Source: an uncultured Bacilli bacterium (GTDB lineage: Bacteria > Bacillota_I > Bacilli_A > RF39 > UBA660). Taken from it: a stretch of DNA of 64,000 bases. Positions 1 to 64,000 of the stretch are shown here, piece after piece. How positions within the stretch are numbered: position 1 is the stretch's first letter; each line of letters starts with the position of its first letter. Location: positions 5,803 through 69,802 of the forward strand of contig CANRNO010000001.1 in NCBI GenBank assembly GCA_947632065.1, given 5' to 3'. The position numbers and the translations under genes are program-made. Under the pieces are notes generated by a model. The model was not told the DNA's origin. It made no database searches and was given only the letters and a program-made list of their open reading frames with translations.

Positions 1-1
1 T

Positions 2-166
2 AAAAAAATAGATTTAGATAGTTATATACCTGAGGATAAAAGTTATGTAAATAATGTAGTAAAACTAACAAGTGGAGTAAGTCGTGGAATAGAAAAATCT
101 ATGAATACTATTATGAGGTATATATTTAAAGAAATGGAAAAAGCAGTAAAAGAAAATAATAAGTAA
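2..166 (+). CDS. 3' end of an upstream gene entering the window (C-terminal fragment, unknown function)
   Basis: Open frame from the window edge to TAA at 164-166; no homology recognised. Confidence 0.3.
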   Translation, partial: KKIDLDSYIPEDKSYVNNVVKLTSGVSRGIEKSMNTIMRYIFKEMEKAVKENNK

Positions 167-215
167 TATTTAAAAAGAAATATAAATCTGTTAAAATAAT
201 ACATAGGAGGTCTAT

Positions 216-695
216 ATGAAAGATATTAATTTTAAAATAGATAATATAAACTTTTTATGTAGAAGTTGTGCTATTGTAAGAAATAATGATAAAGTTTTAT
301 TCCAAAAACTAAAAAAAGATACCTTTTGGGCTTTACCCGGAGGAAAGATTGCCTTAGGAGAGACGACGAAAGACGCGATAAGAAGAGAGTTAAAAGAAGA
401 GTTAGATATAGAAGATATTAGTATAAAAGATACCTCATCTGTTGCTGAAAACTTCTATGTTAAAAACAATACTAAGATACATCAATATATATTTACTCAT
501 AAAGTAGTATTTAACGATCCTAAATATAATGATATAGAAGATACATTTGATAGTAAAGAAGAAGGTAAAGATACAATATTTACTTGGATAAAAACAAGTG
601 ATTTAAAAAAGTCTTTAATAAAACCAGATTATATAATAGATATAATATTAAAAGATAATGATGATGTAGTTTTTTCAACTAACATAGAAGATTAA
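216..695 (+). CDS. NUDIX hydrolase
   Basis: 159-aa ORF with a Nudix box (ALPGGKIALGETTKDAIRRELKEELDIE); GGAGG RBS upstream. Confidence 0.7.
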   Translation: MKDINFKIDNINFLCRSCAIVRNNDKVLFQKLKKDTFWALPGGKIALGETTKDAIRRELKEELDIEDISIKDTSSVAENFYVKNNTKIHQYIFTHKVVFNDPKYNDIEDTFDSKEEGKDTIFTWIKTSDLKKSLIKPDYIIDIILKDNDDVVFSTNIED

Positions 696-766
696 AGTGT
701 TTTTGCTTTAATCTTTTAATATATAAATAAATTTGTTATAATAAGTAGTGTTTAGGAGGTGTCAAA

Positions 767-2560
767 ATGCAAGAATTTATAAGAAACTTTTGTATAATTG
801 CACACATTGATCATGGTAAATCAACTCTCGCAGATCGTATATTAGAAAAAACTAATGCTCTTGATAAAAGACAAATGAAAGATCAATTACTAGATTCTAT
901 GGATATAGAAAGAGAACGTGGTATAACTATTAAACTTAATACAGTAGAATTAACTTATAATTATAAAGGACAAGATTATTTTCTAAATTTAATAGATACT
1001 CCAGGACATGTAGATTTCTCATATGAAGTATCTCGTTCACTAGCCGCAAGCGAAGGAGCACTACTTGTAGTAGATGCCTCTCAAGGAATAGAAGCTCAAA
1101 CACTTGCCAATCTATATCTAGCCCTTGATAATAACTTAACAATAATACCTGTAATTAATAAAATAGACCTTCCTAATGCTGATGTAGAAAAAGTAACAGA
1201 AGAATTAATAAATCTTGGATTTGATAAAGAAGATATCGTTTTAACAAGTGCTAAAACAGGACAAGGAGTAGAAGAGTTACTTGAAAAAATAATAAAGATT
1301 ATACCTTCTCCAAAAGGAGATAGTAAAAAACCTCTAAAAGCATTAATATTTGATAGTATCTTTGATCCATATAAAGGAATAATCACAAGTATTAGAGTAG
1401 TAGATGGAGAAATAAGAAAAAAAGATATTATTTTAATGATGCAAACAAATGCCTTTTATGAAGTGTTATCTCTTAGTATAAATACTCCTAAAGAAAAAGA
1501 AGTAGATGTACTAAAAACAGGACAAGTAGGATACCTTTATGCATCAATTAAAAGTATAGAAGATGTAAAAGTAGGGGATACCATAACTCATAAAGATAAT
1601 AAATGTGATAAAGCACTTTTAGGATATAAACCAATGAAACCAACAGTATATTCAGGTATTTATCCAATAGAGTCAAATAAATTTGAAGATTTAAGAGAAT
1701 CTTTAGAAAAGCTAAAATTAAATGATGCTGCCTTAACCTTTGAACCGGAAACATCAACTGCTTTAGGATTTGGTTTTAGATGTGGTTTTCTAGGACTTCT
1801 ACATATGGAAATAATTCAAGAAAGACTTGAACGTGAATTTGGAATAGAAATAATCGCTACATCTCCATCAGTTATTTATAAAGTAGAATTAACAAATAAA
1901 AATACAATATTAGTAGATTCACCAAACAAAATGCCAGATAAAGTAAAAATAAAAAAGACACTTGAACCTTACGTTAAAATAAGTATCTTTTCACCAAAAG
2001 AATATATCGGACCAATAATGGAATTATGTCAAAACAAAAGAGGAAGTTTTCTAAATATGGATTACCTAGATGAAAAACGTGTTACCATAAATTATGAAAT
2101 GCCTCTTGCTGAAATAGTATATGATTTCTTTGATAAATTAAAGTCATACACTAAAGGATATGCTTCATTTGATTATGAAGTAACAGATTATAAAGAAAGT
2201 TCTTTAGTTAAAATGGATATTTTACTTAATGGAGAAATTGTAGATGCTCTAAGTTTAATAGTACATAAAGATTTTGCTTATAATCGTGGTAAAGCTATAG
2301 TTGCTAAATTAAAAGAAATTATTCCAAGACAATTATTCGAAGTACCAATTCAAGCAAGTATAGGATCAAAAATAATTGCTAGAGCTGATATAAAAGCTAT
2401 GAGAAAAAATGTTCTTGCTAAATGTTATGGTGGAGATGTATCACGTAAGAAAAAACTTCTAGAAAAACAAAAAGCAGGAAAGAAAAAGATGAAAATGTTA
2501 GGAAGTGTAGAAGTACCAAGTGAAGCATTCTTATCTATTTTAAAGGCTGATGAAAAATGA
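767..2560 (+). CDS. lepA: Elongation factor 4 (LepA)
   Basis: 597 aa; G-domain motifs AHIDHGKST and DTPGHVDF; LepA-specific C-terminal domain; the TGA stop overlaps the next gene's ATG. Confidence 0.95.
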
Positions 2561-3669
2561 TAAAAGCCATGTATGTTCATATCCCATTTTGTAATAATAT
2601 CTGTTCTTATTGTGATTTCCCTAAAATATATTATCAAGAAGATTTAATAGATAAATATCTAGATACACTAAACTATGAATTAGAAAAAGTTTATAAAAAA
2701 GAAATGATAGATACTATTTATATAGGAGGAGGAACTCCTAGTAGTCTTTCTTTAAAACAGACAATAAAACTATTTGAAATATTAAAAAAAGTTAAGAAAA
2801 GTAAAAATATAGAATTCACAATAGAAGCTAATTTCGATTCCATAACAGAAGAAAAATTAGATTTATATAAAAAGTATGGTATTAATAGAATAAGTTTTGG
2901 TCTAGAAACTACTTGTAATAAACATCTAAAATTTTTAAATAGAACTCTTTCTAAAAAGAAAGTAAAACAAGTAATAGATTATGCAAACAAAATGGGGATA
3001 AAAAATATAAATATAGATTTAATATATGGAATGCCAAAAGAGAGGATAGATGAATTAGAACAAGATTTAGATTTTATCCTTTCACTAGATATAACTCATA
3101 TCTCAACTTATTCTCTAATTATAGAAGAGCATACTAAACTTTTTATAAATAATATAGAAAATATAGATGAAGATTTAGACTATAAGATGTATGAGATAAT
3201 TAGGAAAAAATTAAAAGAAAATAATTTTTATCAATATGAGATTAGTAATTTTTCTAAAAAAGGCTATGAAAGTAGACATAACTTAACTTACTGGAATAAT
3301 GAAAAGTATTATGGTATTGGTCTTGGAGCATCTTCTTACATTAATGACAGAAGAATTACTAATACTAGAAGTATAAATAAATACTTAGAAAAAAAGTTTA
3401 TTTATACAGAAGAAAAACTAACTATAGATGATAAATGTATTTACGAAATGATTTTAGGACTTAGAAAAATAAAAGGAATAAAAAAAGAAGAGTTTTTTAA
3501 AAAATATAATTGTCATATCGAAGAAAAGTTTGATATAATGAATTTGAAAGATAAAAAATTGTTAGAAGAGAATAATGGATATATATTTATACCACAAGAT
3601 AAATTATATATTCAAAATGAAATACTTTTATCATTCGTAGGAGGTAGTAGTAATGGAAAAAGAGAGTAA
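2557..3669 (+). CDS. hemW: Radical-SAM haem chaperone HemW (HemN-like, oxygen-independent coproporphyrinogen-III oxidase family)
   Basis: CxxxCxxC motif ([10 protein letters not shown]), GGGTPS motif, 370 aa; classical lepA-hemW synteny. Confidence 0.85.
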
Positions 3670-4243
3670 AATAAAACAGTTTGAAAGAGAACTTAGATAT
3701 ATTAAAAGTGAAAGAATAAAAGAAAGTGCTGAAGTGATGATTTCTAAATTACCAGATTATTTTTTTGAAGTAGCCGCAGCATCCACAGGAAAATATCATC
3801 CTAAATATGCCGCAGGATTTGGAGGGCTTCTTCGTCATACAAAAGCAGCTGTTCGTATCGCACATGAATTATTAGATGATCCAGCAATCGGAGGAAAATA
3901 TACAGATGATGAAAAAGATATTATGTTAATGGGACTTATGCTACATGATGGTCTAAAACTAGGCAAAGATAAAGAACGCTATACTAGATTTGATCATCCT
4001 CTATTAATGGCAGAGTATATAAAAGAAAATAAAGAAGAATTAAGTCTAACAGAAGAAGAAATAAAACTAATCACATCTGTTATAAAAACTCATATGGGAC
4101 CATGGACCAAAGACTATCATGGAAATGAAGTATTAGAAAAACCAACAACTAAATATGAATGCTTTGTTCATATGTGTGATTATCTTGCAAGTCGTAAATG
4201 TCTACTTTTAGAATTCGATGATAACAACAATATCCTAGGATAA
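3653..4243 (+). CDS. HD-domain phosphohydrolase
   Basis: H..HD...D spacing (HTKAAVRIAHELL ... LMLHDGLKLG ... MCDYL); overlaps the hemW stop by 17 nt. Confidence 0.65.
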   Translation: MEKESKIKQFERELRYIKSERIKESAEVMISKLPDYFFEVAAASTGKYHPKYAAGFGGLLRHTKAAVRIAHELLDDPAIGGKYTDDEKDIMLMGLMLHDGLKLGKDKERYTRFDHPLLMAEYIKENKEELSLTEEEIKLITSVIKTHMGPWTKDYHGNEVLEKPTTKYECFVHMCDYLASRKCLLLEFDDNNNILG

Positions 4244-4260
4244 AAGAAAAGAGTGATAAT

Positions 4261-5646
4261 ATGGACTACACCATGTTAGTAAATAAATATCATAAAATTA
4301 ACAAAGAAGAAATAGAAAAAATAAAAAAAGTCTCTTCTAAAAATGTTCGAGGTAAAGACATTTTAATTGAAGAAGAGACTCTTCTTCACTTTAATGAGCT
4401 AAAAAAGTTTATTAAAGAAAAAGAAAATATAACTATTGGTATTGAAAGTGCTTTTAGAAGTATAGAAGAACAAGAAAAAATACTTGATGAACTTACAACT
4501 ATTTATGGTAAAGAATACTCTAAAAAATATGTTGCCATGCCCAAAACTTCAGAACATCATACCGCACTTGCTATAGACTTTGTAATAAAACAAAATGGTA
4601 AGTATCCTAAAGACAACAAAGAGATAATGAAAGATAAAAATATATATGAAAAAATACATCCATACTTATCAGATTTTGGATTTATTCTAAGATATCCAAA
4701 AGGAAAAGAAAAAATAACTAAATATAACTATGAACCATGGCATATTAGATATGTAGGTAAAAAAGCAAAGGAAATAGAAGAGAAAAAACTAACATTAGAA
4801 GAATACTACATAAAAAAAAATAGTGGAGTATTACTAGTAAATAAAGAAAAAGATATGACTTCTCGTGATGTAGTAAATATAGTAAGTAAAACATTAGGTA
4901 TCAAAAAAGTAGGTCATACAGGAACACTTGATCCTCTTGCTACTGGACTTTTAGTAATAACTATTGGTGATGCTACTAAAATAGGAGAATTACTCATAAC
5001 AAGCGATAAAGAGTATATTGCCGAGTTTAAACTAGGAGTTCTAACAGATACTCTAGACATAACAGGAAATATCCTAAAGAAAAAAGAAATAAAAGAGAAT
5101 ATAGATATAAAACAAGCTTTAAATTATTTTACTAAAACTTATATGCAAGAAGTACCAATCTTTTCCGCAGTCAAAATAAATGGTAAAAAACTATATGAAT
5201 ACGCAAGAGAAAATAAAAAAGTAAATCTTCCAAAAAAAGAAGTAACTATTAAAAAACTAGAATTACTAGAAGAAAAAGATAATACTTACAAAATAAAATG
5301 TTTAGTAAGTAAAGGAACATATATAAGAAGTTTAATAAGAGATATAGGAGAATATCTTAATACTTATGCAACTATGACTTCTCTTGAAAGGATAAATCAA
5401 AATAAATTTAATTTAAAAGATGCTTATACAATAGATGAAATAAAAAATAATAAGTTTAAAATTATCCCAATTAAAGATTCTCTTAATATAAAGAAAATAA
5501 ATATAAAAGACAATTTACTTTTCAAAGTAAAAAACGGTGCTAAAATAAATTTAAATGAAAAAGAAAAAGTTTTATTTTTAGATCAATATAATAATCCTAT
5601 CGCAATATATGAAGGAGACGGTAGAGCATGGAAAGTATTCTCATAA
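4261..5646 (+). CDS. truB: Fusion ORF: N-terminal VanY-like D-Ala-D-Ala carboxypeptidase (peptidase M15B, no signal peptide) fused to tRNA pseudouridine(55) synthase TruB
   Basis: N-terminal SEHHTALAIDF...EPWHIRYVG (M15 zinc-peptidase motifs); C-terminal GHTGTLDPLATGLLVI (TruB catalytic Asp motif). The junction lies at an A9 tract (4812-4820) with no in-frame start codon for the TruB half. Confidence 0.7.
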   Translation: MDYTMLVNKYHKINKEEIEKIKKVSSKNVRGKDILIEEETLLHFNELKKFIKEKENITIGIESAFRSIEEQEKILDELTTIYGKEYSKKYVAMPKTSEHHTALAIDFVIKQNGKYPKDNKEIMKDKNIYEKIHPYLSDFGFILRYPKGKEKITKYNYEPWHIRYVGKKAKEIEEKKLTLEEYYIKKNSGVLLVNKEKDMTSRDVVNIVSKTLGIKKVGHTGTLDPLATGLLVITIGDATKIGELLITSDKEYIAEFKLGVLTDTLDITGNILKKKEIKENIDIKQALNYFTKTYMQEVPIFSAVKINGKKLYEYARENKKVNLPKKEVTIKKLELLEEKDNTYKIKCLVSKGTYIRSLIRDIGEYLNTYATMTSLERINQNKFNLKDAYTIDEIKNNKFKIIPIKDSLNIKKINIKDNLLFKVKNGAKINLNEKEKVLFLDQYNNPIAIYEGDGRAWKVFS

Positions 5647-6308
5647 AGAAATTAAAAGAAAATAAAGATTTAAAATATAAAGAATTCAACTCAAAAATAA
5701 TTTCTACAAAATATCCTATGATAGGAGTTAAAACTCCAATATTAAAACGTATTGCTAAAGAAATAAGTAAAAAAGACTATAAAACATTTTTAAAAAATAA
5801 AAATACTGATTACTATGAAACAGTCTTAATAGAAGGATTTGTTATATCTAATATCAAAGATTTAAAAGAGATGCTTATATACTTTGATAAATTTATAAAA
5901 AAAATAGATAACTGGGCTATATGTGATATGACAGTATCTAGTATGAAAATAGTTAAGAAAAATAAAGATATATTTAAAGCTAAAATAAAAGAATATCTAA
6001 ATTCCAAAGAAGAATTTACAGTAAGAGTAGGGATTATACTACTTCTTGATTATTATATAGAAGAAGAATATTTAGATGAAGTATTTAGCTTAATAGATAA
6101 TATAAAAAGAGAAGAGTATTATATAAATATGGCAATAGCTTGGCTTATAAGTATTGCACTAATAAAATATAAAGATAAAACATTGAAGTATTTAAAAGTA
6201 TGTAATCTAGATGATTTTACATATAATAAAGCTTTACAAAAAGCAAGAGAATCAACAAGGATATCTAAAAAAGATAAAGTATATTATCAAAGTTTAAAAA
6301 GAAAATAA
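5628..6308 (+). CDS. DNA alkylation repair enzyme-like HEAT-repeat protein (AlkC/AlkD family)
   Basis: 226 aa; an N-terminal region resembling the DNA-alkylation-repair (PF08713) family; the start overlaps the truB end. Confidence 0.5.
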   Translation: MESILIKKLKENKDLKYKEFNSKIISTKYPMIGVKTPILKRIAKEISKKDYKTFLKNKNTDYYETVLIEGFVISNIKDLKEMLIYFDKFIKKIDNWAICDMTVSSMKIVKKNKDIFKAKIKEYLNSKEEFTVRVGIILLLDYYIEEEYLDEVFSLIDNIKREEYYINMAIAWLISIALIKYKDKTLKYLKVCNLDDFTYNKALQKARESTRISKKDKVYYQSLKRK

Positions 6309-6319
6309 AGGTGGTTATA

Positions 6320-6661
6320 ATGAACTTAAAAAATAAAAGAATAATATCTATATCATCAATAATAATATTTATGATCGCAATACCATTTATAATTGTTAGT
6401 ATGCAAGATATTAAATCAGGATTACTTTCAATTCTTATTATGATTATAGATCCAATATTATCTATATTTATAGGTATTATAATTGGAGAAGATTATAAAG
6501 ACTTATGGTATATACCAATTATAGAAATATTACTATTCTTATTATTTTTCTTTATAATTTTTAAAGATGTTGCAACAGAATATCTGCTAGTTGCAATTAT
6601 CTATCTAACATTATCAATAACTGCCATAATTATTACAAATTTAATACAAAAGAAAACGTGA
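6320..6661 (+). CDS. Small integral membrane protein (3-4 TM)
   Basis: Highly hydrophobic 113-aa ORF; GGTGG RBS 6 nt before the ATG at 6320 (the ORF track's GTG at 6311 is less likely). Confidence 0.45.
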   Translation: MNLKNKRIISISSIIIFMIAIPFIIVSMQDIKSGLLSILIMIIDPILSIFIGIIIGEDYKDLWYIPIIEILLFLLFFFIIFKDVATEYLLVAIIYLTLSITAIIITNLIQKKT

Positions 6662-6678
6662 TTAAATCACGCTTTTTT
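6653..6678. terminator. Bidirectional intrinsic terminator between convergent genes
   Basis: AAAA-cgtga-ttaaa-tcacg-c-TTTTTT: the stem is flanked by an A-run and a T-run, so it can terminate either strand. Confidence 0.45.
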
Positions 6679-7546
6679 ATTGATATAATTCATCTTTTAA
6701 AGTCTCTAAATTTTCTTTCATAATAGATAGATAATCTTCACCTTGATCTCTTTGTTCATCATCTAAATTATCAAGTCTGTTAAGTTTTAATAATTCTAAA
6801 GAATAATTTTTTAAAAGTTTATCAGTAGTAGAAGTATTATCAGCACCCTCAAAATTAAATATATAATTAATCTTTCCATCTTCTATAAGATCAATTACTT
6901 CACTAAGGTCTTTCTCAGAAATATCATCATCTAAACAATATACTTTAAGACCAAACTTTTCTAAATATTTTAAAGAACTATCATTAACAACTAAAACTTT
7001 ATTTAAAGAATTATCAACTGTTAATCTATAATCAGCATCCAACTCAGATAAACTTATTTTTAAAGAATTATAATGAGAATTAATAGATTTTTGTAAATAA
7101 GAACTTGTAATATATTCTTTTAGACCATCTTTAATATTTTGAGCCATAGTAAGAAGTGAATTAGGATTTAACCAAAGTTCTTCAGGAGAATAATCAGTCT
7201 CAAGAACATAAGCACTATCTATAATTTTTAATTCACTATTTAAATCAAGAAACTCCATCGCAAGATCTCTTTCTTTTTCAATAAGACCATTATAAACAAA
7301 TAAATCACGACTACTATAATCTTTCTTTTGTTTCTTGCTAACCTTATAATCATCAATAGAAACACCATCAGGATAAATAGAAGTAATAGTAGAATGATCT
7401 CCATATAATTTTTCAACTATATATTCATTAGGATAGTTAGTAACTACAACCTCACCACCATCCATATTATCTTGCTTACATCCAGTTGTTGAAAACACTA
7501 CAACAATTAGTAAAACGCTAAGACTTAACAACTTTAACTTTTTCAT
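6677..7546 (-). CDS. TroA/ZnuA-like metal-binding lipoprotein (solute-binding protein family; metal-ligand His of the PHxYEP motif lost)
   Basis: Lipobox [11 protein letters not shown] after the MKKLKLL start (GGAGG RBS; the start is trimmed from the ORF-track 7585); VVVTNYP...LFVYNGL pattern of cluster-9 SBPs; no ABC partner genes adjacent. Confidence 0.5.
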
Positions 7547-7763
7547 AATTTCCTCCTTTTGGTACAGGATCATATCCATAACCACCTAGTGGATTGCACC
7601 TCATTATTCTTTTTATTCCAAGATACACCCCTTTAAAAGAACCATGTATTAAAATAGCCTCTTTCATATACTCAGAACAAGTAGGAGTATATCTACAAGA
7701 TTTATGAAAATCTCCTGGTATTTTCTGATAAGAATTAATCAAAAAAATAAGTAACTTCTTCAT
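7518..7763 (-). CDS. yidD: Membrane protein insertion efficiency factor YidD
   Basis: 81 aa; conserved [10 protein letters not shown]...[14 protein letters not shown] signature. Confidence 0.85.
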
Positions 7764-7904
7764 ACAATCACCATGTTATAATTTTACTATATCTTTATAT
7801 AAATATCAATTATCTTTGAATTTTTTAATGTAAAAAACAAGAATAATAATTATATATAATTATAAAAAATTATTAAAATAAGTAAAAAAGTGTTATAATT
7901 TTAA

Positions 7905-8600
7905 ATGAAAGTTGGTGTTAAAGTGGAAGAGTTATTTAAAAAGTTAAATATAAAACCAAAAGACTTATCTTTATATGAAAAAGCCTTTTCTCATTCTTCG
8001 TATGCTAATGAACATAAAGCAAAACAAGATTATGAAAGATTAGAGTTTTTAGGAGATGCTGTACTTGATTTAGTAGTATCAGACTATCTTTATAAAAAAG
8101 AAAATCTTCAAGAAGGACAAATGACTAAAATAAGAGCAAGCTATGTATGTACGGATGCTAATGCCTTTTATGCCAAAGATTTAGGACTAGAGAAATATGT
8201 TAAAGTAGGTCATGGAGAAGAAAAAAAAGGAAAGACAATAGAAAAACATATCATTGCGGATACTTTTGAATCCCTAATGGGTGCAATATATTTAGACTTA
8301 GGATACCAAACAGTAAGAAGAGTAATTTTATCAATAGTACCTAAATATATAGAAGATAAAAATATAATGTTTTTTAAAGATTATAAATCAGTTCTTCAAG
8401 AATATACTCAAACAAGTAAAAAATCATTAAATTATGAAATTATTAAAGAAGAAGGACCAGCTCATGATAAGAGTTTCACAGTTGCTGTAATGATTGATGA
8501 AATAAACTATGGAGAAGGTAGTGCTAAAAGCAAAAAAAGTGCAGAACAAGAAGCTGCCCGTAAAGCCTTAGAAAAACTTGCTAAAAACAGCGAAATTTGA
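7905..8600 (+). CDS. rnc: Ribonuclease III
   Basis: ERLEFLGDAVLDLVVSDYLY RNase III signature plus a C-terminal dsRBD; start not certain (7905 vs the GTG at 7923). Confidence 0.9.
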   Translation: MKVGVKVEELFKKLNIKPKDLSLYEKAFSHSSYANEHKAKQDYERLEFLGDAVLDLVVSDYLYKKENLQEGQMTKIRASYVCTDANAFYAKDLGLEKYVKVGHGEEKKGKTIEKHIIADTFESLMGAIYLDLGYQTVRRVILSIVPKYIEDKNIMFFKDYKSVLQEYTQTSKKSLNYEIIKEEGPAHDKSFTVAVMIDEINYGEGSAKSKKSAEQEAARKALEKLAKNSEI

Positions 8601-8653
8601 TATAATTAACTAGTTGTATTTACGTCCCACAACAAAAAGAAAGGAGAAAAATA

Positions 8654-10309
8654 ATGAGTAAAATTAAAATTTTCAGTTTAGGAGGACTAAACGAAAATGG
8701 AAAAAATATGTACGTCGTAAATGTAGACGGAAATATATTTGTTTTTGATGCCGGTTTAAAATTTGATAATGATAAAAATTTAGGAATAGATTATATCTTA
8801 CCTAACTTTGATTATTTAATTAAAAATAAAAGAAAAATTAAAGGTATTTTCTTAACGCATGGACATGAAAGTAATATGGGAGCAACCAAAGATATAATAG
8901 AGGCAATACCAAGTATTAATGTTTATGCCACAAAACTTACTATGGAAATACTAAAAAGAGATTTAGAAGATAATGGAGTGAAAAAAGCTAATTTAAAACA
9001 AATTAGACCACATCACAAAATAGAATTTGGAAAAGATCTTGCTATATTCCCAGTAAGTATAACGCATTCTATTCCTGATGCAGTATGCTATGTATTGTAT
9101 ACAAAAGATGGTGCGATTGTTTATACAGGAGACTTTGTCTTTGATTCAACTATGATGGGACCATATAAAACAGATATTGGAAAACTAGCATATGTTGGAA
9201 AACAAGGAGTACTATGCCTACTTGCAGAATCAATGTATGCATCTCGAAAAGGACATACATCTCCACATAATAGAGTATCAAGTTTTATAAGAGAAGTACT
9301 TGTAAAACATGAAAATAGAATAATCGCCACAATTTTTCCGGCACACTTTTATAGAATTCAAGAAATATTTAATGAAGTATCCAAAACACATCGTAAGATT
9401 GTAGTTATGGGTAAAAACTTACAAGAGACAATTAATAAAGCAATTGAAGAAAAATACTTAACTGTAAATAAAAATAGAATAGGGGATTTATCTAATTTAA
9501 ATGATAAAGATGTAGTTGTTTTAATATCAGATGAAAAAGAAAGACCATTTGTAAATTTAGAAAAAATTGTAAAGGGATATGATAAATACATAAAATTAAA
9601 AGAAACAGATACTATCTTTATCACAGAGCCATCTTATGAAGGAGTAGAAAGAAGAATGACTATGCTTATGGATGAGATTGCTATTATGGGAATCGATGCA
9701 GTAAGTCTTTCAAATAAAAAACATCTACTTCATCATGCATCTAGTGAAGATTTAATGTTAATGATAAATTTAATGAATCCAAAATACTATTTTCCAGTAC
9801 AAGGAGAATACAAAGATCAATGTGCAAATGCTGAAGTTGCTGAATCTCTAGGAATTAAAAAAGAAAATATTCTACTAAAACAAAATGGAGATGTAGTAGA
9901 ATTTGTAGATGGAAAACTAAAAGAGACAACTGAGCATATTGAGACAGATGAAATATTAATAGATGGTAGAAATCAAGGAGATATTGGATATTTAGTTCTT
10001 AAAGATAGAGAAATGTTAGGAGAAAATGGTATCGTAATTGTTAGTTGTACATTAGATAAGAAAACTAAAAAAATAATTGGAGGACCAGAAATTCTAACAA
10101 GAGGTTTTGTCTACGTAAAAGAAAATCAAGATCTTTTAGAAGAAACTAAAGAAATATCTTTACAAACAATAGAAGATAATATTGTAGTAAACTCCAAAAG
10201 AGTAGACTATACAAAAATAAAAAATGATGTAAGAGAAAGATTAGGTAAATTCTTTTATCAAACAACTGAGTCAAAGCCTATGATTATTACAGTTATCCAA
10301 GAAGTATAA
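8654..10309 (+). CDS. rnj: Ribonuclease J (metallo-beta-lactamase/beta-CASP)
   Basis: 551 aa; HGHESNMG (the HxHxDH region) and beta-CASP motifs; strong AAAGGAG RBS. Confidence 0.9.
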   Translation: MSKIKIFSLGGLNENGKNMYVVNVDGNIFVFDAGLKFDNDKNLGIDYILPNFDYLIKNKRKIKGIFLTHGHESNMGATKDIIEAIPSINVYATKLTMEILKRDLEDNGVKKANLKQIRPHHKIEFGKDLAIFPVSITHSIPDAVCYVLYTKDGAIVYTGDFVFDSTMMGPYKTDIGKLAYVGKQGVLCLLAESMYASRKGHTSPHNRVSSFIREVLVKHENRIIATIFPAHFYRIQEIFNEVSKTHRKIVVMGKNLQETINKAIEEKYLTVNKNRIGDLSNLNDKDVVVLISDEKERPFVNLEKIVKGYDKYIKLKETDTIFITEPSYEGVERRMTMLMDEIAIMGIDAVSLSNKKHLLHHASSEDLMLMINLMNPKYYFPVQGEYKDQCANAEVAESLGIKKENILLKQNGDVVEFVDGKLKETTEHIETDEILIDGRNQGDIGYLVLKDREMLGENGIVIVSCTLDKKTKKIIGGPEILTRGFVYVKENQDLLEETKEISLQTIEDNIVVNSKRVDYTKIKNDVRERLGKFFYQTTESKPMIITVIQEV

Positions 10310-10310
10310 A

Positions 10311-10345
10311 AAGTTACTAATAAAAATAGTAACTTTTTTTTAGAA
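10311..10345 (+). terminator. rnj intrinsic terminator
   Basis: agttacta-ataaaaa-tagtaact stem followed by T8. Confidence 0.55.
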
Positions 10346-10448
10346 ATATGCAATAAAATATAATTTTTCCTATTATATAATAAATGGAGGCTCAATTTAG
10401 AGCGTTTGCCTTTTAAAGTCCATAGGGGGTTTAAAAGGAGGTGATACT

Positions 10449-10517
10449 ATGAGTAAGAAAGATTTATTAATTGGATTACTTATAGTAGTCATTATTTTGT
10501 TAATTGTCTATAATTAA
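10449..10517 (+). CDS. 22-aa hydrophobic peptide MSKKDLLIGLLIVVIILLIVYN (candidate type I toxin, copy 1)
   Basis: AAAGGAGG SD 6 nt upstream; charged N-terminus plus a single TM helix; stop immediately followed by a palindrome; a paralogous copy lies 317 bp downstream. Confidence 0.4.
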   Translation: MSKKDLLIGLLIVVIILLIVYN

Positions 10518-10525
10518 TAAAAAAA

Positions 10526-10544
10526 GCACTCAATTTGAGTGCTA
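10526..10544 (-). terminator. Minus-strand intrinsic terminator (agcactcaatttgagtgct preceded on + by A6, i.e. followed by T6 on the minus strand), copy 1
   Basis: Perfect 9/9 inverted repeat; the T-run is on the minus strand only, so it terminates a transcript converging on the small ORF. Confidence 0.45.
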
Positions 10545-10618
10545 ACCAAAAACTATTAGGTAAGCCTCAATACTTGGGCCTTCCTTTTTATTTTATGTAA
10601 TTATCATCTGTTATATTC

Positions 10619-10647
10619 ATATTATCATAAGTAAAATTAATTTTCAA
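10619..10647 (-). promoter_or_regulatory. Minus-strand sigma-A-like promoter TTGAAA-17-TGaTAATAT driving a ~90-nt antisense RNA toward the 10526-10544 terminator
   Basis: Reverse complement of 10619-10647 reads ttgaaa attaattttacttatga taatat with an extended TG; conserved in both cassette copies. Confidence 0.35.
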
Positions 10648-10765
10648 TCTATAAATTTTATAAAAAGTGAAAAAAGTTTTATTTTTCCTAGTATATAATA
10701 AGTGAAGGTTCAAATGAGCGTTTGCCTCTTAATAATCTAAAGGGGGTTAGGAGGAGGTGATTGCT

Positions 10766-10834
10766 ATGAGTAAAAAAGATTTATTAATTGAATTACTTAT
10801 AATAATCATTATTTTGTTAATTGTATTTAATTAA
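10766..10834 (+). CDS. 22-aa hydrophobic peptide MSKKDLLIELLIIIIILLIVFN (candidate type I toxin, copy 2)
   Basis: Same architecture as copy 1: GGAGGAGG SD, 22 codons, stop followed by the same palindrome at 10842-10860. Confidence 0.4.
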   Translation: MSKKDLLIELLIIIIILLIVFN

Positions 10835-10841
10835 TAAAAAA

Positions 10842-10860
10842 AGCACTCAATTTGAGTGCT
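10842..10860 (-). terminator. Minus-strand intrinsic terminator, copy 2
   Basis: Identical palindrome agcactcaatttgagtgct, with an A-run on the plus strand upstream. Confidence 0.45.
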
Positions 10861-11006
10861 AAACCAAACAACAAGGTAAGCCTCAATACTTGAGCCTTCC
10901 ATTTTTATTTTATGTAATCTTCTTCTGTTATATTAATACTATCATAACCATATTTAATTTTCAATCTGTAAATTTTAAAATTAGACTTTTTTTTATTAAT
11001 CTTACA

Positions 11007-11015
11007 TGATATAAT
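11007..11015 (+). promoter_or_regulatory. Extended -10 (TGaTATAAT) for the HerA-like gene
   Basis: tgatataat lies 16 nt upstream of the RBS and the GTG start at 11031. Confidence 0.4.
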
Positions 11016-11030
11016 TAAAAAGAATAGAGG

Positions 11031-12902
11031 GTGTTTCAAGTGCTAGGAAAGATTATAGAAATAGAAGATAATTACGTAACAGTACAACTAAGTATAGATA
11101 TTACAAAGCAACCAAACCTTGCTAATCTTCATGTTGTCTTTGAACATGGAGAAGATAAAATAGTAGGGGAAATTTTAAACGTCGATAAAACAAAAATGTT
11201 AATAGCCGTAGTAGGTGAATTAAAAGGAACTTGGTTTGCATCAGGAATTTCTGCTAAACCATCATTTGCATCCACTGTTAGAATTATCAAAATGGATGAA
11301 TTAGAATTGATATTAGGAAGTCAAAAGTTAGAAACAGGACAAACTTATTTTGGGCTTAGTAATGTTTATAAAAACTATAAAATTAATGTTAGTATAAATG
11401 ATTTCTTTTCAAATCACTTTGCTATACTTGGAAACAGTGGTGCTGGTAAATCATTTACAGTATCAGGAATTTTTCAAAGACTTTTCTCATCTCCAACAGC
11501 ATCCCCAACAAATGCTAATATATTTTTCTTTGATGCTTATGGAGAATATACAAGAGCATTCTCTAATATGACAAATATAAATCCAGCACTTCATTATAAA
11601 GTTTATACAACTAATACAGAAATGGCAACTGATGAAATATTAAAGATACCTGCTTGGTTACTAGATGTAGATGATCTAGCACTTCTTTTAGATGTTACCA
11701 CAGCCAATCAATTACCAATAATTGAAAAAGCCCTAAAACTTGTACCAATAATTGCTAGTAACACAGAAGGTGTAGTAAAATATAAAAATGATATAATCGC
11801 AAGAGCCTTAGAAGATATATTACTTAGTGGAAATGATTCTACTAAAATACGTGACCAAGTTACTGCGGTACTTACAAAATTTAATACTAAAGAATTAAAT
11901 CTAGAAAGTCAAATTGCTCAACCTGGATATGTAAGAAGTCTAAAACAATGTCTTTATATAGATAAAACAGGTAAGATGCAAGAAATGGAACTTGTAGTAA
12001 ACTTCATTAAAAGTTTTATAGATGATTCCCTTGATATAGAATCAATTCCTAAAGGAAATGTTTATTATAATTTAAAACACTTAGAAGAAGCAATGGAATT
12101 TGCTCTAATATCTGAGGGTATATTAAAAAGTGAAAAAGTATATGACTTCGCTAATGTTTTAAGTGTAAGACTTCATTCAATGGTAAAGTCATCTGAGTCA
12201 CAATATTTTGATTATAACCATTATGTAACAAGAGGAGAATACATAAGAGAATTACTTACAGATGTTAAAACAGGTGGTAAATGTCAAATTGTAAACTTCA
12301 ATATCAGTTATATAGATGATAGACTTGCAAAAGCAATAACAAAAATAATTTCTAAATTGTTATTCCAAACAGCAGTAGAAAACCCAAATCGTGGAAGTGT
12401 TCCTTTTCATATTATAATAGAAGAAGCACACCGTTATGTTATGAAAGATACAGATATTGAAATTTTAGGATACAATATATTTGATCGTATTACAAAAGAA
12501 GGACGTAAATATGGAGTATTACTCGGACTTATTACTCAACGTCCTAGTGAACTATCAGATACAGCAATCTCTCAATGTTCAAACTTTGTAATACTAAGAA
12601 TTTTACATCCAAAAGATTTGGACTATATCAAAAACATGGTACCTAATGTAACAAGTGAAATGATTATTCAACTTAAAACATTAAAACCAGGTAATTGTAT
12701 TGCTTTTGGAAGCGCATTTAAAATACCAACTGCGATGTATATGGAAAAACCAGATCCAGAACCACTAAGTAACAACGTCGATGTTAAAAATATCTGGTAT
12801 AAAGCACCAGTTACCGCACCAACTGCCCAAACTGCTCAACCAGCATCTCAAGCAGCAGCTAATTTTGGTATTAACGCACCGCAACAAACTGTACAAAATT
12901 AA
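11031..12902 (+). CDS. HerA/FtsK-superfamily ATPase (DUF87, HAS-barrel plus RecA-like fold) with a low-complexity Ala/Gln/Thr/Pro tail
   Basis: Walker A GNSGAGKS, Walker B IIIEEAHRYV, and LGLITQRPSELSDTAISQCSNFVILR (HerA arginine-finger region); GTG start with an RBS. Confidence 0.7.
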   Translation: MFQVLGKIIEIEDNYVTVQLSIDITKQPNLANLHVVFEHGEDKIVGEILNVDKTKMLIAVVGELKGTWFASGISAKPSFASTVRIIKMDELELILGSQKLETGQTYFGLSNVYKNYKINVSINDFFSNHFAILGNSGAGKSFTVSGIFQRLFSSPTASPTNANIFFFDAYGEYTRAFSNMTNINPALHYKVYTTNTEMATDEILKIPAWLLDVDDLALLLDVTTANQLPIIEKALKLVPIIASNTEGVVKYKNDIIARALEDILLSGNDSTKIRDQVTAVLTKFNTKELNLESQIAQPGYVRSLKQCLYIDKTGKMQEMELVVNFIKSFIDDSLDIESIPKGNVYYNLKHLEEAMEFALISEGILKSEKVYDFANVLSVRLHSMVKSSESQYFDYNHYVTRGEYIRELLTDVKTGGKCQIVNFNISYIDDRLAKAITKIISKLLFQTAVENPNRGSVPFHIIIEEAHRYVMKDTDIEILGYNIFDRITKEGRKYGVLLGLITQRPSELSDTAISQCSNFVILRILHPKDLDYIKNMVPNVTSEMIIQLKTLKPGNCIAFGSAFKIPTAMYMEKPDPEPLSNNVDVKNIWYKAPVTAPTAQTAQPASQAAANFGINAPQQTVQN

Positions 12903-12976
12903 AAGAAGTACTTGTTGCTAAAAAGAATTTGTGCTAAAATGTAATGTAGTGATAATAAAAATGGAGGAATTAAGAT

Positions 12977-13411
12977 ATGGCATTTGATAAATTTAAAGGA
13001 ATATTAGGTGGAAATGAAGACGAAGAAATGGATGTGGCAGGAACAGATGATGAGTTCTATTCAACTTCTCGTGAAGAATTCCACGAAAACAACGGTATGG
13101 CTGAAAGTAAAATGATGTTACTAGAGCCACGAGCTTATTCTGAAAGTCAACAAATCGCAGATTATTTAAAAAATAGAAGTGCAGTAGTAGTAAATCTAAA
13201 AAGAGTAACTCCAGATCAAGGAAAAAGAATAGTAGATTTCCTAAGTGGAACACTATATGCAATTGGAGGAGATTTACAAAAGTTAGGTGGAGGAATATTT
13301 CTATGTACACCAAACAATGTAGATGTTGAGGGGAAAATTAGTGATGATGCTACTACAAAACCTGCAAAAAGTAAAAAGACTAAAGATGACGATGATGAAT
13401 TCGATTGGTAG
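12977..13411 (+). CDS. sepF: Cell division protein SepF
   Basis: C-terminal SepF domain: [43 protein letters not shown]. Confidence 0.8.
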
Positions 13412-13452
13412 AAGTATTATAAAAATTTAAACTCATATCTCGAGGTGATATT

Positions 13453-13887
13453 ATGGAGAAGTTTGGTTATGAAACTAATGGCTATAATAAAGAACAAGTT
13501 AATCAGTTTGTAAATGATGTGATAACACAAACAGAAAATATTGTAAAAAAATGTAAAGACCAACAAAAACAAATAGAAAAATTAAAAAATCAACTTAGTC
13601 ATTATCAAACAGTAGAAACAGAACTTAAAAAAACTGTTATACAAGCTGAAAAAGCTAGTGAAAAAATGAAAGAAATGGCTAAAGAAGAAGCAATCATGAT
13701 TATAAATGATGCTAAAAATAACGCTTCGAGAATAGTAAATGAAGCTTTATTAAAAGCTGATAAAATAGAAACTAAAAGAGATGTATTAGAAAAGAATCTA
13801 CAAATATTCAAAAGAAAATTAAAACTAGTTGTGGAACAGCAGATGGCTGTTGTTGAAGAAATAGATACTTTAGAAATTATAGAGTAA
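13453..13887 (+). CDS. DivIVA-domain coiled-coil protein (DivIVA/GpsB family)
   Basis: N-terminal GYxxxQVNxFVNDV DivIVA motif followed by a long coiled coil. Confidence 0.75.
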   Translation: MEKFGYETNGYNKEQVNQFVNDVITQTENIVKKCKDQQKQIEKLKNQLSHYQTVETELKKTVIQAEKASEKMKEMAKEEAIMIINDAKNNASRIVNEALLKADKIETKRDVLEKNLQIFKRKLKLVVEQQMAVVEEIDTLEIIE

Positions 13888-13975
13888 TCTATTTTTTTCA
13901 ATATAAAATAAAATCTTACTTTTAATGTTTAATAATTTTTGTTATAATTAAAGAGTAAAAAAGGGGAATAGAAAA

Positions 13976-14875
13976 ATGAAGATACTTTGTTTAGGTCATG
14001 CGACATATGATACTACATTACCAATAGAAAACTACCCGATAGAAAATCAAAAATATAGAACAGAAGATAAAATAGAATGTGGAGGAGGACCAGCATCCAA
14101 TGCTGCTTATCTACTTTCAAAATGGGGACTTGATGTTTCCTTTGCAGGAGCAGTTGGTAATGATATATATGGACAAAAAATAATTGATGAGTTTAAGAAA
14201 ATAGGTGTAAATACAAAATATATAGAAAAAATAGGAGAAAAAACATCAAGTGGATATATAATAGCTAATTTACAAAATGGTTCTAGAACAATTATAACTG
14301 CCGCAACTCCTAAAATAGCAAAACTATCAACAACAATAGAAGAAAAATATGATTTTATATTATTAGATGGTGAACATTTAGAAAGTGCTAAAGAAGTATT
14401 AGAAAATAATCCACAAGCCAAAAGTATACTAGATGCTGGAACATTAAAAGAAGCAACAAAAGTACTTGGAAGTAAAGTAGACTATCTTGCATGTTCAAAA
14501 GTATTCGCAGAAGATTTTATCCAAGAAACATTTAAAGAAGATAAAAGTAATTGGATAAAAATATTTAAAAAATTAGAAGAATATTTTAAAACAAATATAA
14601 TTATCACTTTAGAAGATAAAGGTTCTATGATAAAATATAATAATGAGTATTTAATTGTTTCAAGTATAAAAGTAAAGGCATTAGATTCAACAGGAGCAGG
14701 AGATATATTCCATGGGGCCCTTGCTTACTTTTTAATAAATAATTATACTCTAGATAAAGCAGTAACACTGGCTAATATCACAGGAGCCTTATCAGTTGAA
14801 AAAATAGGATCAAGATATGCAATGCCAGAATTAGAAGAAGTAATAAAAATAGGAAGGGAACATGGTGTTTTATAA
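13976..14875 (+). CDS. PfkB-family carbohydrate/nucleoside kinase (ribokinase-like)
   Basis: GGGPASNAA N-terminal motif and GAGDIFHGALAYFL PfkB signature 2. Confidence 0.8.
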   Translation: MKILCLGHATYDTTLPIENYPIENQKYRTEDKIECGGGPASNAAYLLSKWGLDVSFAGAVGNDIYGQKIIDEFKKIGVNTKYIEKIGEKTSSGYIIANLQNGSRTIITAATPKIAKLSTTIEEKYDFILLDGEHLESAKEVLENNPQAKSILDAGTLKEATKVLGSKVDYLACSKVFAEDFIQETFKEDKSNWIKIFKKLEEYFKTNIIITLEDKGSMIKYNNEYLIVSSIKVKALDSTGAGDIFHGALAYFLINNYTLDKAVTLANITGALSVEKIGSRYAMPELEEVIKIGREHGVL

Positions 14876-15122
14876 TAATTTAGATAGTATAGACTTACAT
14901 GGAGAGACAAGAGAAAGTGCTAAAATATTAGTAAATGATTTTATCGATGATGAATTAAAACAAAAAAAATATGAATTTGTAATAGTTCATGGTATCGGTA
15001 AAGGAATAGTTAGAAAAAGTGTTCATGAGACACTAAAAAAGAATAAAAAAGTAAAAGAATATAAATTAGATAATTTTAATATTGGTTGTACTATAGTACA
15101 GTTAAAAGAAGGTGAAAGATAG
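14862..15122 (+). CDS. Smr-domain protein
   Basis: IDLHGETRESA...VIVHGIGKG matches the Smr (MutS2 C-terminal-like) fold; overlaps the previous gene by 14 nt. Confidence 0.6.
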   Translation: MVFYNNLDSIDLHGETRESAKILVNDFIDDELKQKKYEFVIVHGIGKGIVRKSVHETLKKNKKVKEYKLDNFNIGCTIVQLKEGER

Positions 15123-16486
15123 TGTATACTGAAGAGTATGAAGATAATAGTAGTTCTATAAAAAAGGTTTTAATAAAAATAGTCATAGTTTTAATTATTT
15201 TAATAGTCTCATTTGTTTTAAAAAAAGTTATGCTTACAGATAAGTATATTAATAAAGAAAACATAAATACAAATCCTTATACTAATGCAACATACAAAGA
15301 TAATATAGAACATATTAATAATGTTATGTTAGGTTATTTTGATGAGGATAAAATCAAAGAAGTAAAAGATAAACCATATAAAGTTACAATAAAAGAATTA
15401 ATAGATGAGGGTGTTTTAGTATCCATTGTTGATGCTAATGATAAAATATGTAGTGCAAAAAAATCATATGTAGAAATAACTCCAATAGAAAATAAAGAAA
15501 ATGAATACATTTTAAAAACTAATTTAAAATGTAGTAAAGAAGATAATTATGTATTAAAACATCTAGGACATTATAACTATTGTAGTGATTTTCTATGTGA
15601 AAAAGAACGTGTTACTATTTCAAAAAAAGCAACTTCACCATCTAAAGTAATAAAATTTGGAAATGAAGATAAAATAAATAAAGATATTGATGTAGATCCA
15701 AAAGAAGAAACACCATATATACCACAAGAAGATCAAACAAAACAATTTGAATATGCTAAAACAACTGCTGCAACACTAGGTACATGGTCAAAATGGTCTG
15801 GATGGACTAAGACTTCATGTACTACACCAAAAGAAAATTGTGATGATAGAAATCCTTTATGTCGTAGAAAAATAGTTATACACGAAAGAGATGAACAAAT
15901 AAAAAGTTATTCAAATAAATACCAAGCACCAAGAAAAGAATTAAAACAAGCAACAACATCAGAAATAAAAGGATGTAATAATTACAACTACATAGTAATA
16001 GATAATGTTATATATGCAACAAATGCAGTATATACAATGCTAAATAGTGTTAGTTCTGCAACTAAATCAACTCAAGGAAATTGGGAATATAGAGGAGAAC
16101 AATCTTTTGATACACCACAATCTGACTCAGTTTATAAAGTATATAAATTTGTAAAAATAGACTTTTCTGCATGTGAAGAAACTTGTGAAGGTAAACCTTT
16201 AAAATACGTATATGATGTATATGAATTTACTGGTACTTTAGAAAATGCTAGTGCTAATCCAACTTATCTTTGTAAAGGATCAGTATCTAAAACAGTAGCA
16301 CTCTATAAAACAACAGATGTAGTAGATACAAGTTCTAGAAAAGAGCCTGTCTATGGAAAAGTATGTTACTATAATATGAAAACTAGAAATGTAAAAACAA
16401 AAGGAAATACAAAAAAAGAATATAGTAATTTTAACAATCAAGAACTATTAGCTAATAACTATTACTATACAGGTAAAGTTAAATAA
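15122..16486 (+). CDS. Membrane-anchored Cys-rich extracellular protein of unknown function
   Basis: N-terminal TM (KIVIVLIILIVSFVL) and about 20 Cys spread over a 400-aa ectodomain; no recognised domain. Confidence 0.45.
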   Translation: MYTEEYEDNSSSIKKVLIKIVIVLIILIVSFVLKKVMLTDKYINKENINTNPYTNATYKDNIEHINNVMLGYFDEDKIKEVKDKPYKVTIKELIDEGVLVSIVDANDKICSAKKSYVEITPIENKENEYILKTNLKCSKEDNYVLKHLGHYNYCSDFLCEKERVTISKKATSPSKVIKFGNEDKINKDIDVDPKEETPYIPQEDQTKQFEYAKTTAATLGTWSKWSGWTKTSCTTPKENCDDRNPLCRRKIVIHERDEQIKSYSNKYQAPRKELKQATTSEIKGCNNYNYIVIDNVIYATNAVYTMLNSVSSATKSTQGNWEYRGEQSFDTPQSDSVYKVYKFVKIDFSACEETCEGKPLKYVYDVYEFTGTLENASANPTYLCKGSVSKTVALYKTTDVVDTSSRKEPVYGKVCYYNMKTRNVKTKGNTKKEYSNFNNQELLANNYYYTGKVK

Positions 16487-16509
16487 AACGCATAAAATAA
16501 ATAAAAAAG

Positions 16510-16538
16510 TTGACAAAAACTCCCTAATATGGTATAAT
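16510..16538 (+). promoter_or_regulatory. Consensus sigma-A promoter TTGACA-17-TGgTATAAT
   Basis: ttgaca (16510-16515), a 17-nt spacer, tataat (16533-16538) with an upstream TG; serves the 16590 gene. Confidence 0.6.
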
Positions 16539-16589
16539 ATGTACTGTTTAAAGGATATAGTAAATATTCTTGTAAGGGGGTTTTTATTT

Positions 16590-17009
16590 ATGGATAAATC
16601 ATACATATTTGAATATCTAGATGAAAATGATTTTCGTAAAAAAGAAAGATCTGTAAGAAAATATAATATGTTAGCTTATAAAAAATTAACTTTTAATTAT
16701 TATCCTGAATTACGTAAAGGTAATTTCTTAGGAGAAGAGAAAAGTAGAAACGATAAGGATAAAACTATATCATATGTATTAAAATTACCTACAGATGAAT
16801 TATTTGCGAAAGTTCATGGAGTAATATGTGTTCATTATACAGTTTATACTGAAAAAGGAATCATATTACTTACAAACATTACACCAGAAGAAATATTATC
16901 CGAAGGACATAGAGCAGAATTATCAACTTATAAAGGTGTAATGATTTCTAAAAGTAATCCAGAAAAAGATATGTTTAAAATTAATTTATTAAATATGTTA
17001 AATAAATAG
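16590..17009 (+). CDS. Hypothetical 139-aa protein
   Basis: AAGGGGG RBS then the ATG at 16590; the ORF-track start at 16539 lies inside the -10 region and is therefore rejected. No confident homology. Confidence 0.45.
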   Translation: MDKSYIFEYLDENDFRKKERSVRKYNMLAYKKLTFNYYPELRKGNFLGEEKSRNDKDKTISYVLKLPTDELFAKVHGVICVHYTVYTEKGIILLTNITPEEILSEGHRAELSTYKGVMISKSNPEKDMFKINLLNMLNK

Positions 17010-17028
17010 AACTTAGATTAACTAAGTT

Positions 17029-18789
17029 CTATTTTATTTTACCTTCATACATATCTTTAAATATACCAGGAATAGTTTTTAATTCATCATAATTTCCTGA
17101 TTGAACAATTTTACCTTTATCAAATACTAATATAGAATTACAATTTTCAAGAGTAGTTAATCTATGAGCAATAGATATAACAGTAGTCTTGTTTTTCTTT
17201 TGCATTTTTTCAATTTGTTTTTGAATATATTTTTCAGATGTATTATCTAAAGCAGAAGTAGCCTCATCTAATATTAATATTTTTGGTTTTCTAAGAAATA
17301 CCCTTGCTATCGCAATACGTTGTCTTTGTCCTCCAGATAAATTATTACCACCTTCACTAAGAATAGTATCATATCCATTTGGAAGAGATTCAATAAAATC
17401 ATCTATATATGCACAAGAAGCAGCTTCTTTTATTTCTTCATCACTAACATCACTTTTTATTCCATAACAAATATTTTCTCTAATAGATCCAGCAATTAAA
17501 AATGGATTTTGAGGAACTAAAGCTATTATATCAGATATATTTTTTCTATTTAAACTAGATAAATTTCTATTATCAATAATAATATTACCATCATTATTTT
17601 TTTCTAATTTTACAAGAAGTTTTATAAAAGAAGATTTACCACAACCAGAAGGACCAGCAATACCAATAAATTCTCCTTCATTAATATTTAAACTTAAATT
17701 ATCAATAACTAACTTATCACCTTTTGAATAAGAAAAAGAAACATTGTCTACTTGTATTAAAGATTTAATTTTTTTACTAATCTTTTTACCTCTAGTATTT
17801 TTATATGAAAAATCTTTATCTAAATCAACAATCTTAAAATATTCATGAGCAAGAATAGTAGATTCTGATAACTCATCAAAAATTCTATGAAGTTCACGAA
17901 GTGGAGTAGTAAGTTGAGTAAAACATAAATAAGCAGTAAGTACAGTACCAACACTAATTACACCTTCACCTGCAAGATATGCAGATATTCCAATAACAAT
18001 AACAGTAAAGAAAGCCTCATTAATAAACTTTAAACAATCATAAAATGCCATAGCCTTATGATGTTTCATTTCCTTATTTCTTAAATATTCAGACTTATCT
18101 TTAAATCTTAAAACTTCATTTAAAGCATTATCAGTAACTCTAATAACTTCAATACCATTAATAAGTTCTACAACAACACCATCCATAGAAGATTTCTCTT
18201 CCATTAACTCAACACGTATACCTTTTTGAGTAGATATTTGTCTAAATACAATCAATACACCAATAGGAATAACAAGTAACATAAAAATAGAAAGTAGTAG
18301 GGGTAGTTTACTAAAAATAACTACTATAGCAGCAATCCCACTAAATATTGCTGGAGCAAAATCCATAAATAAAAGTTTTAAAAGTCTAATAGTACCCTCT
18401 AAACTACGATTAAGTCTACCATGAATATTACCAGACATATTTTCTTTAAAGAAGTTAAGAGGAGCATGAAGTAAAGAATTAATCGCATTCACTCTAGCAT
18501 CCTTCTCACATCTAGTACAAGTATCTTCAACAATAACTCTACGTATAACTTTTATTATTTCATTAGAAACAGTAATAATTAATATAAATACTAAAAATGG
18601 AATAATACTAACAAATGATAAATTATCTTGTTTTAAAACATCATCAGTAAGTCTTCCAATTGATAAAGGAAGTAATTGACTTAATACCGCAGATATAATC
18701 ATTATTAAAACAATAATTAAAAAATTAACTTTTTGTCTAGTATTAAGCATACCATAAATTCTTTTTATTAAATTATCTTTTTTACTCAT
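17029..18789 (-). CDS. ABC exporter, fused permease/ATPase (multidrug/lipid export type)
   Basis: Six-TM N-terminal half, then Walker A GPSGCGKSS, signature LSGGQRQR and Walker B ILILDEATSALD; start trimmed to MSKKD, which has a GAGGAG RBS. Confidence 0.85.
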   Translation of the reverse strand: MSKKDNLIKRIYGMLNTRQKVNFLIIVLIMIISAVLSQLLPLSIGRLTDDVLKQDNLSFVSIIPFLVFILIITVSNEIIKVIRRVIVEDTCTRCEKDARVNAINSLLHAPLNFFKENMSGNIHGRLNRSLEGTIRLLKLLFMDFAPAIFSGIAAIVVIFSKLPLLLSIFMLLVIPIGVLIVFRQISTQKGIRVELMEEKSSMDGVVVELINGIEVIRVTDNALNEVLRFKDKSEYLRNKEMKHHKAMAFYDCLKFINEAFFTVIVIGISAYLAGEGVISVGTVLTAYLCFTQLTTPLRELHRIFDELSESTILAHEYFKIVDLDKDFSYKNTRGKKISKKIKSLIQVDNVSFSYSKGDKLVIDNLSLNINEGEFIGIAGPSGCGKSSFIKLLVKLEKNNDGNIIIDNRNLSSLNRKNISDIIALVPQNPFLIAGSIRENICYGIKSDVSDEEIKEAASCAYIDDFIESLPNGYDTILSEGGNNLSGGQRQRIAIARVFLRKPKILILDEATSALDNTSEKYIQKQIEKMQKKNKTTVISIAHRLTTLENCNSILVFDKGKIVQSGNYDELKTIPGIFKDMYEGKIK

Positions 18790-19001
18790 AATAATACTCC
18801 TCAAATTAAAATAATATACCATAACTTAATATATCAGTATATTATTTATTATACAATATAAATTCAATTATTTACATTTAGATTTTGTAAAACATTTTTA
18901 TGATTATTATTTTTTATTGTTTTTTTATTTTACGACAATTTTACACTTTGATATTTAGTAAAATAGTTATTATCTGATATAATATAATTGGGAGTGATAA
19001 T

Positions 19002-19730
19002 ATGGAACTTATATTTTTAGGTAGAGGAGCTGCGTTTAATCCTAAAGAAGGCAATAATAGTGCTTATTTTATTGAAGATGAAAGATTGTTTTTAATTGAT
19101 TGTGGTGAAAGCGTTTTTGAAAGAATTATAGAAAACAATTTACTTGATGAAGTAAAAGAAATTAATTTAATGATTACTCATACTCATTCGGATCATATAG
19201 GAAGTCTTGGAAGCTTAATTATGTATTGTTATCTTGTTAAAAAGATTCCTGTATATATTATAATGAAAGAAAATGCTTTACATAAGAAAAATATTGATTT
19301 ATATCTTACTTCTTGTGGTTGTGATAGTAATGCTTATAAATATGTTAATGAAGAAAATTATGATAATAAATTTAAATCTTTTTCTTCTATTAGATATATA
19401 GAAACTCATCATGCTAAAAACTTACATTGTTATAGTTTGGTATTTGAGACTAGTCGTGGTATTGTTTATTATTCATCTGATAGTGATGATATTACCTATA
19501 TTAGGGATTTATTATCTGGTGATAAAGATATTGATAAGTTATATGTTGATACTAATTCTTTAGATACTGATAATGGACATTTATATATAGGAGTTTTAGA
19601 TCGAGAAGTTCCATATGAATATAAAAATAAAATATATTGTATGCATATTAATAATGATGAATGTATTGAGATGGCTAAGGGATTAGGTTTTAATGTTGTT
19701 GAAGTATTAAAAAGGGAAAAACATGATTAG
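19002..19730 (+). CDS. MBL-fold metallo-hydrolase
   Basis: THTHSDHIGSL (the HxHxDH motif); T-rich codon usage unlike the flanking genes. Confidence 0.65.
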   Translation: MELIFLGRGAAFNPKEGNNSAYFIEDERLFLIDCGESVFERIIENNLLDEVKEINLMITHTHSDHIGSLGSLIMYCYLVKKIPVYIIMKENALHKKNIDLYLTSCGCDSNAYKYVNEENYDNKFKSFSSIRYIETHHAKNLHCYSLVFETSRGIVYYSSDSDDITYIRDLLSGDKDIDKLYVDTNSLDTDNGHLYIGVLDREVPYEYKNKIYCMHINNDECIEMAKGLGFNVVEVLKREKHD

Positions 19731-19783
19731 TTTTTCTTTTTTTACTAAATAAAAAAAGACTTAAAAAAGCCTTTTATTTCATA

Positions 19784-19868
19784 TGGTGCGAGTAACAGGA
19801 GTTGAACCTGCAAGGGTTACCCCGCTAGATCCTAAGTCTAGTGCGTCTGCCAATTCCGCCATACTCGC
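19784..19868 (-). tRNA. tRNA-Leu (anticodon TAG), long variable arm
   Basis: The reverse complement reads GCGAGTATGGCGGAATTGGCAGACGC...CTTAGGA...GGTTCAACTCC...CGCACCA; the cloverleaf is foldable by eye and CCA is encoded. Confidence 0.85.
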
Positions 19869-19873
19869 ATATG

Positions 19874-19950
19874 TGGTGGACCCTGATGGACTCGAACCAT
19901 CGACCACTCGGTTATGAGCCGAGAGCTCTAACCAACTGAGCTAAGGGTCC
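19874..19950 (-). tRNA. tRNA with CAT anticodon: Met, or more likely the lysidine-modified Ile2
   Basis: Reverse complement GGACCCTTAGCTCAGTTGGTTAGAGC...CTCATAA...GGTTCGAGTCC...GGTCCACCA; it closely resembles the Bacillus tRNA-Ile(CAU) scaffold. Confidence 0.85.
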
Positions 19951-20102
19951 GTTGCTATTTAATAATAACATATTTAATAAAACTATGCAAGAAAAAACTC
20001 AAAAATTATAATAATTATAACGCTTTTAAGACTTTGCTTAATTGAATTTTTTCGTTTTATATGATATCATATACACTAAATTAAATCAAGGAGAGATATA
20101 TA

Positions 20103-20771
20103 ATGGGAGAAAAAATACAAAAAATGAAATGGGATTTACATTCTCTTAAATGGAAATATTCATTAATATGGGGTTTTTCTAATAATAGTGTTAAACTTTA
20201 TGATGATGAATTGATAGAAAAACTTAGAGATGTTTATTATGGAGATTTTCCTGCTTCTATTATATTGCTTTCAAATTTTCTTTCTAATGGTCATTGTTAC
20301 AAAAGAGCATTACTTTTAGCATCCGCCTTATTAGATACAGATGATGATATTAAATTAGTTTATGCAAGTATCAATAGTATTAAACTTAATCCTACTATGA
20401 AAGATTTTAGTTCTGATCATTGTTTTGTTTTAAGAACTACTAAAGATAATAAACAATTAGTATATGATACTTCTAATGGATTAGTTTATGATAAAAAAAT
20501 ATACTGGAAAATAGAAAAACCTAAAGTTAGAAAAGTAAATGATAAAGATAGTATTAAAAAATTTCTTGAAGAAAATAAAAATAATGAAATTGTTAAGGGA
20601 GATCCTTTTATAAAGTCTATTACTTTACCTATGATAGAGAATACTTATGGTAATGTTAATGAAGTATATTCTTTTAAAGGAATAGAACTATTACAAAGAG
20701 AAGTAGAACTTTATAAGAAAAAAATTAATTATAATAAAAAGAAAACTTTTACTAAATATAAAAAAGTGTAA
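20103..20771 (+). CDS. Hypothetical protein with a Cys...His...Asp arrangement (possible permuted-papain/transglutaminase-like peptidase)
   Basis: GHCYKRALLLA ... SDHCFVL ... YDTSNG; T-rich codon usage; no confident family assignment. Confidence 0.4.
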   Translation: MGEKIQKMKWDLHSLKWKYSLIWGFSNNSVKLYDDELIEKLRDVYYGDFPASIILLSNFLSNGHCYKRALLLASALLDTDDDIKLVYASINSIKLNPTMKDFSSDHCFVLRTTKDNKQLVYDTSNGLVYDKKIYWKIEKPKVRKVNDKDSIKKFLEENKNNEIVKGDPFIKSITLPMIENTYGNVNEVYSFKGIELLQREVELYKKKINYNKKKTFTKYKKV

Positions 20772-20844
20772 ACAATTTACACTTTTCTTTTATTAATAAA
20801 GATAAAAGTGATATAATAAAAAGGTAGAAAGGTAGGAAAATATT

Positions 20845-21870
20845 ATGAAGTGTGTCGCAATAAAAGACAAAAAATTATTAGAAGTTACAGAAATTGAAGA
20901 ACCTAAAGGGGGAAATGGTGAAGTAATAATCGATGTTAAAAAAACAGGTATCTGTGGAAGTGATATACATAACTGGGATGCAGGGTCACCTGTAGGCTTA
21001 GTAATGGGACATGAATATTGTGGAGTAGTAACAGATCCAGGAAGTCGTGAAGATTTAAAAGTAGGAGATAGAGTAACAGCACTTCCAATATCACCATGTG
21101 GACATTGTCATGCATGTACAACAGGAAATCCTCAATATTGTCCAGAAACTTGGACTTATGCAACAGGTCTTTCTTTAACTAATCCAGGAGGACTAGCACC
21201 TAAGATGGCAATAAGACCAGATATGGTTATTAAAGTTCCAGATGAAATAAGTGATGAAGAAGTAGCAATGGTAGAACCAACTGCAGTAGGACTTCATGCA
21301 GTACATTTAGCTGATATCAAAGTAGGAGAAAAAGTATTAGTTGTAGGTGGAGGAATCATTGGACTTGTAACTGCAATGTTTGCTAAAAAAGAAGGAGCAA
21401 GTTATGTAGCGCTTTCTGAGACTAATGAAAAACGTGGACAAAAAGCAGTTGAACTTGGAGTAGTTGATGAATGGTTTAATGCTCTAGATGAAAACTTTGT
21501 TAAAAACTCTACTGCTAAAACAGAAGATGGATATGATGTAGTAATAGATTGCTGTGGTAACGCTCCAGCAGTAACAAGCGCAATAATGACAGCACGCCCA
21601 GGAGGACTTGTAGTTCTTGTAGGAGTAAGTCCAGTACCAATTTCAATCCCAACAGTTGCTGCAGTAATGAAAGAAGTAAACTTACAAGGAGCAATTGCTT
21701 ATACTAAAGAAGAATTTATTACTTGTATAGAAGGAATTGCTAATAAACAAATAGATGTAATGCAATTTATGACTAAAATAGTTAGTCTAGATGAAGTACA
21801 AGATGCTTACTTAGATTTAACATCAGGAAACACTGATAACATAAAAATATTAGTTGATCCAAATATTTAA
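20845..21870 (+). CDS. Zn-dependent medium-chain alcohol/polyol dehydrogenase
   Basis: GICGSDIHNW, GHEYCGVV, the structural-Zn Cys cluster (CGHCHACTTGNPQYC) and a GGGIIGL Rossmann motif. Confidence 0.85.
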   Translation: MKCVAIKDKKLLEVTEIEEPKGGNGEVIIDVKKTGICGSDIHNWDAGSPVGLVMGHEYCGVVTDPGSREDLKVGDRVTALPISPCGHCHACTTGNPQYCPETWTYATGLSLTNPGGLAPKMAIRPDMVIKVPDEISDEEVAMVEPTAVGLHAVHLADIKVGEKVLVVGGGIIGLVTAMFAKKEGASYVALSETNEKRGQKAVELGVVDEWFNALDENFVKNSTAKTEDGYDVVIDCCGNAPAVTSAIMTARPGGLVVLVGVSPVPISIPTVAAVMKEVNLQGAIAYTKEEFITCIEGIANKQIDVMQFMTKIVSLDEVQDAYLDLTSGNTDNIKILVDPNI

Positions 21871-21956
21871 ATAAAAAAGTATTAGATTAATTTCTAATAT
21901 TTTTTTTTGTTTAAAAATTAAATTTATTTACATAATAAAAAAGAAAGGAGAAAATA

Positions 21957-22187
21957 ATGGAAGAAAACTACAGTGAAGTTCCAAATATAATTACTGGAAA
22001 AGATTTAGATTATTTATCAGATATGTTTTTATGGAACTATGAAGCTTTAAAAAAATCTGTTGAAGCATCTAATAATGTAGAAGATGATGACTTAAAAACA
22101 GTAATAGATAAAGCAAGTGACCTTTTTGATAATAATTTAAATATAATTTTAAAAACTTTAGAAGTAGGAGGTGGACAAGGTGAATAA
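21957..22187 (+). CDS. Small protein paired with the CotF-like gene (function unknown)
   Basis: 76 aa; overlaps the next gene by 17 nt (translational coupling). Confidence 0.4.
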   Translation: MEENYSEVPNIITGKDLDYLSDMFLWNYEALKKSVEASNNVEDDDLKTVIDKASDLFDNNLNIILKTLEVGGGQGE

Positions 22188-22410
22188 TCAAATTTCTAAT
22201 CCAAAAGTAGAAGTAGAAAAAGGAATAGATTTAAATGATAAAGATTATATTACTTGTGTATTAACCTCTTTAAAAGAACTTGAAAAGAATTATGCAATTG
22301 CATTAACAGAAGCATCTAATGAAGAACTATTTCAAAAATATTTTAACATTTTTGAAAATATTTCTAGACTTCAAAGAGAAGTATATGAAGTTATGTTTAA
22401 GAAAGGTTAG
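22171..22410 (+). CDS. Coat-F-domain (spore coat protein F-like) protein
   Basis: TSLKELEKNYAIALTEASNEELFQKYFNIFENISRLQREVYEVM resembles the CotF motif (..SSxYxTAIxEATNPELRQ..). Confidence 0.5.
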   Translation: MDKVNNQISNPKVEVEKGIDLNDKDYITCVLTSLKELEKNYAIALTEASNEELFQKYFNIFENISRLQREVYEVMFKKG

Positions 22411-22534
22411 TATATCTTAGAACAAGCAGAACAATTAAAGATTCAAAATAAATATCAAATGCTAAATAAAGAATATCAAGATTTAAATACATAATTTTAT
22501 GTTTTTTGTGCATAGTATTAAATATAAAGGAGAG

Positions 22535-22732
22535 ATGGATATGAAAATAGCATTAAGAATTGCTTTAATCTTTACAATTGTAGGAGCAATCAACTGGGGA
22601 TTAATAGGTCTTTTTGATTTTAACCTAGTCACTCTTATTTTTGGAGAAAACAGCATGCTTACAAGATTAGTCTATATTATAGTAGGACTTTGTGGTCTTA
22701 TAAATATAGGTTTCTATTTTGAAGAAAAATAG
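22535..22732 (+). CDS. DUF378 small membrane protein
   Basis: IVGAINWGLIGLFDFNLV is the DUF378 signature; AAGGAGAG RBS. Confidence 0.6.
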   Translation: MDMKIALRIALIFTIVGAINWGLIGLFDFNLVTLIFGENSMLTRLVYIIVGLCGLINIGFYFEEK

Positions 22733-22825
22733 CCAAAATTTGGTTGTTTTTTTATGTCTATTTACAATTTTTAGTTCTTGAAAATAGGTCTTACTTATGG
22801 TATCATTTATAATAGGTGATAGAAT

Positions 22826-23623
22826 ATGGAAAAGTTAAAAGTTTCTTATAGTTTCGACTATTTAAAAGAAGTATTTAATTATATATTAGTTCCTGTATTT
22901 ATAGTGTTACTAATAGTTTTAGTTGGTCTATTTATATATTCAAGAGTAGAAAAAGATCATACTACAGACCGTTATAATTATACTATTAATTTTTGGAGTT
23001 ATTTGATGTGTATAATATTGTCTGCTGCATTATTCGCAATTGCTTTAAGTTTTGTTGTATCATTGCATTCATCCATCGCAGGAAGACAAGTAGATCAAAC
23101 TAATTTGATTTATTTAGTATATTTATCACCAATTATACCTTTTGCTTTCTTAGTTTCAACAGGAATTCATTGGATAAAAATGTTCTTATCTTATAGAGAA
23201 AGTAGAAGAGAAGATCCAGAAGAAAAAGTAGAAGAGGAAAATACAAATGATTTACCACAAGAAGAAATAAAACAAGACAATCCATTTGAAAATCTTCAAA
23301 CTCAAGAAGTAGAAAAAACAATAGATCCAATACCTGTACAAACTTTAAGTGCAGAAGAAGAACAAGAAGAAATAGAAAATCCTATTGAAAATAATGAAAA
23401 CGTTGAAAATGATTCAGAAGAAAAAGTTGATTCTTTAGATAATGAAAAACCATTATCTGATGAAAAAATAGAAATACCTGAAGTTAAGCCAGAACCAACT
23501 CAAGAACCAGAGGAAAATATCCAAAACACAGAAGTTCTTGAAAGTTTAGAAGAAGAGGAAAAAGTTATCCCTGAAGAAAAAGATATAGAAGTATTAGATG
23601 TCTTAGAAGAAGGAGATAATTAA
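22826..23623 (+). CDS. Membrane protein (3 TM) with a long acidic Glu/Asp-rich C-terminal tail
   Basis: Hydropathy plus a highly acidic tail (residues 145-265); unknown family. Confidence 0.45.
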   Translation: MEKLKVSYSFDYLKEVFNYILVPVFIVLLIVLVGLFIYSRVEKDHTTDRYNYTINFWSYLMCIILSAALFAIALSFVVSLHSSIAGRQVDQTNLIYLVYLSPIIPFAFLVSTGIHWIKMFLSYRESRREDPEEKVEEENTNDLPQEEIKQDNPFENLQTQEVEKTIDPIPVQTLSAEEEQEEIENPIENNENVENDSEEKVDSLDNEKPLSDEKIEIPEVKPEPTQEPEENIQNTEVLESLEEEEKVIPEEKDIEVLDVLEEGDN

Positions 23624-23625
23624 TA

Positions 23626-24246
23626 ATGGCAAAAGCAAAAAAAGAAAAAAAGAGTAGTAATTTGTTAGTTATTTTATTAATATTAATTTTACTATTATTA
23701 ATTGTTTTACCACCAACTTTTAGAAGTTTATTTCCAAGAGAAGATGAAGAGGAAAAAATAGAAGAAACACCTAAATTAAATAATTTAACTAATTTATCTT
23801 GTCGTAAAAAAACAACAGATAATTATAATGTAACAGTAAATAACATATATCAAAATAATGATATTTCTAAAGTAACTATTAGTTATTCTCAAGTAGTAAA
23901 TGATCAAAATACAACAGAGACGCCAGATGCTAATGGAACAAGTGATACTACTACAAATACTCAGACACAGACAAATGATACAACTAGTCAAACTCAAACA
24001 AATACTGAACAACCAACAACCAATTCTCCTGTTATAGATAATGTCTTAGGAGAAATGGATGTATTAAGAACAATTGAGGCTATAACAAAAAATGAAACTG
24101 ATACAAATCATCAATTTTCAATAGTTATAAAAAATTTTGGTAATTTACCAATTCCAAACGAAATAACATTTAGATTACAAAGTTTAACTGTTCAAAAAAA
24201 ATTCTATGAGAATTTAGGATATACTTGTACAATAGTTAATACTTAA
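23626..24246 (+). CDS. Membrane-anchored Thr/Gln/Asn-rich protein of unknown function
   Basis: N-terminal TM LLVILLILILLLLIVL; low-complexity TNTQTQTNDTTSQTQTNTEQPTT region. Confidence 0.4.
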   Translation: MAKAKKEKKSSNLLVILLILILLLLIVLPPTFRSLFPREDEEEKIEETPKLNNLTNLSCRKKTTDNYNVTVNNIYQNNDISKVTISYSQVVNDQNTTETPDANGTSDTTTNTQTQTNDTTSQTQTNTEQPTTNSPVIDNVLGEMDVLRTIEAITKNETDTNHQFSIVIKNFGNLPIPNEITFRLQSLTVQKKFYENLGYTCTIVNT

Positions 24247-25058
24247 AATATAAATAATATAAATAAAGCAATGAAGAAAAGAATATTCTTTTCTTTTTTT
24301 ATTCTTTCTAAAAGATAAGATAGACTAACAGTACCTTCAAATAAAAATACTAAGGAATTTAAATAATCAAGTCTATTACTGAAACTAAAATAAGGAAGTT
24401 CTCTTAAAAGCCTAGTAGTAGGGTATAAATAAACATTCATCATCTTATCTCCTAAAACCCCACCAACAACAATAAGTTCAATAATTATAGTAAAAAAAGA
24501 AACAGTAAAATATCCTAATATACTTCTAGTATCAATAGAGTCTTCTTTAAAACCATAAAAAGCAAAAATAATAAGAAAAGGTAAAAAATTAGTAAATGAC
24601 ACATTAACAGAAGTATCTGATACAAATTCTACTAAATTATAAGGATTGATATAAAAACAAGAATTAATAATAACTATAAAGAAAACAACTATAAATATAA
24701 AAAATAATATTTCACTAATAGATTTTATTGAATCAAAACCTTTATATGTAACTATACTAATAACTATTAAAAGAGGTATTTTAATTATATATTTATTTAT
24801 ATTAGAAAAATAATTAGCACCTATAAAATTAATCATGTTATTAGTAATTAAGACTCCTAAAATTATATACACCAAACTAAGAATTATAGGAAACTTTCTA
24901 TTAGTTTTACTAATCAAAAACAAAAAAATAACTACAAATAAAAACAAAGATACCATCCACCATACTTTAGCATTCTCTACTAAATTAAAGATTGCTCTTG
25001 TCAAAAAGAATACAAGAGCAAAAAAAGAAATATCTGCTTTTTTCATAATTACCTCCAA
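24243..25058 (-). CDS. Spore germination GerAB-like membrane protein (APC-fold; shortened to 271 aa)
   Basis: Polytopic membrane protein at the 3' end of a gerA-type operon; B subunits are usually ~360 aa, so this one is truncated. Confidence 0.45.
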   Translation of the reverse strand: MEVIMKKADISFFALVFFLTRAIFNLVENAKVWWMVSLFLFVVIFLFLISKTNRKFPIILSLVYIILGVLITNNMINFIGANYFSNINKYIIKIPLLIVISIVTYKGFDSIKSISEILFFIFIVVFFIVIINSCFYINPYNLVEFVSDTSVNVSFTNFLPFLIIFAFYGFKEDSIDTRSILGYFTVSFFTIIIELIVVGGVLGDKMMNVYLYPTTRLLRELPYFSFSNRLDYLNSLVFLFEGTVSLSYLLERIKKEKNILFFIALFILFIF

Positions 25059-25615
25059 TCTATAGTTTTATATTTTTTAATATCAAAATTTTCTTTATCA
25101 TTATAAATTATTGGAATAAAAACTTTTTCCTTATTAATATAAGATTTTTTTAAATCATAAAAAGTAATAGTATTTTTACTATGATTTAGAAAAGTTTGTA
25201 AAGAAGAACTACTAAGTATTTTAGAATTATTATCATTTATAAATACTATATAAAAGTCTTCTCTTAATTCTTTAAAAGTATCTAATTTTTTTATTAGACT
25301 TTCCATATCTTTTTTTGAAACAGAATAATCTATAATTATATTTTCTAAATGTGATAAATATATATCTTTAGGAAATCTATTAAATTTTTTAAAACAATTA
25401 TCAATACTATTACAATTTATAATAGATTTACTATATTTTTTACTTATTCCATTATCAGAATTACTAGCATTAACTTCATTTAAAATAAATCTAAATTCAC
25501 TTTTACTTTTACCAATATAAATATTATTAATAATCATTAAATTATCAAGTTCCTTATATCCTAAACATCCAGTTAAGAAAAATATAAGACAAGAAATAAT
25601 TATTAGTTTTTTCAT
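25049..25615 (-). CDS. Spore germination GerAC-like lipoprotein (shortened to 188 aa)
   Basis: Lipobox FLTGCLG; sits between the A and B subunit genes; overlaps both by 4-10 nt. Confidence 0.45.
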   Translation of the reverse strand: MKKLIIISCLIFFLTGCLGYKELDNLMIINNIYIGKSKSEFRFILNEVNASNSDNGISKKYSKSIINCNSIDNCFKKFNRFPKDIYLSHLENIIIDYSVSKKDMESLIKKLDTFKELREDFYIVFINDNNSKILSSSSLQTFLNHSKNTITFYDLKKSYINKEKVFIPIIYNDKENFDIKKYKTIDWR

Positions 25616-27024
25616 TTATAACCACCTCTATGTATATTTTTAGTAAGAAGAGGATTCCTTAATTTATTTTTTTCTGTATTAGTCTTTATTAAAGCATCTT
25701 TTTGTTCATTAAAATTAAATGGGGAAAAAGGAAATAAATAAGGTTTATTAAATGTTTTTTGTGAAGTAAGTATTGAGATAATAACAATAAAACTTAAATA
25801 TATTCCATATATTCCAAGTAGAGCGGATGATAAAATTAGTAAAAATCTTAAATTTCTAATTGCATTCACTATTTCTATTTCATTAAATACAAGACCACTA
25901 ATAGCAGACAAAGCAATCACTATAATCATCATAGGAGACATTATTCCAGCACTCACCAAAGCATCTCCTAAAATAAGTCCTCCAAGTATTGATATTGCAC
26001 TACCAGTAGTAGATGACATCCTAATATCAGATTCTTTAAGTATTTCAAAAGAAATAATCATTATAATAGCTTCTAAAAATATAGGAAAAGGAGTATTAAT
26101 TTGACTAGATTTTAAATTAAGAAGCAAATTAACTGGTATAGCATCCTGATTATGAGTAATAAGAGCAATATAATAAGCAGGTAAAAATATAGAAATACAA
26201 AAAGCAATAAATCTTAAAATTCTAATAAAACTAGCATTTATAGGCTTTTGATAATAATCATCAGTAGTATGAAAAAAATCTATAAAAAACTGTGGTAAAA
26301 TTATTACTTGTGAACTCATATCAACAACTAAACAAACCTTTCCCTCTAAAAGAGCCATAGATGCTTTATCAGGTCTTTCTGTTGTAATAATAGTAGGAAA
26401 AAGACTAGAATTATTTTCTAAATTTCCTTTTAAATAAGTCGAATCAATAATACCATCAATATTAATCGTATTTAGTCGATTTTTAACATCTTTTACTAAA
26501 TTTTTATCTACTATATTATCCATATATAAAATTCCAATTTTAGTAAAAGTTAAAGTACCAATCTCTAAAGAATCTACTTTTAAGTATTCAGACTTTATCC
26601 TACGTCTTATAAGTCCTAAATTAGTATTATAATTTTCATTAAAACTATCTTTAGGTCCTCCAATAGTAACTTCCCCCTCCGCAGTATTAATCCCACGAGA
26701 AAGATCTGCTTTTAATTCAATCGCATAAATCAAATCATTACTACAAATAATAACTACAAAACCATAATTAACATAGTAAATAATCTTATCACTGTTAATA
26801 AGACTTATATTAGTATCTGGTAATATATCTTCTAGATGTTTAAAATCTTTTTTCTTTTTTATATTAATAAGACGTCTTAATACAAAGTCATTAATCATCT
26901 CTGAATCAGTTAAAACTTCATTAAATATTAAGGAAATATCTTTATTTAAAATTTTTAAGTCTTTAAAAATATAATCTTTACTAGATCCAATTCTACTCTT
27001 TATAGAGTCAACTAATTTTTTCAT
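25612..27024 (-). CDS. Spore germination protein GerAA/GerKA family (germinant receptor A subunit)
   Basis: LGLIRRRIKSE, the FPIFLEAIIMIISFEILKESDIRM region and 4-5 C-terminal TM helices: GerA family (PF03323). Confidence 0.8.
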   Translation of the reverse strand: MKKLVDSIKSRIGSSKDYIFKDLKILNKDISLIFNEVLTDSEMINDFVLRRLINIKKKKDFKHLEDILPDTNISLINSDKIIYYVNYGFVVIICSNDLIYAIELKADLSRGINTAEGEVTIGGPKDSFNENYNTNLGLIRRRIKSEYLKVDSLEIGTLTFTKIGILYMDNIVDKNLVKDVKNRLNTINIDGIIDSTYLKGNLENNSSLFPTIITTERPDKASMALLEGKVCLVVDMSSQVIILPQFFIDFFHTTDDYYQKPINASFIRILRFIAFCISIFLPAYYIALITHNQDAIPVNLLLNLKSSQINTPFPIFLEAIIMIISFEILKESDIRMSSTTGSAISILGGLILGDALVSAGIMSPMMIIVIALSAISGLVFNEIEIVNAIRNLRFLLILSSALLGIYGIYLSFIVIISILTSQKTFNKPYLFPFSPFNFNEQKDALIKTNTEKNKLRNPLLTKNIHRGGYK

Positions 27025-27091
27025 AATAACCTCCTAGTTTTAGTATGGTAAATAAAAAAATAATAATGTATAATATTTCTAGGTGATATAA

Positions 27092-28225
27092 ATGGAAGTA
27101 GTTATAGAAAAATTAGATCACTTTGGTCGTGGAATTACTTATATTAATGATAAAATTTGTTTTGTAGATTTTGCTTTACCAGAAGAAATAGTAGATATAA
27201 AAATCACAAAAGAGAAGAAAAAATATTTGGAAGGAAAAATTATAAAATTTATAAAAACAAGTGATAAAAGAGTTGAAAGTAAATGTCCATATTTTAAAGA
27301 ATGTGGAGGATGTGATTTAAGACATTTAATAAAGGAAGAACAAGAAATTTTTAAAACAGAAAAAGTAAAAGAAATATTATCTAAATTCGCAAATCTCTCA
27401 AGTAATAAAGTAAAGGATATAGTAAGTGTAAATAAAGATAATTATCGTAACAAAGTAGTATTCCATGTAAAGGATAAAAAGTTAGGTTTTTATAAAAGAA
27501 AAAGTCATGATTTAATAGAAATAGATTATTGTCTTAACTTAGATGATAGAATAAATAAGTTAATACCTGATTTAAAAAAGAAAGTAAAAAAAGATAATAC
27601 TAAAAGTATTATGGTAAGAGTATCTAACGATAATGATGATGTTATAATCAATAGAGATGATAAAGAAATAATATCAAGTATTAAAGATAAAAAATATTTA
27701 ATTACTAAAGATGACTTCTTCCAAGTAAATAAATTTTTAACAGAACACTTATATGATGAAGTAGTAAAAAATATAAAAAGACTTAACTCTAAAAAAGTAT
27801 TAGATTTATATTGTGGTACTGGAACAATTGGTATATATGTATCAGATTATGTAGATAGTGTAGTAGGAGTAGAGAAAGTATCATCTAGTATAAAGTCTGC
27901 GAATAAAAATAAAGAGTTAAACAAAATAGATAATATAAAGTTTATTGAAGGTTCATCAGAAGAAGTTTATCCTAAGTTAAAAGAAGAATTTGATACTGTA
28001 ATATGTGATCCTCCAAGAAGTGGATTAGAAAAAAGAGTAATAGATACTCTAAAAGAAATGACACCTAAAAATATAATTTATATCTCATGTGACCCAGTAA
28101 CTCTCGCAAGAGATTTAAAAATATTAAAAGAAATATATGACATAGAAGAAATCACACCATTTGATATGTTTGAAAATACTTATCATGTTGAATGTATATG
28201 TTTATTAAAATTAAAGAATAAGTAA
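27092..28225 (+). CDS. TRAM-domain 23S rRNA (uracil-C5)-methyltransferase (RlmD/RumA family)
   Basis: N-terminal TRAM domain, a 4-Cys cluster (CPYFKECGGCDLRH), SAM-MTase motifs (DLYCGTG, CDPPRSG) and a catalytic Cys near the C-terminus. Confidence 0.8.
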   Translation: MEVVIEKLDHFGRGITYINDKICFVDFALPEEIVDIKITKEKKKYLEGKIIKFIKTSDKRVESKCPYFKECGGCDLRHLIKEEQEIFKTEKVKEILSKFANLSSNKVKDIVSVNKDNYRNKVVFHVKDKKLGFYKRKSHDLIEIDYCLNLDDRINKLIPDLKKKVKKDNTKSIMVRVSNDNDDVIINRDDKEIISSIKDKKYLITKDDFFQVNKFLTEHLYDEVVKNIKRLNSKKVLDLYCGTGTIGIYVSDYVDSVVGVEKVSSSIKSANKNKELNKIDNIKFIEGSSEEVYPKLKEEFDTVICDPPRSGLEKRVIDTLKEMTPKNIIYISCDPVTLARDLKILKEIYDIEEITPFDMFENTYHVECICLLKLKNK

Positions 28226-28274
28226 TAAATTTGCTTATTTTTTTATTTTCCATTAACAAAAGAGGAATATGAAA

Positions 28275-28303
28275 ACTTGAAGTTCCACTTTGGAATTTCA
28301 AGT
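28275..28303. other. 13-bp stem / 3-nt loop hairpin (acttgaagttcca ctt tggaatttcaagt)
   Basis: Near-perfect inverted repeat with one G-U wobble; no flanking U-run on either strand. Confidence 0.4.
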
Positions 28304-28515
28304 ATAAAAAAATAATGGTGGTGTAAGAAAACTTCCATATACTTTCACAAAACTATGAGAAAATATATATCAAATAATAAGATAAAAAAAGTAGTTTTTT
28401 CGCTTTAAGTGCTATTAAAACTTTTTAAATCTCTATAATATAAGTGAGGGGAAAATATAGACAAAATTTAGCATTAAAAATAAATAAACACATATAATAA
28501 GAGTTAGGAAAGAAA

Positions 28516-28557
28516 TTGACTTTCCTAGTTTAATGTGTTATATTATTAACACATTAA
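28516..28557 (+). promoter_or_regulatory. Promoter TTGACT-17-TGtTATATT overlapped by a perfect 11-bp inverted repeat (ttaatgtgtta-N6-taacacattaa) operator
   Basis: -35 at 28516-28521 and -10 at 28539-28544; the palindrome at 28530-28557 spans the -10 and the transcription start. Confidence 0.5.
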
Positions 28558-28575
28558 TTGATGATTAACTTGGTT

Positions 28576-28674
28576 GCATTGAGAAGAATTTTATTCGAGG
28601 AACATATTAGTCAACCTAAATAATCACATCATGAATAGCATTGAGAAGAATTTTATTCGAGAAACATATTAGTC
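28576..28674 (+). repeat. Two 37-nt direct repeats (gcattgagaagaattttattcgaGgaacatattagtc, one mismatch) separated by 25 nt, in the leader of the MazF-like gene
   Basis: Copies at 28576-28612 and 28638-28674; the reading frame differs between copies, so no peptide is conserved. Confidence 0.8.
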
Positions 28675-28685
28675 TATTCGTTGTT

Positions 28686-28721
28686 AGGAAACTCTATTAT
28701 AGGGTTTCCTTTTATTGTTTT
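28686..28721 (+). terminator. Intrinsic terminator / attenuator between the repeats and the toxin start
   Basis: aggaaac-tctattatagg-gtttcct hairpin followed by tttattgtttt; GGAGG RBS and the ATG follow immediately. Confidence 0.5.
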
Positions 28722-28731
28722 GGAGGTAATT

Positions 28732-29106
28732 ATGAAAAATGGAGAAATATTTTATATAGATTTTAAAGGAAATAGAGGATCCGAAATCAATAATATTCAC
28801 TTAGGAATTATATTTACTATTCCCAAAATTAATAATATGGTATTTTGTATACCACTTACTAGTCCGAAACAAAAACATTTTAAAAATATAAGTTCTTTTA
28901 ATAAACGTAATTATAAAGAATTAAAATATCAAAATTTAGTATATATAGATATATCCGATTCCGTTGCGCTACTAGATCAAATGAGAACTATATCTACTCA
29001 AAGATTACTAAGTTCGTATAATATTATTCTAGATAATAAGAATATCAACTTAATAAAAACAAAAGTTAATAAATATATTACAAATATTATGAAAAAAGAA
29101 AAATAG
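28732..29106 (+). CDS. MazF/PemK-family endoribonuclease toxin; no adjacent protein antitoxin
   Basis: GEIFYIDFKGNRGSEINNIHLGIIFT vs MazF GDLIWVDFDPTKGSEQAGHRPAVVLS, then ...CIPLTS...VALLDQMRTIS (MazF: VALADQVKSI); GGAGG RBS before the ATG at 28732 (the ORF-track start at 28681 lies inside the terminator). Confidence 0.75.
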   Translation: MKNGEIFYIDFKGNRGSEINNIHLGIIFTIPKINNMVFCIPLTSPKQKHFKNISSFNKRNYKELKYQNLVYIDISDSVALLDQMRTISTQRLLSSYNIILDNKNINLIKTKVNKYITNIMKKEK

Positions 29107-29168
29107 AAAAACAGAAAAAAATATACTCTTTCAATTTATTCTTATATATTTTATAATAATAAAGAAAG

Positions 29169-31514
29169 ATGGTGATAATTATGGACTTAGAAAAATACAA
29201 AGATAAAGAAATATTAATGATAACTCCAAATGCACAAAAATTAAATATTTTAGATAGACTTACTAAAGATAGTAATTTATATAATATTAAATTTATGACA
29301 ATAGAGGAATTTAAAGAAAACTACTTTTATTCTTATGATGAAAAAACAATAGATTATTTAATGAGTAAATATAATCTACATATAGATATTGCTAAAATAT
29401 ATTTAGAAAATTTATATTTTATAGATTTAAATAAAGATTATCATCATTCTAAATTACAAACACTAAAAAATGTAAAAAAAGATTTAATAGAAAATAATTT
29501 ATTAAAAGAAAATAAAATATTTAAAAGTTATTTACAAAACAAAACTATAATAGTTGAAAATTATTATGATTTAGAACTTTACTTAATTAATACTTTAAAA
29601 AAATATAACACAACATTTATAACTAATGATAAAAAAGATATAAATTTTAAAGTTAAACATTTTCCTACTTTAGAAGATGAAGTAGTATATACCGCAGTAG
29701 AAATAATAAAACTAATAAATAAAGATATAGATATTAATAAAATATTTATTTCAATAGATGATGATTATGAATACTTACTAAAAAGAATATTTTTATATTT
29801 TAATATACCTATAAATATAAAAAGTAAAGATAGTATTTATGGTACTAAAATAGTTCAAGATTATTTAAAAACTTCTAAATTAGATTTAAAAAATAATAAT
29901 GAAATAACAAAAAAATTAATTGATGTTATAAATTCAATAGTAGAAATAAAAGCCTCTTCAAACTATAAAATAGTATTAAAAGACAAATTAAAAAATACTT
30001 ATATTACTCCTAAAACTTATATAAATGCTGTAAATGTTGTAGATATAGAAAAAAGAAGTTTTAAAGAAGATGAATACGTATTTGTTTTAGGTTTTAATCA
30101 AGATCACTTACCACATCTTTACAAAGATGAAAGTTTTATAAAAGATAATATGAAGGATGAAGTAGAGTTATTTAAAACACCAGAAAAAAATAAGAATAAA
30201 AAACATTCTATTTTAAATATTCTTACTAATATTAAAAATCTATCTATATCGTATAAAGATAAAACATCTTTTAGTGAATATTATAAATCAAGTCTAATAG
30301 AAGAAGAAAATATTGAAGTAGAAGATATAGAATTTAATAAATTTAAATATTCAAATATTTATAATAAATTAATACTATCAGAAGAGTTGGATTTATATCG
30401 TAAATATAAAGAAGAAAGTGATACTCTTCATATATTATCTAAACATTATAAAGATATAAATTATAATACTTATGATAATAGTTTTACAAACATCTCAAAA
30501 GATAAACTTTTAGATTATATAAAAAATCCTTTAATTCTGTCTTATACAAGTATGAATTGTTATAACTTATGTGCTTTTAGTTATTATATAAAATATATAT
30601 TAAAACTAGATCCTTTCGAAGATAGTTTTGCCGCAACTCTAGGAAGCCTTTATCATAAAGTACTTTCTTTAATGAAAGAAGAATACTTTAATTTTGATAA
30701 AGTATGGGATGAATTTCTAGAAGATAAAGAATTATCTAAAAAAGAAGAATATTTATTAATAAACTTAAAAGAAGAACTAAAAAATATAATAGAAAAGATA
30801 AGAGAACAAGAAGAATATACAACATTTGATAAAGCTTTTTATGAAAAAGAATTAAATATATTATTTAGAAAAGAAATATTAGTACAGTTTATCGGAACCA
30901 TTGATAAGCTTCTTTACAGTAATAATGTAGATGATACATATTTTTCTATAATAGATTATAAAACAGGACATGTCGATACAGCACTCACTAACATGGAATA
31001 TGGAATAAATATGCAACTACCTATATATTTATATTTAGTTAGTAAAAGTGATATCTTTGAAAGTCCAATATTTACTGGAATGTATTTTCAAAGAATATTA
31101 TCTTCAAAACCAAAATTTGATTCTAAAAAGAGCATAGAAGATATCAAAAACGAAAATCTAAAATTAGTTGGATACTCAACAGATAATGAAGAGATATTAG
31201 AAAAATTTGATAATACTTATGAAAATAGTAAAGTTATTAAAAGTTTAAAAAAGACTAAAAATGGTTTTGCTTATTACTCTAAAATATTAAATGATGAAGA
31301 TATATATAATATCTTAAAATATACAGATAAAGTAATTAATAATTCTATAGATAATATTATAAAAGGAGACTTTTCAATTAATCCTAAAATAACAAATGGA
31401 AAAGATAAAATCTCTTGTATGTTTTGTAAATATAAAGATGTATGTTTTGTAAAAGAGAAAGATTATAAACATCTAGAAAGTCATAAAGACTTATCTTTTT
31501 TGGAGGTGGAGTAG
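29169..31514 (+). CDS. addB: AddB/RexB-type helicase-nuclease subunit B (short form, 781 aa) with a C-terminal Fe-S PD-(D/E)xK nuclease
   Basis: C-terminal CYNLCAFSYY ... IDYKTGH ... CMFCKYKDVCF (Cys4 cluster around a DxK nuclease motif); lies directly upstream of addA, to which it is translationally coupled. Confidence 0.75.
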   Translation: MVIIMDLEKYKDKEILMITPNAQKLNILDRLTKDSNLYNIKFMTIEEFKENYFYSYDEKTIDYLMSKYNLHIDIAKIYLENLYFIDLNKDYHHSKLQTLKNVKKDLIENNLLKENKIFKSYLQNKTIIVENYYDLELYLINTLKKYNTTFITNDKKDINFKVKHFPTLEDEVVYTAVEIIKLINKDIDINKIFISIDDDYEYLLKRIFLYFNIPINIKSKDSIYGTKIVQDYLKTSKLDLKNNNEITKKLIDVINSIVEIKASSNYKIVLKDKLKNTYITPKTYINAVNVVDIEKRSFKEDEYVFVLGFNQDHLPHLYKDESFIKDNMKDEVELFKTPEKNKNKKHSILNILTNIKNLSISYKDKTSFSEYYKSSLIEEENIEVEDIEFNKFKYSNIYNKLILSEELDLYRKYKEESDTLHILSKHYKDINYNTYDNSFTNISKDKLLDYIKNPLILSYTSMNCYNLCAFSYYIKYILKLDPFEDSFAATLGSLYHKVLSLMKEEYFNFDKVWDEFLEDKELSKKEEYLLINLKEELKNIIEKIREQEEYTTFDKAFYEKELNILFRKEILVQFIGTIDKLLYSNNVDDTYFSIIDYKTGHVDTALTNMEYGINMQLPIYLYLVSKSDIFESPIFTGMYFQRILSSKPKFDSKKSIEDIKNENLKLVGYSTDNEEILEKFDNTYENSKVIKSLKKTKNGFAYYSKILNDEDIYNILKYTDKVINNSIDNIIKGDFSINPKITNGKDKISCMFCKYKDVCFVKEKDYKHLESHKDLSFLEVE

Positions 31515-34500
31515 ATGAACTGGACAGAAGAACAACTTGCCGCAATAAAAGAAAGTGGTAAAAACATAATTGTATCTGCTGGTGCTGGAAGTGGGAAAAC
31601 TGCTGTTTTATCAGAACGTGTTATAGAAAAAATAAAACAAGGAATACATATTAATGAACTACTTATTATGACTTTCACAAATGCCGCCGCCGCAGAAATG
31701 AAAGAAAGGATAAGAAAAAAATTATTAAAAGAAAAAAACTTCAAAGAAGAAATAGAATTACTTGATTCTGCCTACATCACAACATTTGATAGTTTTGCTT
31801 TATCAATAGTAAAAAAATATCATGACATACTAAACATTACAAATAAAGTAAAAATATGTGATGAGGCTTTAATTACTATTAAGAAAAAAGAACTTTTAGA
31901 TGAAATATTTGATGAATATTATGAAAAAGAAGATGAAAGTTTTCTAAATTTAATAAAAGACTTTTGCTTAAAAGATGATAAAGAATTAAAAAAATACATT
32001 ATATCAATTTATAATTCTATTTCACTAAAATATGATCCAATAGAATTCTTAGAAAAAGAATCTATAAATAATTTTAAAGAAGAAAATTTAAATAAAGTTG
32101 TAACTGATTATAATAATTTATTAAAAGAAAATATAAAAGAAATAGAAAATATATTAAGAAAATTATCCCTTACATTTTCATCAGATTATATGATGAAGTT
32201 ATATGCTCCTCTAGACAAACTTCTTAATGCCAATAATTATGAAGAAATAAAAAATTCTCTTGATATAAAATTACCACCAGTACCAAAAAACACAGAACTT
32301 GAAATTAAAGATTTGAAAGGAAATATAAAAACAATCACAGATGATTTAAAAAAAATGTGTATTTATTCATCAACTGAAGAAATAAAAGAAGATATCTTAT
32401 CTACTAAAAATAATACAATAGTTATTACAAATATTTTAAAAGAATTATTTAAAAGACTAGATGTTTATAAAAAAGAAGAAAGTTTTTATAACTTTAATGA
32501 TATATTTCATATGGCTATAAAAATAGTAAAAGATAATAAAGAAATACGCGATGAAGTTAGAAATAGTTTTAAAGAAATATTAGTAGATGAATACCAAGAC
32601 ACTAGTGATTTACAAGAATATTTTATATCACTAATTGAAGATAATAATGTTTATATGGTAGGAGATGTAAAACAATCTATATATCGTTTTAGAAATGCTA
32701 ATCCTTATATATTTAAAAATAAATATGATAACTATTCTAAAGATAATGGTGGTATAAAAATAGATCTTAATAAAAACTTTAGAAGTAGAAGAGAAGTATT
32801 ATCTAATATAAATTTAATATTTGATAAAATAATGTCTGATAATATTGGAGGAGCATCTTATAAACAGACTCACAGGATGCAATTTGGAAATAAAACTTAT
32901 GAAGAAGATGGACTTACAAAACAAAATTATAATTTAAAAATAAAAACATATGAAAAAGAAAAAAACATCTCAAACAGTATAAAAGAATCATTTATCATCG
33001 CAACAGATATAAAAGAAAAAATAAAAAATAAATATAAAATTTATGATGGAAATTTAAGAGAAATAAAATACTCAGATTTTTCAATATTACTTGATAGAAG
33101 TAAAGACTTTGATTTATATAAAAAAGTATTAGATTATTTTGGTATTCCAAGTGAAATAATAAAAAATGAAGAATTAACAAAAGAAGATGATATCCTAGTA
33201 TTAAAAAATTTATTTAAATTGATAATATTAATACATAATAAAACTTATAATCAAGAATTTAAATATTCATTTTTATCAGTAGGACGTAGTTTCTTATTTG
33301 ATTTAGATGATGATATATTATTTTCTTATTTCGTAAATAACAATTTTGAAGAAAGTGATATATTTATTAAATGTCAAGAAATAAGTAAAGACTTAGATAT
33401 TAAAACTCCAAGTATGGTTTTAGAAGAAATAATGAATACTTTCAATTATGAAGAAAAACTAATTACTTTAATAAATATTAAAAATTTAAGAACACGTATT
33501 GAATATATAATGACATTCTTAAAAGACTTCTCATATCTTGGAAACACTCCAGAAGATTTTATAGAATATTTAGATACAGTATTCACATCATCTCTACGTA
33601 TAGAGTTTCAAACTAAAAATACAAACTCTAATGCTGTAAAAATCATGACTATTCATACATCAAAAGGACTAGAATTTCCTATTTGTTATTTCGCAGGATT
33701 TACAAACTCATTTAACTTAAGAGATTTAACAGATAAAATACTTTATAATAATACCTATGGTATAGTACTTCCTAAAGTAGATGAAGTTATAAAAGCAACT
33801 ATCTTAAATGAATTATTAAAATATAATACTAAAAAAGAAGAAATAAGTGAAAAAATTAGACTTTTATATGTTGCGCTAACACGTGCAAAAGAAGAAATGA
33901 TTATAGTTTGTCCTACTTTTGAAAAAGATATTGAATTATCAGAATATACTCAAATGAAATATAAAAGTTTTTATAATATTATAGAAAGTATTAGATATGA
34001 ATTAGAAGACTATATTGAATTTATTGATATAGAAGTAAATAAAGACTTTCTAACAACTAGTTTTAAATCAGATTTAAAACTAAAAGAAGTAGAAGATTTT
34101 ATCGTAGAAGAATTAGACATTCCAACAGAAGAGGAAGAAGAAAAAAGATTTTCTAAAACAACTTTAGAAATCCAAACTAAAGAAGAAAAAGAAAAACTAC
34201 AAACAGGAACTAACTTTCACCAAATACTAGAAATGATAGATTTTAAAAATCCTAATTTAGAAATTCTAGATGAAAAAGAAAAGAACATGATAACCTCATT
34301 CTTAGAAAATGATATTATAAAAAATAATCTTGATGGAAATATATATCATGAATATGAATTTCTATTTAAAAAAGAAAATATTAATTATCATGGTATAATA
34401 GATTTAATGATAGAAAAAAGTGATAAAATAATTATTATAGATTATAAATTAAAAAATATAGATGATGAAAAATATAAAGACCAATTAAATGGTTATAAAG

Positions 34501-34580
34501 AAGCGATAAAGACCAAAACAAATAAGAAAATCAATACATATTTATATTCAATAATAGATAATAAATTTAAAGAAGTATAG
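31515..34580 (+). CDS. addA: AddA/RexA-type ATP-dependent helicase/nuclease subunit A (UvrD-like)
   Basis: UvrD motifs GAGSGKT, ILVDEYQDTS, VGDVKQSIYRFR and TIHTSKGLEF, plus a C-terminal RecB-type nuclease (IIDYK). Confidence 0.85.
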   Translation: MNWTEEQLAAIKESGKNIIVSAGAGSGKTAVLSERVIEKIKQGIHINELLIMTFTNAAAAEMKERIRKKLLKEKNFKEEIELLDSAYITTFDSFALSIVKKYHDILNITNKVKICDEALITIKKKELLDEIFDEYYEKEDESFLNLIKDFCLKDDKELKKYIISIYNSISLKYDPIEFLEKESINNFKEENLNKVVTDYNNLLKENIKEIENILRKLSLTFSSDYMMKLYAPLDKLLNANNYEEIKNSLDIKLPPVPKNTELEIKDLKGNIKTITDDLKKMCIYSSTEEIKEDILSTKNNTIVITNILKELFKRLDVYKKEESFYNFNDIFHMAIKIVKDNKEIRDEVRNSFKEILVDEYQDTSDLQEYFISLIEDNNVYMVGDVKQSIYRFRNANPYIFKNKYDNYSKDNGGIKIDLNKNFRSRREVLSNINLIFDKIMSDNIGGASYKQTHRMQFGNKTYEEDGLTKQNYNLKIKTYEKEKNISNSIKESFIIATDIKEKIKNKYKIYDGNLREIKYSDFSILLDRSKDFDLYKKVLDYFGIPSEIIKNEELTKEDDILVLKNLFKLIILIHNKTYNQEFKYSFLSVGRSFLFDLDDDILFSYFVNNNFEESDIFIKCQEISKDLDIKTPSMVLEEIMNTFNYEEKLITLINIKNLRTRIEYIMTFLKDFSYLGNTPEDFIEYLDTVFTSSLRIEFQTKNTNSNAVKIMTIHTSKGLEFPICYFAGFTNSFNLRDLTDKILYNNTYGIVLPKVDEVIKATILNELLKYNTKKEEISEKIRLLYVALTRAKEEMIIVCPTFEKDIELSEYTQMKYKSFYNIIESIRYELEDYIEFIDIEVNKDFLTTSFKSDLKLKEVEDFIVEELDIPTEEEEEKRFSKTTLEIQTKEEKEKLQTGTNFHQILEMIDFKNPNLEILDEKEKNMITSFLENDIIKNNLDGNIYHEYEFLFKKENINYHGIIDLMIEKSDKIIIIDYKLKNIDDEKYKDQLNGYKEAIKTKTNKKINTYLYSIIDNKFKEV

Positions 34581-34589
34581 GAGAGTATT

Positions 34590-35591
34590 ATGATATTAAA
34601 AATATTATTATTACTAATATTAATTTTTATTAATGGAGTTTTATCCGCAAGTGAAATTGCTTTTATATCACTTGATAAATTTACTTTGAAAAAAAATAAA
34701 ACATCTAAAGATAAAAAGATAATACAAATGAAAAAAGAAGAAAGTAAATTCTTATCTACTATTCAAGTAGGAATAACTCTCGCAGGATTTCTTGCCAGTG
34801 CTTTTGCTAGTGATACATTCGCAGATTATCTAATAAATGTTCAAGGAGTAAAAATAATAAATACTGCTTTTACAGAAACTTTCTTAATGATTATAATTAC
34901 ATTAATTCTATCTTATATAACACTAATATTTGGAGAACTTGTCCCAAAACAAATAGGAAGATCAAACCCTAAAAAAGTAGCATACCTCACAATTGATTTT
35001 ATCTATATAATATCTAAAATATTCTATCCAATAATTTTACTACTTACAAAAACAACAGAAATAATATGTAAAATTATAAGAATAAAAGGTAAAGAAGAAA
35101 AAATAACAGAAGAAGATATAAGAAATCTTATTATAACAAGTGAGGCAAGTGGAATTATTGAAGATAAAGAAAAAGAATATATTTTAAATATATTTAAATT
35201 TAATGATAAACAAGCACAAAAAATAATGACAAAGAAAAACAAAGTAATCTCAATAGATATAAAAGATAATAAAAAAGAGATACTAGAGAAAATAAAAAAT
35301 TCTCGCTTTACAAGATTCCCTGTATTAGATAATGATAAGATTTTAGGATTTATAAATGTAAAAGATTTAATATACATGCACAAAGTAAGAAAAAAGTTTA
35401 ATATAAAAGAAATTATTCATGAAGTATTATGCTTTGAAAAAGAAGAAATGATAGATGATATATTTAGAACTATGCAAAAACATCATGAGACATTTTCTAT
35501 TATTACAAAAAATAATAAACTAGTAGGTATTCTTACAATGGAAGATGCTATAGAAGAAATAGTTGGAAATATATCTGATGAATATAATTGA
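34590..35591 (+). CDS. CNNM/TlyC-family transporter (DUF21 + CBS pair)
   Basis: N-terminal DUF21 4-TM domain, a CBS pair and a C-terminal transporter-associated domain. Confidence 0.75.
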   Translation: MILKILLLLILIFINGVLSASEIAFISLDKFTLKKNKTSKDKKIIQMKKEESKFLSTIQVGITLAGFLASAFASDTFADYLINVQGVKIINTAFTETFLMIIITLILSYITLIFGELVPKQIGRSNPKKVAYLTIDFIYIISKIFYPIILLLTKTTEIICKIIRIKGKEEKITEEDIRNLIITSEASGIIEDKEKEYILNIFKFNDKQAQKIMTKKNKVISIDIKDNKKEILEKIKNSRFTRFPVLDNDKILGFINVKDLIYMHKVRKKFNIKEIIHEVLCFEKEEMIDDIFRTMQKHHETFSIITKNNKLVGILTMEDAIEEIVGNISDEYN

Positions 35592-35635
35592 TATTTTTAT
35601 AAATTATTATATAATATAAAAATAGGGGAGGAAGT

Positions 35636-36400
35636 ATGAAAATTAAAAATTTAAATATAGAAGTAGAAAGCAAATATTATAATGAAAAATTTACTTATCA
35701 GTATGATGAAGATTTGTTTGAAGAATTAAAACAAACAACAGGAATAGAAATTTCAGATTCTTGTGAAAATATTACCAAAACAGATATTTTCTCTATTAAA
35801 GGAGATAAAAGAAGATATGCAGTTTTAAATTATAATAAAAATCAAGAAGATTATGAAGATGCAGAATATGATGCGATAGATTTAGAAGATCAAGTCTTAC
35901 ATATTATACCAATACACACTCTTGAAGCGTTAAGCCATGAATTTACAACCTTATATTTTACAAATCAAGGAATATTAGGAATGAGTCAAACTTATTATAA
36001 TGATTTAGGTTATGGCCTTTCAGAAAAGTTTATATTAATACCTATATTAGGTACAGGGAAAAAAGAATTTTTATGGAATATCGCACCAATTATAGATGAA
36101 TATTTTTATAATATAAGTAATACAGAAAAGTTTTATGATATCTATTGTATAGAAAAAAATATTTTAGAAACAATAGAATTAAAATATGATTTTATTGAAA
36201 AGGCTATAAATTATGATGTAGTAGATGTTCAAGATTTCTTTAATAAAAGTTTTGAATTATATTATACTAAAAATGAAGATTTTTATGTAATGTGTCCAAG
36301 AACTTGTAAATTCTTTGAAAATCTTGATAAACAAATGGAAGAAGATTATTTAAAAAGAAAACAAAATAAAGAAAAAATAAATACAAAAATAATGAATTAA
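35636..36400 (+). CDS. Hypothetical protein
   Basis: 254-aa ORF with an AGGGGAGG RBS; no recognised family. Confidence 0.4.
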   Translation: MKIKNLNIEVESKYYNEKFTYQYDEDLFEELKQTTGIEISDSCENITKTDIFSIKGDKRRYAVLNYNKNQEDYEDAEYDAIDLEDQVLHIIPIHTLEALSHEFTTLYFTNQGILGMSQTYYNDLGYGLSEKFILIPILGTGKKEFLWNIAPIIDEYFYNISNTEKFYDIYCIEKNILETIELKYDFIEKAINYDVVDVQDFFNKSFELYYTKNEDFYVMCPRTCKFFENLDKQMEEDYLKRKQNKEKINTKIMN

Positions 36401-36439
36401 GGCACTAGAAAACTCTAGTGTCTTTTGTTATAATATTCT

Positions 36440-39070
36440 ATGATAATAAAGGAGCTGATTAAAATAAAAACAGATTGGTACCAAAAAGATATAGATAAAA
36501 TATATAAAGACTTAAATACAAAACAGGCAGGTCTATCATCACAAGAAGTTATAAAAAGAAGAGAAGAGGCTGGTCTTAATGTATTACCTAAAGGTAAAAA
36601 AGAAACTGTATTTGAAATATTTTTTAATGAATTTAAAGATCCTATAGTTCTTCTTTTAATAGTTGCTATTATCTCATCTTTTATAGTAGGAGAAATAATA
36701 GATGCTATTGCGATTATCTTTATAGTATTAATAGATGTATTAATGGGAACATATCAAGAAAATAAAGCCAACAATACCGCAGAAGCTCTAGAAAAACTTG
36801 TAACTGTTATGGTAAGAGTTATAAGAGATAAAAAAGAAGTAGAAGTAACTAGTGAAGAATTAGTAGTAGGAGACATATGTTTTTTAGAATCTGGCGATAA
36901 AATAAGCGCTGATATGCGTATTATAGAATCAGAAAACTTAATGGTAGATGAGTCTATACTTACAGGAGAAAGTATTCAAGTTCCAAAAACAAGTGATACC
37001 ATTAAAGGAAAAGATTTACCAATTACTGATCAAGATAATATCCTTTTTTCAGGTACTACTATAGTAAAAGGACGTGCTAAAGCAGTAGTAATAAAAACAG
37101 CTCTTGAAACAGAAATAGGAAAAATTGCAGATACCTTAACAAATACTAAAGAAGAAAAATCTCCTCTTACAATAAGAGTAGAAAAACTATCAAAACAAAT
37201 AAGTGCTTTAGTTTTAGTAGTTGCAATAATTATAACAATATTATTAATAACTAAAGGAGTATCTTATAACGAAATATTCCTATCAGTAATTGCCCTTGCA
37301 GTCTCAGCTATGCCAGAAGGACTACCTCTTGCTTTAACTATGGCTCTTACAATCGCATCTAATAAAATGGCCAAACAAAATGTAGTAGCTAAAAAATTAC
37401 ATTCAGTTGAATCCCTTGGAAGTTGTACTGTCATTGTAAGTGATAAAACAGGAACACTAACAGTAAATGAACAAACTGCTAAAAAAATAATTTTACCAGA
37501 CGGAGAATCTTTTGATATAACAGGAACAGGTTATGAAACAAAAGGAGAAGTAATAGGTAAATCCCTTGATAAAGCAAAATACTTATCTTTACTTGGATGT
37601 ATAAATAATGAGGCTAAAATAACAAAGAATGAAAGAATAGGTGACTCTATTGATATAGCATTCTTAATACTTTCAAAAAAGTTAAAAATAAATACTAGAA
37701 ATATAGAAATAATAGATTTAATACCATATGAATCAGAAAATAAATATTCCGCAGCCTTTTTCAAACAAGATAAAAAAACCTATTGTACTATCAAAGGTTC
37801 AGTAGAAAAAGTTCTATCCTTTTGTAGCAAAGTAGATGAAAAACAGATAAATAAACAAAATGAATTACTTGCAAAAGATGGATATAGAGTAATTGCTCTT
37901 GCTTGTTCTAAAATACAAGATAAAAAAGAATATAAAGAACAAGATATTAAAAATCTAGAATTTATTGGTCTAGTAGGATTTATAGATCCAATTAGAAAAG
38001 AAGCAATTACTTCCATTAAAGAATGTAAAAGTGCCGGTATAAAAGTTTTAATGGTAACAGGTGATCATCCACTAACATCATTTTCTATCGCAAAAGACTT
38101 AACACTAACAGATAAACAAAGTGATGTTACAGATGGAGTAGAAGTTACAAAATACTTAAAAAAAGGAGAAAAAGCCTTTGATAAATTTGTTATGAGTAAA
38201 TGTATCTTTACAAGAGTAACACCACTTCAAAAGCTAGAAATAGTAAAATCTTTAAAAAGACAAGGTGAATTTGTCGCAGTAACAGGGGATGGAGTAAACG
38301 ATGCTCCAGCAATAAAAACTGCTAACTTAGGAATAGCTATGGGAAGTGGTACTGATATAGCTCGTGAGACATCTAAAATGATTATAATGGATGATAACTT
38401 TAAATCTATAGTCTCAGCTGTAAAAGAGGGTAGAGTTGCCTATTCAAATATTAGAAAAATAATTTTATTTCTAATTTCTTGTGGACTAGCAGAAGTACTT
38501 TTCTTTACATTATCAATTATTTTCAATATGCCTATGCCACTGGTTGCTATCCAACTTCTTTGGCTTAATATGGTAACAGACGGTATCCAAGATTTTGCCT
38601 TATCTTTTGAAAAAGCAGAAGATGACATAATGAATGAAAAACCAAAAGATCCAAAATCTTCACTTTTTGATAAAACACTTTTAAAAAATATTTTAGTATC
38701 CGGAACATATATAGGCCTAATTGTATTTGCAGTCTGGTATTTTCTAATAAATCACTTACATATGAATATAAGTATTGCTCGTGGTTATATAATGGCTTTA
38801 ATGGTATTTATCCAAAATATTCATGTATTTAACTGTAGAAGTGAAAAACAAAGTGCTTTTAAAATATCTCTATCAAGTAATAAATTAATATTCTATGGAG
38901 TCATCGCATCCATAGGTCTACAACTTATAGTAATGAATGTAGAGATACTGAGTACTTTTCTAAAAACAACAATAATTCCATTTAAAGAAATGTTATATTT
39001 ATTTATTATCGCATTTACTATAATACCAGTAATGGAAACTTATAAAAAACTAAATAATAAGAATTTATAA
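36440..39070 (+). CDS. P-type cation-transporting ATPase (type IIA Ca2+-ATPase-like)
   Basis: DKTGTLT phosphorylation motif, TGDHPLT, VAVTGDGVNDAPA; 876 aa; start uncertain (no good RBS before 36440). Confidence 0.9.
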   Translation: MIIKELIKIKTDWYQKDIDKIYKDLNTKQAGLSSQEVIKRREEAGLNVLPKGKKETVFEIFFNEFKDPIVLLLIVAIISSFIVGEIIDAIAIIFIVLIDVLMGTYQENKANNTAEALEKLVTVMVRVIRDKKEVEVTSEELVVGDICFLESGDKISADMRIIESENLMVDESILTGESIQVPKTSDTIKGKDLPITDQDNILFSGTTIVKGRAKAVVIKTALETEIGKIADTLTNTKEEKSPLTIRVEKLSKQISALVLVVAIIITILLITKGVSYNEIFLSVIALAVSAMPEGLPLALTMALTIASNKMAKQNVVAKKLHSVESLGSCTVIVSDKTGTLTVNEQTAKKIILPDGESFDITGTGYETKGEVIGKSLDKAKYLSLLGCINNEAKITKNERIGDSIDIAFLILSKKLKINTRNIEIIDLIPYESENKYSAAFFKQDKKTYCTIKGSVEKVLSFCSKVDEKQINKQNELLAKDGYRVIALACSKIQDKKEYKEQDIKNLEFIGLVGFIDPIRKEAITSIKECKSAGIKVLMVTGDHPLTSFSIAKDLTLTDKQSDVTDGVEVTKYLKKGEKAFDKFVMSKCIFTRVTPLQKLEIVKSLKRQGEFVAVTGDGVNDAPAIKTANLGIAMGSGTDIARETSKMIIMDDNFKSIVSAVKEGRVAYSNIRKIILFLISCGLAEVLFFTLSIIFNMPMPLVAIQLLWLNMVTDGIQDFALSFEKAEDDIMNEKPKDPKSSLFDKTLLKNILVSGTYIGLIVFAVWYFLINHLHMNISIARGYIMALMVFIQNIHVFNCRSEKQSAFKISLSSNKLIFYGVIASIGLQLIVMNVEILSTFLKTTIIPFKEMLYLFIIAFTIIPVMETYKKLNNKNL

Positions 39071-39165
39071 AATCGGTTCAATAGGATAACCGATTTTTAT
39101 TGAAATTTTTTTAAAAATTTGCTAAAATATAGGCAGAAAAAAGCGTTATAAAGAAGGAGTATAAA

Positions 39166-40956
39166 ATGGGGAAGAAAAGAAAAAATAAAGAGATACCACA
39201 AGTAAAAACTAATGAAAATATCAAAGAAAAAGAAATAAAAGAACCCGTAAAATTAAAAGATGAAACCTCAGTAAAAATAATAGTAATATCAGGAGAATCT
39301 TATTTTGATGGAAGTTTTATTGGTCTTTTAGGTTGGAAAATATTAGGATACATCCTAACAATTATAACTTTTGGACTTGCTTATCCATTTGCTTTATGTA
39401 TGAGATATAATTGGCAACTAAAACATACCGTTATAAACGGAAAAAGATTAAAATTTGATGGACATGGATATCAATTAATAGGTAAATGGATTTGGTGGTG
39501 GATACTAACCATTATAACATTAGGAATATATTATATATTTATACCTGTTCAAAAACAAAAATGGATTGTAAAACATACTCATTACGAAAGCTATGATAAA
39601 GATTCAGAAGAAGATGAAAATAACAAATCAGAATTTACTGGTAATATCTTTTCATACATTGGATGGTCTTTTCTAACATCATTTATAGCTATATTCTCCT
39701 TTGGATTACTTCTACCAATATCTATTTGTTTAATGACAAATTATAAAATAAAACACACTATATATGATGGAGAAGAATTAGAATTTACAGGAGATCCAAT
39801 AAATCTATTAATAAACTGTCTAAAATGGGTTGGACTTACTCTAATTACTTTTGGAGTTTATTTGATTGTATTAAAAGTATCAGTTATAAAATGGCAAGTA
39901 AAACACATTGCTAAAAAAGGAGTAAGTAAAAATACTTTCTCTACTGAAAAATATCTTTTAATACCATTAATTATATCTTTTATATCCTTTATAATCGTCT
40001 CTATTTTTGCATACCCTTTAATAGATGATTATATAGATAGTATAAAAGAAGAAATAGATTATATTATACAAGATGAAGTATATACTGGCCAAGATTGGGG
40101 AGATAAATATGCCCTATATTTAAAACATCATATATTTGATGAAACAAATAAAGTAAAAATTGCTATAGTAAATGTAGATGACTCATCTTCCCCAGAACTT
40201 TTCATTAACTATATTGATAAAAATAAGGAAAATATCACAAAATTCCTTTATATAAAAGGAAAAACAGTAAAAAGTTCTAGAAACTATAAAAACGCATCAA
40301 TTAAATTATTATGTACTGTAGAAGATGAAGAATATAAATGGGCAGTATTTATACCAGAAAAAGAAAGTGAAGACGGAAAACTATATTTTACAGATAAATT
40401 AATGAAAGAAGATTTTGAAAAAGTAGAATATAAAAAAGATGATAAAGAATTTCAAAGAAAATATATAATTCATAATATTAATTTAATTTATTATTATGTA
40501 TCAAAAGATGATTTACATAACGATATGAATGCCTTAATAGGAAATTACGAAGGAGATAATTATATAACATCATCCCTTGATAATGAATTTAAAAAAGAAA
40601 TAGAAGCAGCAAGATTAGAAATAGAGAATCTAAAAAGATTACAAGTTGGAGATTATTATGCTAAATACGGTACTTATAAACTTTATACAAATGGTTTACA
40701 CAGTACAGTTGCTTTAGTAGAAGATGATGAAATATTTGAATTAAAAGTAGGTGGAGTTTGTCATATAAAAAGAACAAATCATTTAGGAAATGAAATAGAT
40801 AAAGATTGTACTTATCAAGTTACAGATTCAAATTATACAATAGATTCTAAAAGGATTGCCACTATAAATGTTACCTATGAAGGAGGAAATACTAATTATC
40901 AAGTAAAAGATAATAATGTACTTACTAATTCATGGTATACCTTAAAACTTAAATAA
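39166..40956 (+). CDS. Membrane protein with three tandem DUF898 (YjgN-like) modules plus a ~300-aa C-terminal soluble domain
   Basis: GLLGWKILGYILTIITFGLAYPFALCMRYNWQLKHTVINGKRLKFDG-type module repeated three times. Confidence 0.55.
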   Translation: MGKKRKNKEIPQVKTNENIKEKEIKEPVKLKDETSVKIIVISGESYFDGSFIGLLGWKILGYILTIITFGLAYPFALCMRYNWQLKHTVINGKRLKFDGHGYQLIGKWIWWWILTIITLGIYYIFIPVQKQKWIVKHTHYESYDKDSEEDENNKSEFTGNIFSYIGWSFLTSFIAIFSFGLLLPISICLMTNYKIKHTIYDGEELEFTGDPINLLINCLKWVGLTLITFGVYLIVLKVSVIKWQVKHIAKKGVSKNTFSTEKYLLIPLIISFISFIIVSIFAYPLIDDYIDSIKEEIDYIIQDEVYTGQDWGDKYALYLKHHIFDETNKVKIAIVNVDDSSSPELFINYIDKNKENITKFLYIKGKTVKSSRNYKNASIKLLCTVEDEEYKWAVFIPEKESEDGKLYFTDKLMKEDFEKVEYKKDDKEFQRKYIIHNINLIYYYVSKDDLHNDMNALIGNYEGDNYITSSLDNEFKKEIEAARLEIENLKRLQVGDYYAKYGTYKLYTNGLHSTVALVEDDEIFELKVGGVCHIKRTNHLGNEIDKDCTYQVTDSNYTIDSKRIATINVTYEGGNTNYQVKDNNVLTNSWYTLKLK

Positions 40957-40974
40957 AACTTGCAAATTTATAAA

Positions 40975-41003
40975 AAAAATAGTATATTATATGTACTTAC
41001 CAA
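40975..41003 (+). promoter_or_regulatory. Probable rpsO promoter TTGCAA-17-TATATT followed by a structured leader
   Basis: ttgcaaatttataaaaaaaatagtatatt; the leader contains the inverted repeat ccaattc...gaattgg. Confidence 0.3.
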
Positions 41004-41071
41004 TTCCCGGTTAAAAGACTTTCCGACTTTTTACTTAGAATTGGCAGAATTTAAAGAAAGGAAGTGTTAAT

Positions 41072-41341
41072 ATGGCTTTAACAAAAGATGAAAAAACAAA
41101 AATCATTGAAAAGTTTAGAATCAATGATACAGATACAGGTTCAGCAGAAGTTCAAATAGCTATTCTAACAGAAGAAATCAAACAATTAACAGAACATTTA
41201 AAAACACATATTCATGATTATCATTCTCGTCGTGGTCTTCTTAAAAAAGTTGGACAACGTCGTAATATGTTAGGATACCTAGCAAGAACAGATGTAACTA
41301 GATATCGTAAATTAATTAAAGAATTAGGTTTAAGAAAATAG
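41072..41341 (+). CDS. rpsO: 30S ribosomal protein S15
   Basis: 89 aa, MALTKDEK...[23 protein letters not shown]; canonical rpsO-pnp pair. Confidence 0.95.
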
Positions 41342-41360
41342 ACATTGGTCTATTTTTTTT
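41339..41360 (+). terminator. rpsO intrinsic terminator
   Basis: tagac-attg-gtcta followed by T8. Confidence 0.55.
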
Positions 41361-41402
41361 GATACTTTCATGATATAATGATACTTAGTGAGGAGTTATT
41401 AT

Positions 41403-43565
41403 ATGAAAAAAGAAATATTTAAATTAGATTTTTATGGCAAAGAAATAATAGTAGAACATGGAGAGATGGCTAAACAAGCAACAGGAGCAGTACTTGTAAG
41501 ATACAATGATACAGTAGTACTTTCAGCTGCAGTTTTAAATAAAGAAGTAAATCTTTTATCAGACTTTTTCCCACTTACAGTTAATTACCAAGAAAAACTT
41601 TATTCAGTAGGAAAAATTCCAGGAGGATTTATTAAAAGAGAAGGTCGTCCAACAGAAAATGCAACACTTGCAGCACGTATGATAGATAGACCTATGAGAC
41701 CATTATTCCCAGAAGGATTTAAAAATGAAGTACAAATTATAAATACAGTTTTATCAGTAGATCAAGATTGTTCACCAGAACTTACTGCAATGCTAGCATC
41801 TTCTCTAGCAGTCTCAATTAGTGAAATACCTTTTGATGGACCAATTGCGGGTGTTAAAGTAGGTTATGTTGATGGAAAATATATAATCAATCCAACACCA
41901 GAAGAAGCAGAAAAGTCAAGTCTAGACTTAACAGTTGCTGGAACAAAAGATGCTATCAACATGGTTGAATCAAGTGCTAAAGAAGTAAGTGAAGATATTA
42001 TGCTTAAAGCCCTAATGGAAGGACATAAAGCAATTAAAAAATTAATTAAATTTGAAGAAGAAATAATCAAAAAAATTGGTGTTCCTAAAATGGAATACGA
42101 AACTTTAGAAATAACAAGAGAACTAAGGGAAGAAGTAGAAGAACTTTCACGTGAAAAACTAGATAAAGCATTACGTATTAAAGAAAAACTAAAAATGCAT
42201 GAAGAAGTAGATGCTGTAAAAGAAAATACTATAAATACAATTTTACAAAAAGAAGAAAATCAAAATCTAGATAAAGAAGAAGAAAAAGAACTTACAACTA
42301 TGATTAATCAAATATTAAGTGATATAGAATATAAATTATTTAGAAGCATAGTTGTAAAAGAACATATTAGAGCAGACGGTCGTAAAATGGATGAAATAAG
42401 ACCACTTTCAACTGATATAGATATACTACCTAGAACTCATGGTTCTGCACTTTTCACTCGTGGAGAAACACAAGCATTATCAGTAACAACACTAGGTGCT
42501 CTAGGAGAACATCAAATATTAGATGGACTTGGACTTGAAGATGGAAAAAGATTTATGTTACATTACAATTTCCCACAATTCTCAGTAGGATCTACTGGAA
42601 GATATGGAGCACCAGGACGTCGTGAAATAGGACATGGTGCCTTAGGAGAAAAAGCCTTACTTCAAGTAATACCATCAGAAGATGAATTCCCATATACAAT
42701 TCGTGTTGTATCAGAAATTCTAGAATCAAATGGTTCATCTTCTCAAGCATCAATTTGTGCAGGATGTATGTCCTTAATGGCTGCAGGAGTTCCAATTAAA
42801 GCACCAGTTGCAGGAATTGCCATGGGACTTATAACAGATGGAGATGACTATACAATATTAACAGACATTCAAGGAATGGAAGACCATCTAGGAGATATGG
42901 ACTTTAAAGTTGCTGGTACAAAAACAGGAATATGTGCCCTACAAATGGATATTAAAATAAAAGGAGTAACAGAAGAAATATTAAAACAAGCTCTTGCTCA
43001 AGCTAAAAAAGCACGTCTAGAAATATTAAAAGTTATCGAAAAACAAATTAAAGAACCAAGAAAAGAAGTATCTAAATATGCTCCTAAGACTGTAACATTT
43101 ATGATTAAACCTGAAAAGATAAAAGATGTTATTGGTCGTGGTGGAGAAATGATTACTAAGATTATCTGTGAAGCATCAAATGTTACAGATGTAAATAATG
43201 TTAATGCTGTAAAAGTAGATCTAGAAGATGATGGTAGAGTAATTATTTATCACACTGATCAAGAAATAATAGATAAAACAAGACAAATGATAGAAGATGT
43301 AGTACGTGAAGTAGAAGAAGGAAAAATCTACAATGCAAAAGTTGTAAAAGTAGAAGATTTTGGTTGCTTTGTACAAGTATGGCCTGGATGTGAAGGATTA
43401 GTTCATATTTCACATCTTGATACAAAACGAGTAGAAAAAACAGAAGATGTTGTTAAAGTAGGGGATGAAATCATTGTAAAAGCAATCGGAACAGATAAAA
43501 GAGGAAGACTTAACTTCTCAAGACGTGATGCAATTAGCCCAAAAAAGAAAAAAGAGAAAAAATAA
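41403..43565 (+). CDS. pnp: Polyribonucleotide nucleotidyltransferase (PNPase)
   Basis: Two RNase PH domains, KH and S1 domains; start set at [12 protein letters not shown], which has a GAGGAG RBS. Confidence 0.95.
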
Positions 43566-43596
43566 ACAAAAGTTAATTATATATTATATATAAAAA

Positions 43597-43690
43597 GAAC
43601 ACCTAATAATGATGTGATATGAACCTCATTCCTTTGTCCAAGAAATGGGGTTCAGTTCATGATGTTAGGTGTTCTCTTTATTGTTTTACT
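43597..43690 (+). terminator. pnp terminator: an unusually long (~30-bp arm) imperfect hairpin followed by a U-run
   Basis: gaacacctaataatgatgtgatatgaacc ... ggttcagttcatgatgttaggtgttc, then tctttattgtttt. Confidence 0.5.
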
Positions 43691-43862
43691 TTTTAATTTT
43701 TTATTTAATGTTTCAGCACCTATACGAATAGTTGCTACTATTTTTCATTAGAAGTTGGTTTTTTTGTATTGGAAACATATGCTGATTGTGATAAAATTAT
43801 GTTATTGAATATTGCAATGTAGGTACATATATTTTTATTATTAAAATTTAGGAGTAAAAAAT

Positions 43863-44867
43863 ATGAGAAAAGAGAAAAAACAAAAATCAAAAAAATCATT
43901 AATCATAATAGCTATAATTTTTATAATTATTTCTATTATTTGTGCTTGCTTGTATTTTAATCGAAAAGAAAATAATAACAAAAATAAGCAGGAGACAATA
44001 GCTCTTAATGACAAAGAAAAACAAGTATTAAGTATTATATGTGAGATGAAATCATTTTATAGTCTAAATCCAGGTGGAACAAGAGTTGATATTAATGATA
44101 TAATTATTAACAATTTATTCTATGTACAAAACAAAAATGAGGATATTATGATAATAGGTTTAGATTGGTCAATGAGTTGGGATGGTAAATCAGTTAATCA
44201 AAAAATTGGCCTTATACCTGATAGTGATTATCCTAACAGAATTTCAAACGAAAGCATTAAATCATTTTATAAACAACCTGAAAATGCCGCAAATGAATTG
44301 ACAAATTCGTATGAAATGGCATTGAAAAGTTACGTAAATACAGATGAGCTATCTGAAGAATTTACATTGCTTGAAGTAGATAAGAGTAAAATAAAAGAAA
44401 TAGAAAACAAGGCTAACAAATATTTAAATTATGAAAAATATATGAGTCGTTGGAAAAAAATAAAGAATGAAAAAGAACAATATCAATATGGTTATCATGC
44501 ATTATATAGAGATGAAAATGGTAAGGATATTTCTATAAACTTTTTTGATGACGGTATATGTTCTACAAACTACAGTAATTTTAATTATAGTCAAAATCCT
44601 TCTGGAGTAATGCGTTACACAGTTAAATATATTAGCAATTCTTGTACTTATCGAGAAATATCTCAAAGAGAGTTAGAAATAATTGATGATACAATAGCTT
44701 CTAGAACTGCAACATCAGGAGGAATGACAATGAACGTAGGAAGTTCGAAAGTATCATCTAGTCCAATAAGAATTGAATTTGATGAAAACTATAAAACAAT
44801 TAAAATAATTAATGGACATTTTAATTATACTGGAGATCCAGCTTTCTTGACTTTTACAGAACAATAA
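43863..44867 (+). CDS. Membrane-anchored hypothetical protein (334 aa)
   Basis: N-terminal Lys-rich stretch plus a TM; no recognised domain; first gene of the pnp-smc islet. Confidence 0.4.
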   Translation: MRKEKKQKSKKSLIIIAIIFIIISIICACLYFNRKENNNKNKQETIALNDKEKQVLSIICEMKSFYSLNPGGTRVDINDIIINNLFYVQNKNEDIMIIGLDWSMSWDGKSVNQKIGLIPDSDYPNRISNESIKSFYKQPENAANELTNSYEMALKSYVNTDELSEEFTLLEVDKSKIKEIENKANKYLNYEKYMSRWKKIKNEKEQYQYGYHALYRDENGKDISINFFDDGICSTNYSNFNYSQNPSGVMRYTVKYISNSCTYREISQRELEIIDDTIASRTATSGGMTMNVGSSKVSSSPIRIEFDENYKTIKIINGHFNYTGDPAFLTFTEQ

Positions 44868-44937
44868 TACTTAGCAATAATTAAATGTAGTATTAAAAAT
44901 TATCGTAAATAAAAATATTTAAGAGGTGTAGTATTAA

Positions 44938-45363
44938 ATGAAAAAAAGATATATTATAATTTTTATAGTTGTTATATTTGCTATTATAAACATAGGTGCA
45001 TTGATTTATATTGTTAATGAAAATAATACAATAGTCTATGCAAAAAAATATGTAGCAACTTCTGATGATTCATGGGTAGAATTTTTTAGTGATGGAACTT
45101 GCTTTAGAAATATAAAACTAGATTATTGTAAATATAAAGTTGATGGAGATTTAATAATTTTAAAACAAAAGCAAACAGATGAGAATCTTGGATTAAGTAT
45201 GAAAATGGAACTTCATTTTAAAATTATAGATAGTGATAATCTAGAACATATTCATACTTGTTTTCCAGACTATAATGATGCTCATTCAGACTTTAATTGT
45301 GATAGTGATGAGAATAATCTTGAAAAATTAGGACAGACTGTAAAATATTCTTTAAAGAGTTAA
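44938..45363 (+). CDS. Membrane-anchored hypothetical protein (141 aa)
   Basis: N-terminal TM; Cys/His-containing C-terminal region; AGAGGTG RBS. Confidence 0.4.
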   Translation: MKKRYIIIFIVVIFAIINIGALIYIVNENNTIVYAKKYVATSDDSWVEFFSDGTCFRNIKLDYCKYKVDGDLIILKQKQTDENLGLSMKMELHFKIIDSDNLEHIHTCFPDYNDAHSDFNCDSDENNLEKLGQTVKYSLKS

Positions 45364-45451
45364 ATAAAATCACCAAAATATTAAATGCTCTCAATAAATT
45401 TTTATAATAGAAATTATTAAGTATTCATATACTTAATTAGGTGATAACTTC

Positions 45452-46312
45452 ATGAAAAAAACAAAACAAGTTATAATAAGTATTTCTTTAATATTACTAA
45501 GTTTTTTCTATACTAATAAAACAGTTGAAATATTAAGAAATGCTGATCCTATAATGAAAACAATTAAAAGTAAAGAAGAAAGTTTTAAAATAGAAGCAAC
45601 TAATGCTAAAATCGAAAAAAACACTATCACACCAGGAAGTAGTGGAAGTAAAATAAATCTAGATGATAGTTTTAAAAAAATGAAAAAATACGGAAGTTAT
45701 AATGAAAGTTTAATGGTTTTTGAAGAAGTAAAACCAGAAGTTTCAATAAATAATAATTATGATAAATTTATAATATCTGGAAATCAAGAAAAAGAAAATG
45801 TAGCATTACTATTCAAAGTATTTAGAGATGACGAAGTAGATGATATTCTAAATATATTAGAAGAATATAAAGTGAATGCTACTTTTTTTGTAGATGGATT
45901 ATGGCTTGAAAATAATCAAGAAAAAGTTGTTTATATGAGTGAGATAGACCAAGAAATAGAAATTTTAAATTATGATTCTTCCTATCAACAAAAATATTTT
46001 CAAAGTGCAGTAAACATTTCTCATTCACTAACAGGAACCCCACCAAAGTTTTGTTATGCAGAATATGAAAGAAAACAAGTTTTAAACTTATGTAAAAAGA
46101 TAAATCTACATACAGTAATTCCTTCTATTATTACAGAAGAAAATCCATTTGGGAATGTCAAAGAAAAACTAGAAAACGGTTCAATTATAAGTATGCCTTT
46201 AGGAGCAGTAGTAGAAAAACAACTGCCGACTATAATAAATTATATAAAGCAAAGAGGTTATAAAATTGTATCATTAGATGAATTATTAAGTGAAAAAGAA
46301 GTTATAAATTAA
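45452..46312 (+). CDS. NodB-homology (polysaccharide deacetylase-like) protein with degenerate catalytic motifs (PdaB/YlxY-like)
   Basis: ALLFKVFRDDEVDDILNILEEYKVNATFFVDGLWLENN matches NodB motif 1, but the HExxH-region His residues are replaced (IDQEIEILNYDSS). Confidence 0.45.
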   Translation: MKKTKQVIISISLILLSFFYTNKTVEILRNADPIMKTIKSKEESFKIEATNAKIEKNTITPGSSGSKINLDDSFKKMKKYGSYNESLMVFEEVKPEVSINNNYDKFIISGNQEKENVALLFKVFRDDEVDDILNILEEYKVNATFFVDGLWLENNQEKVVYMSEIDQEIEILNYDSSYQQKYFQSAVNISHSLTGTPPKFCYAEYERKQVLNLCKKINLHTVIPSIITEENPFGNVKEKLENGSIISMPLGAVVEKQLPTIINYIKQRGYKIVSLDELLSEKEVIN

Positions 46313-46364
46313 AAAGTATAAATACCTAAAAAGGTATTTTTTTTATAAAATTTTAAAAAAAGTA

Positions 46365-46428
46365 TTGACAAGTGTACTAAAGTACGCTTATAATTAAAGT
46401 GTAATGATTAAAGTGCACTAAAATCATT
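46365..46428 (+). promoter_or_regulatory. Consensus promoter TTGACA-17-TATAAT followed by a perfect 28-bp nested palindrome (taatgattaaagtgcactaaaatcatta) operator
   Basis: -35 at 46365-46370, -10 at 46388-46393; palindrome at 46401-46428 over the transcription start and leader, 30 nt before the start codon. Confidence 0.55.
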
Positions 46429-46457
46429 AAATAATTATGGGAAAAGGAGAGTATTTA

Positions 46458-47267
46458 ATGAGAGAAAGAAAAATGTGTTGGTGGATTACTGAAAAATGTA
46501 ACGAAAACTGCGAATATTGTTTCAGATCACTAAGTAGCATTAACAAATTCAACTTTGATGAACATATGAAAATATTAGAAAGGATAATTGACTTTGGAAC
46601 AGATCAAATTACTTGGTCTGGAGGAGAAGCATTGCTTGTAGATCATGCTCCAGAATTAATTAAATATGCTCATGAAAAAGGTATTTACAACAAAATAACA
46701 ACTAATGGTAAATTACTAACACCAGAAAAAATAGAAGAGTTAAAACCTTATATAGATTTAGTTGCTTTATCAATTGATTCATTTAATGATGAGACTAACA
46801 AAAAATTAGGACGTGGTATTGAACATAGAAAAACAGTTATGAATAGAATTAATCATCTAATGGCATCAGGTGTAAAAGTAGATATAAACACAGTAGTAAC
46901 AAGCCTAAACATCAAGGATTTAGATGATATGGGAGAGTTTCTTAGAGAAAACCCTATTTCTGGTAAATGGAAATTAATGACTTTCTTCCCAGTAAGAGAA
47001 AAAGCCCTTAAAAACAAAGATAAATTAGAAATAAGTGATGAAGAGTTTTTAACAGAAGTAAAAAGAATTATAGAAAAATATCCAGATATCAATATAACAT
47101 TTATGATGAATGATGAAATCCAACAACAATATCCAGGTGTAAGAGCTAACGGAGATTTGCTAGTAACACGTGATTACAATGATATGATATTTGGTAATAT
47201 GGCAACAGATGATAAAATAGAAAATCCATTTGAATATGATAAAAAATTCCAAAAAGTAAAAAAGTAA
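46458..47267 (+). CDS. Viperin-like radical-SAM enzyme (prokaryotic viperin, pVip-like)
   Basis: CNENCEYCF (viperin CNYKCGFCF), ITWSGGEALL (INFSGGEPFL), TNGKLL (SNGSLI), IDLVALSIDSFNDETNKKLGRG ([22 protein letters not shown]), VDINTVVTSLNIKD (KINSVINRFNVEE), GKWKLMTF (VRWKVFQ); start set at MRERK, which has an AAAGGAGAG RBS. Confidence 0.6.
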   Translation: MRERKMCWWITEKCNENCEYCFRSLSSINKFNFDEHMKILERIIDFGTDQITWSGGEALLVDHAPELIKYAHEKGIYNKITTNGKLLTPEKIEELKPYIDLVALSIDSFNDETNKKLGRGIEHRKTVMNRINHLMASGVKVDINTVVTSLNIKDLDDMGEFLRENPISGKWKLMTFFPVREKALKNKDKLEISDEEFLTEVKRIIEKYPDINITFMMNDEIQQQYPGVRANGDLLVTRDYNDMIFGNMATDDKIENPFEYDKKFQKVKK

Positions 47268-47294
47268 CTTTATAATTATCAATATAATAATTTA

Positions 47295-47322
47295 AAAGGA
47301 AGCTTCTTGCTTTCTTTTTTTG
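47295..47322 (+). terminator. Intrinsic terminator after the viperin-like gene
   Basis: aaaggaagc-ttctt-gctttcttt followed by ttttg. Confidence 0.45.
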
Positions 47323-47387
47323 TTTACAAAATATAAAAAAAATTATAATATAATAAGTATAAATTGTTAATTGAAAAGGAAAAATCT

Positions 47388-47903
47388 ATGAAGAAAGATA
47401 TTAATAAATTACCTAAAAGTATTATTTTAGTAAGACATGGGGAAAATATATTTAATGATAATATTCCAAATGATTTATTAGAGCTCTCACCACTTGGTAT
47501 TAAACAAGCAATGTGGGTAAAAGAAAAATTGAATAATAATTTTGATGTAGTATTTTCATCAACTTCAAAACGTACTATTGATACTGCTACTATAATATCT
47601 TCAAAAATAAAAGCTATCCAAGATAAAAGATTATTAGAAAAAGGATATGGTAATAATAAAAATGGAGATGAAACTTTAAAAGATGCTAAAAATAGATTCA
47701 AAGAAGTATTAGATGAAGTAATAAGAAAATACCCAAATAAAAAAGTATTATTTGTTATCCATGGAGCACTTATGAAACTTGCACAAGATGTAATAGAAAG
47801 TGAAAATCTAAAAAGAGATTCCATAGAAAACTGTGAAATAATAAAATATGAAAGAACCTCAGATGAAGTGTTTAATAAAATTATAGAAAAACCTTTTGAG
47901 TAA
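47388..47903 (+). CDS. Histidine phosphatase (phosphoglycerate-mutase superfamily, branch 1)
   Basis: ILVRHGEN (the catalytic RHG motif), SSTSKRTIDTA, and C-terminal VIHGALM (second His); own promoter TTTACA-17-TAATAT; the minus-strand ORF overlapping it (47324-47920) is rejected. Confidence 0.7.
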   Translation: MKKDINKLPKSIILVRHGENIFNDNIPNDLLELSPLGIKQAMWVKEKLNNNFDVVFSSTSKRTIDTATIISSKIKAIQDKRLLEKGYGNNKNGDETLKDAKNRFKEVLDEVIRKYPNKKVLFVIHGALMKLAQDVIESENLKRDSIENCEIIKYERTSDEVFNKIIEKPFE

Positions 47904-47936
47904 ATATAAAGATATTCCAAGCAGAATATCTTTTCT
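47904..47936 (+). terminator. Intrinsic terminator after the phosphatase gene
   Basis: aaagatattc-caagca-gaatatcttt followed by a T-rich run. Confidence 0.5.
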
Positions 47937-48014
47937 TTATATTAAATTTCCTTTTTTCCTTTTGATATTTATAAATTTTTGTTATAATGGAAATAGTCAA
48001 AAGTAGGTGATATG

Positions 48015-50969
48015 ATGTATTTAAAACAAATTAATACTAGTGGGTTTAAATCTTTTGCTAAAAAACTAGAAATATCACTAGGTAATAATATAACTTGTAT
48101 AGTTGGACCTAATGGTAGTGGTAAAAGTAATATAGTAGATGCTGTTAGATGGGTTTTAGGAGAACAAAGCGTTAAATCTCTACGTGGAGATAATACTATG
48201 AGTGACATTATATTCTCAGGAAGTAAAACTAGAAAACCATTAAATGTTGCAAGCGTCGAATTAATATTTGATAACAATGATCATTTTTTAAACATTCCCT
48301 ATACAGAGATATCTATCAAAAGAAGAATATATAGAAGTGGAGAAAATGAATATTTCTTAAATAATGAAAGATGTCGTCTTAAAGATTTAACTAATTTATT
48401 ATTAGATTCAGGTATAGGACGTGAATCATTTAATATTATCTCTCAAGGAGAAGTGGATAATATCCTATCATCATCTCCACAAGAAAGACGTGTAATATTT
48501 GAAGAAGCATCAGGAATATTAAAATACAAAAAAAGGAAAATAGAAGCATTAAGAAAACTAGAAAGAACACATAATAATTTAGATAGAATAAACGATATTA
48601 TCACCGAAATAGAAACCCAAGTAGAACCATTAAAAAGACAAAGTAAAAAAGCAAGAAAATATAAAGAAGCTAAAGATACTTTAGAAAAATATGAAATAGC
48701 CTTACTTGCCCATGATATAAAGTTCTACAAAGAAAAATTAGATACTATTATTAAGAAAATAGATGAATTAAATCAACAGATAATAGAACTTTCTAGTGAA
48801 ACATCTCTAATGGATTCAAAGTCTTTAGAAGATGCGTCTATTATATCAAAACTAGAACGTGATATTACAGAAGCAAATGAAAAATTATTAAAGACAACAG
48901 AAGAAGTAGAAAAGATAAATGGAGAACTTACTCTTTTGAAAGAAAGAAAGAAAAACCAAAAAGAAGATAGTGAAGTATTAGATGAAATAAGAAGATTATT
49001 AGAAGAAAAAGAGAGCTTATCATCAACCATTACTGTTGTAAAAAACGAAATAGAAAATATAAATAAAACACTAGAAGAAAATAAAAAATTAGAAAAAAAC
49101 CTTACAGAAGAGTTAAATAAAATAAAATCTAAAAAAGATAATCTTTCAATGAAAAGGAATTCTATTGATAGAGAACTTACTTCTCTTGATTATAAAATAA
49201 ATGGTCTTGAAAGAGAAATAGAAAATAATGACTCTTTTCCAATCTCTGTAAAAAAAGTATTAAATTCAATAAAATTAAATGGTATTTGTGATACTTTAGG
49301 TAATGTATTAAATGTAGAAGATAAATATCTAAAAGCCTTAGAGACCGCAACCGCATCTTCTAAAAACTTTATTATTACAAAAAATGAAAACTCAGCAAGA
49401 GATGCAATTTTGTACTTAAAAGAAAACTCTCTAGGACGAGCAACTTTCTTCCCACTTACAGTAATAGAAAAGAAAGAAGTAGATGCTAAAACATTAAAAG
49501 AGATAAAGGATAGCTCTGACTTTATAGATGTTTTAAGTAATTTAGTTACCTATGATAAAAAATATGAAAATATTATAAAAAATCAATTAGGTACCATTCT
49601 AGTATCAGAGAATATTGATAGTGCTATTAGATTATCTAAAAAAGTAAACAAAAGATATAGAATTATCACTTTAGATGGACAAACTATTAATACTGGTGGT
49701 TCTATGAGTGGTGGAAGTAATTATAAAAGTAAAAGTGTTATATCTTTAAGACGAGAATTAACAGTCTACAAAGAAAAGAAAAAGACATTAAAAGAAGAAA
49801 TAATTACTATAGAAGAACAATTAAAAGAAGTAGAAAAAGAACAAGAGGTAAAAGAAAAAGAATTCTTTAGTACTAAATCAAAAACAGTTTCATTAGAAGA
49901 AATGATAAATGTTCAAACAGAAAAAAAGAAAAACTCTGAAGAAAATCTTGAAAAGGTAAGTAAAGATTATGAAACTTATTCACATCTTAAAAATAAATCA
50001 ATCGATTCTAAAGAAGAAAAACTAACTTCTTTATATCATGAAAAACTTGCTTTAAAAGAAACTTTAAATAATGATATAAAACATAAAAATAAAACTTTAG
50101 AAGAATTAAAATTAAAACAAATAGAAAAAGCCGGAGAAGAAAAACTTAAAAATGCAAATCTTCGTAAATTAGAACATGAACTTTCTGATTATGAGGTAGA
50201 TAAAAATAGACTTGATGTAACACTTGATAATATGTTAAATACTTTAAACGAAGAATATTCAATGACTTATGAAAAAGCAGATAGTGATTATGAGTTAGAT
50301 ATAGAAGTAGAAGATGCAAGAAAAAAAGTTACCACTTGTAAAAATGAAATTAAAAAAATAGGAATGGTTAACTTAGATAGTATAGAAGAATATGAAAGAG
50401 TATCTACTAGATTTAACTTTTTAACAAATCAAAAAAATGACCTATTAAATGCTGAAGAAACTCTACTTTCTATAATGAATGATATGGATGAAGTAATGAT
50501 TTCTGAATTTGAAAAAACATTTAAAAAAGTTAAAGTAGAATTCCAAAAAGTATTTAAAGAATTATTTAAAGGTGGAAATGCTGATTTAATTTTAACTGAG
50601 CCTGATGATATTCTAACAACAGGAGTAGAAATAGTTGCATCCCCACCAGGTAAAAAACTAACATCAATTTCCCTTCTATCAGGAGGAGAAAAAACTCTAA
50701 CCGCAATAAGCCTACTATTTGCTATGCTAAATGTTAGAAGAGTGCCTTTCTGCTTATTTGATGAAGTGGAAGCAGCTCTAGATGAGGCTAATGTTGATGA
50801 GTTTGGAAAATATTTAGATCATTATAAAGATAAAACACAATTTTTAATTATAACCCATAAAAAGAAAACTATGGAATATGCTGATACATTATATGGTATT
50901 ACAATGCAAGAATCTGGTGTTTCTAAACTAGTTAGTGTTAAACTTAATGAAAAAGAAGAAATATTATAA
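48015..50969 (+). CDS. smc: Chromosome partition protein SMC (short coiled-coil form, ~984 aa)
   Basis: N-terminal Walker A GPNGSGKSN, a hinge region, and a C-terminal LSGGEKTLTAISLLFA signature plus Walker B LFDEVEAALD. Confidence 0.9.
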   Translation: MYLKQINTSGFKSFAKKLEISLGNNITCIVGPNGSGKSNIVDAVRWVLGEQSVKSLRGDNTMSDIIFSGSKTRKPLNVASVELIFDNNDHFLNIPYTEISIKRRIYRSGENEYFLNNERCRLKDLTNLLLDSGIGRESFNIISQGEVDNILSSSPQERRVIFEEASGILKYKKRKIEALRKLERTHNNLDRINDIITEIETQVEPLKRQSKKARKYKEAKDTLEKYEIALLAHDIKFYKEKLDTIIKKIDELNQQIIELSSETSLMDSKSLEDASIISKLERDITEANEKLLKTTEEVEKINGELTLLKERKKNQKEDSEVLDEIRRLLEEKESLSSTITVVKNEIENINKTLEENKKLEKNLTEELNKIKSKKDNLSMKRNSIDRELTSLDYKINGLEREIENNDSFPISVKKVLNSIKLNGICDTLGNVLNVEDKYLKALETATASSKNFIITKNENSARDAILYLKENSLGRATFFPLTVIEKKEVDAKTLKEIKDSSDFIDVLSNLVTYDKKYENIIKNQLGTILVSENIDSAIRLSKKVNKRYRIITLDGQTINTGGSMSGGSNYKSKSVISLRRELTVYKEKKKTLKEEIITIEEQLKEVEKEQEVKEKEFFSTKSKTVSLEEMINVQTEKKKNSEENLEKVSKDYETYSHLKNKSIDSKEEKLTSLYHEKLALKETLNNDIKHKNKTLEELKLKQIEKAGEEKLKNANLRKLEHELSDYEVDKNRLDVTLDNMLNTLNEEYSMTYEKADSDYELDIEVEDARKKVTTCKNEIKKIGMVNLDSIEEYERVSTRFNFLTNQKNDLLNAEETLLSIMNDMDEVMISEFEKTFKKVKVEFQKVFKELFKGGNADLILTEPDDILTTGVEIVASPPGKKLTSISLLSGGEKTLTAISLLFAMLNVRRVPFCLFDEVEAALDEANVDEFGKYLDHYKDKTQFLIITHKKKTMEYADTLYGITMQESGVSKLVSVKLNEKEEIL

Positions 50970-51055
50970 AAGATTAAATAAAATCTGTCTTTCTCTTTAA
51001 AAAAATATAAAAATATGATATAATTTCCTTCTGCGCTAAAAAGGAGGAAAGATAG

Positions 51056-51760
51056 ATGAAAAACATGATAGTTTCAGATTATGACGAAACATTATATCAA
51101 AACACATATCAACTAAGAGAAAACATAGAGGCTATTAAAGATTTTCGTAATCAAGGAAATATTTTTGTATTATCAACCGCAAGACCATATCATTCAATAA
51201 AAGAAGAAATAGACAAATATAATATTCCATTTGATTATTTAAGTTGTTCTGATGGAACTCATATATTCTATAATGATAGTTATCTTGCATCAGCACCTAT
51301 TAGCAGTAAAGCAATAAAGAAAATAACAGACATTGTTCCAAAACATTTAGAACCTGTCTTTTCCAAAAATAGCGAAAACGAAGTATTAGAAATGTATTAT
51401 AAAATAGATGGTACTTATGATGAAGAAAAAGTTTTATCATTAATAAATGAAAACTTAAAAGAGTATAGTAATTTAAGTGCTTTTTATGAATACATTTGGG
51501 AAGATAAGGTTATAATGATTAAAAGATGTGATATATCTAAATCAACTTCTGCAAAGAAAATTGCAAGACGTGAAAAAGTAGATTTTAGAAGAGTATTTAC
51601 AATAGGGGACGGACTTAATGATGTTCCTATGATTAAAGATTTTAATGGTTATGCTATAATAGGAGCTAAAGAAGAAGTACATGATGTATCACTTGGTTGT
51701 TATAAAACTGTAAGTGAGCTTATATATAATGTTTCAAAAAATACTGTAAAAGTAAAATGA
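51056..51760 (+). CDS. HAD-superfamily hydrolase (Cof-like phosphatase)
   Basis: N-terminal DYDETL (DxD motif) and C-terminal GDGLNDVPM. Confidence 0.7.
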   Translation: MKNMIVSDYDETLYQNTYQLRENIEAIKDFRNQGNIFVLSTARPYHSIKEEIDKYNIPFDYLSCSDGTHIFYNDSYLASAPISSKAIKKITDIVPKHLEPVFSKNSENEVLEMYYKIDGTYDEEKVLSLINENLKEYSNLSAFYEYIWEDKVIMIKRCDISKSTSAKKIARREKVDFRRVFTIGDGLNDVPMIKDFNGYAIIGAKEEVHDVSLGCYKTVSELIYNVSKNTVKVK

Positions 51761-51770
51761 GGTAATAAAT

Positions 51771-53048
51771 ATGTTTGTAGATGAGGTTAAATTAATAGTA
51801 AAAGCTGGTAATGGTGGAGATGGTTGTACTGCATTTCGCCGTGAAAAATACGTTCCAATGGGAGGACCTTTTGGAGGTAATGGTGGACATGGAGCAAGCA
51901 TCATATTTAAGGTAGATGAAGGGCTTCATACATTACTAGATTTAAGATATCAAAAGTTAATAAAAGGACATAAAGGAGAAAATGGTAAAGGTAAAAATCA
52001 ACATGGTAAGGGTGCAGAAGATGTTATTGTAAAAGTTCCAAGAGGAACAGTAGTAACAGATTTAGATACTGGACTTATTATTGCTGATTTAACTGATAAA
52101 GATAGTAGTTGTGTAGTTGCAAAAGGTGGAAGAGGAGGACGTGGTAACACTGCTTTTAAAACCCAAACAAATACAGCACCAGATTTCTCAGAAAAAGGAG
52201 AACCAGGAGAAGAAAGAGAATTAAAAGTAGAACTAAAAATGCTTGCTGATGTTGGTTTAGTAGGACTTCCAAGTGTAGGTAAATCAACTTTTATCTCATG
52301 TGTATCCCATTCACGTCCAAAAATTGCTGCTTACCATTTCACAACACTTTATCCAAATTTAGGAGTTGCAAAAAGTAAAAACAATAGAAGTTTTGTAATC
52401 GCAGATCTTCCAGGACTAATCAAGGGAGCCTCAACAGGAGAAGGATTAGGAGATAGATTCTTAAAACATATAGAAAGAACTAAAATCATTGCTCATGTCA
52501 TAGATATGTCAGGAAGCGAAGGAAGAGACCCTTATGAAGATTATCTTACAATAAATAAAGAACTAGAAGAATACAGTGAAAAACTATTAAAAAAACCTCA
52601 AATAATTATAGCCAATAAAATGGATATAGAAGGATCACAAAAATTACTTTCAGAATTTAAAAACAAAGTAAAAGATGTAGAAATATTTGAAATAAGCGCA
52701 GCGTTAAATAAAGGACTAGATAAAGTAATAGATCGTCTAGGTGAATTATTAGAAGACCTACCTGATACAACATTATATCAAGACGATGCTTTTGAAAGTC
52801 ATGTTTTATATAAATTCGAAAGTGAAAAACCATTTGAAATAGAAAAAGAAGATGATTCTACTTGGCATATTAAAGGAGAAAAAATAGAAAAATTATTTAA
52901 AATGACAAAAATAGAATCTGAAGAAGGAATGAATAGATTCCTAAAAAAATTAAGAAGACTTGGTGTAGATGATAAACTAAAAGAATTAGGAGTAAAAGAA
53001 AATGACCAAGTAAGAATATTAGATTTCTATTTTACATACAAAGATTAA
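51771..53048 (+). CDS. obg: GTPase Obg
   Basis: Gly-rich Obg fold N-terminus, G-domain GLPSVGKST and DLPGLI, C-terminal OCT/TGS-like domain. Confidence 0.95.
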   Translation: MFVDEVKLIVKAGNGGDGCTAFRREKYVPMGGPFGGNGGHGASIIFKVDEGLHTLLDLRYQKLIKGHKGENGKGKNQHGKGAEDVIVKVPRGTVVTDLDTGLIIADLTDKDSSCVVAKGGRGGRGNTAFKTQTNTAPDFSEKGEPGEERELKVELKMLADVGLVGLPSVGKSTFISCVSHSRPKIAAYHFTTLYPNLGVAKSKNNRSFVIADLPGLIKGASTGEGLGDRFLKHIERTKIIAHVIDMSGSEGRDPYEDYLTINKELEEYSEKLLKKPQIIIANKMDIEGSQKLLSEFKNKVKDVEIFEISAALNKGLDKVIDRLGELLEDLPDTTLYQDDAFESHVLYKFESEKPFEIEKEDDSTWHIKGEKIEKLFKMTKIESEEGMNRFLKKLRRLGVDDKLKELGVKENDQVRILDFYFTYKD

Positions 53049-53111
53049 TAAAAAAGTCTCAAAATGTTATGAATTTTGAGATTTTTAATATATAATAATA
53101 TTGGTGATATA

Positions 53112-53732
53112 ATGGATAACGAAAAGTATGAAAAAGAACTAAAAAATAAAGGCATAAAATTAATTGCTGGAGTAGATGAAGTAGGTCGTGGTCCCTTAGT
53201 CGGACCCGTTGTAGCCTCCGCTGTTATTTTAAAAGATAACTACTCTTTAGTTGGACTTACAGACTCTAAGAAATTAAGTGAGAAAAAAAGGAATTATTTC
53301 TTTGATGAAATAAAAAAACAAGCAATATCTATTGGAATAGGTATAATAGATGAAGAAAAAATTGATGAAGTAAATATTTATGAGGCAACAAAACTTGCTA
53401 TGAAAGAAGCAATAAATCAATTAAATCCTAAACCAGAACATATATTAATAGATGCTATGCCACTTGATATAGATATACCTACAACTTCCATTATAAAAGG
53501 GGATTTAAAAAGTATAACAATAAGTGCTGCTAGTGTAATTGCTAAAGTTACAAGAGATAAAATGATGTATGAATTAGATGAAAAGTATCCTATGTATGAC
53601 TTTAAAAACAATAAAGGATATCCAACTAAAAAACATCTAGAAGCACTAAGTGAATATGGAGTCTTAAAAGAACATAGAAAAACTTTTGGACCAGTAAAAA
53701 AAGAAATAGAAAAGTTAAAAGAGGTAAAATAG
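53112..53732 (+). CDS. rnhB: Ribonuclease HII
   Basis: [15 protein letters not shown] catalytic motif; start trimmed to MDNEKYE. Confidence 0.9.
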
Positions 53733-53736
53733 TATT

Positions 53737-54891
53737 ATGTTACAAAGAATATTTATTAAAGATTATAAAAATATAAATGATAGAAAAGTAAGAAGTAAAT
53801 ATGGAACTCTTGCTGGAGTTTTTGGAATAGTTACTAATCTTTTCTTATGTACTATAAAAATAATTATTGGACTAGCCGCAAGTAGTGTTACTATTATGGC
53901 AGATGGTTTTAATAATTTATCAGACTCACTATCATCAGTAATTACTCTAATTGGTTTTTATCTTGCTAAAAGAAAAGCAGATAAAGATCATCCCTTTGGA
54001 CATGCAAGATATGAATATCTAACAGGTACCCTAATTGCTTATTTCATATTTTTAATGGGACTATTTTTCTTAAAAGAATCAGTAGATAAAATAATTTCGC
54101 CACAAGCACTACATATAAGCGTTATAACTTATATAGTATTAATAATTGCTATTTTAATAAAACTTTTCCAAATGTATATTTATCTAGATCTAGCAAACGA
54201 TTCTAAAAGCCAAACTATAAAAGCAAGTGCATATGACTCAAGAAATGATGCTATCGCTACAACTACAGTATTAATATCTATGATAGTAATGAGCCTATTT
54301 AATATTAATATAGATGGAATAATGGGACTTTTAGTATCACTATTTATAATTTATTCTAGTATAAGTCTAATAAAAGAAATGATAGATCCTCTACTTGGAC
54401 AAAAAGCAACTAAAGAACAAGTAGATCTTATTACTAAAAAATTACTTAAATATGAAGATATAAAAGGAATACATGATTTAGTAATTCATAATTATGGTGA
54501 GACTACAACCTTTGTAACAGTACATGCTGAAGTAGATGATAAAATGACTTTAATAGAAGCAAATACTATTATGGATAATATAGAAATAGAGTTTTTTGAA
54601 AAATATAATATATATCTAACTATCCATACAGATCCAGTTAATTCAAATGATAAATTAACTAATAATCTAAAAAAAGAAGTAAAAAATATTTTAAAGAAAT
54701 TTGATAAAACTCTAACACTTCATGACTTTAGAGTAGTAAGTGCAAAAGACCATACTAAAGTAATTTTCGATGTAGTAATACCTTATGATAAAAACTATAA
54801 AAAAGAAGATTTACAAGAAATATTAAATAAGAGTTTTAAAGATAAAACTAAATATTATTTCTTAATAAAAATAGATAGACCATTTTATTAA
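53737..54891 (+). CDS. Cation diffusion facilitator (CDF) family transporter
   Basis: Six TM with HxxxD-type motifs (ADGFNNLSD; DSRNDAIAT), plus a C-terminal cytoplasmic domain. Confidence 0.8.
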   Translation: MLQRIFIKDYKNINDRKVRSKYGTLAGVFGIVTNLFLCTIKIIIGLAASSVTIMADGFNNLSDSLSSVITLIGFYLAKRKADKDHPFGHARYEYLTGTLIAYFIFLMGLFFLKESVDKIISPQALHISVITYIVLIIAILIKLFQMYIYLDLANDSKSQTIKASAYDSRNDAIATTTVLISMIVMSLFNINIDGIMGLLVSLFIIYSSISLIKEMIDPLLGQKATKEQVDLITKKLLKYEDIKGIHDLVIHNYGETTTFVTVHAEVDDKMTLIEANTIMDNIEIEFFEKYNIYLTIHTDPVNSNDKLTNNLKKEVKNILKKFDKTLTLHDFRVVSAKDHTKVIFDVVIPYDKNYKKEDLQEILNKSFKDKTKYYFLIKIDRPFY

Positions 54892-54992
54892 AATAAAGAT
54901 TTTTATATCTTTATTTTTTTGCGTACCTTTGTTTGAAAACTAGTTGCTTTTAAATAATATTTAGTTTATAATAAATTTAGGAAGTGATAATT

Positions 54993-55553
54993 ATGTATGA
55001 TTATATTACTGGAGAAGTAACACACATTTATAGTAATAGTATTGCCTTAGATAATAATGGAATAGGATTTTTAATTTATACACCAAATCCTTATAAATTC
55101 CAAGAAAATAAAAAGTATAAAGTATATCTCCACCAGCTAATAACAGAAACAGAAAACTCTCTTTTTGGTTTTGAAACACAAGAAGAAAGAGAACTATTTT
55201 TAAAATTAATTAATGTAAAAGGTCTTGGATGTAGAATGGCTCTTCCAATTATCGCAACTGGATCAATAGATGGAATAATTGATGCAATTGAAAGAGAAAA
55301 CATATTGTATTTAAAAAAATTCCCTAAAATAGGAGATAAACTCGCAAGACAAATGATTCTTGATTTAAAAGGAAAACTTGGAAGTATATCGAGTGATGTT
55401 GTAGTAGACGACGAAAGTTTAGATGAATTAAAAGAAGTTCTAAAAGGACTTGGATATAAAGAAAAAGATATTAAGGGTATAGTTAAGAAAGTAGATGTAA
55501 CTAAACCAATAGAAGAACAAATAAAAGATGCTTTAAAACTTTTACTAAAATAG
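54993..55553 (+). CDS. ruvA: Holliday junction DNA helicase RuvA
   Basis: MYDYITGEV start; HhH motifs (GLGCRMALPII; FPKIGDKLARQMILDLKG). Confidence 0.9.
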   Translation: MYDYITGEVTHIYSNSIALDNNGIGFLIYTPNPYKFQENKKYKVYLHQLITETENSLFGFETQEERELFLKLINVKGLGCRMALPIIATGSIDGIIDAIERENILYLKKFPKIGDKLARQMILDLKGKLGSISSDVVVDDESLDELKEVLKGLGYKEKDIKGIVKKVDVTKPIEEQIKDALKLLLK

Positions 55554-55564
55554 GAGGATAACTT

Positions 55565-56563
55565 ATGGATGAGAGAATTATTACAGAAGAAAAAATAGAA
55601 GAAGATAATGATACAGAACAATCAATAAGACCAGATTCCATAGAAGAATATATTGGACAAAAAGATGTAAAAGAAAATATAAAAGTATTTATTGAGTCCG
55701 CTAAGATAAGAGATGAATCTCTAGATCATGTTCTATTATATGGACCTCCAGGACTTGGAAAAACAACTCTTGCTCATATTATTGCTAATGAACTTGGAAG
55801 TGATATTAAAACTGCAACTGGTCCAAGTATAGAAAAACCAGGAGACTTAGCCGCAATACTTTCAACACTAGAACCAGGTGATGTTTTATTTATAGATGAA
55901 ATACATAGAATACCTAAATATATAGAAGAAATACTTTATCCTGCTATGGAAGATTTTTCACTTGATATAATAATTGGAAACGATGGTAATAGTCGTAATA
56001 TAAGAATAGACCTACCACCATTTACTCTAGTAGGAGCGACCACTAGAGCAGGAGATCTTACATCTCCCTTAAGAGATCGTTTTGGAATAATTGCTAAATT
56101 ACAATATTACACAAAAGAAGAATTAACACAAATAGTAAAAAGAACATCTCGTGTATTAGGTGTAACAATAGAAGATGATGCTGCAAAAGTACTTGCTAGT
56201 CGATCACGTGGAACACCAAGAATTGCTAATCGTCTTTTCAAAAGAGTAAGAGACTTCGCTTTAGTAGAAGGACTAGGTGTAATAGATAAAGAAATAACAG
56301 AAAAAGCCCTTGATAGACTTAAAGTTGATAACTTAGGATTAGATGAGGTTGATCATCAATTATTAAAATCAATTATATTTAAATTTAATGGTGGACCTGT
56401 TGGAGTAGAGGCAATCGCCTCAACAATAGGAGAAGAAGTATCAACAATAGAAGATGTATACGAACCATTCTTACTACAAAATGGACTTTTAAAAAGAACA
56501 TCTCGTGGTCGTGTAGTAACAAAAAAAGGATATGAAGCTTTAGGACTAGAAGAAATGGCATAA
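55565..56563 (+). CDS. ruvB: Holliday junction DNA helicase RuvB
   Basis: AAA+ Walker [12 protein letters not shown], Walker B LFIDEIHR, sensor and winged-helix domains. Confidence 0.95.
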
Positions 56564-56575
56564 AGGAGTAAAAAG

Positions 56576-57601
56576 ATGAATATAGAAGACTTTGATTATA
56601 ATTTACCAGAAGAACTAATTGCTCAAACACCAAAGAAAAAAAGAGATACTTCACGTCTTATGGTATTAAATAGAAAAACACAAGAAATAGAACATAAACA
56701 TTTCTACGACATAATAGATTATTTAAATAAAGGTGATGTTTTAGTATTAAATGATACTAAAGTATTACCTGCAAGACTTATTGGAGAAAAAGAAGAAACA
56801 AAAGCAGTAATAGAAATATTACTTCTAAAAAATATAGAAAATGATACTTGGGAATGTTTAACTAAACCAGCAAGAAGGATAAAAGAAGGAACTATTGTCT
56901 CTTTTGGAAATGGAATGTTAAAAGCAAAATGTATTAAAGTAGAAGATGAAGGAATAAGACATTTTGAACTTATATATGAAGGAATACTTTATGAAGTATT
57001 AGAAAAGTTAGGTACTATGCCACTTCCTCCATATATTCATAAGACACTAAAAGATCAAAATCGTTATCAAACAGTGTATGCCAAAGAATTAGGTTCCGCA
57101 GCAGCACCAACCGCAGGACTTCATTTTACAAAAGAATTAATGGAAAAAATAAAAAACAAAGGAATAATTATTACTTATGTAACACTTCATGTTGGACTTG
57201 GAACATTTCGTCCAGTAGAAACAGATAATATCCTAGATCATAAAATGCATGAGGAGTTTTACATAATGACAAAAGAAACAGCTGATATATTAAATAAAGC
57301 TAAAAAAGAAAATAGAAGAATAATATCAGTTGGAACAACTTCAACTAGAGTACTAGAAACAGTAAAGTCTCAAAATGATAAATTTATAGAAACAAGTGGT
57401 TGGACTAATATCTTTATTTATCCAAGATATGAGTTTAAAGCAATAGATGGATTAATTACTAATTTCCATTTACCAAAATCAACTCTAATAATGTTAGTAT
57501 CATCCCTTGCAGGACGTGAATTTATATTAAAAGCATATAAAGAAGCAGTAGATAAACAATATAGATTCTTCTCATTTGGAGATGCTATGTTTATTTTCTA
57601 A
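56576..57601 (+). CDS. queA: S-adenosylmethionine:tRNA ribosyltransferase-isomerase QueA
   Basis: [29 protein letters not shown] and VGTTS motifs. Confidence 0.95.
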
Positions 57602-57689
57602 AATACACAAATTGACAAAAATATTTCAATAAATATATTAAAATATTTATTGATTTCTTTTTAAATGTTATAATAAGCATATAGTGTAG

Positions 57690-58502
57690 GTGATGCCCAT
57701 GCAAAAAGCAAAAGGCTATTTTATGTTTATAATATTAAATGTTTTCTCAATACTCATTTTTATAATGGGAGCATTTATAATATTTAAAAGTTTTTCATTC
57801 GCACCAGCAAAAAATATTAAAGAATTAAATATAGAAAAAGATATAAATTATAAAATAGAAACCAAAGAAGAAAATAAAGAAATAAAAGAAAACGAAGATA
57901 TAATCGCATCCACAATTTCTAAAATAAAACCTAATTTTTCTATTACAATAAAAACGAAGAACAAACAAAATATAAAATATAAATATAAAGTAAATGCAAC
58001 ATTAAATGCTACATCTAATGAACAAATAGTAAAAAGTAAAAAATACACTTTAGTTCCAAAAAAAGAAATAAAACTAGAACAAGTAAATAAGGAAACAGTA
58101 ACAGAAGATTTAACATTAAATTATGAAGATTTTATAAAAGATAGTGAAGATATAAAAGCTGAAAGTGGAGAGCTAATAAATTCAACACTAATAGTAAATA
58201 TGAATATCGAAGGAGAAACTAAAAAAGAAACATTTTCAGAATTTCTAAAACTAAAAATACCAATAACTAATCAAAATAAAAAAATAAAAATAATTAAAAA
58301 CTATTCTAAAAAAGCAAAATCAATCGCACCTAAATATGTATTTAAAATAGAAAAATATAATTACTTATTAGGTGGTATAATAATATTAATTGGAGCATTA
58401 ACACTATTTATTACAAGTATTATTTATATAAAAAGAATAAAAGAAATTAAAAAAATAAGAAAAAGAATAACAAAATTAAAAAATGCTACTAAAAGAAGAT
58501 AA
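57690..58502 (+). CDS. Hypothetical Lys-rich protein with two TM segments
   Basis: A TM near the N-terminus and another near the C-terminus flanking a K/E/N-rich ectodomain. Confidence 0.35.
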   Translation: MMPMQKAKGYFMFIILNVFSILIFIMGAFIIFKSFSFAPAKNIKELNIEKDINYKIETKEENKEIKENEDIIASTISKIKPNFSITIKTKNKQNIKYKYKVNATLNATSNEQIVKSKKYTLVPKKEIKLEQVNKETVTEDLTLNYEDFIKDSEDIKAESGELINSTLIVNMNIEGETKKETFSEFLKLKIPITNQNKKIKIIKNYSKKAKSIAPKYVFKIEKYNYLLGGIIILIGALTLFITSIIYIKRIKEIKKIRKRITKLKNATKRR

Positions 58503-58517
58503 AAAGGATGTGATAAA

Positions 58518-58760
58518 GTGTCAGTATTTAATATAGTTATATATATTTTAGAAATTATATTATTAATAGCACTAATAATTCTATCTGTAAAATGTATATT
58601 TTTTATAGAAAATGCAAATAATTTTATTATAGATTTACAAAATAAGGTAAATTCATTTAATTATATTTTTTCATCAATTAATAAAGTAAGTTTATTTATA
58701 TTAAACATACCAAATTATATAAATAACTTTACAAATAAAATATTTAGAAGAAAGGGTTGA
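58518..58760 (+). CDS. Small membrane protein
   Basis: 80-aa hydrophobic ORF; overlaps the next gene by 4 nt. Confidence 0.3.
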   Translation: MSVFNIVIYILEIILLIALIILSVKCIFFIENANNFIIDLQNKVNSFNYIFSSINKVSLFILNIPNYINNFTNKIFRRKG

Positions 58761-59164
58761 TAATTATGTCAAAAGAAAGAAGTTTAACATCATTAGTCGC
58801 AGGAGTTGCATTAGGTATAGGATTAGGAGTATTATTCGCACCAAAGAAAGGTAGTGAAACAAGAGAAGATTTAAAAAAAGAATATAAAAAGATGACCAAA
58901 AAAATAGGAGAAATTGATAAAGAAGACATCGAAGAATTTATAAAAGATGCAAAAATAGAAATAGAACAAGAATTAAAAGATTTAAATAAAGAAAAAGTTC
59001 TAAAAAAAGCAAAAGACAAAGCAAACGAAATAAAAATAAGTTGTGATGAAATATTAAATATGGCAAAAGAAGCAGGTAATGAAAGTTTAGAAAAAGCAAC
59101 TAAAGAATTTAAAACAAAAACAGTAAAAGTATTAAAAGAAATAATTAATAAACTAGAAGCATAA
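58757..59164 (+). CDS. YtxH-like (DUF948) membrane-anchored coiled-coil protein
   Basis: LVAGVALGIGLGVLFAPKKGSETREDLKK N-terminus is typical of YtxH-family proteins. Confidence 0.45.
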   Translation: MIIMSKERSLTSLVAGVALGIGLGVLFAPKKGSETREDLKKEYKKMTKKIGEIDKEDIEEFIKDAKIEIEQELKDLNKEKVLKKAKDKANEIKISCDEILNMAKEAGNESLEKATKEFKTKTVKVLKEIINKLEA

Positions 59165-59189
59165 TTTTAATTATAAAAGATATTATTGG

Positions 59190-61799
59190 TTATACACCTC
59201 CAATAATATCTTTTTTTCTAAGAAATAGTTTTCTAATAAAGTCAACAGGTATTACAGTAATAGAGACTAATATCATAAATTGTAACTCTTTAAAAGTAAG
59301 ACCAATAGTTCTAAATAAACTACCACCATAATAAATAAGTAAAAGTTGTACTACAACTATAAATATTGTAATAGATAAAAACACTTTATTTTTAAATATA
59401 TTAGAAAAAATATTTAATCTATTAGTTCTAGCATTAAAACTATTAAAAATATTCATAAATATAAATAGTCCAAAGAATGCAGACATTAGATATCTACTAT
59501 CATTTCTATATATATCTTGAATAAAAGGAAGTTTTAAAAATAATATACAAAGAAGAGCAGAGTATATTCCAGTAAATAATATTTCTCCAATCATATAAGA
59601 ATTTATTATATGTTCATCTTTCTTCTTAGGAGCCTCTTCCATGTATTCAACTAAAGCAGGTTCAAAAGAAAAAGCCAGTCCAGTTAAAGTATCCATAACC
59701 ATATTAATCCATAACATCTGTATTACAGTAACAGGAGTATCAATTCCTATAAAAGGTCCAATAATAGATAAACTTATTGCACATAAATTAATAGTTAACT
59801 GACAAATGATGAATTTCCTAATACTTTTAAATATAGTTCTTCCATAAAGTATAGCCTTAGAAATAGATAAGAAATTATCATCAAGTATTACGATATCACT
59901 AGCAGCTTTACTAACTTCAGTACCACTTCCCATCGCAAATCCTACATCAGCATTTTTTAAAGAAGGAGCATCATTAACACCATCTCCAGTCATTCCAACA
60001 ATCAAGTCACAACTTCTCGCAATCTTTATCAGTCTTGTTTTATCACTAGGAAGACTTCTCGCAACTATTTTAAGTCTAGGAAGTATATTTATAACTTCTT
60101 CATCAGACATAGAATTTAATTCACTAGAAGTTATTAAAACATCATCTTTACTTTCTATTAAACCAACCTCATATCCAATAGATCTTGCAGTATCAATATT
60201 ATCACCAGTAAGCATTACAGTTTGAATTCCAGCACTTCTAACAAGCCTAAGACCTTCTTTAGCCTCATCCCTCAAATCATCTTTAATAGATACAATTCCC
60301 ACTAATGTTAAATCTTTAAAATCAGTAGAGTAGGACTCTGTTAAAAGTAAAACTCTACTACCATTACTAGAGACTTTTTTAATATAATTATTTATTTTCT
60401 CCTTATTGCTTAAAATTTTCTTATTTCCAACTTCATCATAATAAAAACTACAAAGAGGAAGTAATACTTCACTAGCACCTTTAACAAGATTAATAACTCT
60501 TTCATCATCTTTTATTAAAACAGTAGAATATTTATTTTTACTATCAAAAGGAGTAGAAGAGATTACTTTCAAATTTTTATTATTCATATTAGAAAATTTA
60601 AGAAGTGCTCTATCAGTTATATTTCCACCAACAATTTTTCCATTATCAAAAACACTTTCATTATTATATACAATAGATCTATTAACTATATTTTTATATT
60701 TAGGATAAAAATTCATATCATCCATATTTCTAAATTTTTTAAAATTACCACAAGTAATTTCTGAAACTTCTAATTTTCCTTTTGTAAGAGTACCAGTCTT
60801 ATCAGTAAATAAAATATTAATATTCCCAGCAGTCTCAATACCAACTAATTTCCTAACTAATACTTTATCTTTCAGCATTCTTCTCATGTTAGAAGATAAT
60901 ACTAAAGTAATCATCATAGGAAGTCCTTCAGGTACCGCAACTACAATAATAGTAACACATAAAGTTAGAGCATAAAGAATATAACCCATCATTAAATGAA
61001 AATTACTTAAAACACTTATTATTTTATCTAAAACAAAACCATTATCTATAACTATTTCAGAAAATAAATAAGAAAACGAAACTAAAAAGGCCCCAATATA
61101 TCCAAATCTACTTATAATGATTGCTAAATCTCTAAGTCTAGATTTTAAAGGACTAAGAGGAGGTTTCTCTTGTAGTTCCATATTCATTCTTCCATAAACT
61201 GTATTATTCCCAACTTCTAATACCTTAACTTTACATTTCTTAGAATAAACAGTTGTTCCTCTATAAACTTTATTTTTATCTAGTATATTATTTATATTTT
61301 TTACTGGAACTTTTAAAACATCCTTAGCCTCACCATTTAATAAAGACTCATCTACAGTAATTTCTCCTTCAACTAAAACACCATCAGCTGGTATCATATC
61401 ACCTGATGATAATATTAAAATATCTCCTTTAACTATTTTATCAATAGAAATAGTAGTAATCTTTTTATTTCTTAATACTCTACATTTTATTTTAGAAGAC
61501 TCATCTAATAATTTATTAAAAGCTTTTTCACTTCCATATTCTGAAATAGAAGATATAAAAGAAGCAATAAAAATCGCAATAACAATTCCTACAGTTTCAT
61601 ACCAATCAAAATCTTGTATTAAAAATATTGTTTTAATTCCAAGAGCAATTAATAATATTTTAATAATAGGATCTCCTAAAGATTCAATAAAAAGATTAAA
61701 AAAACTATTTTGTCTACTTTTATTAATGGTGTTATCTCCATATTTTTCAAGGCTTTCTTTAACTTCTTTATCTGTAAGTCCTACTGTATATCCTAACAT
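59190..61799 (-). CDS. P-type cation-transporting ATPase (second Ca2+-ATPase-like paralog)
   Basis: DKTGTLTKG, MLTGDNIDTARSIG and GMTGDGVNDAPSLK motifs; 869 aa. Confidence 0.9.
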   Translation of the reverse strand: MLGYTVGLTDKEVKESLEKYGDNTINKSRQNSFFNLFIESLGDPIIKILLIALGIKTIFLIQDFDWYETVGIVIAIFIASFISSISEYGSEKAFNKLLDESSKIKCRVLRNKKITTISIDKIVKGDILILSSGDMIPADGVLVEGEITVDESLLNGEAKDVLKVPVKNINNILDKNKVYRGTTVYSKKCKVKVLEVGNNTVYGRMNMELQEKPPLSPLKSRLRDLAIIISRFGYIGAFLVSFSYLFSEIVIDNGFVLDKIISVLSNFHLMMGYILYALTLCVTIIVVAVPEGLPMMITLVLSSNMRRMLKDKVLVRKLVGIETAGNINILFTDKTGTLTKGKLEVSEITCGNFKKFRNMDDMNFYPKYKNIVNRSIVYNNESVFDNGKIVGGNITDRALLKFSNMNNKNLKVISSTPFDSKNKYSTVLIKDDERVINLVKGASEVLLPLCSFYYDEVGNKKILSNKEKINNYIKKVSSNGSRVLLLTESYSTDFKDLTLVGIVSIKDDLRDEAKEGLRLVRSAGIQTVMLTGDNIDTARSIGYEVGLIESKDDVLITSSELNSMSDEEVINILPRLKIVARSLPSDKTRLIKIARSCDLIVGMTGDGVNDAPSLKNADVGFAMGSGTEVSKAASDIVILDDNFLSISKAILYGRTIFKSIRKFIICQLTINLCAISLSIIGPFIGIDTPVTVIQMLWINMVMDTLTGLAFSFEPALVEYMEEAPKKKDEHIINSYMIGEILFTGIYSALLCILFLKLPFIQDIYRNDSRYLMSAFFGLFIFMNIFNSFNARTNRLNIFSNIFKNKVFLSITIFIVVVQLLLIYYGGSLFRTIGLTFKELQFMILVSITVIPVDFIRKLFLRKKDIIGGV

Positions 61800-61952
61800 A
61801 TAATCACCTAAAAAATAATATGGAATAAATAGAGTATATAGTAAAATTTTAAAACATCAAATTTTTATTTTTTTTGCAATCCTTAAATTTAATAATTTAA
61901 TTTTATATTTTTATGATATAATATCTATATAAGATAAAAAGGAGTAGGAATT

Positions 61953-62483
61953 ATGAAAATATCTTTTGATAAAAAGAAAAATTATTTCAAATGTTTTGAT
62001 GAAGCACGTGGAGTTGCGATGAATAAAAACTATATTTTAAGGACTAAAAAGTTAAACTCATTTAGTTATACTGATTATATGTATTTTATTTTTTGTATCT
62101 TATTATTTGTTAGTATAATTATCATATGTATAAAAAACCCAGATACTAAAATTCTAGGAATATTATTTATTGTACTTGATATTATATTTTTAATTTTAAC
62201 TATAATAAGTACTTACTATATGTATTTTTGTAGAAAGAAAAGTCCTTCACTAGAAGTTATAATTGATAAAGAAGGAATTACTAATTTCTCTTACTATAAT
62301 ATAAAAATGGTATTTAGTTGGGATAAAATAAAAGCAGTCGTAGTAAAGAAAAATTCTATAACAGTCCTAACAGATACACCACTATATTTATATTTTGATA
62401 AATCAAAAGAAAGTAAAGTACTAAAAGAAATAAAGAAATATAAACCTGAAGTTACAATTATTAAAGATAAAAAGAAAAAGTAG
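61953..62483 (+). CDS. Hypothetical membrane protein (2 TM)
   Basis: 176 aa; AAAGGAG RBS. Confidence 0.4.
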   Translation: MKISFDKKKNYFKCFDEARGVAMNKNYILRTKKLNSFSYTDYMYFIFCILLFVSIIIICIKNPDTKILGILFIVLDIIFLILTIISTYYMYFCRKKSPSLEVIIDKEGITNFSYYNIKMVFSWDKIKAVVVKKNSITVLTDTPLYLYFDKSKESKVLKEIKKYKPEVTIIKDKKKK

Positions 62484-62490
62484 AGAGTAT

Positions 62491-63336
62491 CTACTTTTTT
62501 CTTGTTTGTTTTTTTATTAATTTTGCTTGTACGACAATTCTACCACCTTCATTGTTTTGACAAGTTGATAAAGTAAGTATATTATCATTGACACTAACAG
62601 GAGCATATGCTAAAGAAGTATTCCTCTTTTGCATCTCATCAATCCAATTCTTTTTACTCTCAGTTGTATCAAAACTAGTAGTTATATAATAACTTTCACT
62701 TTGTATAGTATAAATTGAAAATATTTGAAATAACATATTTTCCTTTGGAGTAGAAAGCCATATTACATAATTATCTTTATTACTTTGCCAACTCTTAGTA
62801 AGAGTATTTTTAAGTGAACCAAAAACAGTTTTATCAAGTCTACCATGTCCATAAATTACAGTATTATCACTTAAACCTTCAAGATTATTTCTATAATCCA
62901 TAAATACCCATCCAGCAGAGTTCCTACTTTTATCAAAAGCGTGATTAAGATAATACTTATTATCACTAGTTTTAACAACAGGATAATTAATATTTGTATT
63001 TTCCATATGTATGAAAGCAACAGTATCTTTATTTTTCTTTAACAATTCATCAAAATCAACTTCATAAAAAGGAAGACCTACATAATACCAATAATCACTT
63101 TCTTTATTACTATCAGGATTAACAAGTTCTCCATCATCTTTATTTTTCTTAATATCACTGATATCTTTTATATCATCAGTAATATCCTTAATTCTTATAT
63201 TATCTTTATACCATTCCGCTATTTTATAAAAAGAAAAAATTAAAATACATAAAAATATTGTAAGAAGTATCCAAAAAGCTTTAGAACGAAGTCTTTTTTT
63301 CTTAACTATCTTTTTTTTAGTTTCTTCTTTTTCCAT
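62491..63336 (-). CDS. Class B sortase
   Basis: NINYPVVKTSDNKYYLNHAF...GWVFMDYRN plus the catalytic TLSTC motif; start trimmed to MEKEETKKK, which has a GAGGTGG RBS. Confidence 0.7.
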   Translation of the reverse strand: MEKEETKKKIVKKKRLRSKAFWILLTIFLCILIFSFYKIAEWYKDNIRIKDITDDIKDISDIKKNKDDGELVNPDSNKESDYWYYVGLPFYEVDFDELLKKNKDTVAFIHMENTNINYPVVKTSDNKYYLNHAFDKSRNSAGWVFMDYRNNLEGLSDNTVIYGHGRLDKTVFGSLKNTLTKSWQSNKDNYVIWLSTPKENMLFQIFSIYTIQSESYYITTSFDTTESKKNWIDEMQKRNTSLAYAPVSVNDNILTLSTCQNNEGGRIVVQAKLIKKQTRKK

Positions 63337-63435
63337 GAAGACCACCTCACATTCCATATTATAACACATATACATAATAATTAATATATTTAATAAAAGA
63401 CAAAATTCGTGTATAATAAAAAAGGAAGTGATGAT

Positions 63436-63873
63436 ATGGAAAATACAAGACACTTAGGAGTATATGGAGTTATAATTAAAAATGATAAAATACTATTAGT
63501 AAAAAAATCCCGTGGAGCTTATACTTCAAAATATGATCTTCCAGGTGGAAGTATAGAGCACAAAGAACTACCAATAGAAACTTTAAAAAGAGAAATAAAA
63601 GAAGAGACAAATTTAGAAGTAGAAGAAGCTACTATTTTAAATGCTGACTCAGTTGTAGTAAAATGGGAATTTCTAGGTAAAATGCAATGTATGCACCATA
63701 TTGGTATTATCTATGATGTGAAAGTAAAAAGTGGAATTATAAAAACAGATAGTGATGGACTTGATTCATTGGGTGCTAAATACATTCCAATTAAAGAACT
63801 TACAAAAGATGATATAAGTCCACTTACATATAATACTCTAAAATTAAAAGGTTATAGATTAAAAGGAGAATAA
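63436..63873 (+). CDS. NUDIX hydrolase
   Basis: Nudix box LPGGSIEHKELPIETLKREIKEETNLEV; AAAGGAAG RBS. Confidence 0.75.
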   Translation: MENTRHLGVYGVIIKNDKILLVKKSRGAYTSKYDLPGGSIEHKELPIETLKREIKEETNLEVEEATILNADSVVVKWEFLGKMQCMHHIGIIYDVKVKSGIIKTDSDGLDSLGAKYIPIKELTKDDISPLTYNTLKLKGYRLKGE

Positions 63874-63874
63874 A

Positions 63875-64000
63875 ATGAAAGAAATAGAAAAGAAATTCCT
63901 AGTAAAAGATATAGACCTTACAAAATATAAATATATAGATATAACACAAGCTTACTTAAATACAACTAATCCAACTATAAGAGTAAGAAAATATGGTAAT
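63875..64000 (+). CDS. CYTH-domain (triphosphate tunnel metalloenzyme) protein, 5' fragment running off the window
   Basis: MKEIEKKFLVKD...IRVRKYG resembles a CYTH N-terminus (EiEkKFlv...RvR); AAAGGAGAA RBS. Confidence 0.5.
   Translation, partial: MKEIEKKFLVKDIDLTKYKYIDITQAYLNTTNPTIRVRKYGN

What the first reader, a model, noticed from the sequence alone, without database searches (positions are those of the whole stretch)
10352..10975. Tandem pair of small-hydrophobic-peptide cassettes with a convergent antisense promoter and terminator: candidate duplicated type I toxin-antitoxin locus
Two ~317-bp paralogous units each have a promoter, a ~70-nt leader, a strong SD (AAAGGAGG / GGAGGAGG), a 22-codon ORF (MSKKDLLIGLLIVVIILLIVYN / MSKKDLLIELLIIIIILLIVFN; charged N-terminus plus one TM helix) and a stop codon. 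Six or seven nt after each stop lies a 19-nt palindrome whose U-run is on the minus strand, so it terminates a transcript converging on the ORF. About 75 bp further downstream, on the minus strand, sits a conserved TTGAAA-17-TGaTAATAT promoter, and the ~110 bp between are conserved in both copies. That would give a ~90-nt antisense RNA overlapping the 3' end of the peptide mRNA, as in txpA/RatA, bsrG/SR4 and fst/RNAII. In each leader a CCUUUU/CCUCUU element could pair with the SD, the sequestration typical of type I toxin mRNAs.
Basis: partly seen in the sequence, partly recalled or inferred. Interest (0 to 1): 0.65.

Follow-up and report, generated by a model that had tools for sequence, protein, structure and literature searches.

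The report
Tandem toxin–antisense RNA cassettes, new family
Two adjacent copies of a small gene for a 22-residue membrane peptide, each faced by its own antisense RNA gene, belong to a large, previously unannotated family of type I toxin-antitoxin-like modules in uncultured gut Bacilli.

Summary
Window 10338-10977 holds two 317-bp tandem units, about 85% identical. Each has a sense promoter, a ~65-nt leader, a Shine-Dalgarno (SD) site, a 22-codon hydrophobic ORF, a minus-strand terminator beside the stop codon, and a near-consensus minus-strand promoter ~76 bp further on.

I found more than 50 related cassettes in MAGs and metagenomes of gut Bacilli. Across 37-41 non-redundant members:
- The ORF evolves like a coding region (substitutions by codon position 151/39/202).
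- The antisense promoter is kept at a fixed distance in 37 of 41.
- The antisense terminator stems covary.
- A 25-bp helix pairing the 5' and 3' ends of the sense RNA shows strong covariation (85% paired against 72% in shuffles, 0 of 500 shuffles as high).

The cassettes vary in copy number (2 against 3 in a sister MAG) and are patchy across relatives. They are not linked to the HerA-like gene, and some survive as toxin-dead remnants.

Neither the peptides nor the RNAs match any Pfam, NCBIfam or Rfam family. The layout resembles txpA/RatA and bsrG/SR4, combined with a hok- or Fst-like clamp joining the two mRNA ends. Peptide toxicity and RNA expression remain untested. Verdict: a real, new family of a known kind.

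The parts
10352..10381 (+). Sense (toxin) promoter of unit 1: -10 TATAAT at 10376-10381, weak -35
   Evidence: Read from the sequence. In family members with enough upstream DNA, a -10 box lies 4-9 nt before the GGA of the 5' arm and the -35 is poor.
10386..10596 (+). Toxin mRNA 1, ~211 nt. Features: 5' arm A 10386-10395; arm B 10400-10407; anti-SD 10409-10417; SD GGAGG 10437-10441; 3' arms B' 10562-10568 and A' 10575-10584; U-tract 10585-10596.
   Evidence: Fold z = -6.45, state-by-state folds, covariation of A:A' and B:B' across the family. Both transcript ends are inferred, not measured.
10449..10517 (+). ORF 1: 22-aa peptide MSKKDLLIGLLIVVIILLIVYN, with a basic N-terminus and one hydrophobic helix
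   Evidence: Substitutions by codon position across the family are 151/39/202. No Pfam or NCBIfam family.
10518..10612 (-). Predicted antisense (antitoxin) RNA 1, ~95 nt, complementary to the last ~79 nt of mRNA 1 (10518-10596) and ending at the stop codon
   Evidence: Bounded by a conserved promoter and terminator. Fold. Expression not tested.
10518..10543 (-). Intrinsic terminator of antisense RNA 1: hairpin 10543-10525 followed by T7 at 10524-10518
   Evidence: In the family, 33 of 41 members have a hairpin plus T-run with unrelated stem sequences. G-U pairs favour the minus strand, 23 against 8.
10619..10647 (-). Antisense promoter 1: TTGAAA - 17 nt - TG-a-TAATAT
   Evidence: In 37 of 41 family members, TTGAmA-17-TGnTAtTAT lies 20-23 nt from the CAUAAAAU motif.
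10670..10699 (+). Sense promoter of unit 2: -10 TATAAT at 10694-10699
10704..10913 (+). Toxin mRNA 2. Features: 5' arm 10704-10713; SD 10753-10757; 3' arm A' 10890-10900; U-tract 10902-10913.
   Evidence: Fold z = -7.19. The three differences from unit 1 inside helix A:A' all keep pairing.
10766..10834 (+). ORF 2: 22-aa peptide MSKKDLLIELLIIIIILLIVFN
10835..10929 (-). Predicted antisense RNA 2, ~95 nt, with terminator hairpin 10860-10842 and T7 at 10841-10835
10936..10964 (-). Antisense promoter 2: TTGAAA - 17 nt - TG-a-TAGTAT

Best explanation
Each 317-bp unit is a chromosomal type I toxin-antitoxin-like module. The locus is a tandem duplicate, and a triplicate in the sister MAG.

Shown by sequence comparison:
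1. The + strand makes a ~210-nt mRNA for a 22-aa membrane peptide.
2. The extreme 5' end of that mRNA (GGAGGCUCAA plus a second arm) pairs with the 3' UTR just before a conserved U-tract, closing the whole RNA in a clamp of about 20-25 bp.
3. A separate minus-strand gene has a near-consensus extended -10 promoter and its own terminator abutting the stop codon. It specifies a ~95-nt RNA perfectly complementary to the mRNA 3' UTR, including the 3' arms of the clamp.

Predicted by folding:
4. The SD and AUG are buried, by an anti-SD hairpin and by pairing with codons 12-17.

Inferred by analogy to txpA/RatA, bsrG/SR4, Fst RNA I and hok:
5. The clamp and the buried SD keep the mRNA stable but poorly translated.
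6. The abundant antisense RNA docks through its A-rich, largely unpaired 5' end on the single-stranded U-rich tail of the mRNA. It then invades the clamp and forms a ~79-bp duplex.
7. RNase III cuts that duplex, and the freed 5' end becomes accessible to RNase J. Both RNases are encoded in the window.
8. If antisense supply falls, the longer-lived mRNA is translated and the peptide damages the membrane.
For: Local anatomy.

That gave 55 cassettes with an intact ORF, 41 of them non-redundant, and 43 distinct peptides of 22-38 aa. All have 2-3 Lys/Arg in the first 8 residues followed by an Ile/Leu-rich stretch.

- Coding constraint: substitutions at codon positions 1/2/3 are 151/39/202.
- 5'-3' clamp: RNAalifold finds helix B:B' unaided, with 10 of 12 pairs showing compensatory changes. 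In an anchored gapless analysis, helix A:A' is 87% paired against 71% with shuffled partners (maximum 77% in 1000) and 40-54% when slid. The formal count on 25 pairs gives 85.1% paired against 71.6 +/- 0.9, 19 pairs with double changes, 129 double-changed cells against 46 +/- 6, and covariation 0.447 against 0.231. All of these are 0/500 except the pair count (5/500); slid controls give 35-52%.
- Antisense promoter: mean score 11.0 against 8.5 for the same DNA on the other strand, TG extension in 37 of 41, 17-nt spacer in 37 of 41, fixed position.
- Antisense terminator: 33 of 41 have a hairpin plus at least 5 T, with unrelated stem sequences and minus-strand G-U excess, 23 against 8.
- TA-like population behaviour: 2 copies here and in four ENA contigs of the same species, 3 copies in L005. 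Absent from L006 and 75 other HerA-like loci. About 11 remnants keep the antisense half but have lost the start codon, SD and N-terminus. L126 and L133 have shortened or frameshifted ORFs.
- The toxin promoter is weaker than the antisense promoter.
- Literature basis for the analogies: PMC6562991, PMC7472228, PMC8594479.
Against: - No expression data exist. Both transcripts and all their ends are inferred.
- Toxicity of a 22-aa peptide is assumed from composition only. The window peptides are the shortest in the family and end right after the hydrophobic stretch.
- Thermodynamic modelling shows no change in SD or AUG accessibility when the antisense-covered region is blocked. A bsrG/SR4-type translational effect is therefore not supported, and how translation is ever activated is unknown.
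- The local + strand terminator hairpin in the two window copies is weak and was not called by the scan.
- The cassettes lie in core-genome intergenic regions rather than on recognisable mobile elements, and there were no plasmid or phage matches.
- The composite alignment used was built from anchored blocks that I chose, which may lean towards the structure.
Confidence: 0.78

Rival explanations
1. It is a non-toxic small membrane protein gene, for example a regulator or accessory subunit of a membrane complex, whose expression is tuned by a cis-antisense RNA. The architecture would be the same but there would be no addiction or killing function.
For: Toxicity is untested. The cassettes sit among housekeeping genes: rnj and herA-like/sepF/divIVA here, spoIIGA-sigE/ftsZ in L200, and der/greA in L207. 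No mobile-element association was found.
Against: Tandem amplification with varying copy number, patchy presence among close relatives, unrelated insertion sites, and remnants that selectively lost the peptide half while keeping the antisense gene are typical of selfish TA modules and not of a conserved cellular subunit. The heavy, covarying translational and end-locking structure fits an mRNA whose product must be kept off.
Confidence: 0.12
2. It is a precursor of a secreted hydrophobic peptide (bacteriocin, pheromone or lipopeptide-like signal), with antisense control.
For: The N-terminus is basic and followed by a hydrophobic stretch, which resembles a signal peptide. One member gives a weak hit to the NprX pheromone family, E = 0.045, far below the cutoff.
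Against: There is no mature region after the hydrophobic segment, since the peptides end within or just after it. No processing, export or immunity genes are linked, and the neighbours differ at every site. No family reaches any curated threshold.
Confidence: 0.04
3. It is a non-coding structured repeat, such as an intergenic repeat element or a pair of sRNA genes, and the ORF is fortuitous.
For: The region is a tandem repeat in an AT-rich intergenic space, folds very strongly, and short ORFs are common in such DNA.
Against: Across 43 distinct peptides the SD, start and stop are kept, length changes are in frame, and second codon positions are four- to five-fold depleted in substitutions.
Confidence: 0.03
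4. It is a leader, attenuator or promoter region of the downstream HerA-like gene.
For: It lies directly upstream of and co-oriented with the HerA-like gene.
Against: Of 80 HerA-like orthologue loci, only L005 has the cassette at this site. L006 (90% identical HerA-like protein) has a ~110-nt spacer and a different upstream gene. The same cassette family occurs next to unrelated genes. The HerA-like gene has its own TG-a-TATAAT at 11007-11015. An outward-facing antisense promoter and a U-tract lie between the cassette and the gene.
Confidence: 0.01

Closest known systems
Bacillus subtilis 3'-overlapping type I systems: txpA/RatA, bsrG/SR4, bsrE/SR5, yonT/SR6
   Same: The toxin mRNA and antisense RNA are convergent and pair at their 3' ends. 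The antisense has its own promoter and terminator. The toxin is a small hydrophobic peptide. The likely action is duplex formation followed by RNase III cleavage (PMC6562991). As in bsrG, the antisense targets one strand of a long helix within the mRNA.
   Different: There is no sequence or profile similarity of peptide or RNA. The overlap is ~79 nt, not 100-140 bp, and stops at the stop codon in the window copies. The peptides are 22-38 aa with a basic N-terminus. Folding predicts no antisense-induced change at the SD. The cassettes are not on prophages.
Fst/RNAII (par of pAD1) and SprA1/SprA1as
   Same: Promoters are convergent. An intramolecular stem sequesters the SD, and a helix sequesters the extreme 5' end of the toxin mRNA, as the 5'-SL and 5'-UH do in RNA I (PMC7472228). 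The peptide N-terminus is charged.
   Different: There is no PXXXG motif and no charged C-terminal tail; Pro is 0.2% of residues. There is no shared bidirectional terminator. There are no DRa/DRb-type repeats giving antisense complementarity to the translation initiation region. There are no Pfam, NCBIfam or Rfam matches.
hok/Sok and AapA1/IsoA1 (Gram-negative)
   Same: A 5'-3' long-distance interaction locks the full-length toxin mRNA in an inert fold, and the SD is sequestered (PMC8594479, PMC6733600).
   Different: In those systems the antisense binds the 5' region of a 3'-processed mRNA and lies inside the mRNA. Here the antisense is complementary to the 3' arm of the lock itself. There is no mok-like leader ORF, and the phylum is different.
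Rfam AaHKsRNA20 (RF02898), best sub-threshold RNA match
   Same: A generic shape of small hairpins plus a terminator. Scores are 29.3 and 22.5 bits.
   Different: The scores are well below the gathering score of 43 bits, the family is an Aggregatibacter sRNA, and the similarity rests on the A/U runs flanking a terminator. I treat it as chance.

Membership tests
Type I toxin-antitoxin systems (general class) | Small (<60 aa) hydrophobic, membrane-spanning peptide encoded by a short mRNA | tested here: met
   22-aa ORFs with an SD. 43 family peptides of 22-38 aa, 50% Ile+Leu. Codon-position pattern 151/39/202.
Type I toxin-antitoxin systems (general class) | Separate antisense RNA gene complementary to the toxin mRNA | tested here: met
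   At sequence level only. A conserved minus-strand promoter and terminator bracket ~95 nt that overlap the mRNA 3' UTR. Transcription was not observed.
Type I toxin-antitoxin systems (general class) | Peptide is toxic when expressed, and the antisense RNA prevents this | not testable with these tools
   Needs expression experiments. The organism is an uncultured MAG.
Type I toxin-antitoxin systems (general class) | Toxin mRNA folded to block translation (SD sequestration, 5'-3' interaction) | tested here: met
   folds; covariation of the 5'-3' helices. A compensatory change in the anti-SD stem separates the two copies.
TxpA/RatA, BsrG/SR4, BsrE/SR5, YonT/SR6 | Toxin peptide homologous to TxpA/BsrG/BsrE/YonT | tested here: not met
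   None of 25 family peptides reaches any Pfam or NCBIfam cutoff; best E-values are 0.011-0.2 to unrelated membrane proteins.
TxpA/RatA, BsrG/SR4, BsrE/SR5, YonT/SR6 | Antitoxin RNA matches the family's covariance model | tested here: not met
   No Rfam family at or near its gathering score in the window or in 15 family loci.
TxpA/RatA, BsrG/SR4, BsrE/SR5, YonT/SR6 | Convergent genes whose RNAs overlap at their 3' ends, with the overlap reaching into the ORF (100-140 bp) | tested here: inconclusive
   The 3'-3' overlap is present, but it is ~79 nt and reaches only the stop codon in the window. In the L051/L209 subgroup the terminator hairpin covers the last codons.
Fst/RNAII (par) superfamily | PXXXG motif in the transmembrane helix and a charged C-terminal tail | tested here: not met
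   Pro is 0.2% and Gly 0.6% of residues. No PXXXG in the A3 alignment. Most peptides end in the hydrophobic stretch or in KK.
Fst/RNAII (par) superfamily | Shared bidirectional terminator | tested here: not met
   The hairpin after the stop codon has a T-run on the minus strand only. The sense U-tract lies ~50 nt further on.
Fst/RNAII (par) superfamily | Direct repeats (DRa/DRb) that make the antisense complementary to the toxin's translation initiation region | tested here: not met
   The longest repeat between the initiation region and the antisense-covered DNA is 6.6 nt on average, against 6.2 in shuffles.
hok/Sok, AapA1/IsoA1 | Antisense binds the 5' UTR or initiation region of the mRNA | tested here: not met
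   The antisense gene lies entirely 3' of the ORF.

The most novel reading that the evidence does not exclude
This is a previously undescribed and very widespread type I toxin-antitoxin family of uncultured, host-associated, low-GC Bacilli from rabbit, ruminant, mouse and human gut. Its antitoxin works as a mimic of the mRNA's own 5' end. It docks on an invariant single-stranded U-rich tail (UUUUUUAUUUUAUG) and, by toehold-mediated strand displacement, opens a 25-bp end-to-end clamp. That exposes both mRNA ends to RNase J and RNase III. On this reading the antitoxin controls mRNA end protection rather than ribosome access.
Probability: 0.3. Interest if true: 0.6.

Novelty: new member of a known kind. 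Interest (0 to 1): 0.5.

Why it matters
[quoted passage not shown] The peptides fall below gene-caller limits and the RNAs are not conserved between families. Known examples come from Proteobacteria, Firmicutes and Tenericutes, almost all from cultured species (PMC12390103, PMC8594479).

None of the ten family peptides I looked up occurs in a collection of about 15 billion predicted proteins, and none of six family peptide N-termini appears in the searchable literature. The family is therefore abundant in gut metagenomes and invisible to standard annotation.

Its RNA architecture is unusually well constrained, with two promoters, two terminators, an SD trap and a covarying 25-bp end clamp within 317 bp. 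That makes it a ready-made comparative data set for how antisense RNAs unlock toxin mRNAs, and a compact candidate part for RNA-based control or plasmid-retention devices in low-GC Gram-positives.

Tried and rejected
- blastn (distant mode) of a window unit and of a consensus-like member (L103) against plasmid and phage collections gave no match, or a 46-bit chance hit in phage Tsamsa.
- The motif scan of viral contigs returned 15 hits. All were chance: non-T bases in the gap and no cassette upstream.
- The search for homologous proteins refuses queries under 40 aa. Exact look-up of 10 peptides found none.
- The supplementary tables of Fozo et al. 2010 are not held, so I could not check whether their predicted 'novel' ORFs include relatives.
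- RNAduplex between the whole antisense and the non-overlapped mRNA gave long AU-rich pseudo-duplexes barely better than shuffles (-33 against -29 kcal/mol). I discarded it as uninformative and replaced it with the direct-repeat test.
- Modelling SD accessibility in full-length, antisense-blocked, nascent and 3'-truncated states showed the SD mostly paired in all states, with no consistent shift. I therefore do not claim translational control by the antisense.
- MAFFT on full-length RNAs misaligned helix A:A' because of a paired one-base insertion in some members (GGAAA/TTTCC). RNAalifold then saw only B:B'. Anchored blocks were used instead.
- Minus-strand ORFs 10588-10713 and 10905-11039 (41 and 44 aa, TTG starts) were rejected. 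They start upstream of the antisense promoter, have no SD, and owe their similarity to the DNA repeat.
- RNase J-HerA synteny could not serve as a comparator. It exists only in this species and in L005.
Full report
**Observation.** The region between the RNase J gene (8654-10309, followed by its own terminator at about 10308-10345) and a HerA-like DUF87 ATPase gene (11031-12902) contains two head-to-tail units with 316-318 bp spacing. The units are 84.7% identical over 323 bp.

Each unit carries the following, on the strand shown:
- A -10 box, TATAAT (10376-10381; 10694-10699), on the + strand.
- A ~65-nt leader, then an SD (GGAGG at 10437 and 10753).
- A 22-codon ORF (10449-10517; 10766-10834).
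- Seven nucleotides after the stop codon, the palindrome AGCACTCAATTTGAGTGCT. It is preceded by a run of seven A on the + strand, so it reads as a terminator only on the minus strand (2 terminators found, 0.2 expected).
- About 76 bp further on, a minus-strand promoter, TTGAAA-17-TG-n-TAATAT (or TAGTAT).

The palindrome and the 26-nt core GGTAAGCCTCAATACTTGRGCCTTCC occur nowhere else in the 64 kb. A profile search of the whole window finds only these two copies.

**The sense RNA.** Folded from the predicted start to the U-tract, both + strand RNAs are far more stable than shuffles (-68.9 and -66.0 kcal/mol; z = -6.45 and -7.19).
- The extreme 5' end (GGAGGCUCAA, 10386-10395) pairs with UUGGGCCUUC (10575-10584), directly followed by UUUUUAUUUUAU.
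- A second helix (10400-10407 with 10562-10568) stacks inside the first.
- The SD is half-buried in CCUUUUAAA/UUUAAAAGG.
- GGUGAUACUAUGAGUAAG pairs with codons 12-17, so the AUG is predicted paired with probability close to 1.
- All three differences between the two copies inside the 5'-3' helix keep pairing. The anti-SD stem carries a U-A to C-G double change.

**The organism.** The RNase J protein is found unchanged on four ENA metagenome contigs with the same 2-unit spacer. The HerA-like protein retrieves 80 loci from GTDB species representatives. All are uncultured 'Bacilli / Mollicutes / Erysipelotrichaceae'-labelled MAGs from rabbit, ruminant, mouse, chicken and human gut. The nearest (97%) is rabbit MAG Lapin-030 bin52.

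**Comparators at and away from the site.**
- L005 (97%) carries three units at the same site.
- L006 (90%) has a different upstream gene and a ~110-nt spacer with no cassette.
- Only 5 of the 80 HerA-like loci have a cassette within about 5 kb, and the other four are at other positions or orientations. This removes the 'leader of the HerA-like gene' reading.
- The gene has its own TG-a-TATAAT at 11007-11015.

**A large family.** Divergent members in L018, L051 and L057 revealed an almost invariant motif, TTCC-T5-7-ATTTTATG-YAAG.
Most are complete cassettes.
- Viral contigs gave only chance hits.
- I extracted 83 unique motif sites, of which 55 have an intact SD-preceded hydrophobic ORF, 41 of them non-redundant.
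- The 43 distinct peptides are 22-38 aa. They start M-x-(K/R)2-3, often followed by D, and continue with a 13-22-residue Ile/Leu/Phe/Val stretch. Some end in KK.

**Is the ORF real?** Among 36 pairs of equal-length ORFs at 75-99% identity, substitutions fall 151/39/202 on codon positions 1/2/3. The second position, which decides hydrophobicity, is protected. Start, SD and stop are kept, and length differences are in frame. This is the signature of a translated hydrophobic peptide.

**Is the antisense gene real?**
- In 37 of 41 non-redundant members the best minus-strand promoter is TTGA(A/C)A - 17 nt - TG-n-TA(T/A)(T/A)AT. Its -10 box ends 20-23 nt from the CAUAAAAU motif. The mean score is 11.0, against 8.5 for the same DNA read on the other strand.
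- In 33 of 41 members a hairpin next to the stop codon is followed by at least 5 T on the minus strand. The stems are unrelated in sequence: AGCACTCA, TCCACCTAA, GACACTTATTC, CGCTTTAATCTATA, TAGTACCGACT and others.
- Wobble pairs in this hairpin are G-U on the minus strand 23 times and on the plus strand 8 times. Selection therefore acts on the minus-strand RNA.
- The sense promoter has a good -10 but a poor -35. A weak toxin promoter and a strong antitoxin promoter are the usual arrangement.

**Is the 5'-3' clamp real?**
- RNAalifold on a plain MAFFT alignment of 40 full-length RNAs recovers the inner helix (B:B') unaided: 12 pairs, 10 with compensatory changes.
- The outer helix (A:A') was misaligned because some members carry a matched one-base insertion on both arms (GGAAA/UUUCC). 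Anchored at GGA and at UUCC, it is 87% paired over 13 positions. Shuffled partners give 71% (maximum 77% in 1000), and sliding by 1-3 nt gives 40-54%.
- The formal count on 25 pairs in 37 sequences is shown below.

| Measure | Observed | Shuffled | Shuffles as high |
|---|---|---|---|
| Cells paired | 85.1% | 71.6 +/- 0.9% | 0/500 |
| Pairs with changes on both sides | 19 | not reported | 5/500 |
| Double-changed cells | 129 | 46 +/- 6 | 0/500 |
| Covariation score | 0.447 | 0.231 | 0/500 |

Slid controls gave 35-52% paired. The arms range from GGAGGCUCAA/UUGGGCCUUC through GGAACAUUUAAU/AUUAAGUGUUCC to GGAAGUAACCGUU/AACGAUUGCUUCC.

The functional sense RNA therefore runs from the GGA that lies 4-9 nt after the -10 box to the U-tract.

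**Population behaviour.**
- Copy number differs between sister genomes (2 against 3).
- Tandem pairs recur in L165, L207, L210, L136, L159, L177, L192 and L211.
- Insertion sites are unrelated and lie among core genes: ftsZ/spoIIGA-sigE in L200, der/greA in L207, and next to tRNA genes in L018, L122 and L129.
- About 11 members keep the antisense half but lack the start codon, SD and N-terminus. For example, the L104/L120/L134 allele can be compared with the intact L201 allele.
- L126 and L133 are frameshifted or shortened.
- Losing the toxin first while retaining the antitoxin is what is expected for an addiction-type module.

**Mechanism.** The shown and inferred steps are separated in the Best explanation section. 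In short, the mRNA is stable, clamped and poorly translatable. The ~95-nt antisense is complementary to the last ~79 nt of the mRNA, including both 3' arms of the clamp.

The invariant U-rich 3' tail of the mRNA and the A-rich 5' end of the antisense are both predicted largely unpaired. They are the obvious first contact. Duplex formation should create an RNase III substrate and release the 5' end. RNase III and RNase J genes are present at 7905-10309.

Modelling gives no sign that antisense binding changes SD accessibility. I therefore favour a degradation-type antitoxin, as RatA is for txpA (PMC6562991), over a translational one.

**Comparison with known systems.**
- No Rfam family reaches threshold in the window or in 15 family loci. 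Rfam holds 13 type I antitoxin families according to PMC8594479.
- None of 25 peptides reaches any Pfam or NCBIfam cutoff.
- The gene layout is that of the Gram-positive 3'-overlap group (PMC8594479, PMC6562991).
- The 5'-end-sequestering helix and the SD stem recall Fst RNA I (PMC7472228). However, the PXXXG motif, the bidirectional terminator and the DRa/DRb repeats are all absent.
- The end-to-end lock recalls hok and AapA1, but there the antisense binds the 5' side.
- The peptides are absent from a 15-billion-protein collection and from the searchable literature.

**Verdict.** This is a genuine, duplicated type I toxin-antitoxin-like locus and the founding sighting of a large, unannotated family. 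It is a new member of a known kind. Confidence in the architecture is high. Confidence in toxicity and antitoxin action is moderate, because both rest on analogy.

Noticed in passing
L005:3991-4947: The sister MAG (HerA-like protein 97% identical) has three tandem units at the same site where the window has two. The peptides are MSKKDLLIGLLIVVIILLIVYN, MSKKDLLIELLIIIIILLIIYN and MSKKDLLIGLLIVVIILLIIYN.
   Followed up: yes
L057:4690-4960 (-); L104, L120, L124, L134, L191, L194; L106, L116, L140, L144, L166, L169, L170: These family members retain the antisense promoter, both hairpins and the conserved motif. They have lost the start codon, SD and N-terminal codons of the peptide ORF, so they look like toxin-dead remnants or orphan antitoxins. 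The L104-type allele shares its 3' half with the intact L201 cassette.
   Followed up: partly
L018:1871-1943, L129:5434-5599, L122:1127-1209: Several cassettes lie directly beside tRNA genes, and one sits beside a tRNA cluster. This may reflect insertion hotspots.
   Followed up: no
L200:4442-6721: Two cassettes about 2.1 kb apart flank a spoIIGA-sigE pair downstream of ftsA-ftsZ. Some hosts of the family are therefore spore-forming Firmicutes, and the cassettes bracket a sporulation operon.
   Followed up: partly
window 7905-10309: RNase III and RNase J, the two nucleases most often implicated in decay of type I toxin/antitoxin RNAs in Firmicutes, are encoded immediately upstream of the cassettes. 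This synteny exists only in this species and L005, so it is probably coincidence.
   Followed up: partly
window 11031-13887: A HerA-like DUF87 ATPase (623 aa, with a Q/A/P-rich C-terminal tail) is followed by SepF and DivIVA genes. The same HerA-like-SepF-DivIVA gene order is seen in the four ENA contigs of the same species; gene order in the 80 relatives was not examined. This hints at a cell-division role for the ATPase.
   Followed up: no
window 28000-36000; 24000-26000; 60000-62000: G+C is very low (20-22%) between 28 and 36 kb, against 25-29% elsewhere. GC skew changes sign at about 24-26 kb and 60-62 kb.
   Followed up: no
window 19787-19950 (-): Two adjacent tRNA genes are the only Rfam matches at gathering score in the window.
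   Followed up: no
L051:3172-3213 (-): A borderline Rfam hit to ssNA-helicase RNA (RF03070; 42.1 bits against a gathering score of 41.5) lies about 700 nt from a cassette.
   Followed up: no
family alignment A4, rows with GGAAA...TTTCC: Seven members carry a matched one-base insertion on both arms of the outer 5'-3' helix. This compensatory indel misled MAFFT.
   Followed up: partly

Follow-up and report, generated by a model that had tools for sequence, protein, structure and literature searches.

A MazF/PemK-family toxin gene coupled to tandem structured RNA units, a putative type III-like toxin-antitoxin family of gut Bacilli

Introduction

How is a toxin of the MazF family held in check when no antitoxin gene stands beside it? 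The question is raised by a gene in a 64,000-nucleotide stretch of DNA from an uncultured Bacilli bacterium, referred to here as the window. MazF-fold toxins are also found in type III toxin-antitoxin loci, which are defined by repeats, a Rho-independent terminator, and a toxin gene, in that order (PMC5086642). The published repeats are 31-62 nt long and occur in 1.9-5.6 copies (PMC3401426). The literature surveyed recognises three type III families (ToxIN/AbiQ, CptIN, and TenpIN), whose toxins resemble MazF in fold and differ from it in sequence. The criteria of Blower 2012 and Goeders 2016 also include an RNA that neutralises the toxin by binding it, a toxin that processes the repeat array, and an antitoxin repeat folded as a pseudoknot.

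Results

Layout of the locus

All features of the locus lie on the forward strand of the window:

28493-28505, + strand, upstream element TATAATAAGAGTT, which reads TATAATAGAGTT in relatives and is complementary to the 5′ arm and loop of the terminator
28505-28527, + strand, inverted repeat TAGGAAAG-N7-CTTTCCTA, the 3′ arm containing the -35 sequence TTGACT (28516-28521)
28516-28544, + strand, sigma-A-type promoter-like site: TTGACT, 17 nt, TG-n-TATATT (10/12 matches, TG present)
28530-28540 and 28547-28557, + strand, inverted repeat with perfect 11-bp arms, TTAATGTGTTA / TAACACATTAA, on either side of the -10; candidate operator or RNA hairpin
28567-28622, + strand, RNA unit 1 (covariance model R1, 65.6 bits, E 1.7e-15)
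28623-28628, + strand, linker core TCACAT; in the alignment its semi-conserved motif xCATC runs on into the flank of unit 2
28629-28684, + strand, RNA unit 2 (covariance model R1, 68.1 bits, E 3.2e-16)
28686-28720, + strand, intrinsic terminator: hairpin 28686-28710, AGGAAACTCTAT-TAT-AGGGTTTCCT, 11 pairs, then TTTTATTGTTT
28722-28726, + strand, ribosome-binding site GGAGG, 5 nt 5′ of the ATG and kept in the alignment of relatives
28732-29106, + strand, MazF/PemK-family toxin gene, 124 aa, ATG start; predicted endoribonuclease

Much of this layout had been read from the letters alone. The original prediction named a sigma-A promoter overlapped by a perfect 11-bp inverted repeat, two 37-nt direct repeats differing at one base, a rho-independent hairpin with a U-tract ahead of the toxin, and a ribosome-binding site followed by the ATG. 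Each was recovered. The arms of the palindrome flank the -10 of the TTGACT-17-TATATT promoter, the repeats lie at 28576-28612 and 28638-28674 (one mismatch, 62 nt from start to start), the hairpin runs into a T-run, and GGAGG is in place. Two of its measurements needed correction. The spacer from the stop of the upstream gene (28225) to the toxin ATG, given as 455 bp, measures 506 bp. The supposedly non-repeated 25-nt spacer between the repeats is really the 3′ arm of the closing stem of unit 1, a short linker, and the 5′ arm of the closing stem of unit 2.

The promoter-like site is conserved in close and distant loci, with a -35 of TTGAyT, 17-nt spacing, and a TGnTAnnnT -10. The inverted repeat over the -35 has an equivalent in relatives (GAAAGTC..GACTTTC or GAAAATCAA..TTGATTTTC). 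In most loci the palindrome over the -10 persists with co-varying arms, and its mismatches are of the G.T type 28 times versus 5 of the A.C type. This bias hints that the palindrome region is perhaps transcribed itself, so transcription could start at 28545-28555 or upstream of 28505. Conservation of the upstream element extends to loci with toxins of roughly 50% identity and above, and in one locus (L035) the element and its partner in the terminator have both changed.

A scan of the region returned 3 terminator-like sites versus 0.1 expected, and the terminator hairpin was also recovered in the centroid fold. Of the loci examined, nearly all have a hairpin and T-run here; in L047 they are not evident. 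The terminator sequence differs in distant loci and does not overlap the closing stem of unit 2.

The toxin and its family

The 124-aa ORF, called MazF/PemK in the original prediction, was confirmed as such by Pfam PemK_toxin (PF02452; E 3.8e-10, 40.4 bits against a cut-off of 23.1) and by its predicted MazF-like fold. The AF2 model has a mean pLDDT of 91.3, and a Foldseek search with it returned Bacillus subtilis and Staphylococcus aureus MazF as best matches (TM 0.68-0.77; top entries 4mdx and 1ne8, TM 0.71-0.77). CptN (4rmo) ranked 38th, with TM 0.57/0.48. The type III models scored below their cut-offs, Pfam ToxN_toxin at 16.3 bits (cut-off 25) and the NCBIfam CptIN model at 17.7 bits (cut-off 90). 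Judged by sequence and predicted fold, the toxin is closer to Bacillus/Staphylococcus MazF than to ToxN or CptN.

The family conserves a Gly-Ser-Glu motif, Thr43, and a DSIALLDQxRTIS motif. Thr43 is nearly invariant and aligns with Thr52 of Escherichia coli MazF. His23 is invariant, and the aligned position in E. coli MazF is Arg29. Arg29 and Thr52 are catalytic residues of the E. coli enzyme. With a histidine in place of the arginine, the activity may differ from that of MazF. Overall, the conserved residues make the protein look like a working MazF relative. We found 130 homologues. The family is small and well separated, a search of 1.84 billion proteins bringing up 22 representatives at E<=1e-10, and NCBI names one of its members a type II PemK/MazF toxin. 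The PADLOC defence models had no match at the locus.

Search for a protein antitoxin

Neither the 506-bp upstream spacer nor the 62 bp downstream of the toxin holds an ORF of the MazE, PemI, AbrB, or RHH type, and the small ORFs near the toxin gave no Pfam match. ORFs of at least 25 aa within 700 nt of the toxin were also clustered across 53 loci. No conserved small ORF was found in them; the apparent clusters were antisense to the toxin or frame-inconsistent translations of the RNA units, whose hairpin P2 (below) changes in length between units by numbers that are not multiples of three. None of the loci compared has a MazE or PemI gene upstream of the toxin or otherwise adjacent to it. The absence of a nearby antitoxin ORF, as originally predicted, thus extends from the window to its relatives.

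An antisense, type I-like action of the RNA was considered and rejected. Duplexes between the units and the toxin mRNA had energies no better than those of shuffled units, and the sites were inconsistent.

The repeats as structured RNA

The two 37-nt repeats belong to two structured RNA units of about 55 nt. Each unit consists of a closing stem (P1), an asymmetric internal loop that is nearly invariant, and a hairpin (P2) that varies. In unit 1, P1 is formed by TGGTTGC / G(T)CAACC(T) around ATTGAGAA, the P2 hairpin GAAT-TTT-ATTC, and GAGGAACATATTA. In unit 2, P1 is GAATAGC / G(T)CTATTC, and the conserved loops and P2 hairpin are as in unit 1.

Pairing is kept across the family. In an alignment of 62 units, 95.3% of cells are paired versus 24-42% when the partner column is slid, with double changes at 8/10 pairs. 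With 101 units the figure is 94.6%, and compensatory double changes are seen at 9/10 pairs. RNAalifold gives the same P1 and P2, and G-U pairs are tolerated. Matches of at least 19 bits all fall on the toxin strand, bar one partial match of 20.3 bits on the minus strand (L197). On this comparative evidence the repeats are strand-specific structured RNA rather than DNA sites. The units show no sign of a pseudoknot, with the covariation covering the nested P1 and P2 and the loop nucleotides being too invariant to covary.

The internal loop is almost invariant, reading R-UUGUGAA on its 5′ side and GAGGRACAUAUWAG on its 3′ side; G17, A18, A48, U53, and A55 of the unit are among its invariant bases. 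Its variants (GGAACAU, GGGACAU, and UGAACUU) follow the toxin clades, and the most distant units have ACUU instead of ACAU.

The repeat greatly exceeds what chance would produce. Beyond units 1 and 2, the R1 model had no match in the 64-kb window, nor any in 510 kb of unrelated metagenomic DNA preselected by a loose pattern. A loose motif scan of metagenome contigs gave, among the matches listed, chance matches only. Rfam 15, which includes ToxI-type antitoxins and RF02913, had no relevant match in the leader of the window (E<=10), in ten related loci (E<=1), or in the loci with orphan units (E<=0.1). A motif of about 55 nt with strong covariation that stands outside Rfam would add a new class of structured RNA and a compact inhibitor of MazF-type nucleases.

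Conservation of the module

The pairing of these repeats with a MazF homologue, which the original prediction had proposed looking for in related genomes, is widespread. About 55 homologous loci from metagenome-assembled genomes of gut Bacilli/Tenericutes share the layout, the full module is also present in two IMG/VR viral contigs, and where a homologous locus includes enough upstream DNA the layout is nearly always there. Order, strand, and spacing of units and toxin are fixed while toxin identity falls from 98% to 40%. The neighbouring genes vary: RlmD and AddB in the window; serine recombinase, HNH, or endolysin-like genes or a tRNA elsewhere. Across these neighbourhoods, the comparisons indicate that the module is mobile and self-contained. 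Over 350 kb of locus sequence, the toxin family is the only one that the unit motif adjoins. Searches of GenBank phages with the toxin, with the leader, and with the orphan RNA region found no match.

An inverted element flanking the promoter and units had suggested an invertible promoter segment. The units have the same orientation in 57/57 loci, so there is no evidence of inversion.

Free-standing RNA units

Units also occur away from the toxin leader. In loci with 40-50% toxin identity, a third unit lies 3′ of the toxin stop, with its own promoter-like site and a strong terminator; in the locus checked (L051), no gene follows it on the same strand. Three phage contigs (L190, L178, and L179) carry one lone unit each, and no toxin homologue lies beside it in the 3-14 kb examined of these 17-33 kb contigs. 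The L190 unit is arranged as promoter, unit, and terminator. A weak toxin-like tblastn match in L178 was spurious, falling within a 796-aa tail-fibre-like ORF.

These arrangements are easier to reconcile with an RNA that acts in trans than with a cis leader. For ToxIN, phages are known to carry an antitoxin mimic, pseudo-ToxI (PMC5086642). The lone phage units suggest an arms race by RNA mimicry in poorly studied, uncultured lineages of gut Bacilli/Tenericutes.

Discussion

Proposed mechanism

Since a toxin without a protein antidote stands behind two folded RNA copies and a terminator, the RNA itself is probably the antidote. We consider it likely that the locus represents a toxin-antitoxin family of a new, type III-like kind, with a MazF-family toxin neutralised by RNA, the binding and neutralisation being what we infer from sequence. 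The originally predicted type III-like layout with a genuine MazF-family toxin is supported in that the module is conserved, its RNA covaries, and no protein antitoxin is conserved with it.

A single predicted promoter would transcribe the two tandem units. The intrinsic terminator would stop most transcripts, and read-through would give the mRNA of the endoribonuclease. With most transcripts ending at the terminator, the RNA units would be in excess over the toxin, bind it directly, and hold it inactive. The likely contact is the near-invariant single-stranded internal loop, which may sit in the RNA-binding groove of MazF as a substrate mimic. The toxin would be released whenever transcription shuts off or the RNA decays faster, for example once a phage infects or the element is lost. 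Within toxin ORFs, ACAU is not avoided (146 observed versus 158.7 expected, z = -1.6), so the idea that the ACAU of the loop is a cleavage motif gains no support from self-avoidance.

The fuller claim, to which we give an even chance, is of a fourth type III family. In it, MazE would be dispensed with and a MazF/PemK toxin held by a structured, non-pseudoknot RNA domain; the tandem units would be insulated by different closing stems, some members would have separately transcribed single-unit genes, and phages would carry lone units as anti-toxin mimics. Our literature search found no report pairing a MazF/PemK-family toxin with an RNA antitoxin, and in one preprint from 2026, on mining non-coding RNA by coevolution, the search counted zero occurrences of MazF or PemK. 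Genes of the family are now labelled type II toxins and hence look like "orphans".

Alternative explanations

The tandem units could instead form a leader that regulates in cis, serving as a sensor of the riboswitch kind or as a place for the toxin to bind or cut its own mRNA; such a leader would tune terminator read-through and leave the protein alone. A pair of aptamer-like domains ahead of an intrinsic terminator does resemble tandem riboswitch leaders, and the near-invariant loops are like ligand- or protein-binding pockets. In the close group, the upstream element complementary to the terminator 5′ arm, changed together with it in L035, could serve as an antiterminator if transcription starts further upstream. 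A riboswitch or other cis-regulatory leader, however, would be expected always to lie in the 5′ UTR of the gene it regulates and to have an expression platform that overlaps the aptamer, and here the terminator is separate from unit 2 and unrelated in sequence in distant loci. The third unit behind the toxin, which has a promoter-like site and a terminator to itself and in L051 is followed by no gene on that strand, the lone phage units with no toxin homologue nearby in the DNA examined, and the lack of any other adjoining gene family in 350 kb all speak against a leader, which we regard as unlikely. Position also counts against the protein-binding iterons that the original prediction offered as its own alternative. 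The direct repeats are close to the promoter, and separate palindromes overlap the -35 and -10, but the repeats lie downstream of the predicted promoter, inside the leader. Their strand specificity, tolerated G-U pairs, and P1 and P2 pairing kept by compensatory changes while sequence and length vary make DNA iterons or operators extremely improbable.

The remaining alternatives concern the link between RNA and protein. The toxin might be an orphan, or be neutralised by a protein encoded elsewhere, with the units a separate small RNA of mobile elements that merely travels along. The lone units of phage contigs and the type II name given by NCBI agree with this, and an unlinked antitoxin gene may exist elsewhere in the genome. 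It is nevertheless an improbable account of near-obligate linkage with fixed order, strand, and spacing in unrelated neighbourhoods down to 40% toxin identity, and of loop variants that track toxin clades. Such close co-evolution of RNA and protein would also suit a working ribonucleoprotein, in which the MazF-like protein matures the RNA or uses it for another function. The change of the catalytic Arg to His points the same way, since the enzyme may have narrowed to an RNA-specific activity. The units, however, have no variable guide-like segment, P2 varying as a stem-loop only, and we think a ribonucleoprotein very unlikely. The absence of a PADLOC match weighs neither for it nor against it. 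An RNA antitoxin acting in trans on the MazF-family protein is the reading we prefer.

Comparison with known systems

The RNA antitoxin proposed here has its conceptually nearest RNA precedent in the pemK RNA motif (Rfam RF02913), reportedly a conserved RNA near pemK toxin genes in Firmicutes described by Weinberg et al. in 2017. The Rfam 15 model of that motif matched neither the leader of the window at E<=10 nor ten related loci at E<=1.

With the type III systems ToxIN/AbiQ, CptIN, and TenpIN, the locus shares the gene order of promoter, tandem RNA repeats, Rho-independent terminator, and Kid/MazF-fold endoribonuclease toxin. It also shares with them the lack of a protein antitoxin and the occurrence in chromosomal and phage-related DNA (PMC3401426, PMC4627078, PMC5086642). 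The 62-nt period and two copies are within the published type III ranges; two repeats are also found in CptIN, and phage-borne look-alike RNAs recall the pseudo-ToxI of ToxIN (PMC5086642). The differences lie in the toxin and in the fold of the RNA. Type III toxins have about 150-170 aa versus 124 aa here, and by the thresholds used the toxin is not a homologue of ToxN/AbiQ, CptN, or TenpN, with which it has the fold superfamily in common. ToxI-type antitoxins are identical head-to-tail pseudoknot repeats, whereas the units here are closed domains of stem, internal loop, and hairpin; their identity is only partial, with 37-nt cores and differing closing stems. Some relatives, unlike type III loci, add a unit 3′ of the toxin that is predicted to be transcribed separately.

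From type II MazEF/PemIK systems the locus differs by having no adjacent MazE or PemI gene, and from E. coli MazF by the invariant His at the position of Arg29. It otherwise shares the toxin sequence family and predicted fold of these systems (B. subtilis EndoA/YdcE, S. aureus, and E. coli MazF). The Gly-Ser-Glu loop and active-site Thr are held in common with type II MazF, and the DS(V/I)xLL(E/D)Q(I/M)RT(I) motif with the Bacillus toxins. If our reading is right, RNA can block the active-site groove of MazF, and a toxin of MazF sequence under RNA control would show that a switch from protein to RNA antitoxin is possible within one toxin family. The locus would then be a direct evolutionary bridge from type II MazF toxins to the toxins of type III systems.

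The toxin locus and its leader

The leader of the toxin gene carries a pair of near-identical direct repeats between a predicted promoter and a terminator-like hairpin. The features of the locus are as follows.

Features of the toxin locus in the window
28225: stop of the upstream gene, an RlmD/TrmA-type methyltransferase
28516–28544: predicted promoter-like site, TTGACT-17-TATATT with an upstream TG
28530–28540 and 28547–28557: perfect 11-bp inverted repeat bracketing the −10 hexamer
28576–28612 and 28638–28674: pair of 37-nt direct repeats that differ at one position and start 62 nt apart, upstream of the toxin ORF
28686–28710: terminator-like hairpin, followed by a T-run, 3′ of the repeats
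28722–28726, + strand: RBS GGAGG, preceding the toxin ATG
28732–29106, + strand: toxin ORF, 124 aa, ATG start
29169: start of the downstream gene, an AddB-like PD-(D/E)XK nuclease

The promoter, inverted repeat, repeats, terminator, RBS and ORF that the original prediction placed at 28516–29106 were all found as described. The upstream spacer, given there as 455 bp, measures 506 bp. The 25-nt gap between the repeats is present, but it is not the non-repeated spacer it was taken for; it is structural and holds closing stems of the units described below. A scan of the region found three terminator-like sites, where shuffled sequence would give 0.1. At 28275–28303, about 50 nt 3′ of the methyltransferase gene, is a 13-bp hairpin, ACTTGAAGTTCCA-ctt-TGGAATTTCAAGT, which may be the terminator of that gene. 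Its Rfam matches are all sub-threshold (lysM-Prevotella, 25.7 bits; RsaE, 22.7 bits).

The repeats belong to a structured RNA

Species-representative genomes supplied 55 loci with toxin relatives, 98% to 40% identical; nearly all come from gut MAGs carrying the labels Bacilli, Tenericutes, Erysipelotrichaceae or Mycoplasma. The pairing of repeats with a MazF homolog recurs: where the upstream DNA is long enough, nearly all loci have the repeats about 160 and 100 nt 5′ of the start codon. The order of the leader is kept in the aligned loci: −35 inverted repeat, −10 palindrome, unit 1, short linker, unit 2, terminator hairpin with T-run, RBS and ATG.

Each 37-nt core is surrounded by a closing stem, P1. 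Its arms in unit 1 include TTGACT/AGTCAA, TTGGTT/AACCAA and TTGATT/AATCAA, and in unit 2 GAATAG/CTATTC, GGATAG/CTATCT and GGGTAG/CTACTC. Inside the core, the hairpin P2 varies (its forms include GAAC-TTT-GTTC, GAC-TTTG-GTC, GA-GAAA-TC and GC-TTCG-GC). The internal loop is near-invariant: its 5′ side reads R-UUGUGAA, and its 3′ side GAGGRACAUAUWAG followed by a bulged U. Across 62 units, 95.3% of cells are paired (24–42% in a slid-partner control), double changes occur at 8 of 10 pairs, and the covariation score is 0.603 against 0.243 shuffled, with none of 500 shuffles reaching 0.603. With 101 units aligned to the model, the values are 94.6% (control again 24–42%), 9 of 10 pairs, and 0.592 against 0.227. 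RNAalifold independently returned the same P1 and P2 helices.

Run on the 64-kb window, a covariance model trained on these units (R1) picks out the two units and no others, at 65.6 and 68.1 bits; it has no match in 510 kb of unrelated DNA. Matches of at least 19 bits lie on the toxin strand, the sole minus-strand match being a 20.3-bit partial one at locus L197. No Rfam 15 family covers the unit in the window leader, ten related loci or the orphan loci. The original prediction had allowed that the repeats could be DNA iterons. Covarying P1 and P2 helices, found also by RNAalifold, and strand-specific R1 matches rule this out, and with the Rfam result identify the element as a structured RNA not yet catalogued.

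One related locus, L031, has a single chimeric unit (2328–2382) whose P1 takes its 5′ arm from unit 1 and its 3′ arm from unit 2 and cannot pair; the toxin ORF there is intact. The chimera reflects either recombination between units or repeat collapse in MAG assembly.

The toxin is of the MazF family and has no protein antitoxin gene nearby

The toxin matches Pfam PemK_toxin (E 3.8e-10; 40.4 bits, above the 23.1 cut-off) and, weakly, ToxN_toxin (E 0.012). Its NCBIfam matches, to MazF and CptIN toxin models, are both sub-threshold. In a search with a profile of 81 family members, the nearest solved relatives are Bacillus PemK/MoxT/EndoA, the match spanning the motif DS(V/I)xLL(E/D)Q(I/M)RTI. 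An AlphaFold2 model (mean pLDDT 91.3) is most like RNA-bound B. subtilis MazF (4mdx; TM 0.71/0.76), YdcE and S. aureus MazF; CptN (4rmo) ranks 38 among the structural matches (TM 0.57/0.48). By sequence and predicted fold the toxin is thus a MazF-family protein, and the Pfam score and the model support its original naming as a MazF/PemK endoribonuclease. Arg29 and Thr52 are catalytic residues of E. coli MazF. In alignment, the nearly invariant Thr43 of the toxin family falls on Thr52, and the position of Arg29 is taken by an invariant His23. The family forms a small, well-separated group of 130 clusters at 90% identity; at 50% identity, only 22 representatives among 1.84 billion proteins reach E ≤ 1e-10.

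That no antitoxin ORF accompanies the toxin was borne out. Clustering of all ORFs of at least 25 aa within 700 nt of the toxin gave no genuine conserved small gene, small ORFs near the window toxin have no Pfam match, and length changes in P2 disrupt any reading frame across the units.

The module is mobile. It has RlmD/AddB flanks in the window and in one relative (L001); flanks elsewhere include large serine recombinases, HNH endonucleases, endolysin-like genes and tRNA genes, and the whole module is present in two IMG/VR viral contigs. One circular 1.2-Mb genome (JBAMOY010000001.1) carries a full three-unit module twice, at L051 and L052. The copies have upstream genes in common, including an M23-peptidase-like protein, with HNH and other phage-like genes near, which suggests two related prophages.

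The promoter region

The −10 palindrome (28530–28557 and equivalents) is kept in most loci and its arms change together. Its mismatches are biased toward the G.T type (28, against 5 of A.C type), which hints at a hairpin in + strand RNA. The −35, 17-nt spacing and −10 are also conserved there, which speaks for a promoter at this site. An upstream element lies 5′ of the promoter (28493–28505 in the window; TATAATAGAGTT in relatives with about 50% toxin identity or more). In this close group TATAATAGAGTT is the exact complement of the terminator 5′ arm and loop (AACTCTATTATA, window 28690–28701); in L035 both partners are changed. The element could be an antiterminator for transcripts starting further upstream, or a flanking inverted repeat. 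The segment has the same orientation in all loci, with no sign of inversion.

Units also occur apart from the toxin leader

Units outside the leader
L037, L041 and L043–L053, ~3400–3475; L056, 4419–4471; L057, 4420–4472: third unit just 3′ of the toxin stop, at loci with 40–50% toxin identity
L190, 2885–2938: lone unit (55.9 bits), with promoter-like site and terminator
L178, 5162–5223: lone unit (45.8 bits) adjoining terminase genes
L179, 3867–3928: lone unit (47.9 bits) adjoining lysis genes

The units might be a purely cis-acting leader of the toxin gene. Against this, the third units follow the toxin and have their own predicted promoter-like TTGTAT...TATAAT and strong terminator; in L051, the only locus with downstream ORFs listed, no gene follows on the same strand. 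Lone units, recovered by a pattern scan of viral contigs and an R1 filter, also argue against it: the DNA fetched from three IMG/VR phage contigs (L190, L178 and L179) holds no toxin homolog beside them. In L190 the next gene converges on the unit, and in L178 and L179 the unit is part of a conserved noncoding segment, some 130 nt long, that both contigs have. These lone units recall the phage pseudo-ToxI RNAs that neutralize ToxN of ToxIN (PMC5086642), and may be antitoxin mimics.

Just upstream of the L190 unit, at 2266–2375 and 2414–2677, are a skipping-rope RNA (RF02924; above threshold at 39.3 bits) and an ORF with a PBECR3 nuclease domain. The ORF ends at a stop codon, downstream of which a further reading frame apparently continues.

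A possible mechanism

In type III loci, repeats, a Rho-independent terminator and the toxin follow in order from one promoter, and the terminator sets how far antitoxin RNA exceeds toxin (PMC5086642). The layout here matches that definition, and repeat length and copy number lie inside the published ranges (PMC3401426). The window elements and conserved leader order support the anatomy originally predicted, a type III-like layout with a genuine MazF-family toxin. From this fit we propose that the units would inhibit the MazF-like protein by binding it, and consider such an RNA-antitoxin mechanism fairly probable.

The cleavage site is ACA for E. coli MazF and UACAU for B. subtilis MazF (PMC7781912). 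The conserved single-stranded GAGGRACAUAU of the unit resembles such substrates and, by analogy, may act as a substrate mimic. This idea is weakened by the toxin ORFs, which show no avoidance of ACAU (146 observed, 158.7 expected), and by the most distant units, which read ACUU in the loop. Compared with synonymous-codon shuffles, the toxin ORFs of 52 loci, including the window, are depleted in ACATC (3 observed against 21 expected), in GATAG (7 against 26.7) and in GATC, and an ACATC-like sequence is present in the linker between units. We regard the ACATC and GATAG depletion as weak leads. Antisense action is unlikely, because units and toxin mRNA have no consistent complementarity.

Comparison with known systems

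Full-text searches gave no report of an RNA antitoxin for a toxin of the MazF/PemK family. The nearest RNA precedent we take to be the pemK motif (RF02913), but the Rfam model of that motif has no match here. Lacking MazE, the locus does not qualify as a type II MazEF module, and it falls outside ToxIN, CptIN and TenpIN, because its toxin lacks the homology required for those families. The two units would suit one MazF dimer, an arrangement we liken to that of CptIN, whose complex contains two protein and two RNA molecules (PMC4627078).

What the first reader, a model, noticed from the sequence alone, without database searches (positions are those of the whole stretch)
43597..47936. Small accessory islet inserted between conserved pnp and smc
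rpsO-pnp and smc-obg are core genes. Between them lie five co-oriented genes with no housekeeping role: two membrane-anchored proteins of unknown function, a NodB-like protein with degenerate catalytic motifs, the viperin-like gene and the histidine phosphatase. Each has its own promoter and terminator. The pnp terminator at the left edge is an unusually long hairpin (~30-bp arms). No integrase or flanking direct repeats are visible, so the acquisition mechanism is unclear.
Basis: partly seen in the sequence, partly recalled or inferred. Interest (0 to 1): 0.55.

Follow-up and report, generated by a model that had tools for sequence, protein, structure and literature searches.

The report
Patchwork of gene gains between pnp and smc
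The stretch between the core genes pnp and smc is not one imported islet but an old resident gene (a decayed ylxY) flanked by two variable slots, which have separately taken up two orphan surface proteins, a stand-alone viperin-like antiviral gene and a small phosphatase; this is ordinary genome flux with one moderately interesting enzyme.

Summary
The five co-oriented genes and the long hairpin after pnp are at the stated coordinates. Comparison with related genomes rejects a single five-gene islet.

- **Resident gene:** the NodB-like gene is the ylxY orthologue. It follows pnp in the nearest genomes and in distant spore-forming Bacillales, and has lost its catalytic motifs.
- **Variable genes:** in order of relatedness, the interval reads pnp-ylxY-smc, pnp-[two unrelated small genes]-ylxY-smc, pnp-ylxY-rSAM-smc (about 94-95% identical DNA), and the window's pnp-g1-g2-ylxY-rSAM-HisP-smc.
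- **No co-travel:** in about 100 loci with viperin-like genes, HisP, g1 and g2 accompany the gene only in the window's own haplotype.
- **The rSAM gene:** it moves as a roughly 0.95-kb promoter-plus-gene cassette, seen with the same promoter in an unrelated, mobile-element-rich context. Its predicted fold is viperin (TM about 0.8). Its clade scores below the curated viperin cut-off and lacks the C-terminal RGGxY motif, so I call it viperin-like, probably antiviral.
- **Acquisition:** no integrase, flanking repeats, tRNA target or composition shift. Homologous-recombination replacement is inferred.

Verdict: partly supported, ordinary, low to moderate interest.

The parts
41072..41341 (+). rpsO (ribosomal protein S15), core left flank
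   Evidence: ORF. tblastn finds it next to pnp in nearly all 80 related loci. Annotated PF00312 in L081.
41388..43565 (+). pnp (polynucleotide phosphorylase), core left flank
   Evidence: Pfam RNase_PH, PNPase, KH and S1. 82% identity to L002 and L007.
43590..43681 (+). Long hairpin terminator after pnp (about 36 pairs) followed by a T-tract. Its outer stem is shared with L081 and its inner stem is haplotype-specific.
   Evidence: dG -38.8, z -7.8. L081 has an equally long hairpin (dG -37.1) with a different interior. L007 has only a short 11-bp terminator. The hairpin is unique in the window and has no Rfam match.
43692..45372 (.). Slot A segment, specific to the window haplotype. It replaces about 105-183 bp in L081, which there encode a 26-aa hydrophobic ORF on the minus strand.
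   Evidence: blastn breakpoints at window 43615 and 45373 against L081 4645 and 4829. The base-level alignment extends homology through the hairpin to about 43691.
43863..44867 (+). g1: membrane-anchored orphan protein (334 aa). Its C-terminal domain (about residues 190-333) is shared with only three proteins in 1.8 billion representatives.
   Evidence: No Pfam, NCBIfam or PADLOC family. Exhaustive phmmer found 4 hits including itself. No terminator follows it.
44938..45363 (+). g2: membrane-anchored orphan protein (141 aa). A g2-like domain is fused to a g1-like C-terminal domain in P0089.
   Evidence: No family. The only homologue by word-indexed search is itself.
45452..46312 (+). ylxY orthologue: a membrane-anchored NodB-fold protein with the catalytic motifs lost. 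Resident gene, not part of any insertion.
   Evidence: TIGR02873 at 1e-31, aligned over its full length. Follows pnp in L002, L007 and L081 and in eight Bacillales or Clostridia loci. Motif loss shown.
46320..46346 (+). ylxY terminator (8-bp AT-rich stem plus T8)
   Evidence: Fold. Conserved in L081.
46346..47286 (+). Viperin-like radical SAM cassette: promoter, 5'UTR and coding sequence.
   Evidence: 79.5% nucleotide identity over window 46346-47231 to L087 9892-10774, which lies in an unrelated context. Promoter and UTR are conserved between the two. Absent between ylxY and smc in L002 and L007.
46365..46394 (+). Perfect sigma-70-type promoter TTGACA-18-TATAAT of the cassette
   Evidence: 12 of 12 matches, the best site in the 10.5-kb scan. 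Conserved in L081 and L087.
46402..46433 (+). Inverted repeat in the 5'UTR, TAATGATT-N13-AATCATTA, enclosing the palindrome AGTGCACT. A candidate operator or RNA hairpin.
   Evidence: Read directly from the sequence. Conserved in L081 and L087. Function not tested.
46458..47267 (+). Viperin-like radical SAM enzyme, 269 aa from the RBS-preceded ATG (the ORF list starts it at 46437)
   Evidence: PF04055 at 2.8e-25. PADLOC pVip at 6.5e-47. NF038283 at 144.8 bits, below the 180-bit cut-off. AF2 pLDDT 90.5. The top 18 Foldseek PDB hits are viperins. Gene callers give 269 aa.
47294..47318 (+). Intrinsic terminator after the rSAM gene
   Evidence: The only terminator-like site found in the scan. dG -10.9, z -3.7.
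47287..47970 (.). Slot B segment, specific to the window haplotype (terminator, promoter, HisP gene, terminator). It replaces 78 bp in L081.
   Evidence: blastn breakpoints at window 47286 and 47971 against L081 6747 and 6826.
47388..47903 (+). Small histidine phosphatase (171 aa), branch 1, with the RHG motif and the second catalytic His present
   Evidence: PF00300 at 79 bits against a 21.7-bit cut-off. No equivalog cut-off is reached. Homologues sit elsewhere without an rSAM gene.
47908..47933 (+). HisP terminator hairpin followed by a T-rich tract
   Evidence: Fold (z -2.8).
48012..50969 (+). smc, core right flank. HAD phosphatase, obg and rnhB follow it.
   Evidence: Pfam SMC_N and SMC_hinge. 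59% identity to L002 and L007 and about 96% nucleotide identity to L081. Downstream genes.

Best explanation
The pnp-smc interval of this low-GC, uncultured gut Bacilli lineage (near 'Mycoplasma sp. CAG:877') is a mosaic. Its ancestral state is pnp-ylxY-smc, with ylxY now a catalytically decayed but retained membrane-anchored NodB-fold protein. Two intergenic slots, one on each side of ylxY, have changed content independently.

1. **rSAM cassette.** A roughly 0.95-kb cassette entered the ylxY-smc slot in the common ancestor of the window and its nearest relative. It carries a consensus promoter, a conserved 5'UTR and a viperin-like radical SAM gene.
2. **HisP unit.** A self-contained histidine phosphatase unit was later added downstream of the cassette, in the window haplotype only.
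3. **g1-g2.** The pnp-ylxY slot holds different lineage-specific small genes in each genome. In the window haplotype it holds g1-g2, two orphan, domain-shuffled, membrane-anchored proteins.

The content differences between haplotypes are shown. The mechanism is inferred. Each change looks like a segment replacement bounded by conserved flanks, with no integrase, repeats or tRNA. That fits homologous recombination through the flanking core genes, or illegitimate recombination in AT-rich terminator and promoter DNA.

Function is also inferred. The rSAM enzyme most likely acts as a stand-alone antiviral nucleotide-modifying enzyme of the viperin type: radical SAM dehydration of an NTP to a chain-terminating ddhNTP. 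HisP, g1 and g2 are not its partners.
For: **Interval content by relatedness**
- L007 (pnp 82% identical): pnp-ylxY-smc.
- L002 (82%): pnp, then two unrelated genes of 202 and 146 aa, then ylxY-smc.
- L081 and four further assemblies (93-96% nucleotide identity): rpsO-pnp-ylxY-rSAM-smc-HAD-obg.
- The window haplotype recurs in six independent contigs.

**Breakpoints and flanks**
- Breakpoints against L081 lie at 43615/45373 and 47286/47971, with different short sequences in L081.

**ylxY is resident**
- It follows pnp in eight distant Firmicutes loci.
- The literature describes it as a phylogenetically profiled sporulation gene with one TM segment (PMC9332280).

**The cassette is mobile**
- The cassette and its promoter are shared with L087, where it lies among Fic, integrase and HTH_38 genes.
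- Other homologues lie next to a TIR protein, next to NERD and an HTH-AAA_28-CYTH gene, and next to guaB/guaA.

**No co-travel**
- Among 100 loci with viperin-like hits, HisP is adjacent only in the window haplotype.
- HisP homologues occur elsewhere without an rSAM gene.

**Viperin likeness**
- HMM best hits are viperin models, about 20 orders of magnitude ahead of other families.
- All nine best PDB sequence hits are viperins.
- The AF2 model matches viperin structures at TM about 0.8 and rmsd 2.4-2.8 over about 260 residues.
Against: - All comparators are metagenome-assembled contigs, and only four genomes share the pnp-ylxY-smc backbone. Polarity (gain or loss) therefore rests on parsimony over few taxa.
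- No recombination event is observed directly.
- The rSAM clade is not a canonical viperin.
  - It fails the curated NF038283 cut-off: 128-148 bits for the clade and its sister clades, against 257-294 bits for canonical pVips.
  - It lacks the C-terminal RGGxY motif.
  - It replaces the beta-1 N-x-H residues with C-W-W.
  - ddhNTP chemistry is therefore an extrapolation.
- No close relative was found on phages, plasmids or viral contigs, so the vehicle of transfer is unknown.
- Adjacency of HisP to the rSAM gene could still be functional (see rivals).
Confidence: 0.75

Rival explanations
1. A single five-gene accessory islet was acquired in one block between pnp and smc.
For: The five genes are co-oriented, contiguous and bounded by core genes. 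The interval is 4.4 kb here against about 1.0 kb in L007.
Against: - ylxY is present at this position in every genome that shares the backbone, and next to pnp in distant Bacillales.
- The closest genome has rSAM without g1, g2 or HisP.
- The two window-specific segments are separated by 1.9 kb of conserved DNA at about 94% identity.
- There is no integrase, direct repeat, tRNA target or GC shift.
Confidence: 0.03
2. The rSAM gene and HisP form a two-gene functional module: a modified nucleotide is made by the rSAM enzyme and then dephosphorylated, or detoxified for self-protection, by the phosphatase. This would be analogous to the kinase or CYTH partners of viperin-like genes.
For: - The two genes are immediately adjacent and co-oriented.
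- Related viperin-like genes repeatedly sit next to phosphate-handling partners. Examples are an HTH-AAA_28-CYTH gene 22 bp downstream in L182-185, and CYTH proteins in L103-108.
- Viperin fusions to predicted triphosphatase or cyclase domains are reported in eukaryotes (bioRxiv 10.1101/2023.09.13.557418).
Against: - An intrinsic terminator and a separate promoter-like site lie between the two genes.
- The 97%-identical rSAM gene in L081 has no HisP.
- None of the other roughly 94 viperin-like loci has a HisP homologue.
- HisP homologues sit in unrelated contexts, including four His_Phos_1 ORFs in a row in L099, two of them short and possibly one split gene.
Confidence: 0.1
3. The full five-gene arrangement is ancestral, and the relatives have lost genes through reductive evolution of these small genomes.
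For: The lineage has reduced, fast-rearranging genomes, and gene order downstream of pnp differs in every genome with pnp at or below 76% identity. Between the window and L081 alone, loss and gain are formally equivalent.
Against: - Both outgroups (L002, L007) lack rSAM, HisP, g1 and g2, so loss would need repeated independent deletions.
- The rSAM cassette, with the same promoter, occurs in an unrelated mobile-element-rich context.
- g1 and g2 are near-orphans with no homologue in relatives.
- The alternative segments in L081 and L002 are different sequences, not deletion scars.
Confidence: 0.1
4. The radical SAM enzyme is not an antiviral ddhNTP synthase. It belongs to a distinct viperin-like family with different chemistry or a different substrate, either metabolic or making a different signalling or antiviral molecule.
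For: - It scores below the cut-off on curated viperin models, and the scores are clearly bimodal.
- It lacks the C-terminal RGGxY motif.
- It carries substitutions at positions equivalent to mouse viperin N77, H79, K120 and K220. The roles of these residues are from my own recollection of the viperin-CTP structures and were not verified here.
- Sister clades sit in operon-like clusters with methyltransferases, a U32 peptidase, CYTH proteins and LysR regulators.
Against: - The fold, the radical SAM and SAM-binding motifs, the conserved Tyr (the Y302 equivalent) and the R/K-W-K motif are retained.
- The viperin HMMs are far better than any alternative family.
- The gene's patchy, single-gene distribution next to TIR, NERD and Fic genes is typical of defence genes.
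Confidence: 0.3

Closest known systems
Prokaryotic viperins (pVips; NCBIfam NF038283, PADLOC pVip models; Bernheim et al. 2021, cited from my own knowledge and through bioRxiv 10.1101/2023.09.13.557418)
   Same: - Radical SAM CxxxCxxC and GGE motifs.
- Partial beta-alpha barrel with a C-terminal extension, by AF2 and Foldseek (TM about 0.8 to mouse and fungal viperins).
- A single-gene, patchily distributed accessory gene, sometimes beside other defence-type genes or a nucleotide-kinase-like gene.
   Different: - Scores 144.8 bits against the 180-bit curated cut-off; canonical pVips score 257-294.
- About 20-30 residues shorter at the C-terminus, with no RGGxY motif.
- The beta-1 N-x-H residues are replaced by C-W-W.
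- Product and antiviral activity are untested.
Bacillus subtilis pnpA-ylxY neighbourhood and the YlxY sporulation polysaccharide deacetylase family (TIGR02873)
   Same: - The gene lies directly downstream of pnp.
- It has one N-terminal TM segment and a NodB fold.
- It aligns over the full length of TIGR02873.
   Different: - 110 bits against the 391.5-bit cut-off.
- The metal-binding HSxxH, DTxDW and LMHP motifs are lost, so it is probably non-catalytic.
- The downstream neighbour is smc (or the rSAM cassette), not mlpA/ymxH (own knowledge of the B. subtilis map).
Integrase-borne genomic islands and prophage-derived defence islands
   Same: Accessory genes, including a defence-type gene, sit between core genes, and their presence varies among relatives.
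   Different: No integrase, attachment repeats, tRNA target or compositional shift. The content changes gene by gene rather than as one block, and the segments are 0.7-1.7 kb.
Viperin partnerships with nucleotide kinases (CMPK2-like) and with triphosphatase or cyclase (CYTH-type) domains
   Same: Relatives of this rSAM clade sit next to an HTH-AAA_28-CYTH gene or CYTH proteins. In the window a phosphate-handling enzyme (HisP) is adjacent.
   Different: HisP belongs to a different superfamily, is separated from the rSAM gene by a terminator, and does not co-occur with rSAM homologues elsewhere.

Membership tests
Viperin / pVip (NF038283, TIGR04278, PADLOC PDLC02903-5) | Radical SAM CxxxCxxC cluster motif and GGE SAM-binding motif | tested here: met
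   C14, C18 and C21 and G55-G56-E57 are invariant in alignment A3. PF04055 scores 89.8 bits against a 29.5-bit cut-off.
Viperin / pVip (NF038283, TIGR04278, PADLOC PDLC02903-5) | Viperin fold: partial (beta-alpha)6 barrel closed by a C-terminal extension | tested here: met
   AF2 model with pLDDT 90.5 and pTM 0.88. Foldseek PDB ranks 1-18 are all viperin or viperin-like enzymes, with TM 0.76-0.82 and rmsd 2.3-2.8 over 245-264 columns.
Viperin / pVip (NF038283, TIGR04278, PADLOC PDLC02903-5) | Score at or above the curated family cut-off | tested here: not met
   NF038283 scores 144.8 bits against 180, and TIGR04278 scores 68.8 against 450. The window clade and its sister clades score 128-148 bits, canonical pVips 257-294. 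PADLOC models show the same split: 137-164 against 249-288 bits.
Viperin / pVip (NF038283, TIGR04278, PADLOC PDLC02903-5) | C-terminal tail with the RGGxY motif and the beta-1 N-x-H residues seen in canonical and eukaryotic viperins | tested here: not met
   The window clade ends ...GNM..NPF without RGGxY and has C-W-W in place of N-W/Y-H (A3; alignment to mouse viperin). That these residues bind the nucleotide triphosphate is from my own recollection and was not verified.
Viperin / pVip (NF038283, TIGR04278, PADLOC PDLC02903-5) | Makes ddh-nucleotides and protects against phage | not testable with these tools
   Needs expression, LC-MS and phage assays.
Viperin / pVip (NF038283, TIGR04278, PADLOC PDLC02903-5) | Branches with viperins rather than with MoaA or other radical SAM enzymes in a phylogeny | tested here: inconclusive
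   A crude NJ tree with SPASM radical SAM outgroups left the deep nodes unresolved. The window clade was monophyletic in 96 of 100 bootstraps. No MoaA set or maximum-likelihood software was available.
Integrase-type genomic island | Integrase or recombinase gene | tested here: not met
   None of the five proteins matches a recombinase family, and no other ORF of 85 aa or more lies in the interval.
Integrase-type genomic island | Flanking direct repeats and a tRNA or tmRNA target | tested here: not met
   Only AT-rich two-copy matches at 72-76% identity. The only tRNAs in the window are at 19787-19950.
Integrase-type genomic island | Presence or absence of the whole unit as one block among relatives | tested here: not met
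   Four different contents of the interval exist, and ylxY is constant.
Integrase-type genomic island | Compositional deviation from the flanks | tested here: not met
   GC is 0.22-0.30 across the interval against 0.24-0.37 in the flanks, and GC skew is unchanged.
YlxY (TIGR02873) sporulation polysaccharide deacetylase family | Curated HMM cut-off | tested here: not met
   110.1 bits against 391.5, although it is the best hit and aligns over 1-268 of 268 model positions.
YlxY (TIGR02873) sporulation polysaccharide deacetylase family | Conserved position directly downstream of pnp | tested here: met
   Seen in L002, L007 and L081 and in L015, L019, L025, L026, L028, L029, L032 and L048.
YlxY (TIGR02873) sporulation polysaccharide deacetylase family | NodB catalytic and metal-binding motifs (HSxxH, DxxDW, LxH) | tested here: not met
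   Present in the eight Bacillales and Clostridia YlxY sequences. Deleted or substituted in the window, L081, L002 and L007.
Histidine phosphatase superfamily, branch 1 (PF00300) | Pfam gathering score, the RHG catalytic motif and the second catalytic His | tested here: met
   79 bits against 21.7. The sequence shows LVRHGEN and VIHGALM.
Histidine phosphatase superfamily, branch 1 (PF00300) | Assignment to a specific enzyme (CobC, PspA, dPGM, SixA) | tested here: not met
   The best equivalog is TIGR03162 at 48.7 bits against 162.9. All others are also below their cut-offs.

The most novel reading that the evidence does not exclude
The rSAM gene represents an uncharacterised, short-tailed sister family of viperins, with 'C-W-x' in beta-1 and no RGGxY tail. 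About 45 clusters of this family at 90% identity were found, mostly in gut Firmicutes.

Its nucleotide-phosphate pocket appears remodelled, and it is recurrently linked to CYTH (triphosphate-tunnel) proteins. That would point to a product other than the classical ddhNTPs, or to a differently phosphorylated substrate. In the window, the adjacent histidine phosphatase would then be an alternative phosphate-handling partner.
Probability: 0.2. Interest if true: 0.6.

Novelty: new member of a known kind. Interest (0 to 1): 0.3.

Why it matters
**For annotation.** Co-orientation between two core genes does not make an islet. Here one 'islet' gene is the oldest resident of the locus, and the others arrived separately.

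**For biology.**
- Reduced-genome gut Bacilli can pick up a single promoter-equipped defence-type gene with no mobile-element machinery.
- The locus flags a well-populated viperin-like clade that curated models leave unnamed. Its missing C-terminal motif makes it a cheap and informative target for testing which parts of the viperin scaffold ddh-nucleotide synthesis needs.
- The decayed but retained ylxY is a small example of a sporulation-family gene surviving as a probable pseudo-enzyme.

Tried and rejected
- **Viral contigs**: no relative of the rSAM gene.
- **Phage and plasmid collections**, tblastn: only relatives below 35% identity, and those on plasmids are canonical viperins. No vehicle was identified.
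- **Rfam**, at gathering threshold over the whole window and at E<=1 over 43500-48100: nothing for the hairpin or the 5'UTR.
- **Hairpin as a repeated element**: it is unique in the window.
- **Direct and inverted repeats flanking the segments**: only AT-rich chance-level pairs. One 41-nt pair at 76% identity brackets the rSAM cassette; I judged it to be chance.
- **NJ phylogeny**: the first run timed out. The second left the deep nodes unresolved because distances were saturated and the outgroup was not monophyletic.
- **Literature on the residue-level CTP contacts of viperin**: the key papers are not held, so residue roles are marked as my own recollection.
- **PHROGs**: only a non-significant hit for g1.
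- **Context of the g1/g2 fusion homologue P0089**: a 4-kb contig of small unannotated ORFs, uninformative.
- **rSAM-HisP module idea:** tested by co-occurrence and not supported.

Full report
**Observation**

The window is about 25% GC. Between pnp (41388-43565) and smc (48012-50969) lie five co-oriented ORFs at the stated coordinates.

- **g1** (43863-44867, 334 aa) and **g2** (44938-45363, 141 aa) have N-terminal membrane anchors and match no Pfam, NCBIfam or PADLOC family.
- **The third gene** (45452-46312) is a NodB-fold protein. Its best family is YlxY: TIGR02873 at 1e-31, aligned over its full length but far below the cut-off.
- **The fourth gene** is a radical SAM protein whose best matches are viperin models: PADLOC pVip at 6.5e-47, and NF038283 at 2.8e-42 (144.8 bits against a cut-off of 180).
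  - Its real start is most likely 46458. That ATG is preceded by GGAAAAGGAGAG, and independent gene calls give 269 aa.
- **The fifth gene** (47388-47903) is a 171-aa branch-1 histidine phosphatase.

The hairpin after pnp is real: 43590-43681, about 36 pairs, dG -38.8 kcal/mol, z -7.8.

The claim that every gene has its own promoter and terminator holds only in part.
- The promoter-like count is at chance level (79 found against 69 +/- 9).
- Only the radical SAM gene has an outstanding promoter, a 12/12 consensus at 46365-46394.
- There is no terminator after g1 or g2. The ylxY, rSAM and HisP genes each have one.

**Whose genome**

A scan of species-representative genomes with pnp found the nearest relatives among uncultured gut 'Bacilli', 'Mycoplasma sp. 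CAG:877' and 'Tenericutes' MAGs. The best pnp identity was 82%. Exact-protein look-ups then recovered two closer sets.
- The window's own haplotype appears in six independent contigs (L089-L094).
- A sister haplotype, at 93-96% nucleotide identity, appears in GCA_947623665.1 and four other assemblies (L081-L085).

| Genome | Relatedness | Interval content |
|---|---|---|
| L007 | pnp 82% | pnp-ylxY-smc |
| L002 | pnp 82% | pnp-[202-aa TM protein]-[146-aa Cys-rich protein]-ylxY-smc; neither small protein is related to g1 or g2 |
| L081 type | 93-96% nucleotide identity | rpsO-pnp-ylxY-rSAM-smc-HAD-obg |
| Window | - | pnp-g1-g2-ylxY-rSAM-HisP-smc |

At the DNA level the window and L081 are collinear except for two segments.
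- Window 43616-45372 is replaced by 183 bp in L081. By base-level alignment the homology continues to about 43691.
- Window 47287-47970 is replaced by 78 bp in L081.
- The 1.9 kb between these segments (ylxY plus rSAM) is about 94% identical.

In genomes with pnp at or below 76% identity, gene order downstream of pnp differs every time. The first gene is often a signal- or TM-anchored orphan.

**ylxY is resident**

Homologues of the NodB-like gene lie directly downstream of pnp in eight distant spore-forming Firmicutes loci. These include Bacillaceae, Paenibacillus, Cohnella, Thermoactinomycetaceae and Intestinibacter. From my own knowledge, this matches the pnpA-ylxY arrangement in Bacillus subtilis. 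The literature describes ylxY as a phylogenetically profiled, sigma-E-dependent sporulation gene with one TM segment (PMC9332280).

The alignment shows that those YlxY proteins keep NodB motifs 2, 4 and 5 (HSYSHP, DTxDW, LMHP). The window, L081, L002 and L007 orthologues have lost all three. The gene is nevertheless an old resident, about 50% identical across the subclade, and not cargo.

**The radical SAM gene**

*It moves alone.* The database search found a tight family of about 45 clusters at 62-97% identity, then relatives at or below 41%. Members of the tight family sit in unrelated places:
- among Fic, a phage-type integrase, a YbaK-like gene, an HTH_38 protein and a DUF87 ATPase (L087);
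- next to a 1081-aa TIR protein (L088);
- after guaB/guaA (L180);
- between a NERD protein and an HTH-AAA_28-CYTH gene that starts 22 bp downstream (L182-185).

*The unit that moves includes the promoter.* Window 46346-47231 is 79.5% identical in DNA to the L087 copy. The TTGACA-18-TATAAT promoter and a 5'UTR inverted repeat (TAATGATT-N13-AATCATTA) are conserved between the two contexts. The flanks and terminators are not.

*It does not travel with its neighbours.* Across 100 loci with viperin-like hits, HisP is adjacent only in the window haplotype, and ylxY only in the window and L081 haplotypes.

**Is it a viperin?**

Evidence for:
- Viperin HMMs beat the next family by about 20 orders of magnitude.
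- The nine best PDB sequence matches are viperins.
- The AF2 model (pLDDT 90.5) superposes on mouse and fungal viperins at TM about 0.8. Ranks 1-18 of the fold search are all viperins.
- The CxxxCxxC, GGE and (R/K)WK motifs and the conserved Tyr are present.

Evidence against membership:
- The clade and its sister clades score 128-148 bits on NF038283, where canonical pVips score 257-294. PADLOC models show the same split.
- The protein ends 20-30 residues early, without the RGGxY motif found in all canonical and eukaryotic sequences in the alignment.
- The beta-1 N-x-H residues are C-W-W. The positions equivalent to mouse K120 and K220 are Q and D.
- I recall these residues as part of the triphosphate pocket but could not verify this, because the structural papers are not held.

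I therefore call it viperin-like. It probably works like a viperin. It is not a demonstrated member of the curated family.

Sister clades at 37-40% identity lie in operon-like clusters with CYTH proteins, methyltransferases, a U32 peptidase and LysR regulators, or are fused to a receiver-like domain. Together with the CYTH neighbour in L182, this gives a recurrent link to triphosphate-tunnel enzymes. It echoes the viperin fusions to predicted triphosphatase or cyclase domains reported in eukaryotes (10.1101/2023.09.13.557418).

**HisP, g1 and g2**

- **HisP** has only about a dozen homologues.
  - A 59% homologue lies elsewhere in the L081 genome among unknown genes.
  - Another contig (L099) carries four His_Phos_1 ORFs in a row, two of them short and possibly one split gene.
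  - None is near an rSAM gene.
- **g1:** an exhaustive HMMER search found three homologues in 1.8 billion representatives, and they share only its C-terminal domain.
- **g2** has no homologue but itself.
- One g1 homologue, P0089, carries a g2-like domain at its N-terminus. g1 and g2 therefore belong to a small set of domain-shuffled, lineage-specific surface proteins.

**Mechanism**

- No recombinase, flanking repeat, tRNA target or composition shift is present.
- No close relative occurs on phages, plasmids or viral contigs.
- Each difference is a replacement of one short intergenic segment by another, between well-conserved flanks.
- I infer homologous recombination through the flanking core genes, or illegitimate recombination in AT-rich terminator and promoter DNA. 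This step is inferred, not shown.
- By parsimony, the rSAM cassette entered after the split from L002 and L007. HisP and g1-g2 are later changes in the window haplotype.

**Verdict**

The 'islet' interpretation is only partly right. The locus is a gene-by-gene mosaic around a resident, decayed ylxY. It is ordinary accessory-gene flux, with one moderately interesting component: a promoter-equipped, short-tailed, viperin-like gene.

Noticed in passing
L081 4704-4784 (minus strand): In the sister haplotype, the slot that holds g1-g2 in the window carries a 26-aa hydrophobic ORF (MRKRDLLFIFMAVVQLLLIVLLFKTI). It has a strong GGAGGTGA ribosome-binding site and converges on the long pnp hairpin. It could be a small membrane peptide or a type I toxin.
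   Followed up: partly
window 43590-43681 and L081 4618-4710: The long hairpin after pnp keeps the same outer stem in both haplotypes, but the inner stem is a completely different self-complementary sequence. Both fold at about -37 to -39 kcal/mol. L007 has only a short terminator. Why such a long stem is kept is unexplained.
   Followed up: partly
window 46365-46433 (also L081 and L087): The viperin-like gene has a perfect consensus promoter. Its spacer contains GTAC-N4-GTAC. The 5'UTR carries an 8-bp inverted repeat around the palindrome AGTGCACT, and the short motif AAAGT(G/A) recurs. All of this is conserved in a copy that lies in an unrelated context, which suggests an operator or a regulatory hairpin.
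   Followed up: partly
window 53008-53076 and L081 11906-13427: The obg-rnhB junction is a further variable slot. The sister haplotype carries an extra 368-aa gene with no family there, and the window has none.
   Followed up: no
L103, L106, L107, L108 (about 3100-8800); L104/L105; L100/L102; L182-185: Viperin-like radical SAM genes that score below the curated cut-off recur next to CYTH-domain proteins. Three arrangements were seen: U32 peptidase-methyltransferase-rSAM-methyltransferase-...-CYTH; CYTH-rSAM-LysR; and rSAM followed by HTH-AAA_28-CYTH. Some are fused to a receiver-like C-terminal domain, and in L100 one of these lies two genes from a ToxN toxin gene.
   Followed up: partly
P0089 (L186 864-2345), P0087, P0088: The only homologues of g1 share its C-terminal domain. 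One of them fuses a g2-like domain to it. The domains share a recurring 'DG(T/I)C' pattern, suggesting a small family of shuffled extracellular modules.
   Followed up: partly
L091 2-688: In one contig of the window haplotype, ylxY is only 90.8% identical to the window while the adjacent HisP is 100% identical. This hints at a recombination mosaic within the interval.
   Followed up: no
window 29169-34580 and 36440-40956: Upstream of the interval the neighbourhood is housekeeping: an AddB/AddA-like PD-(D/E)XK nuclease plus UvrD-type helicase pair, a CNNM/CBS protein, a P-type ATPase and a DUF898 membrane protein. None of this gene order is shared with L002 or L007, so synteny in this clade is very short-range.
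   Followed up: partly
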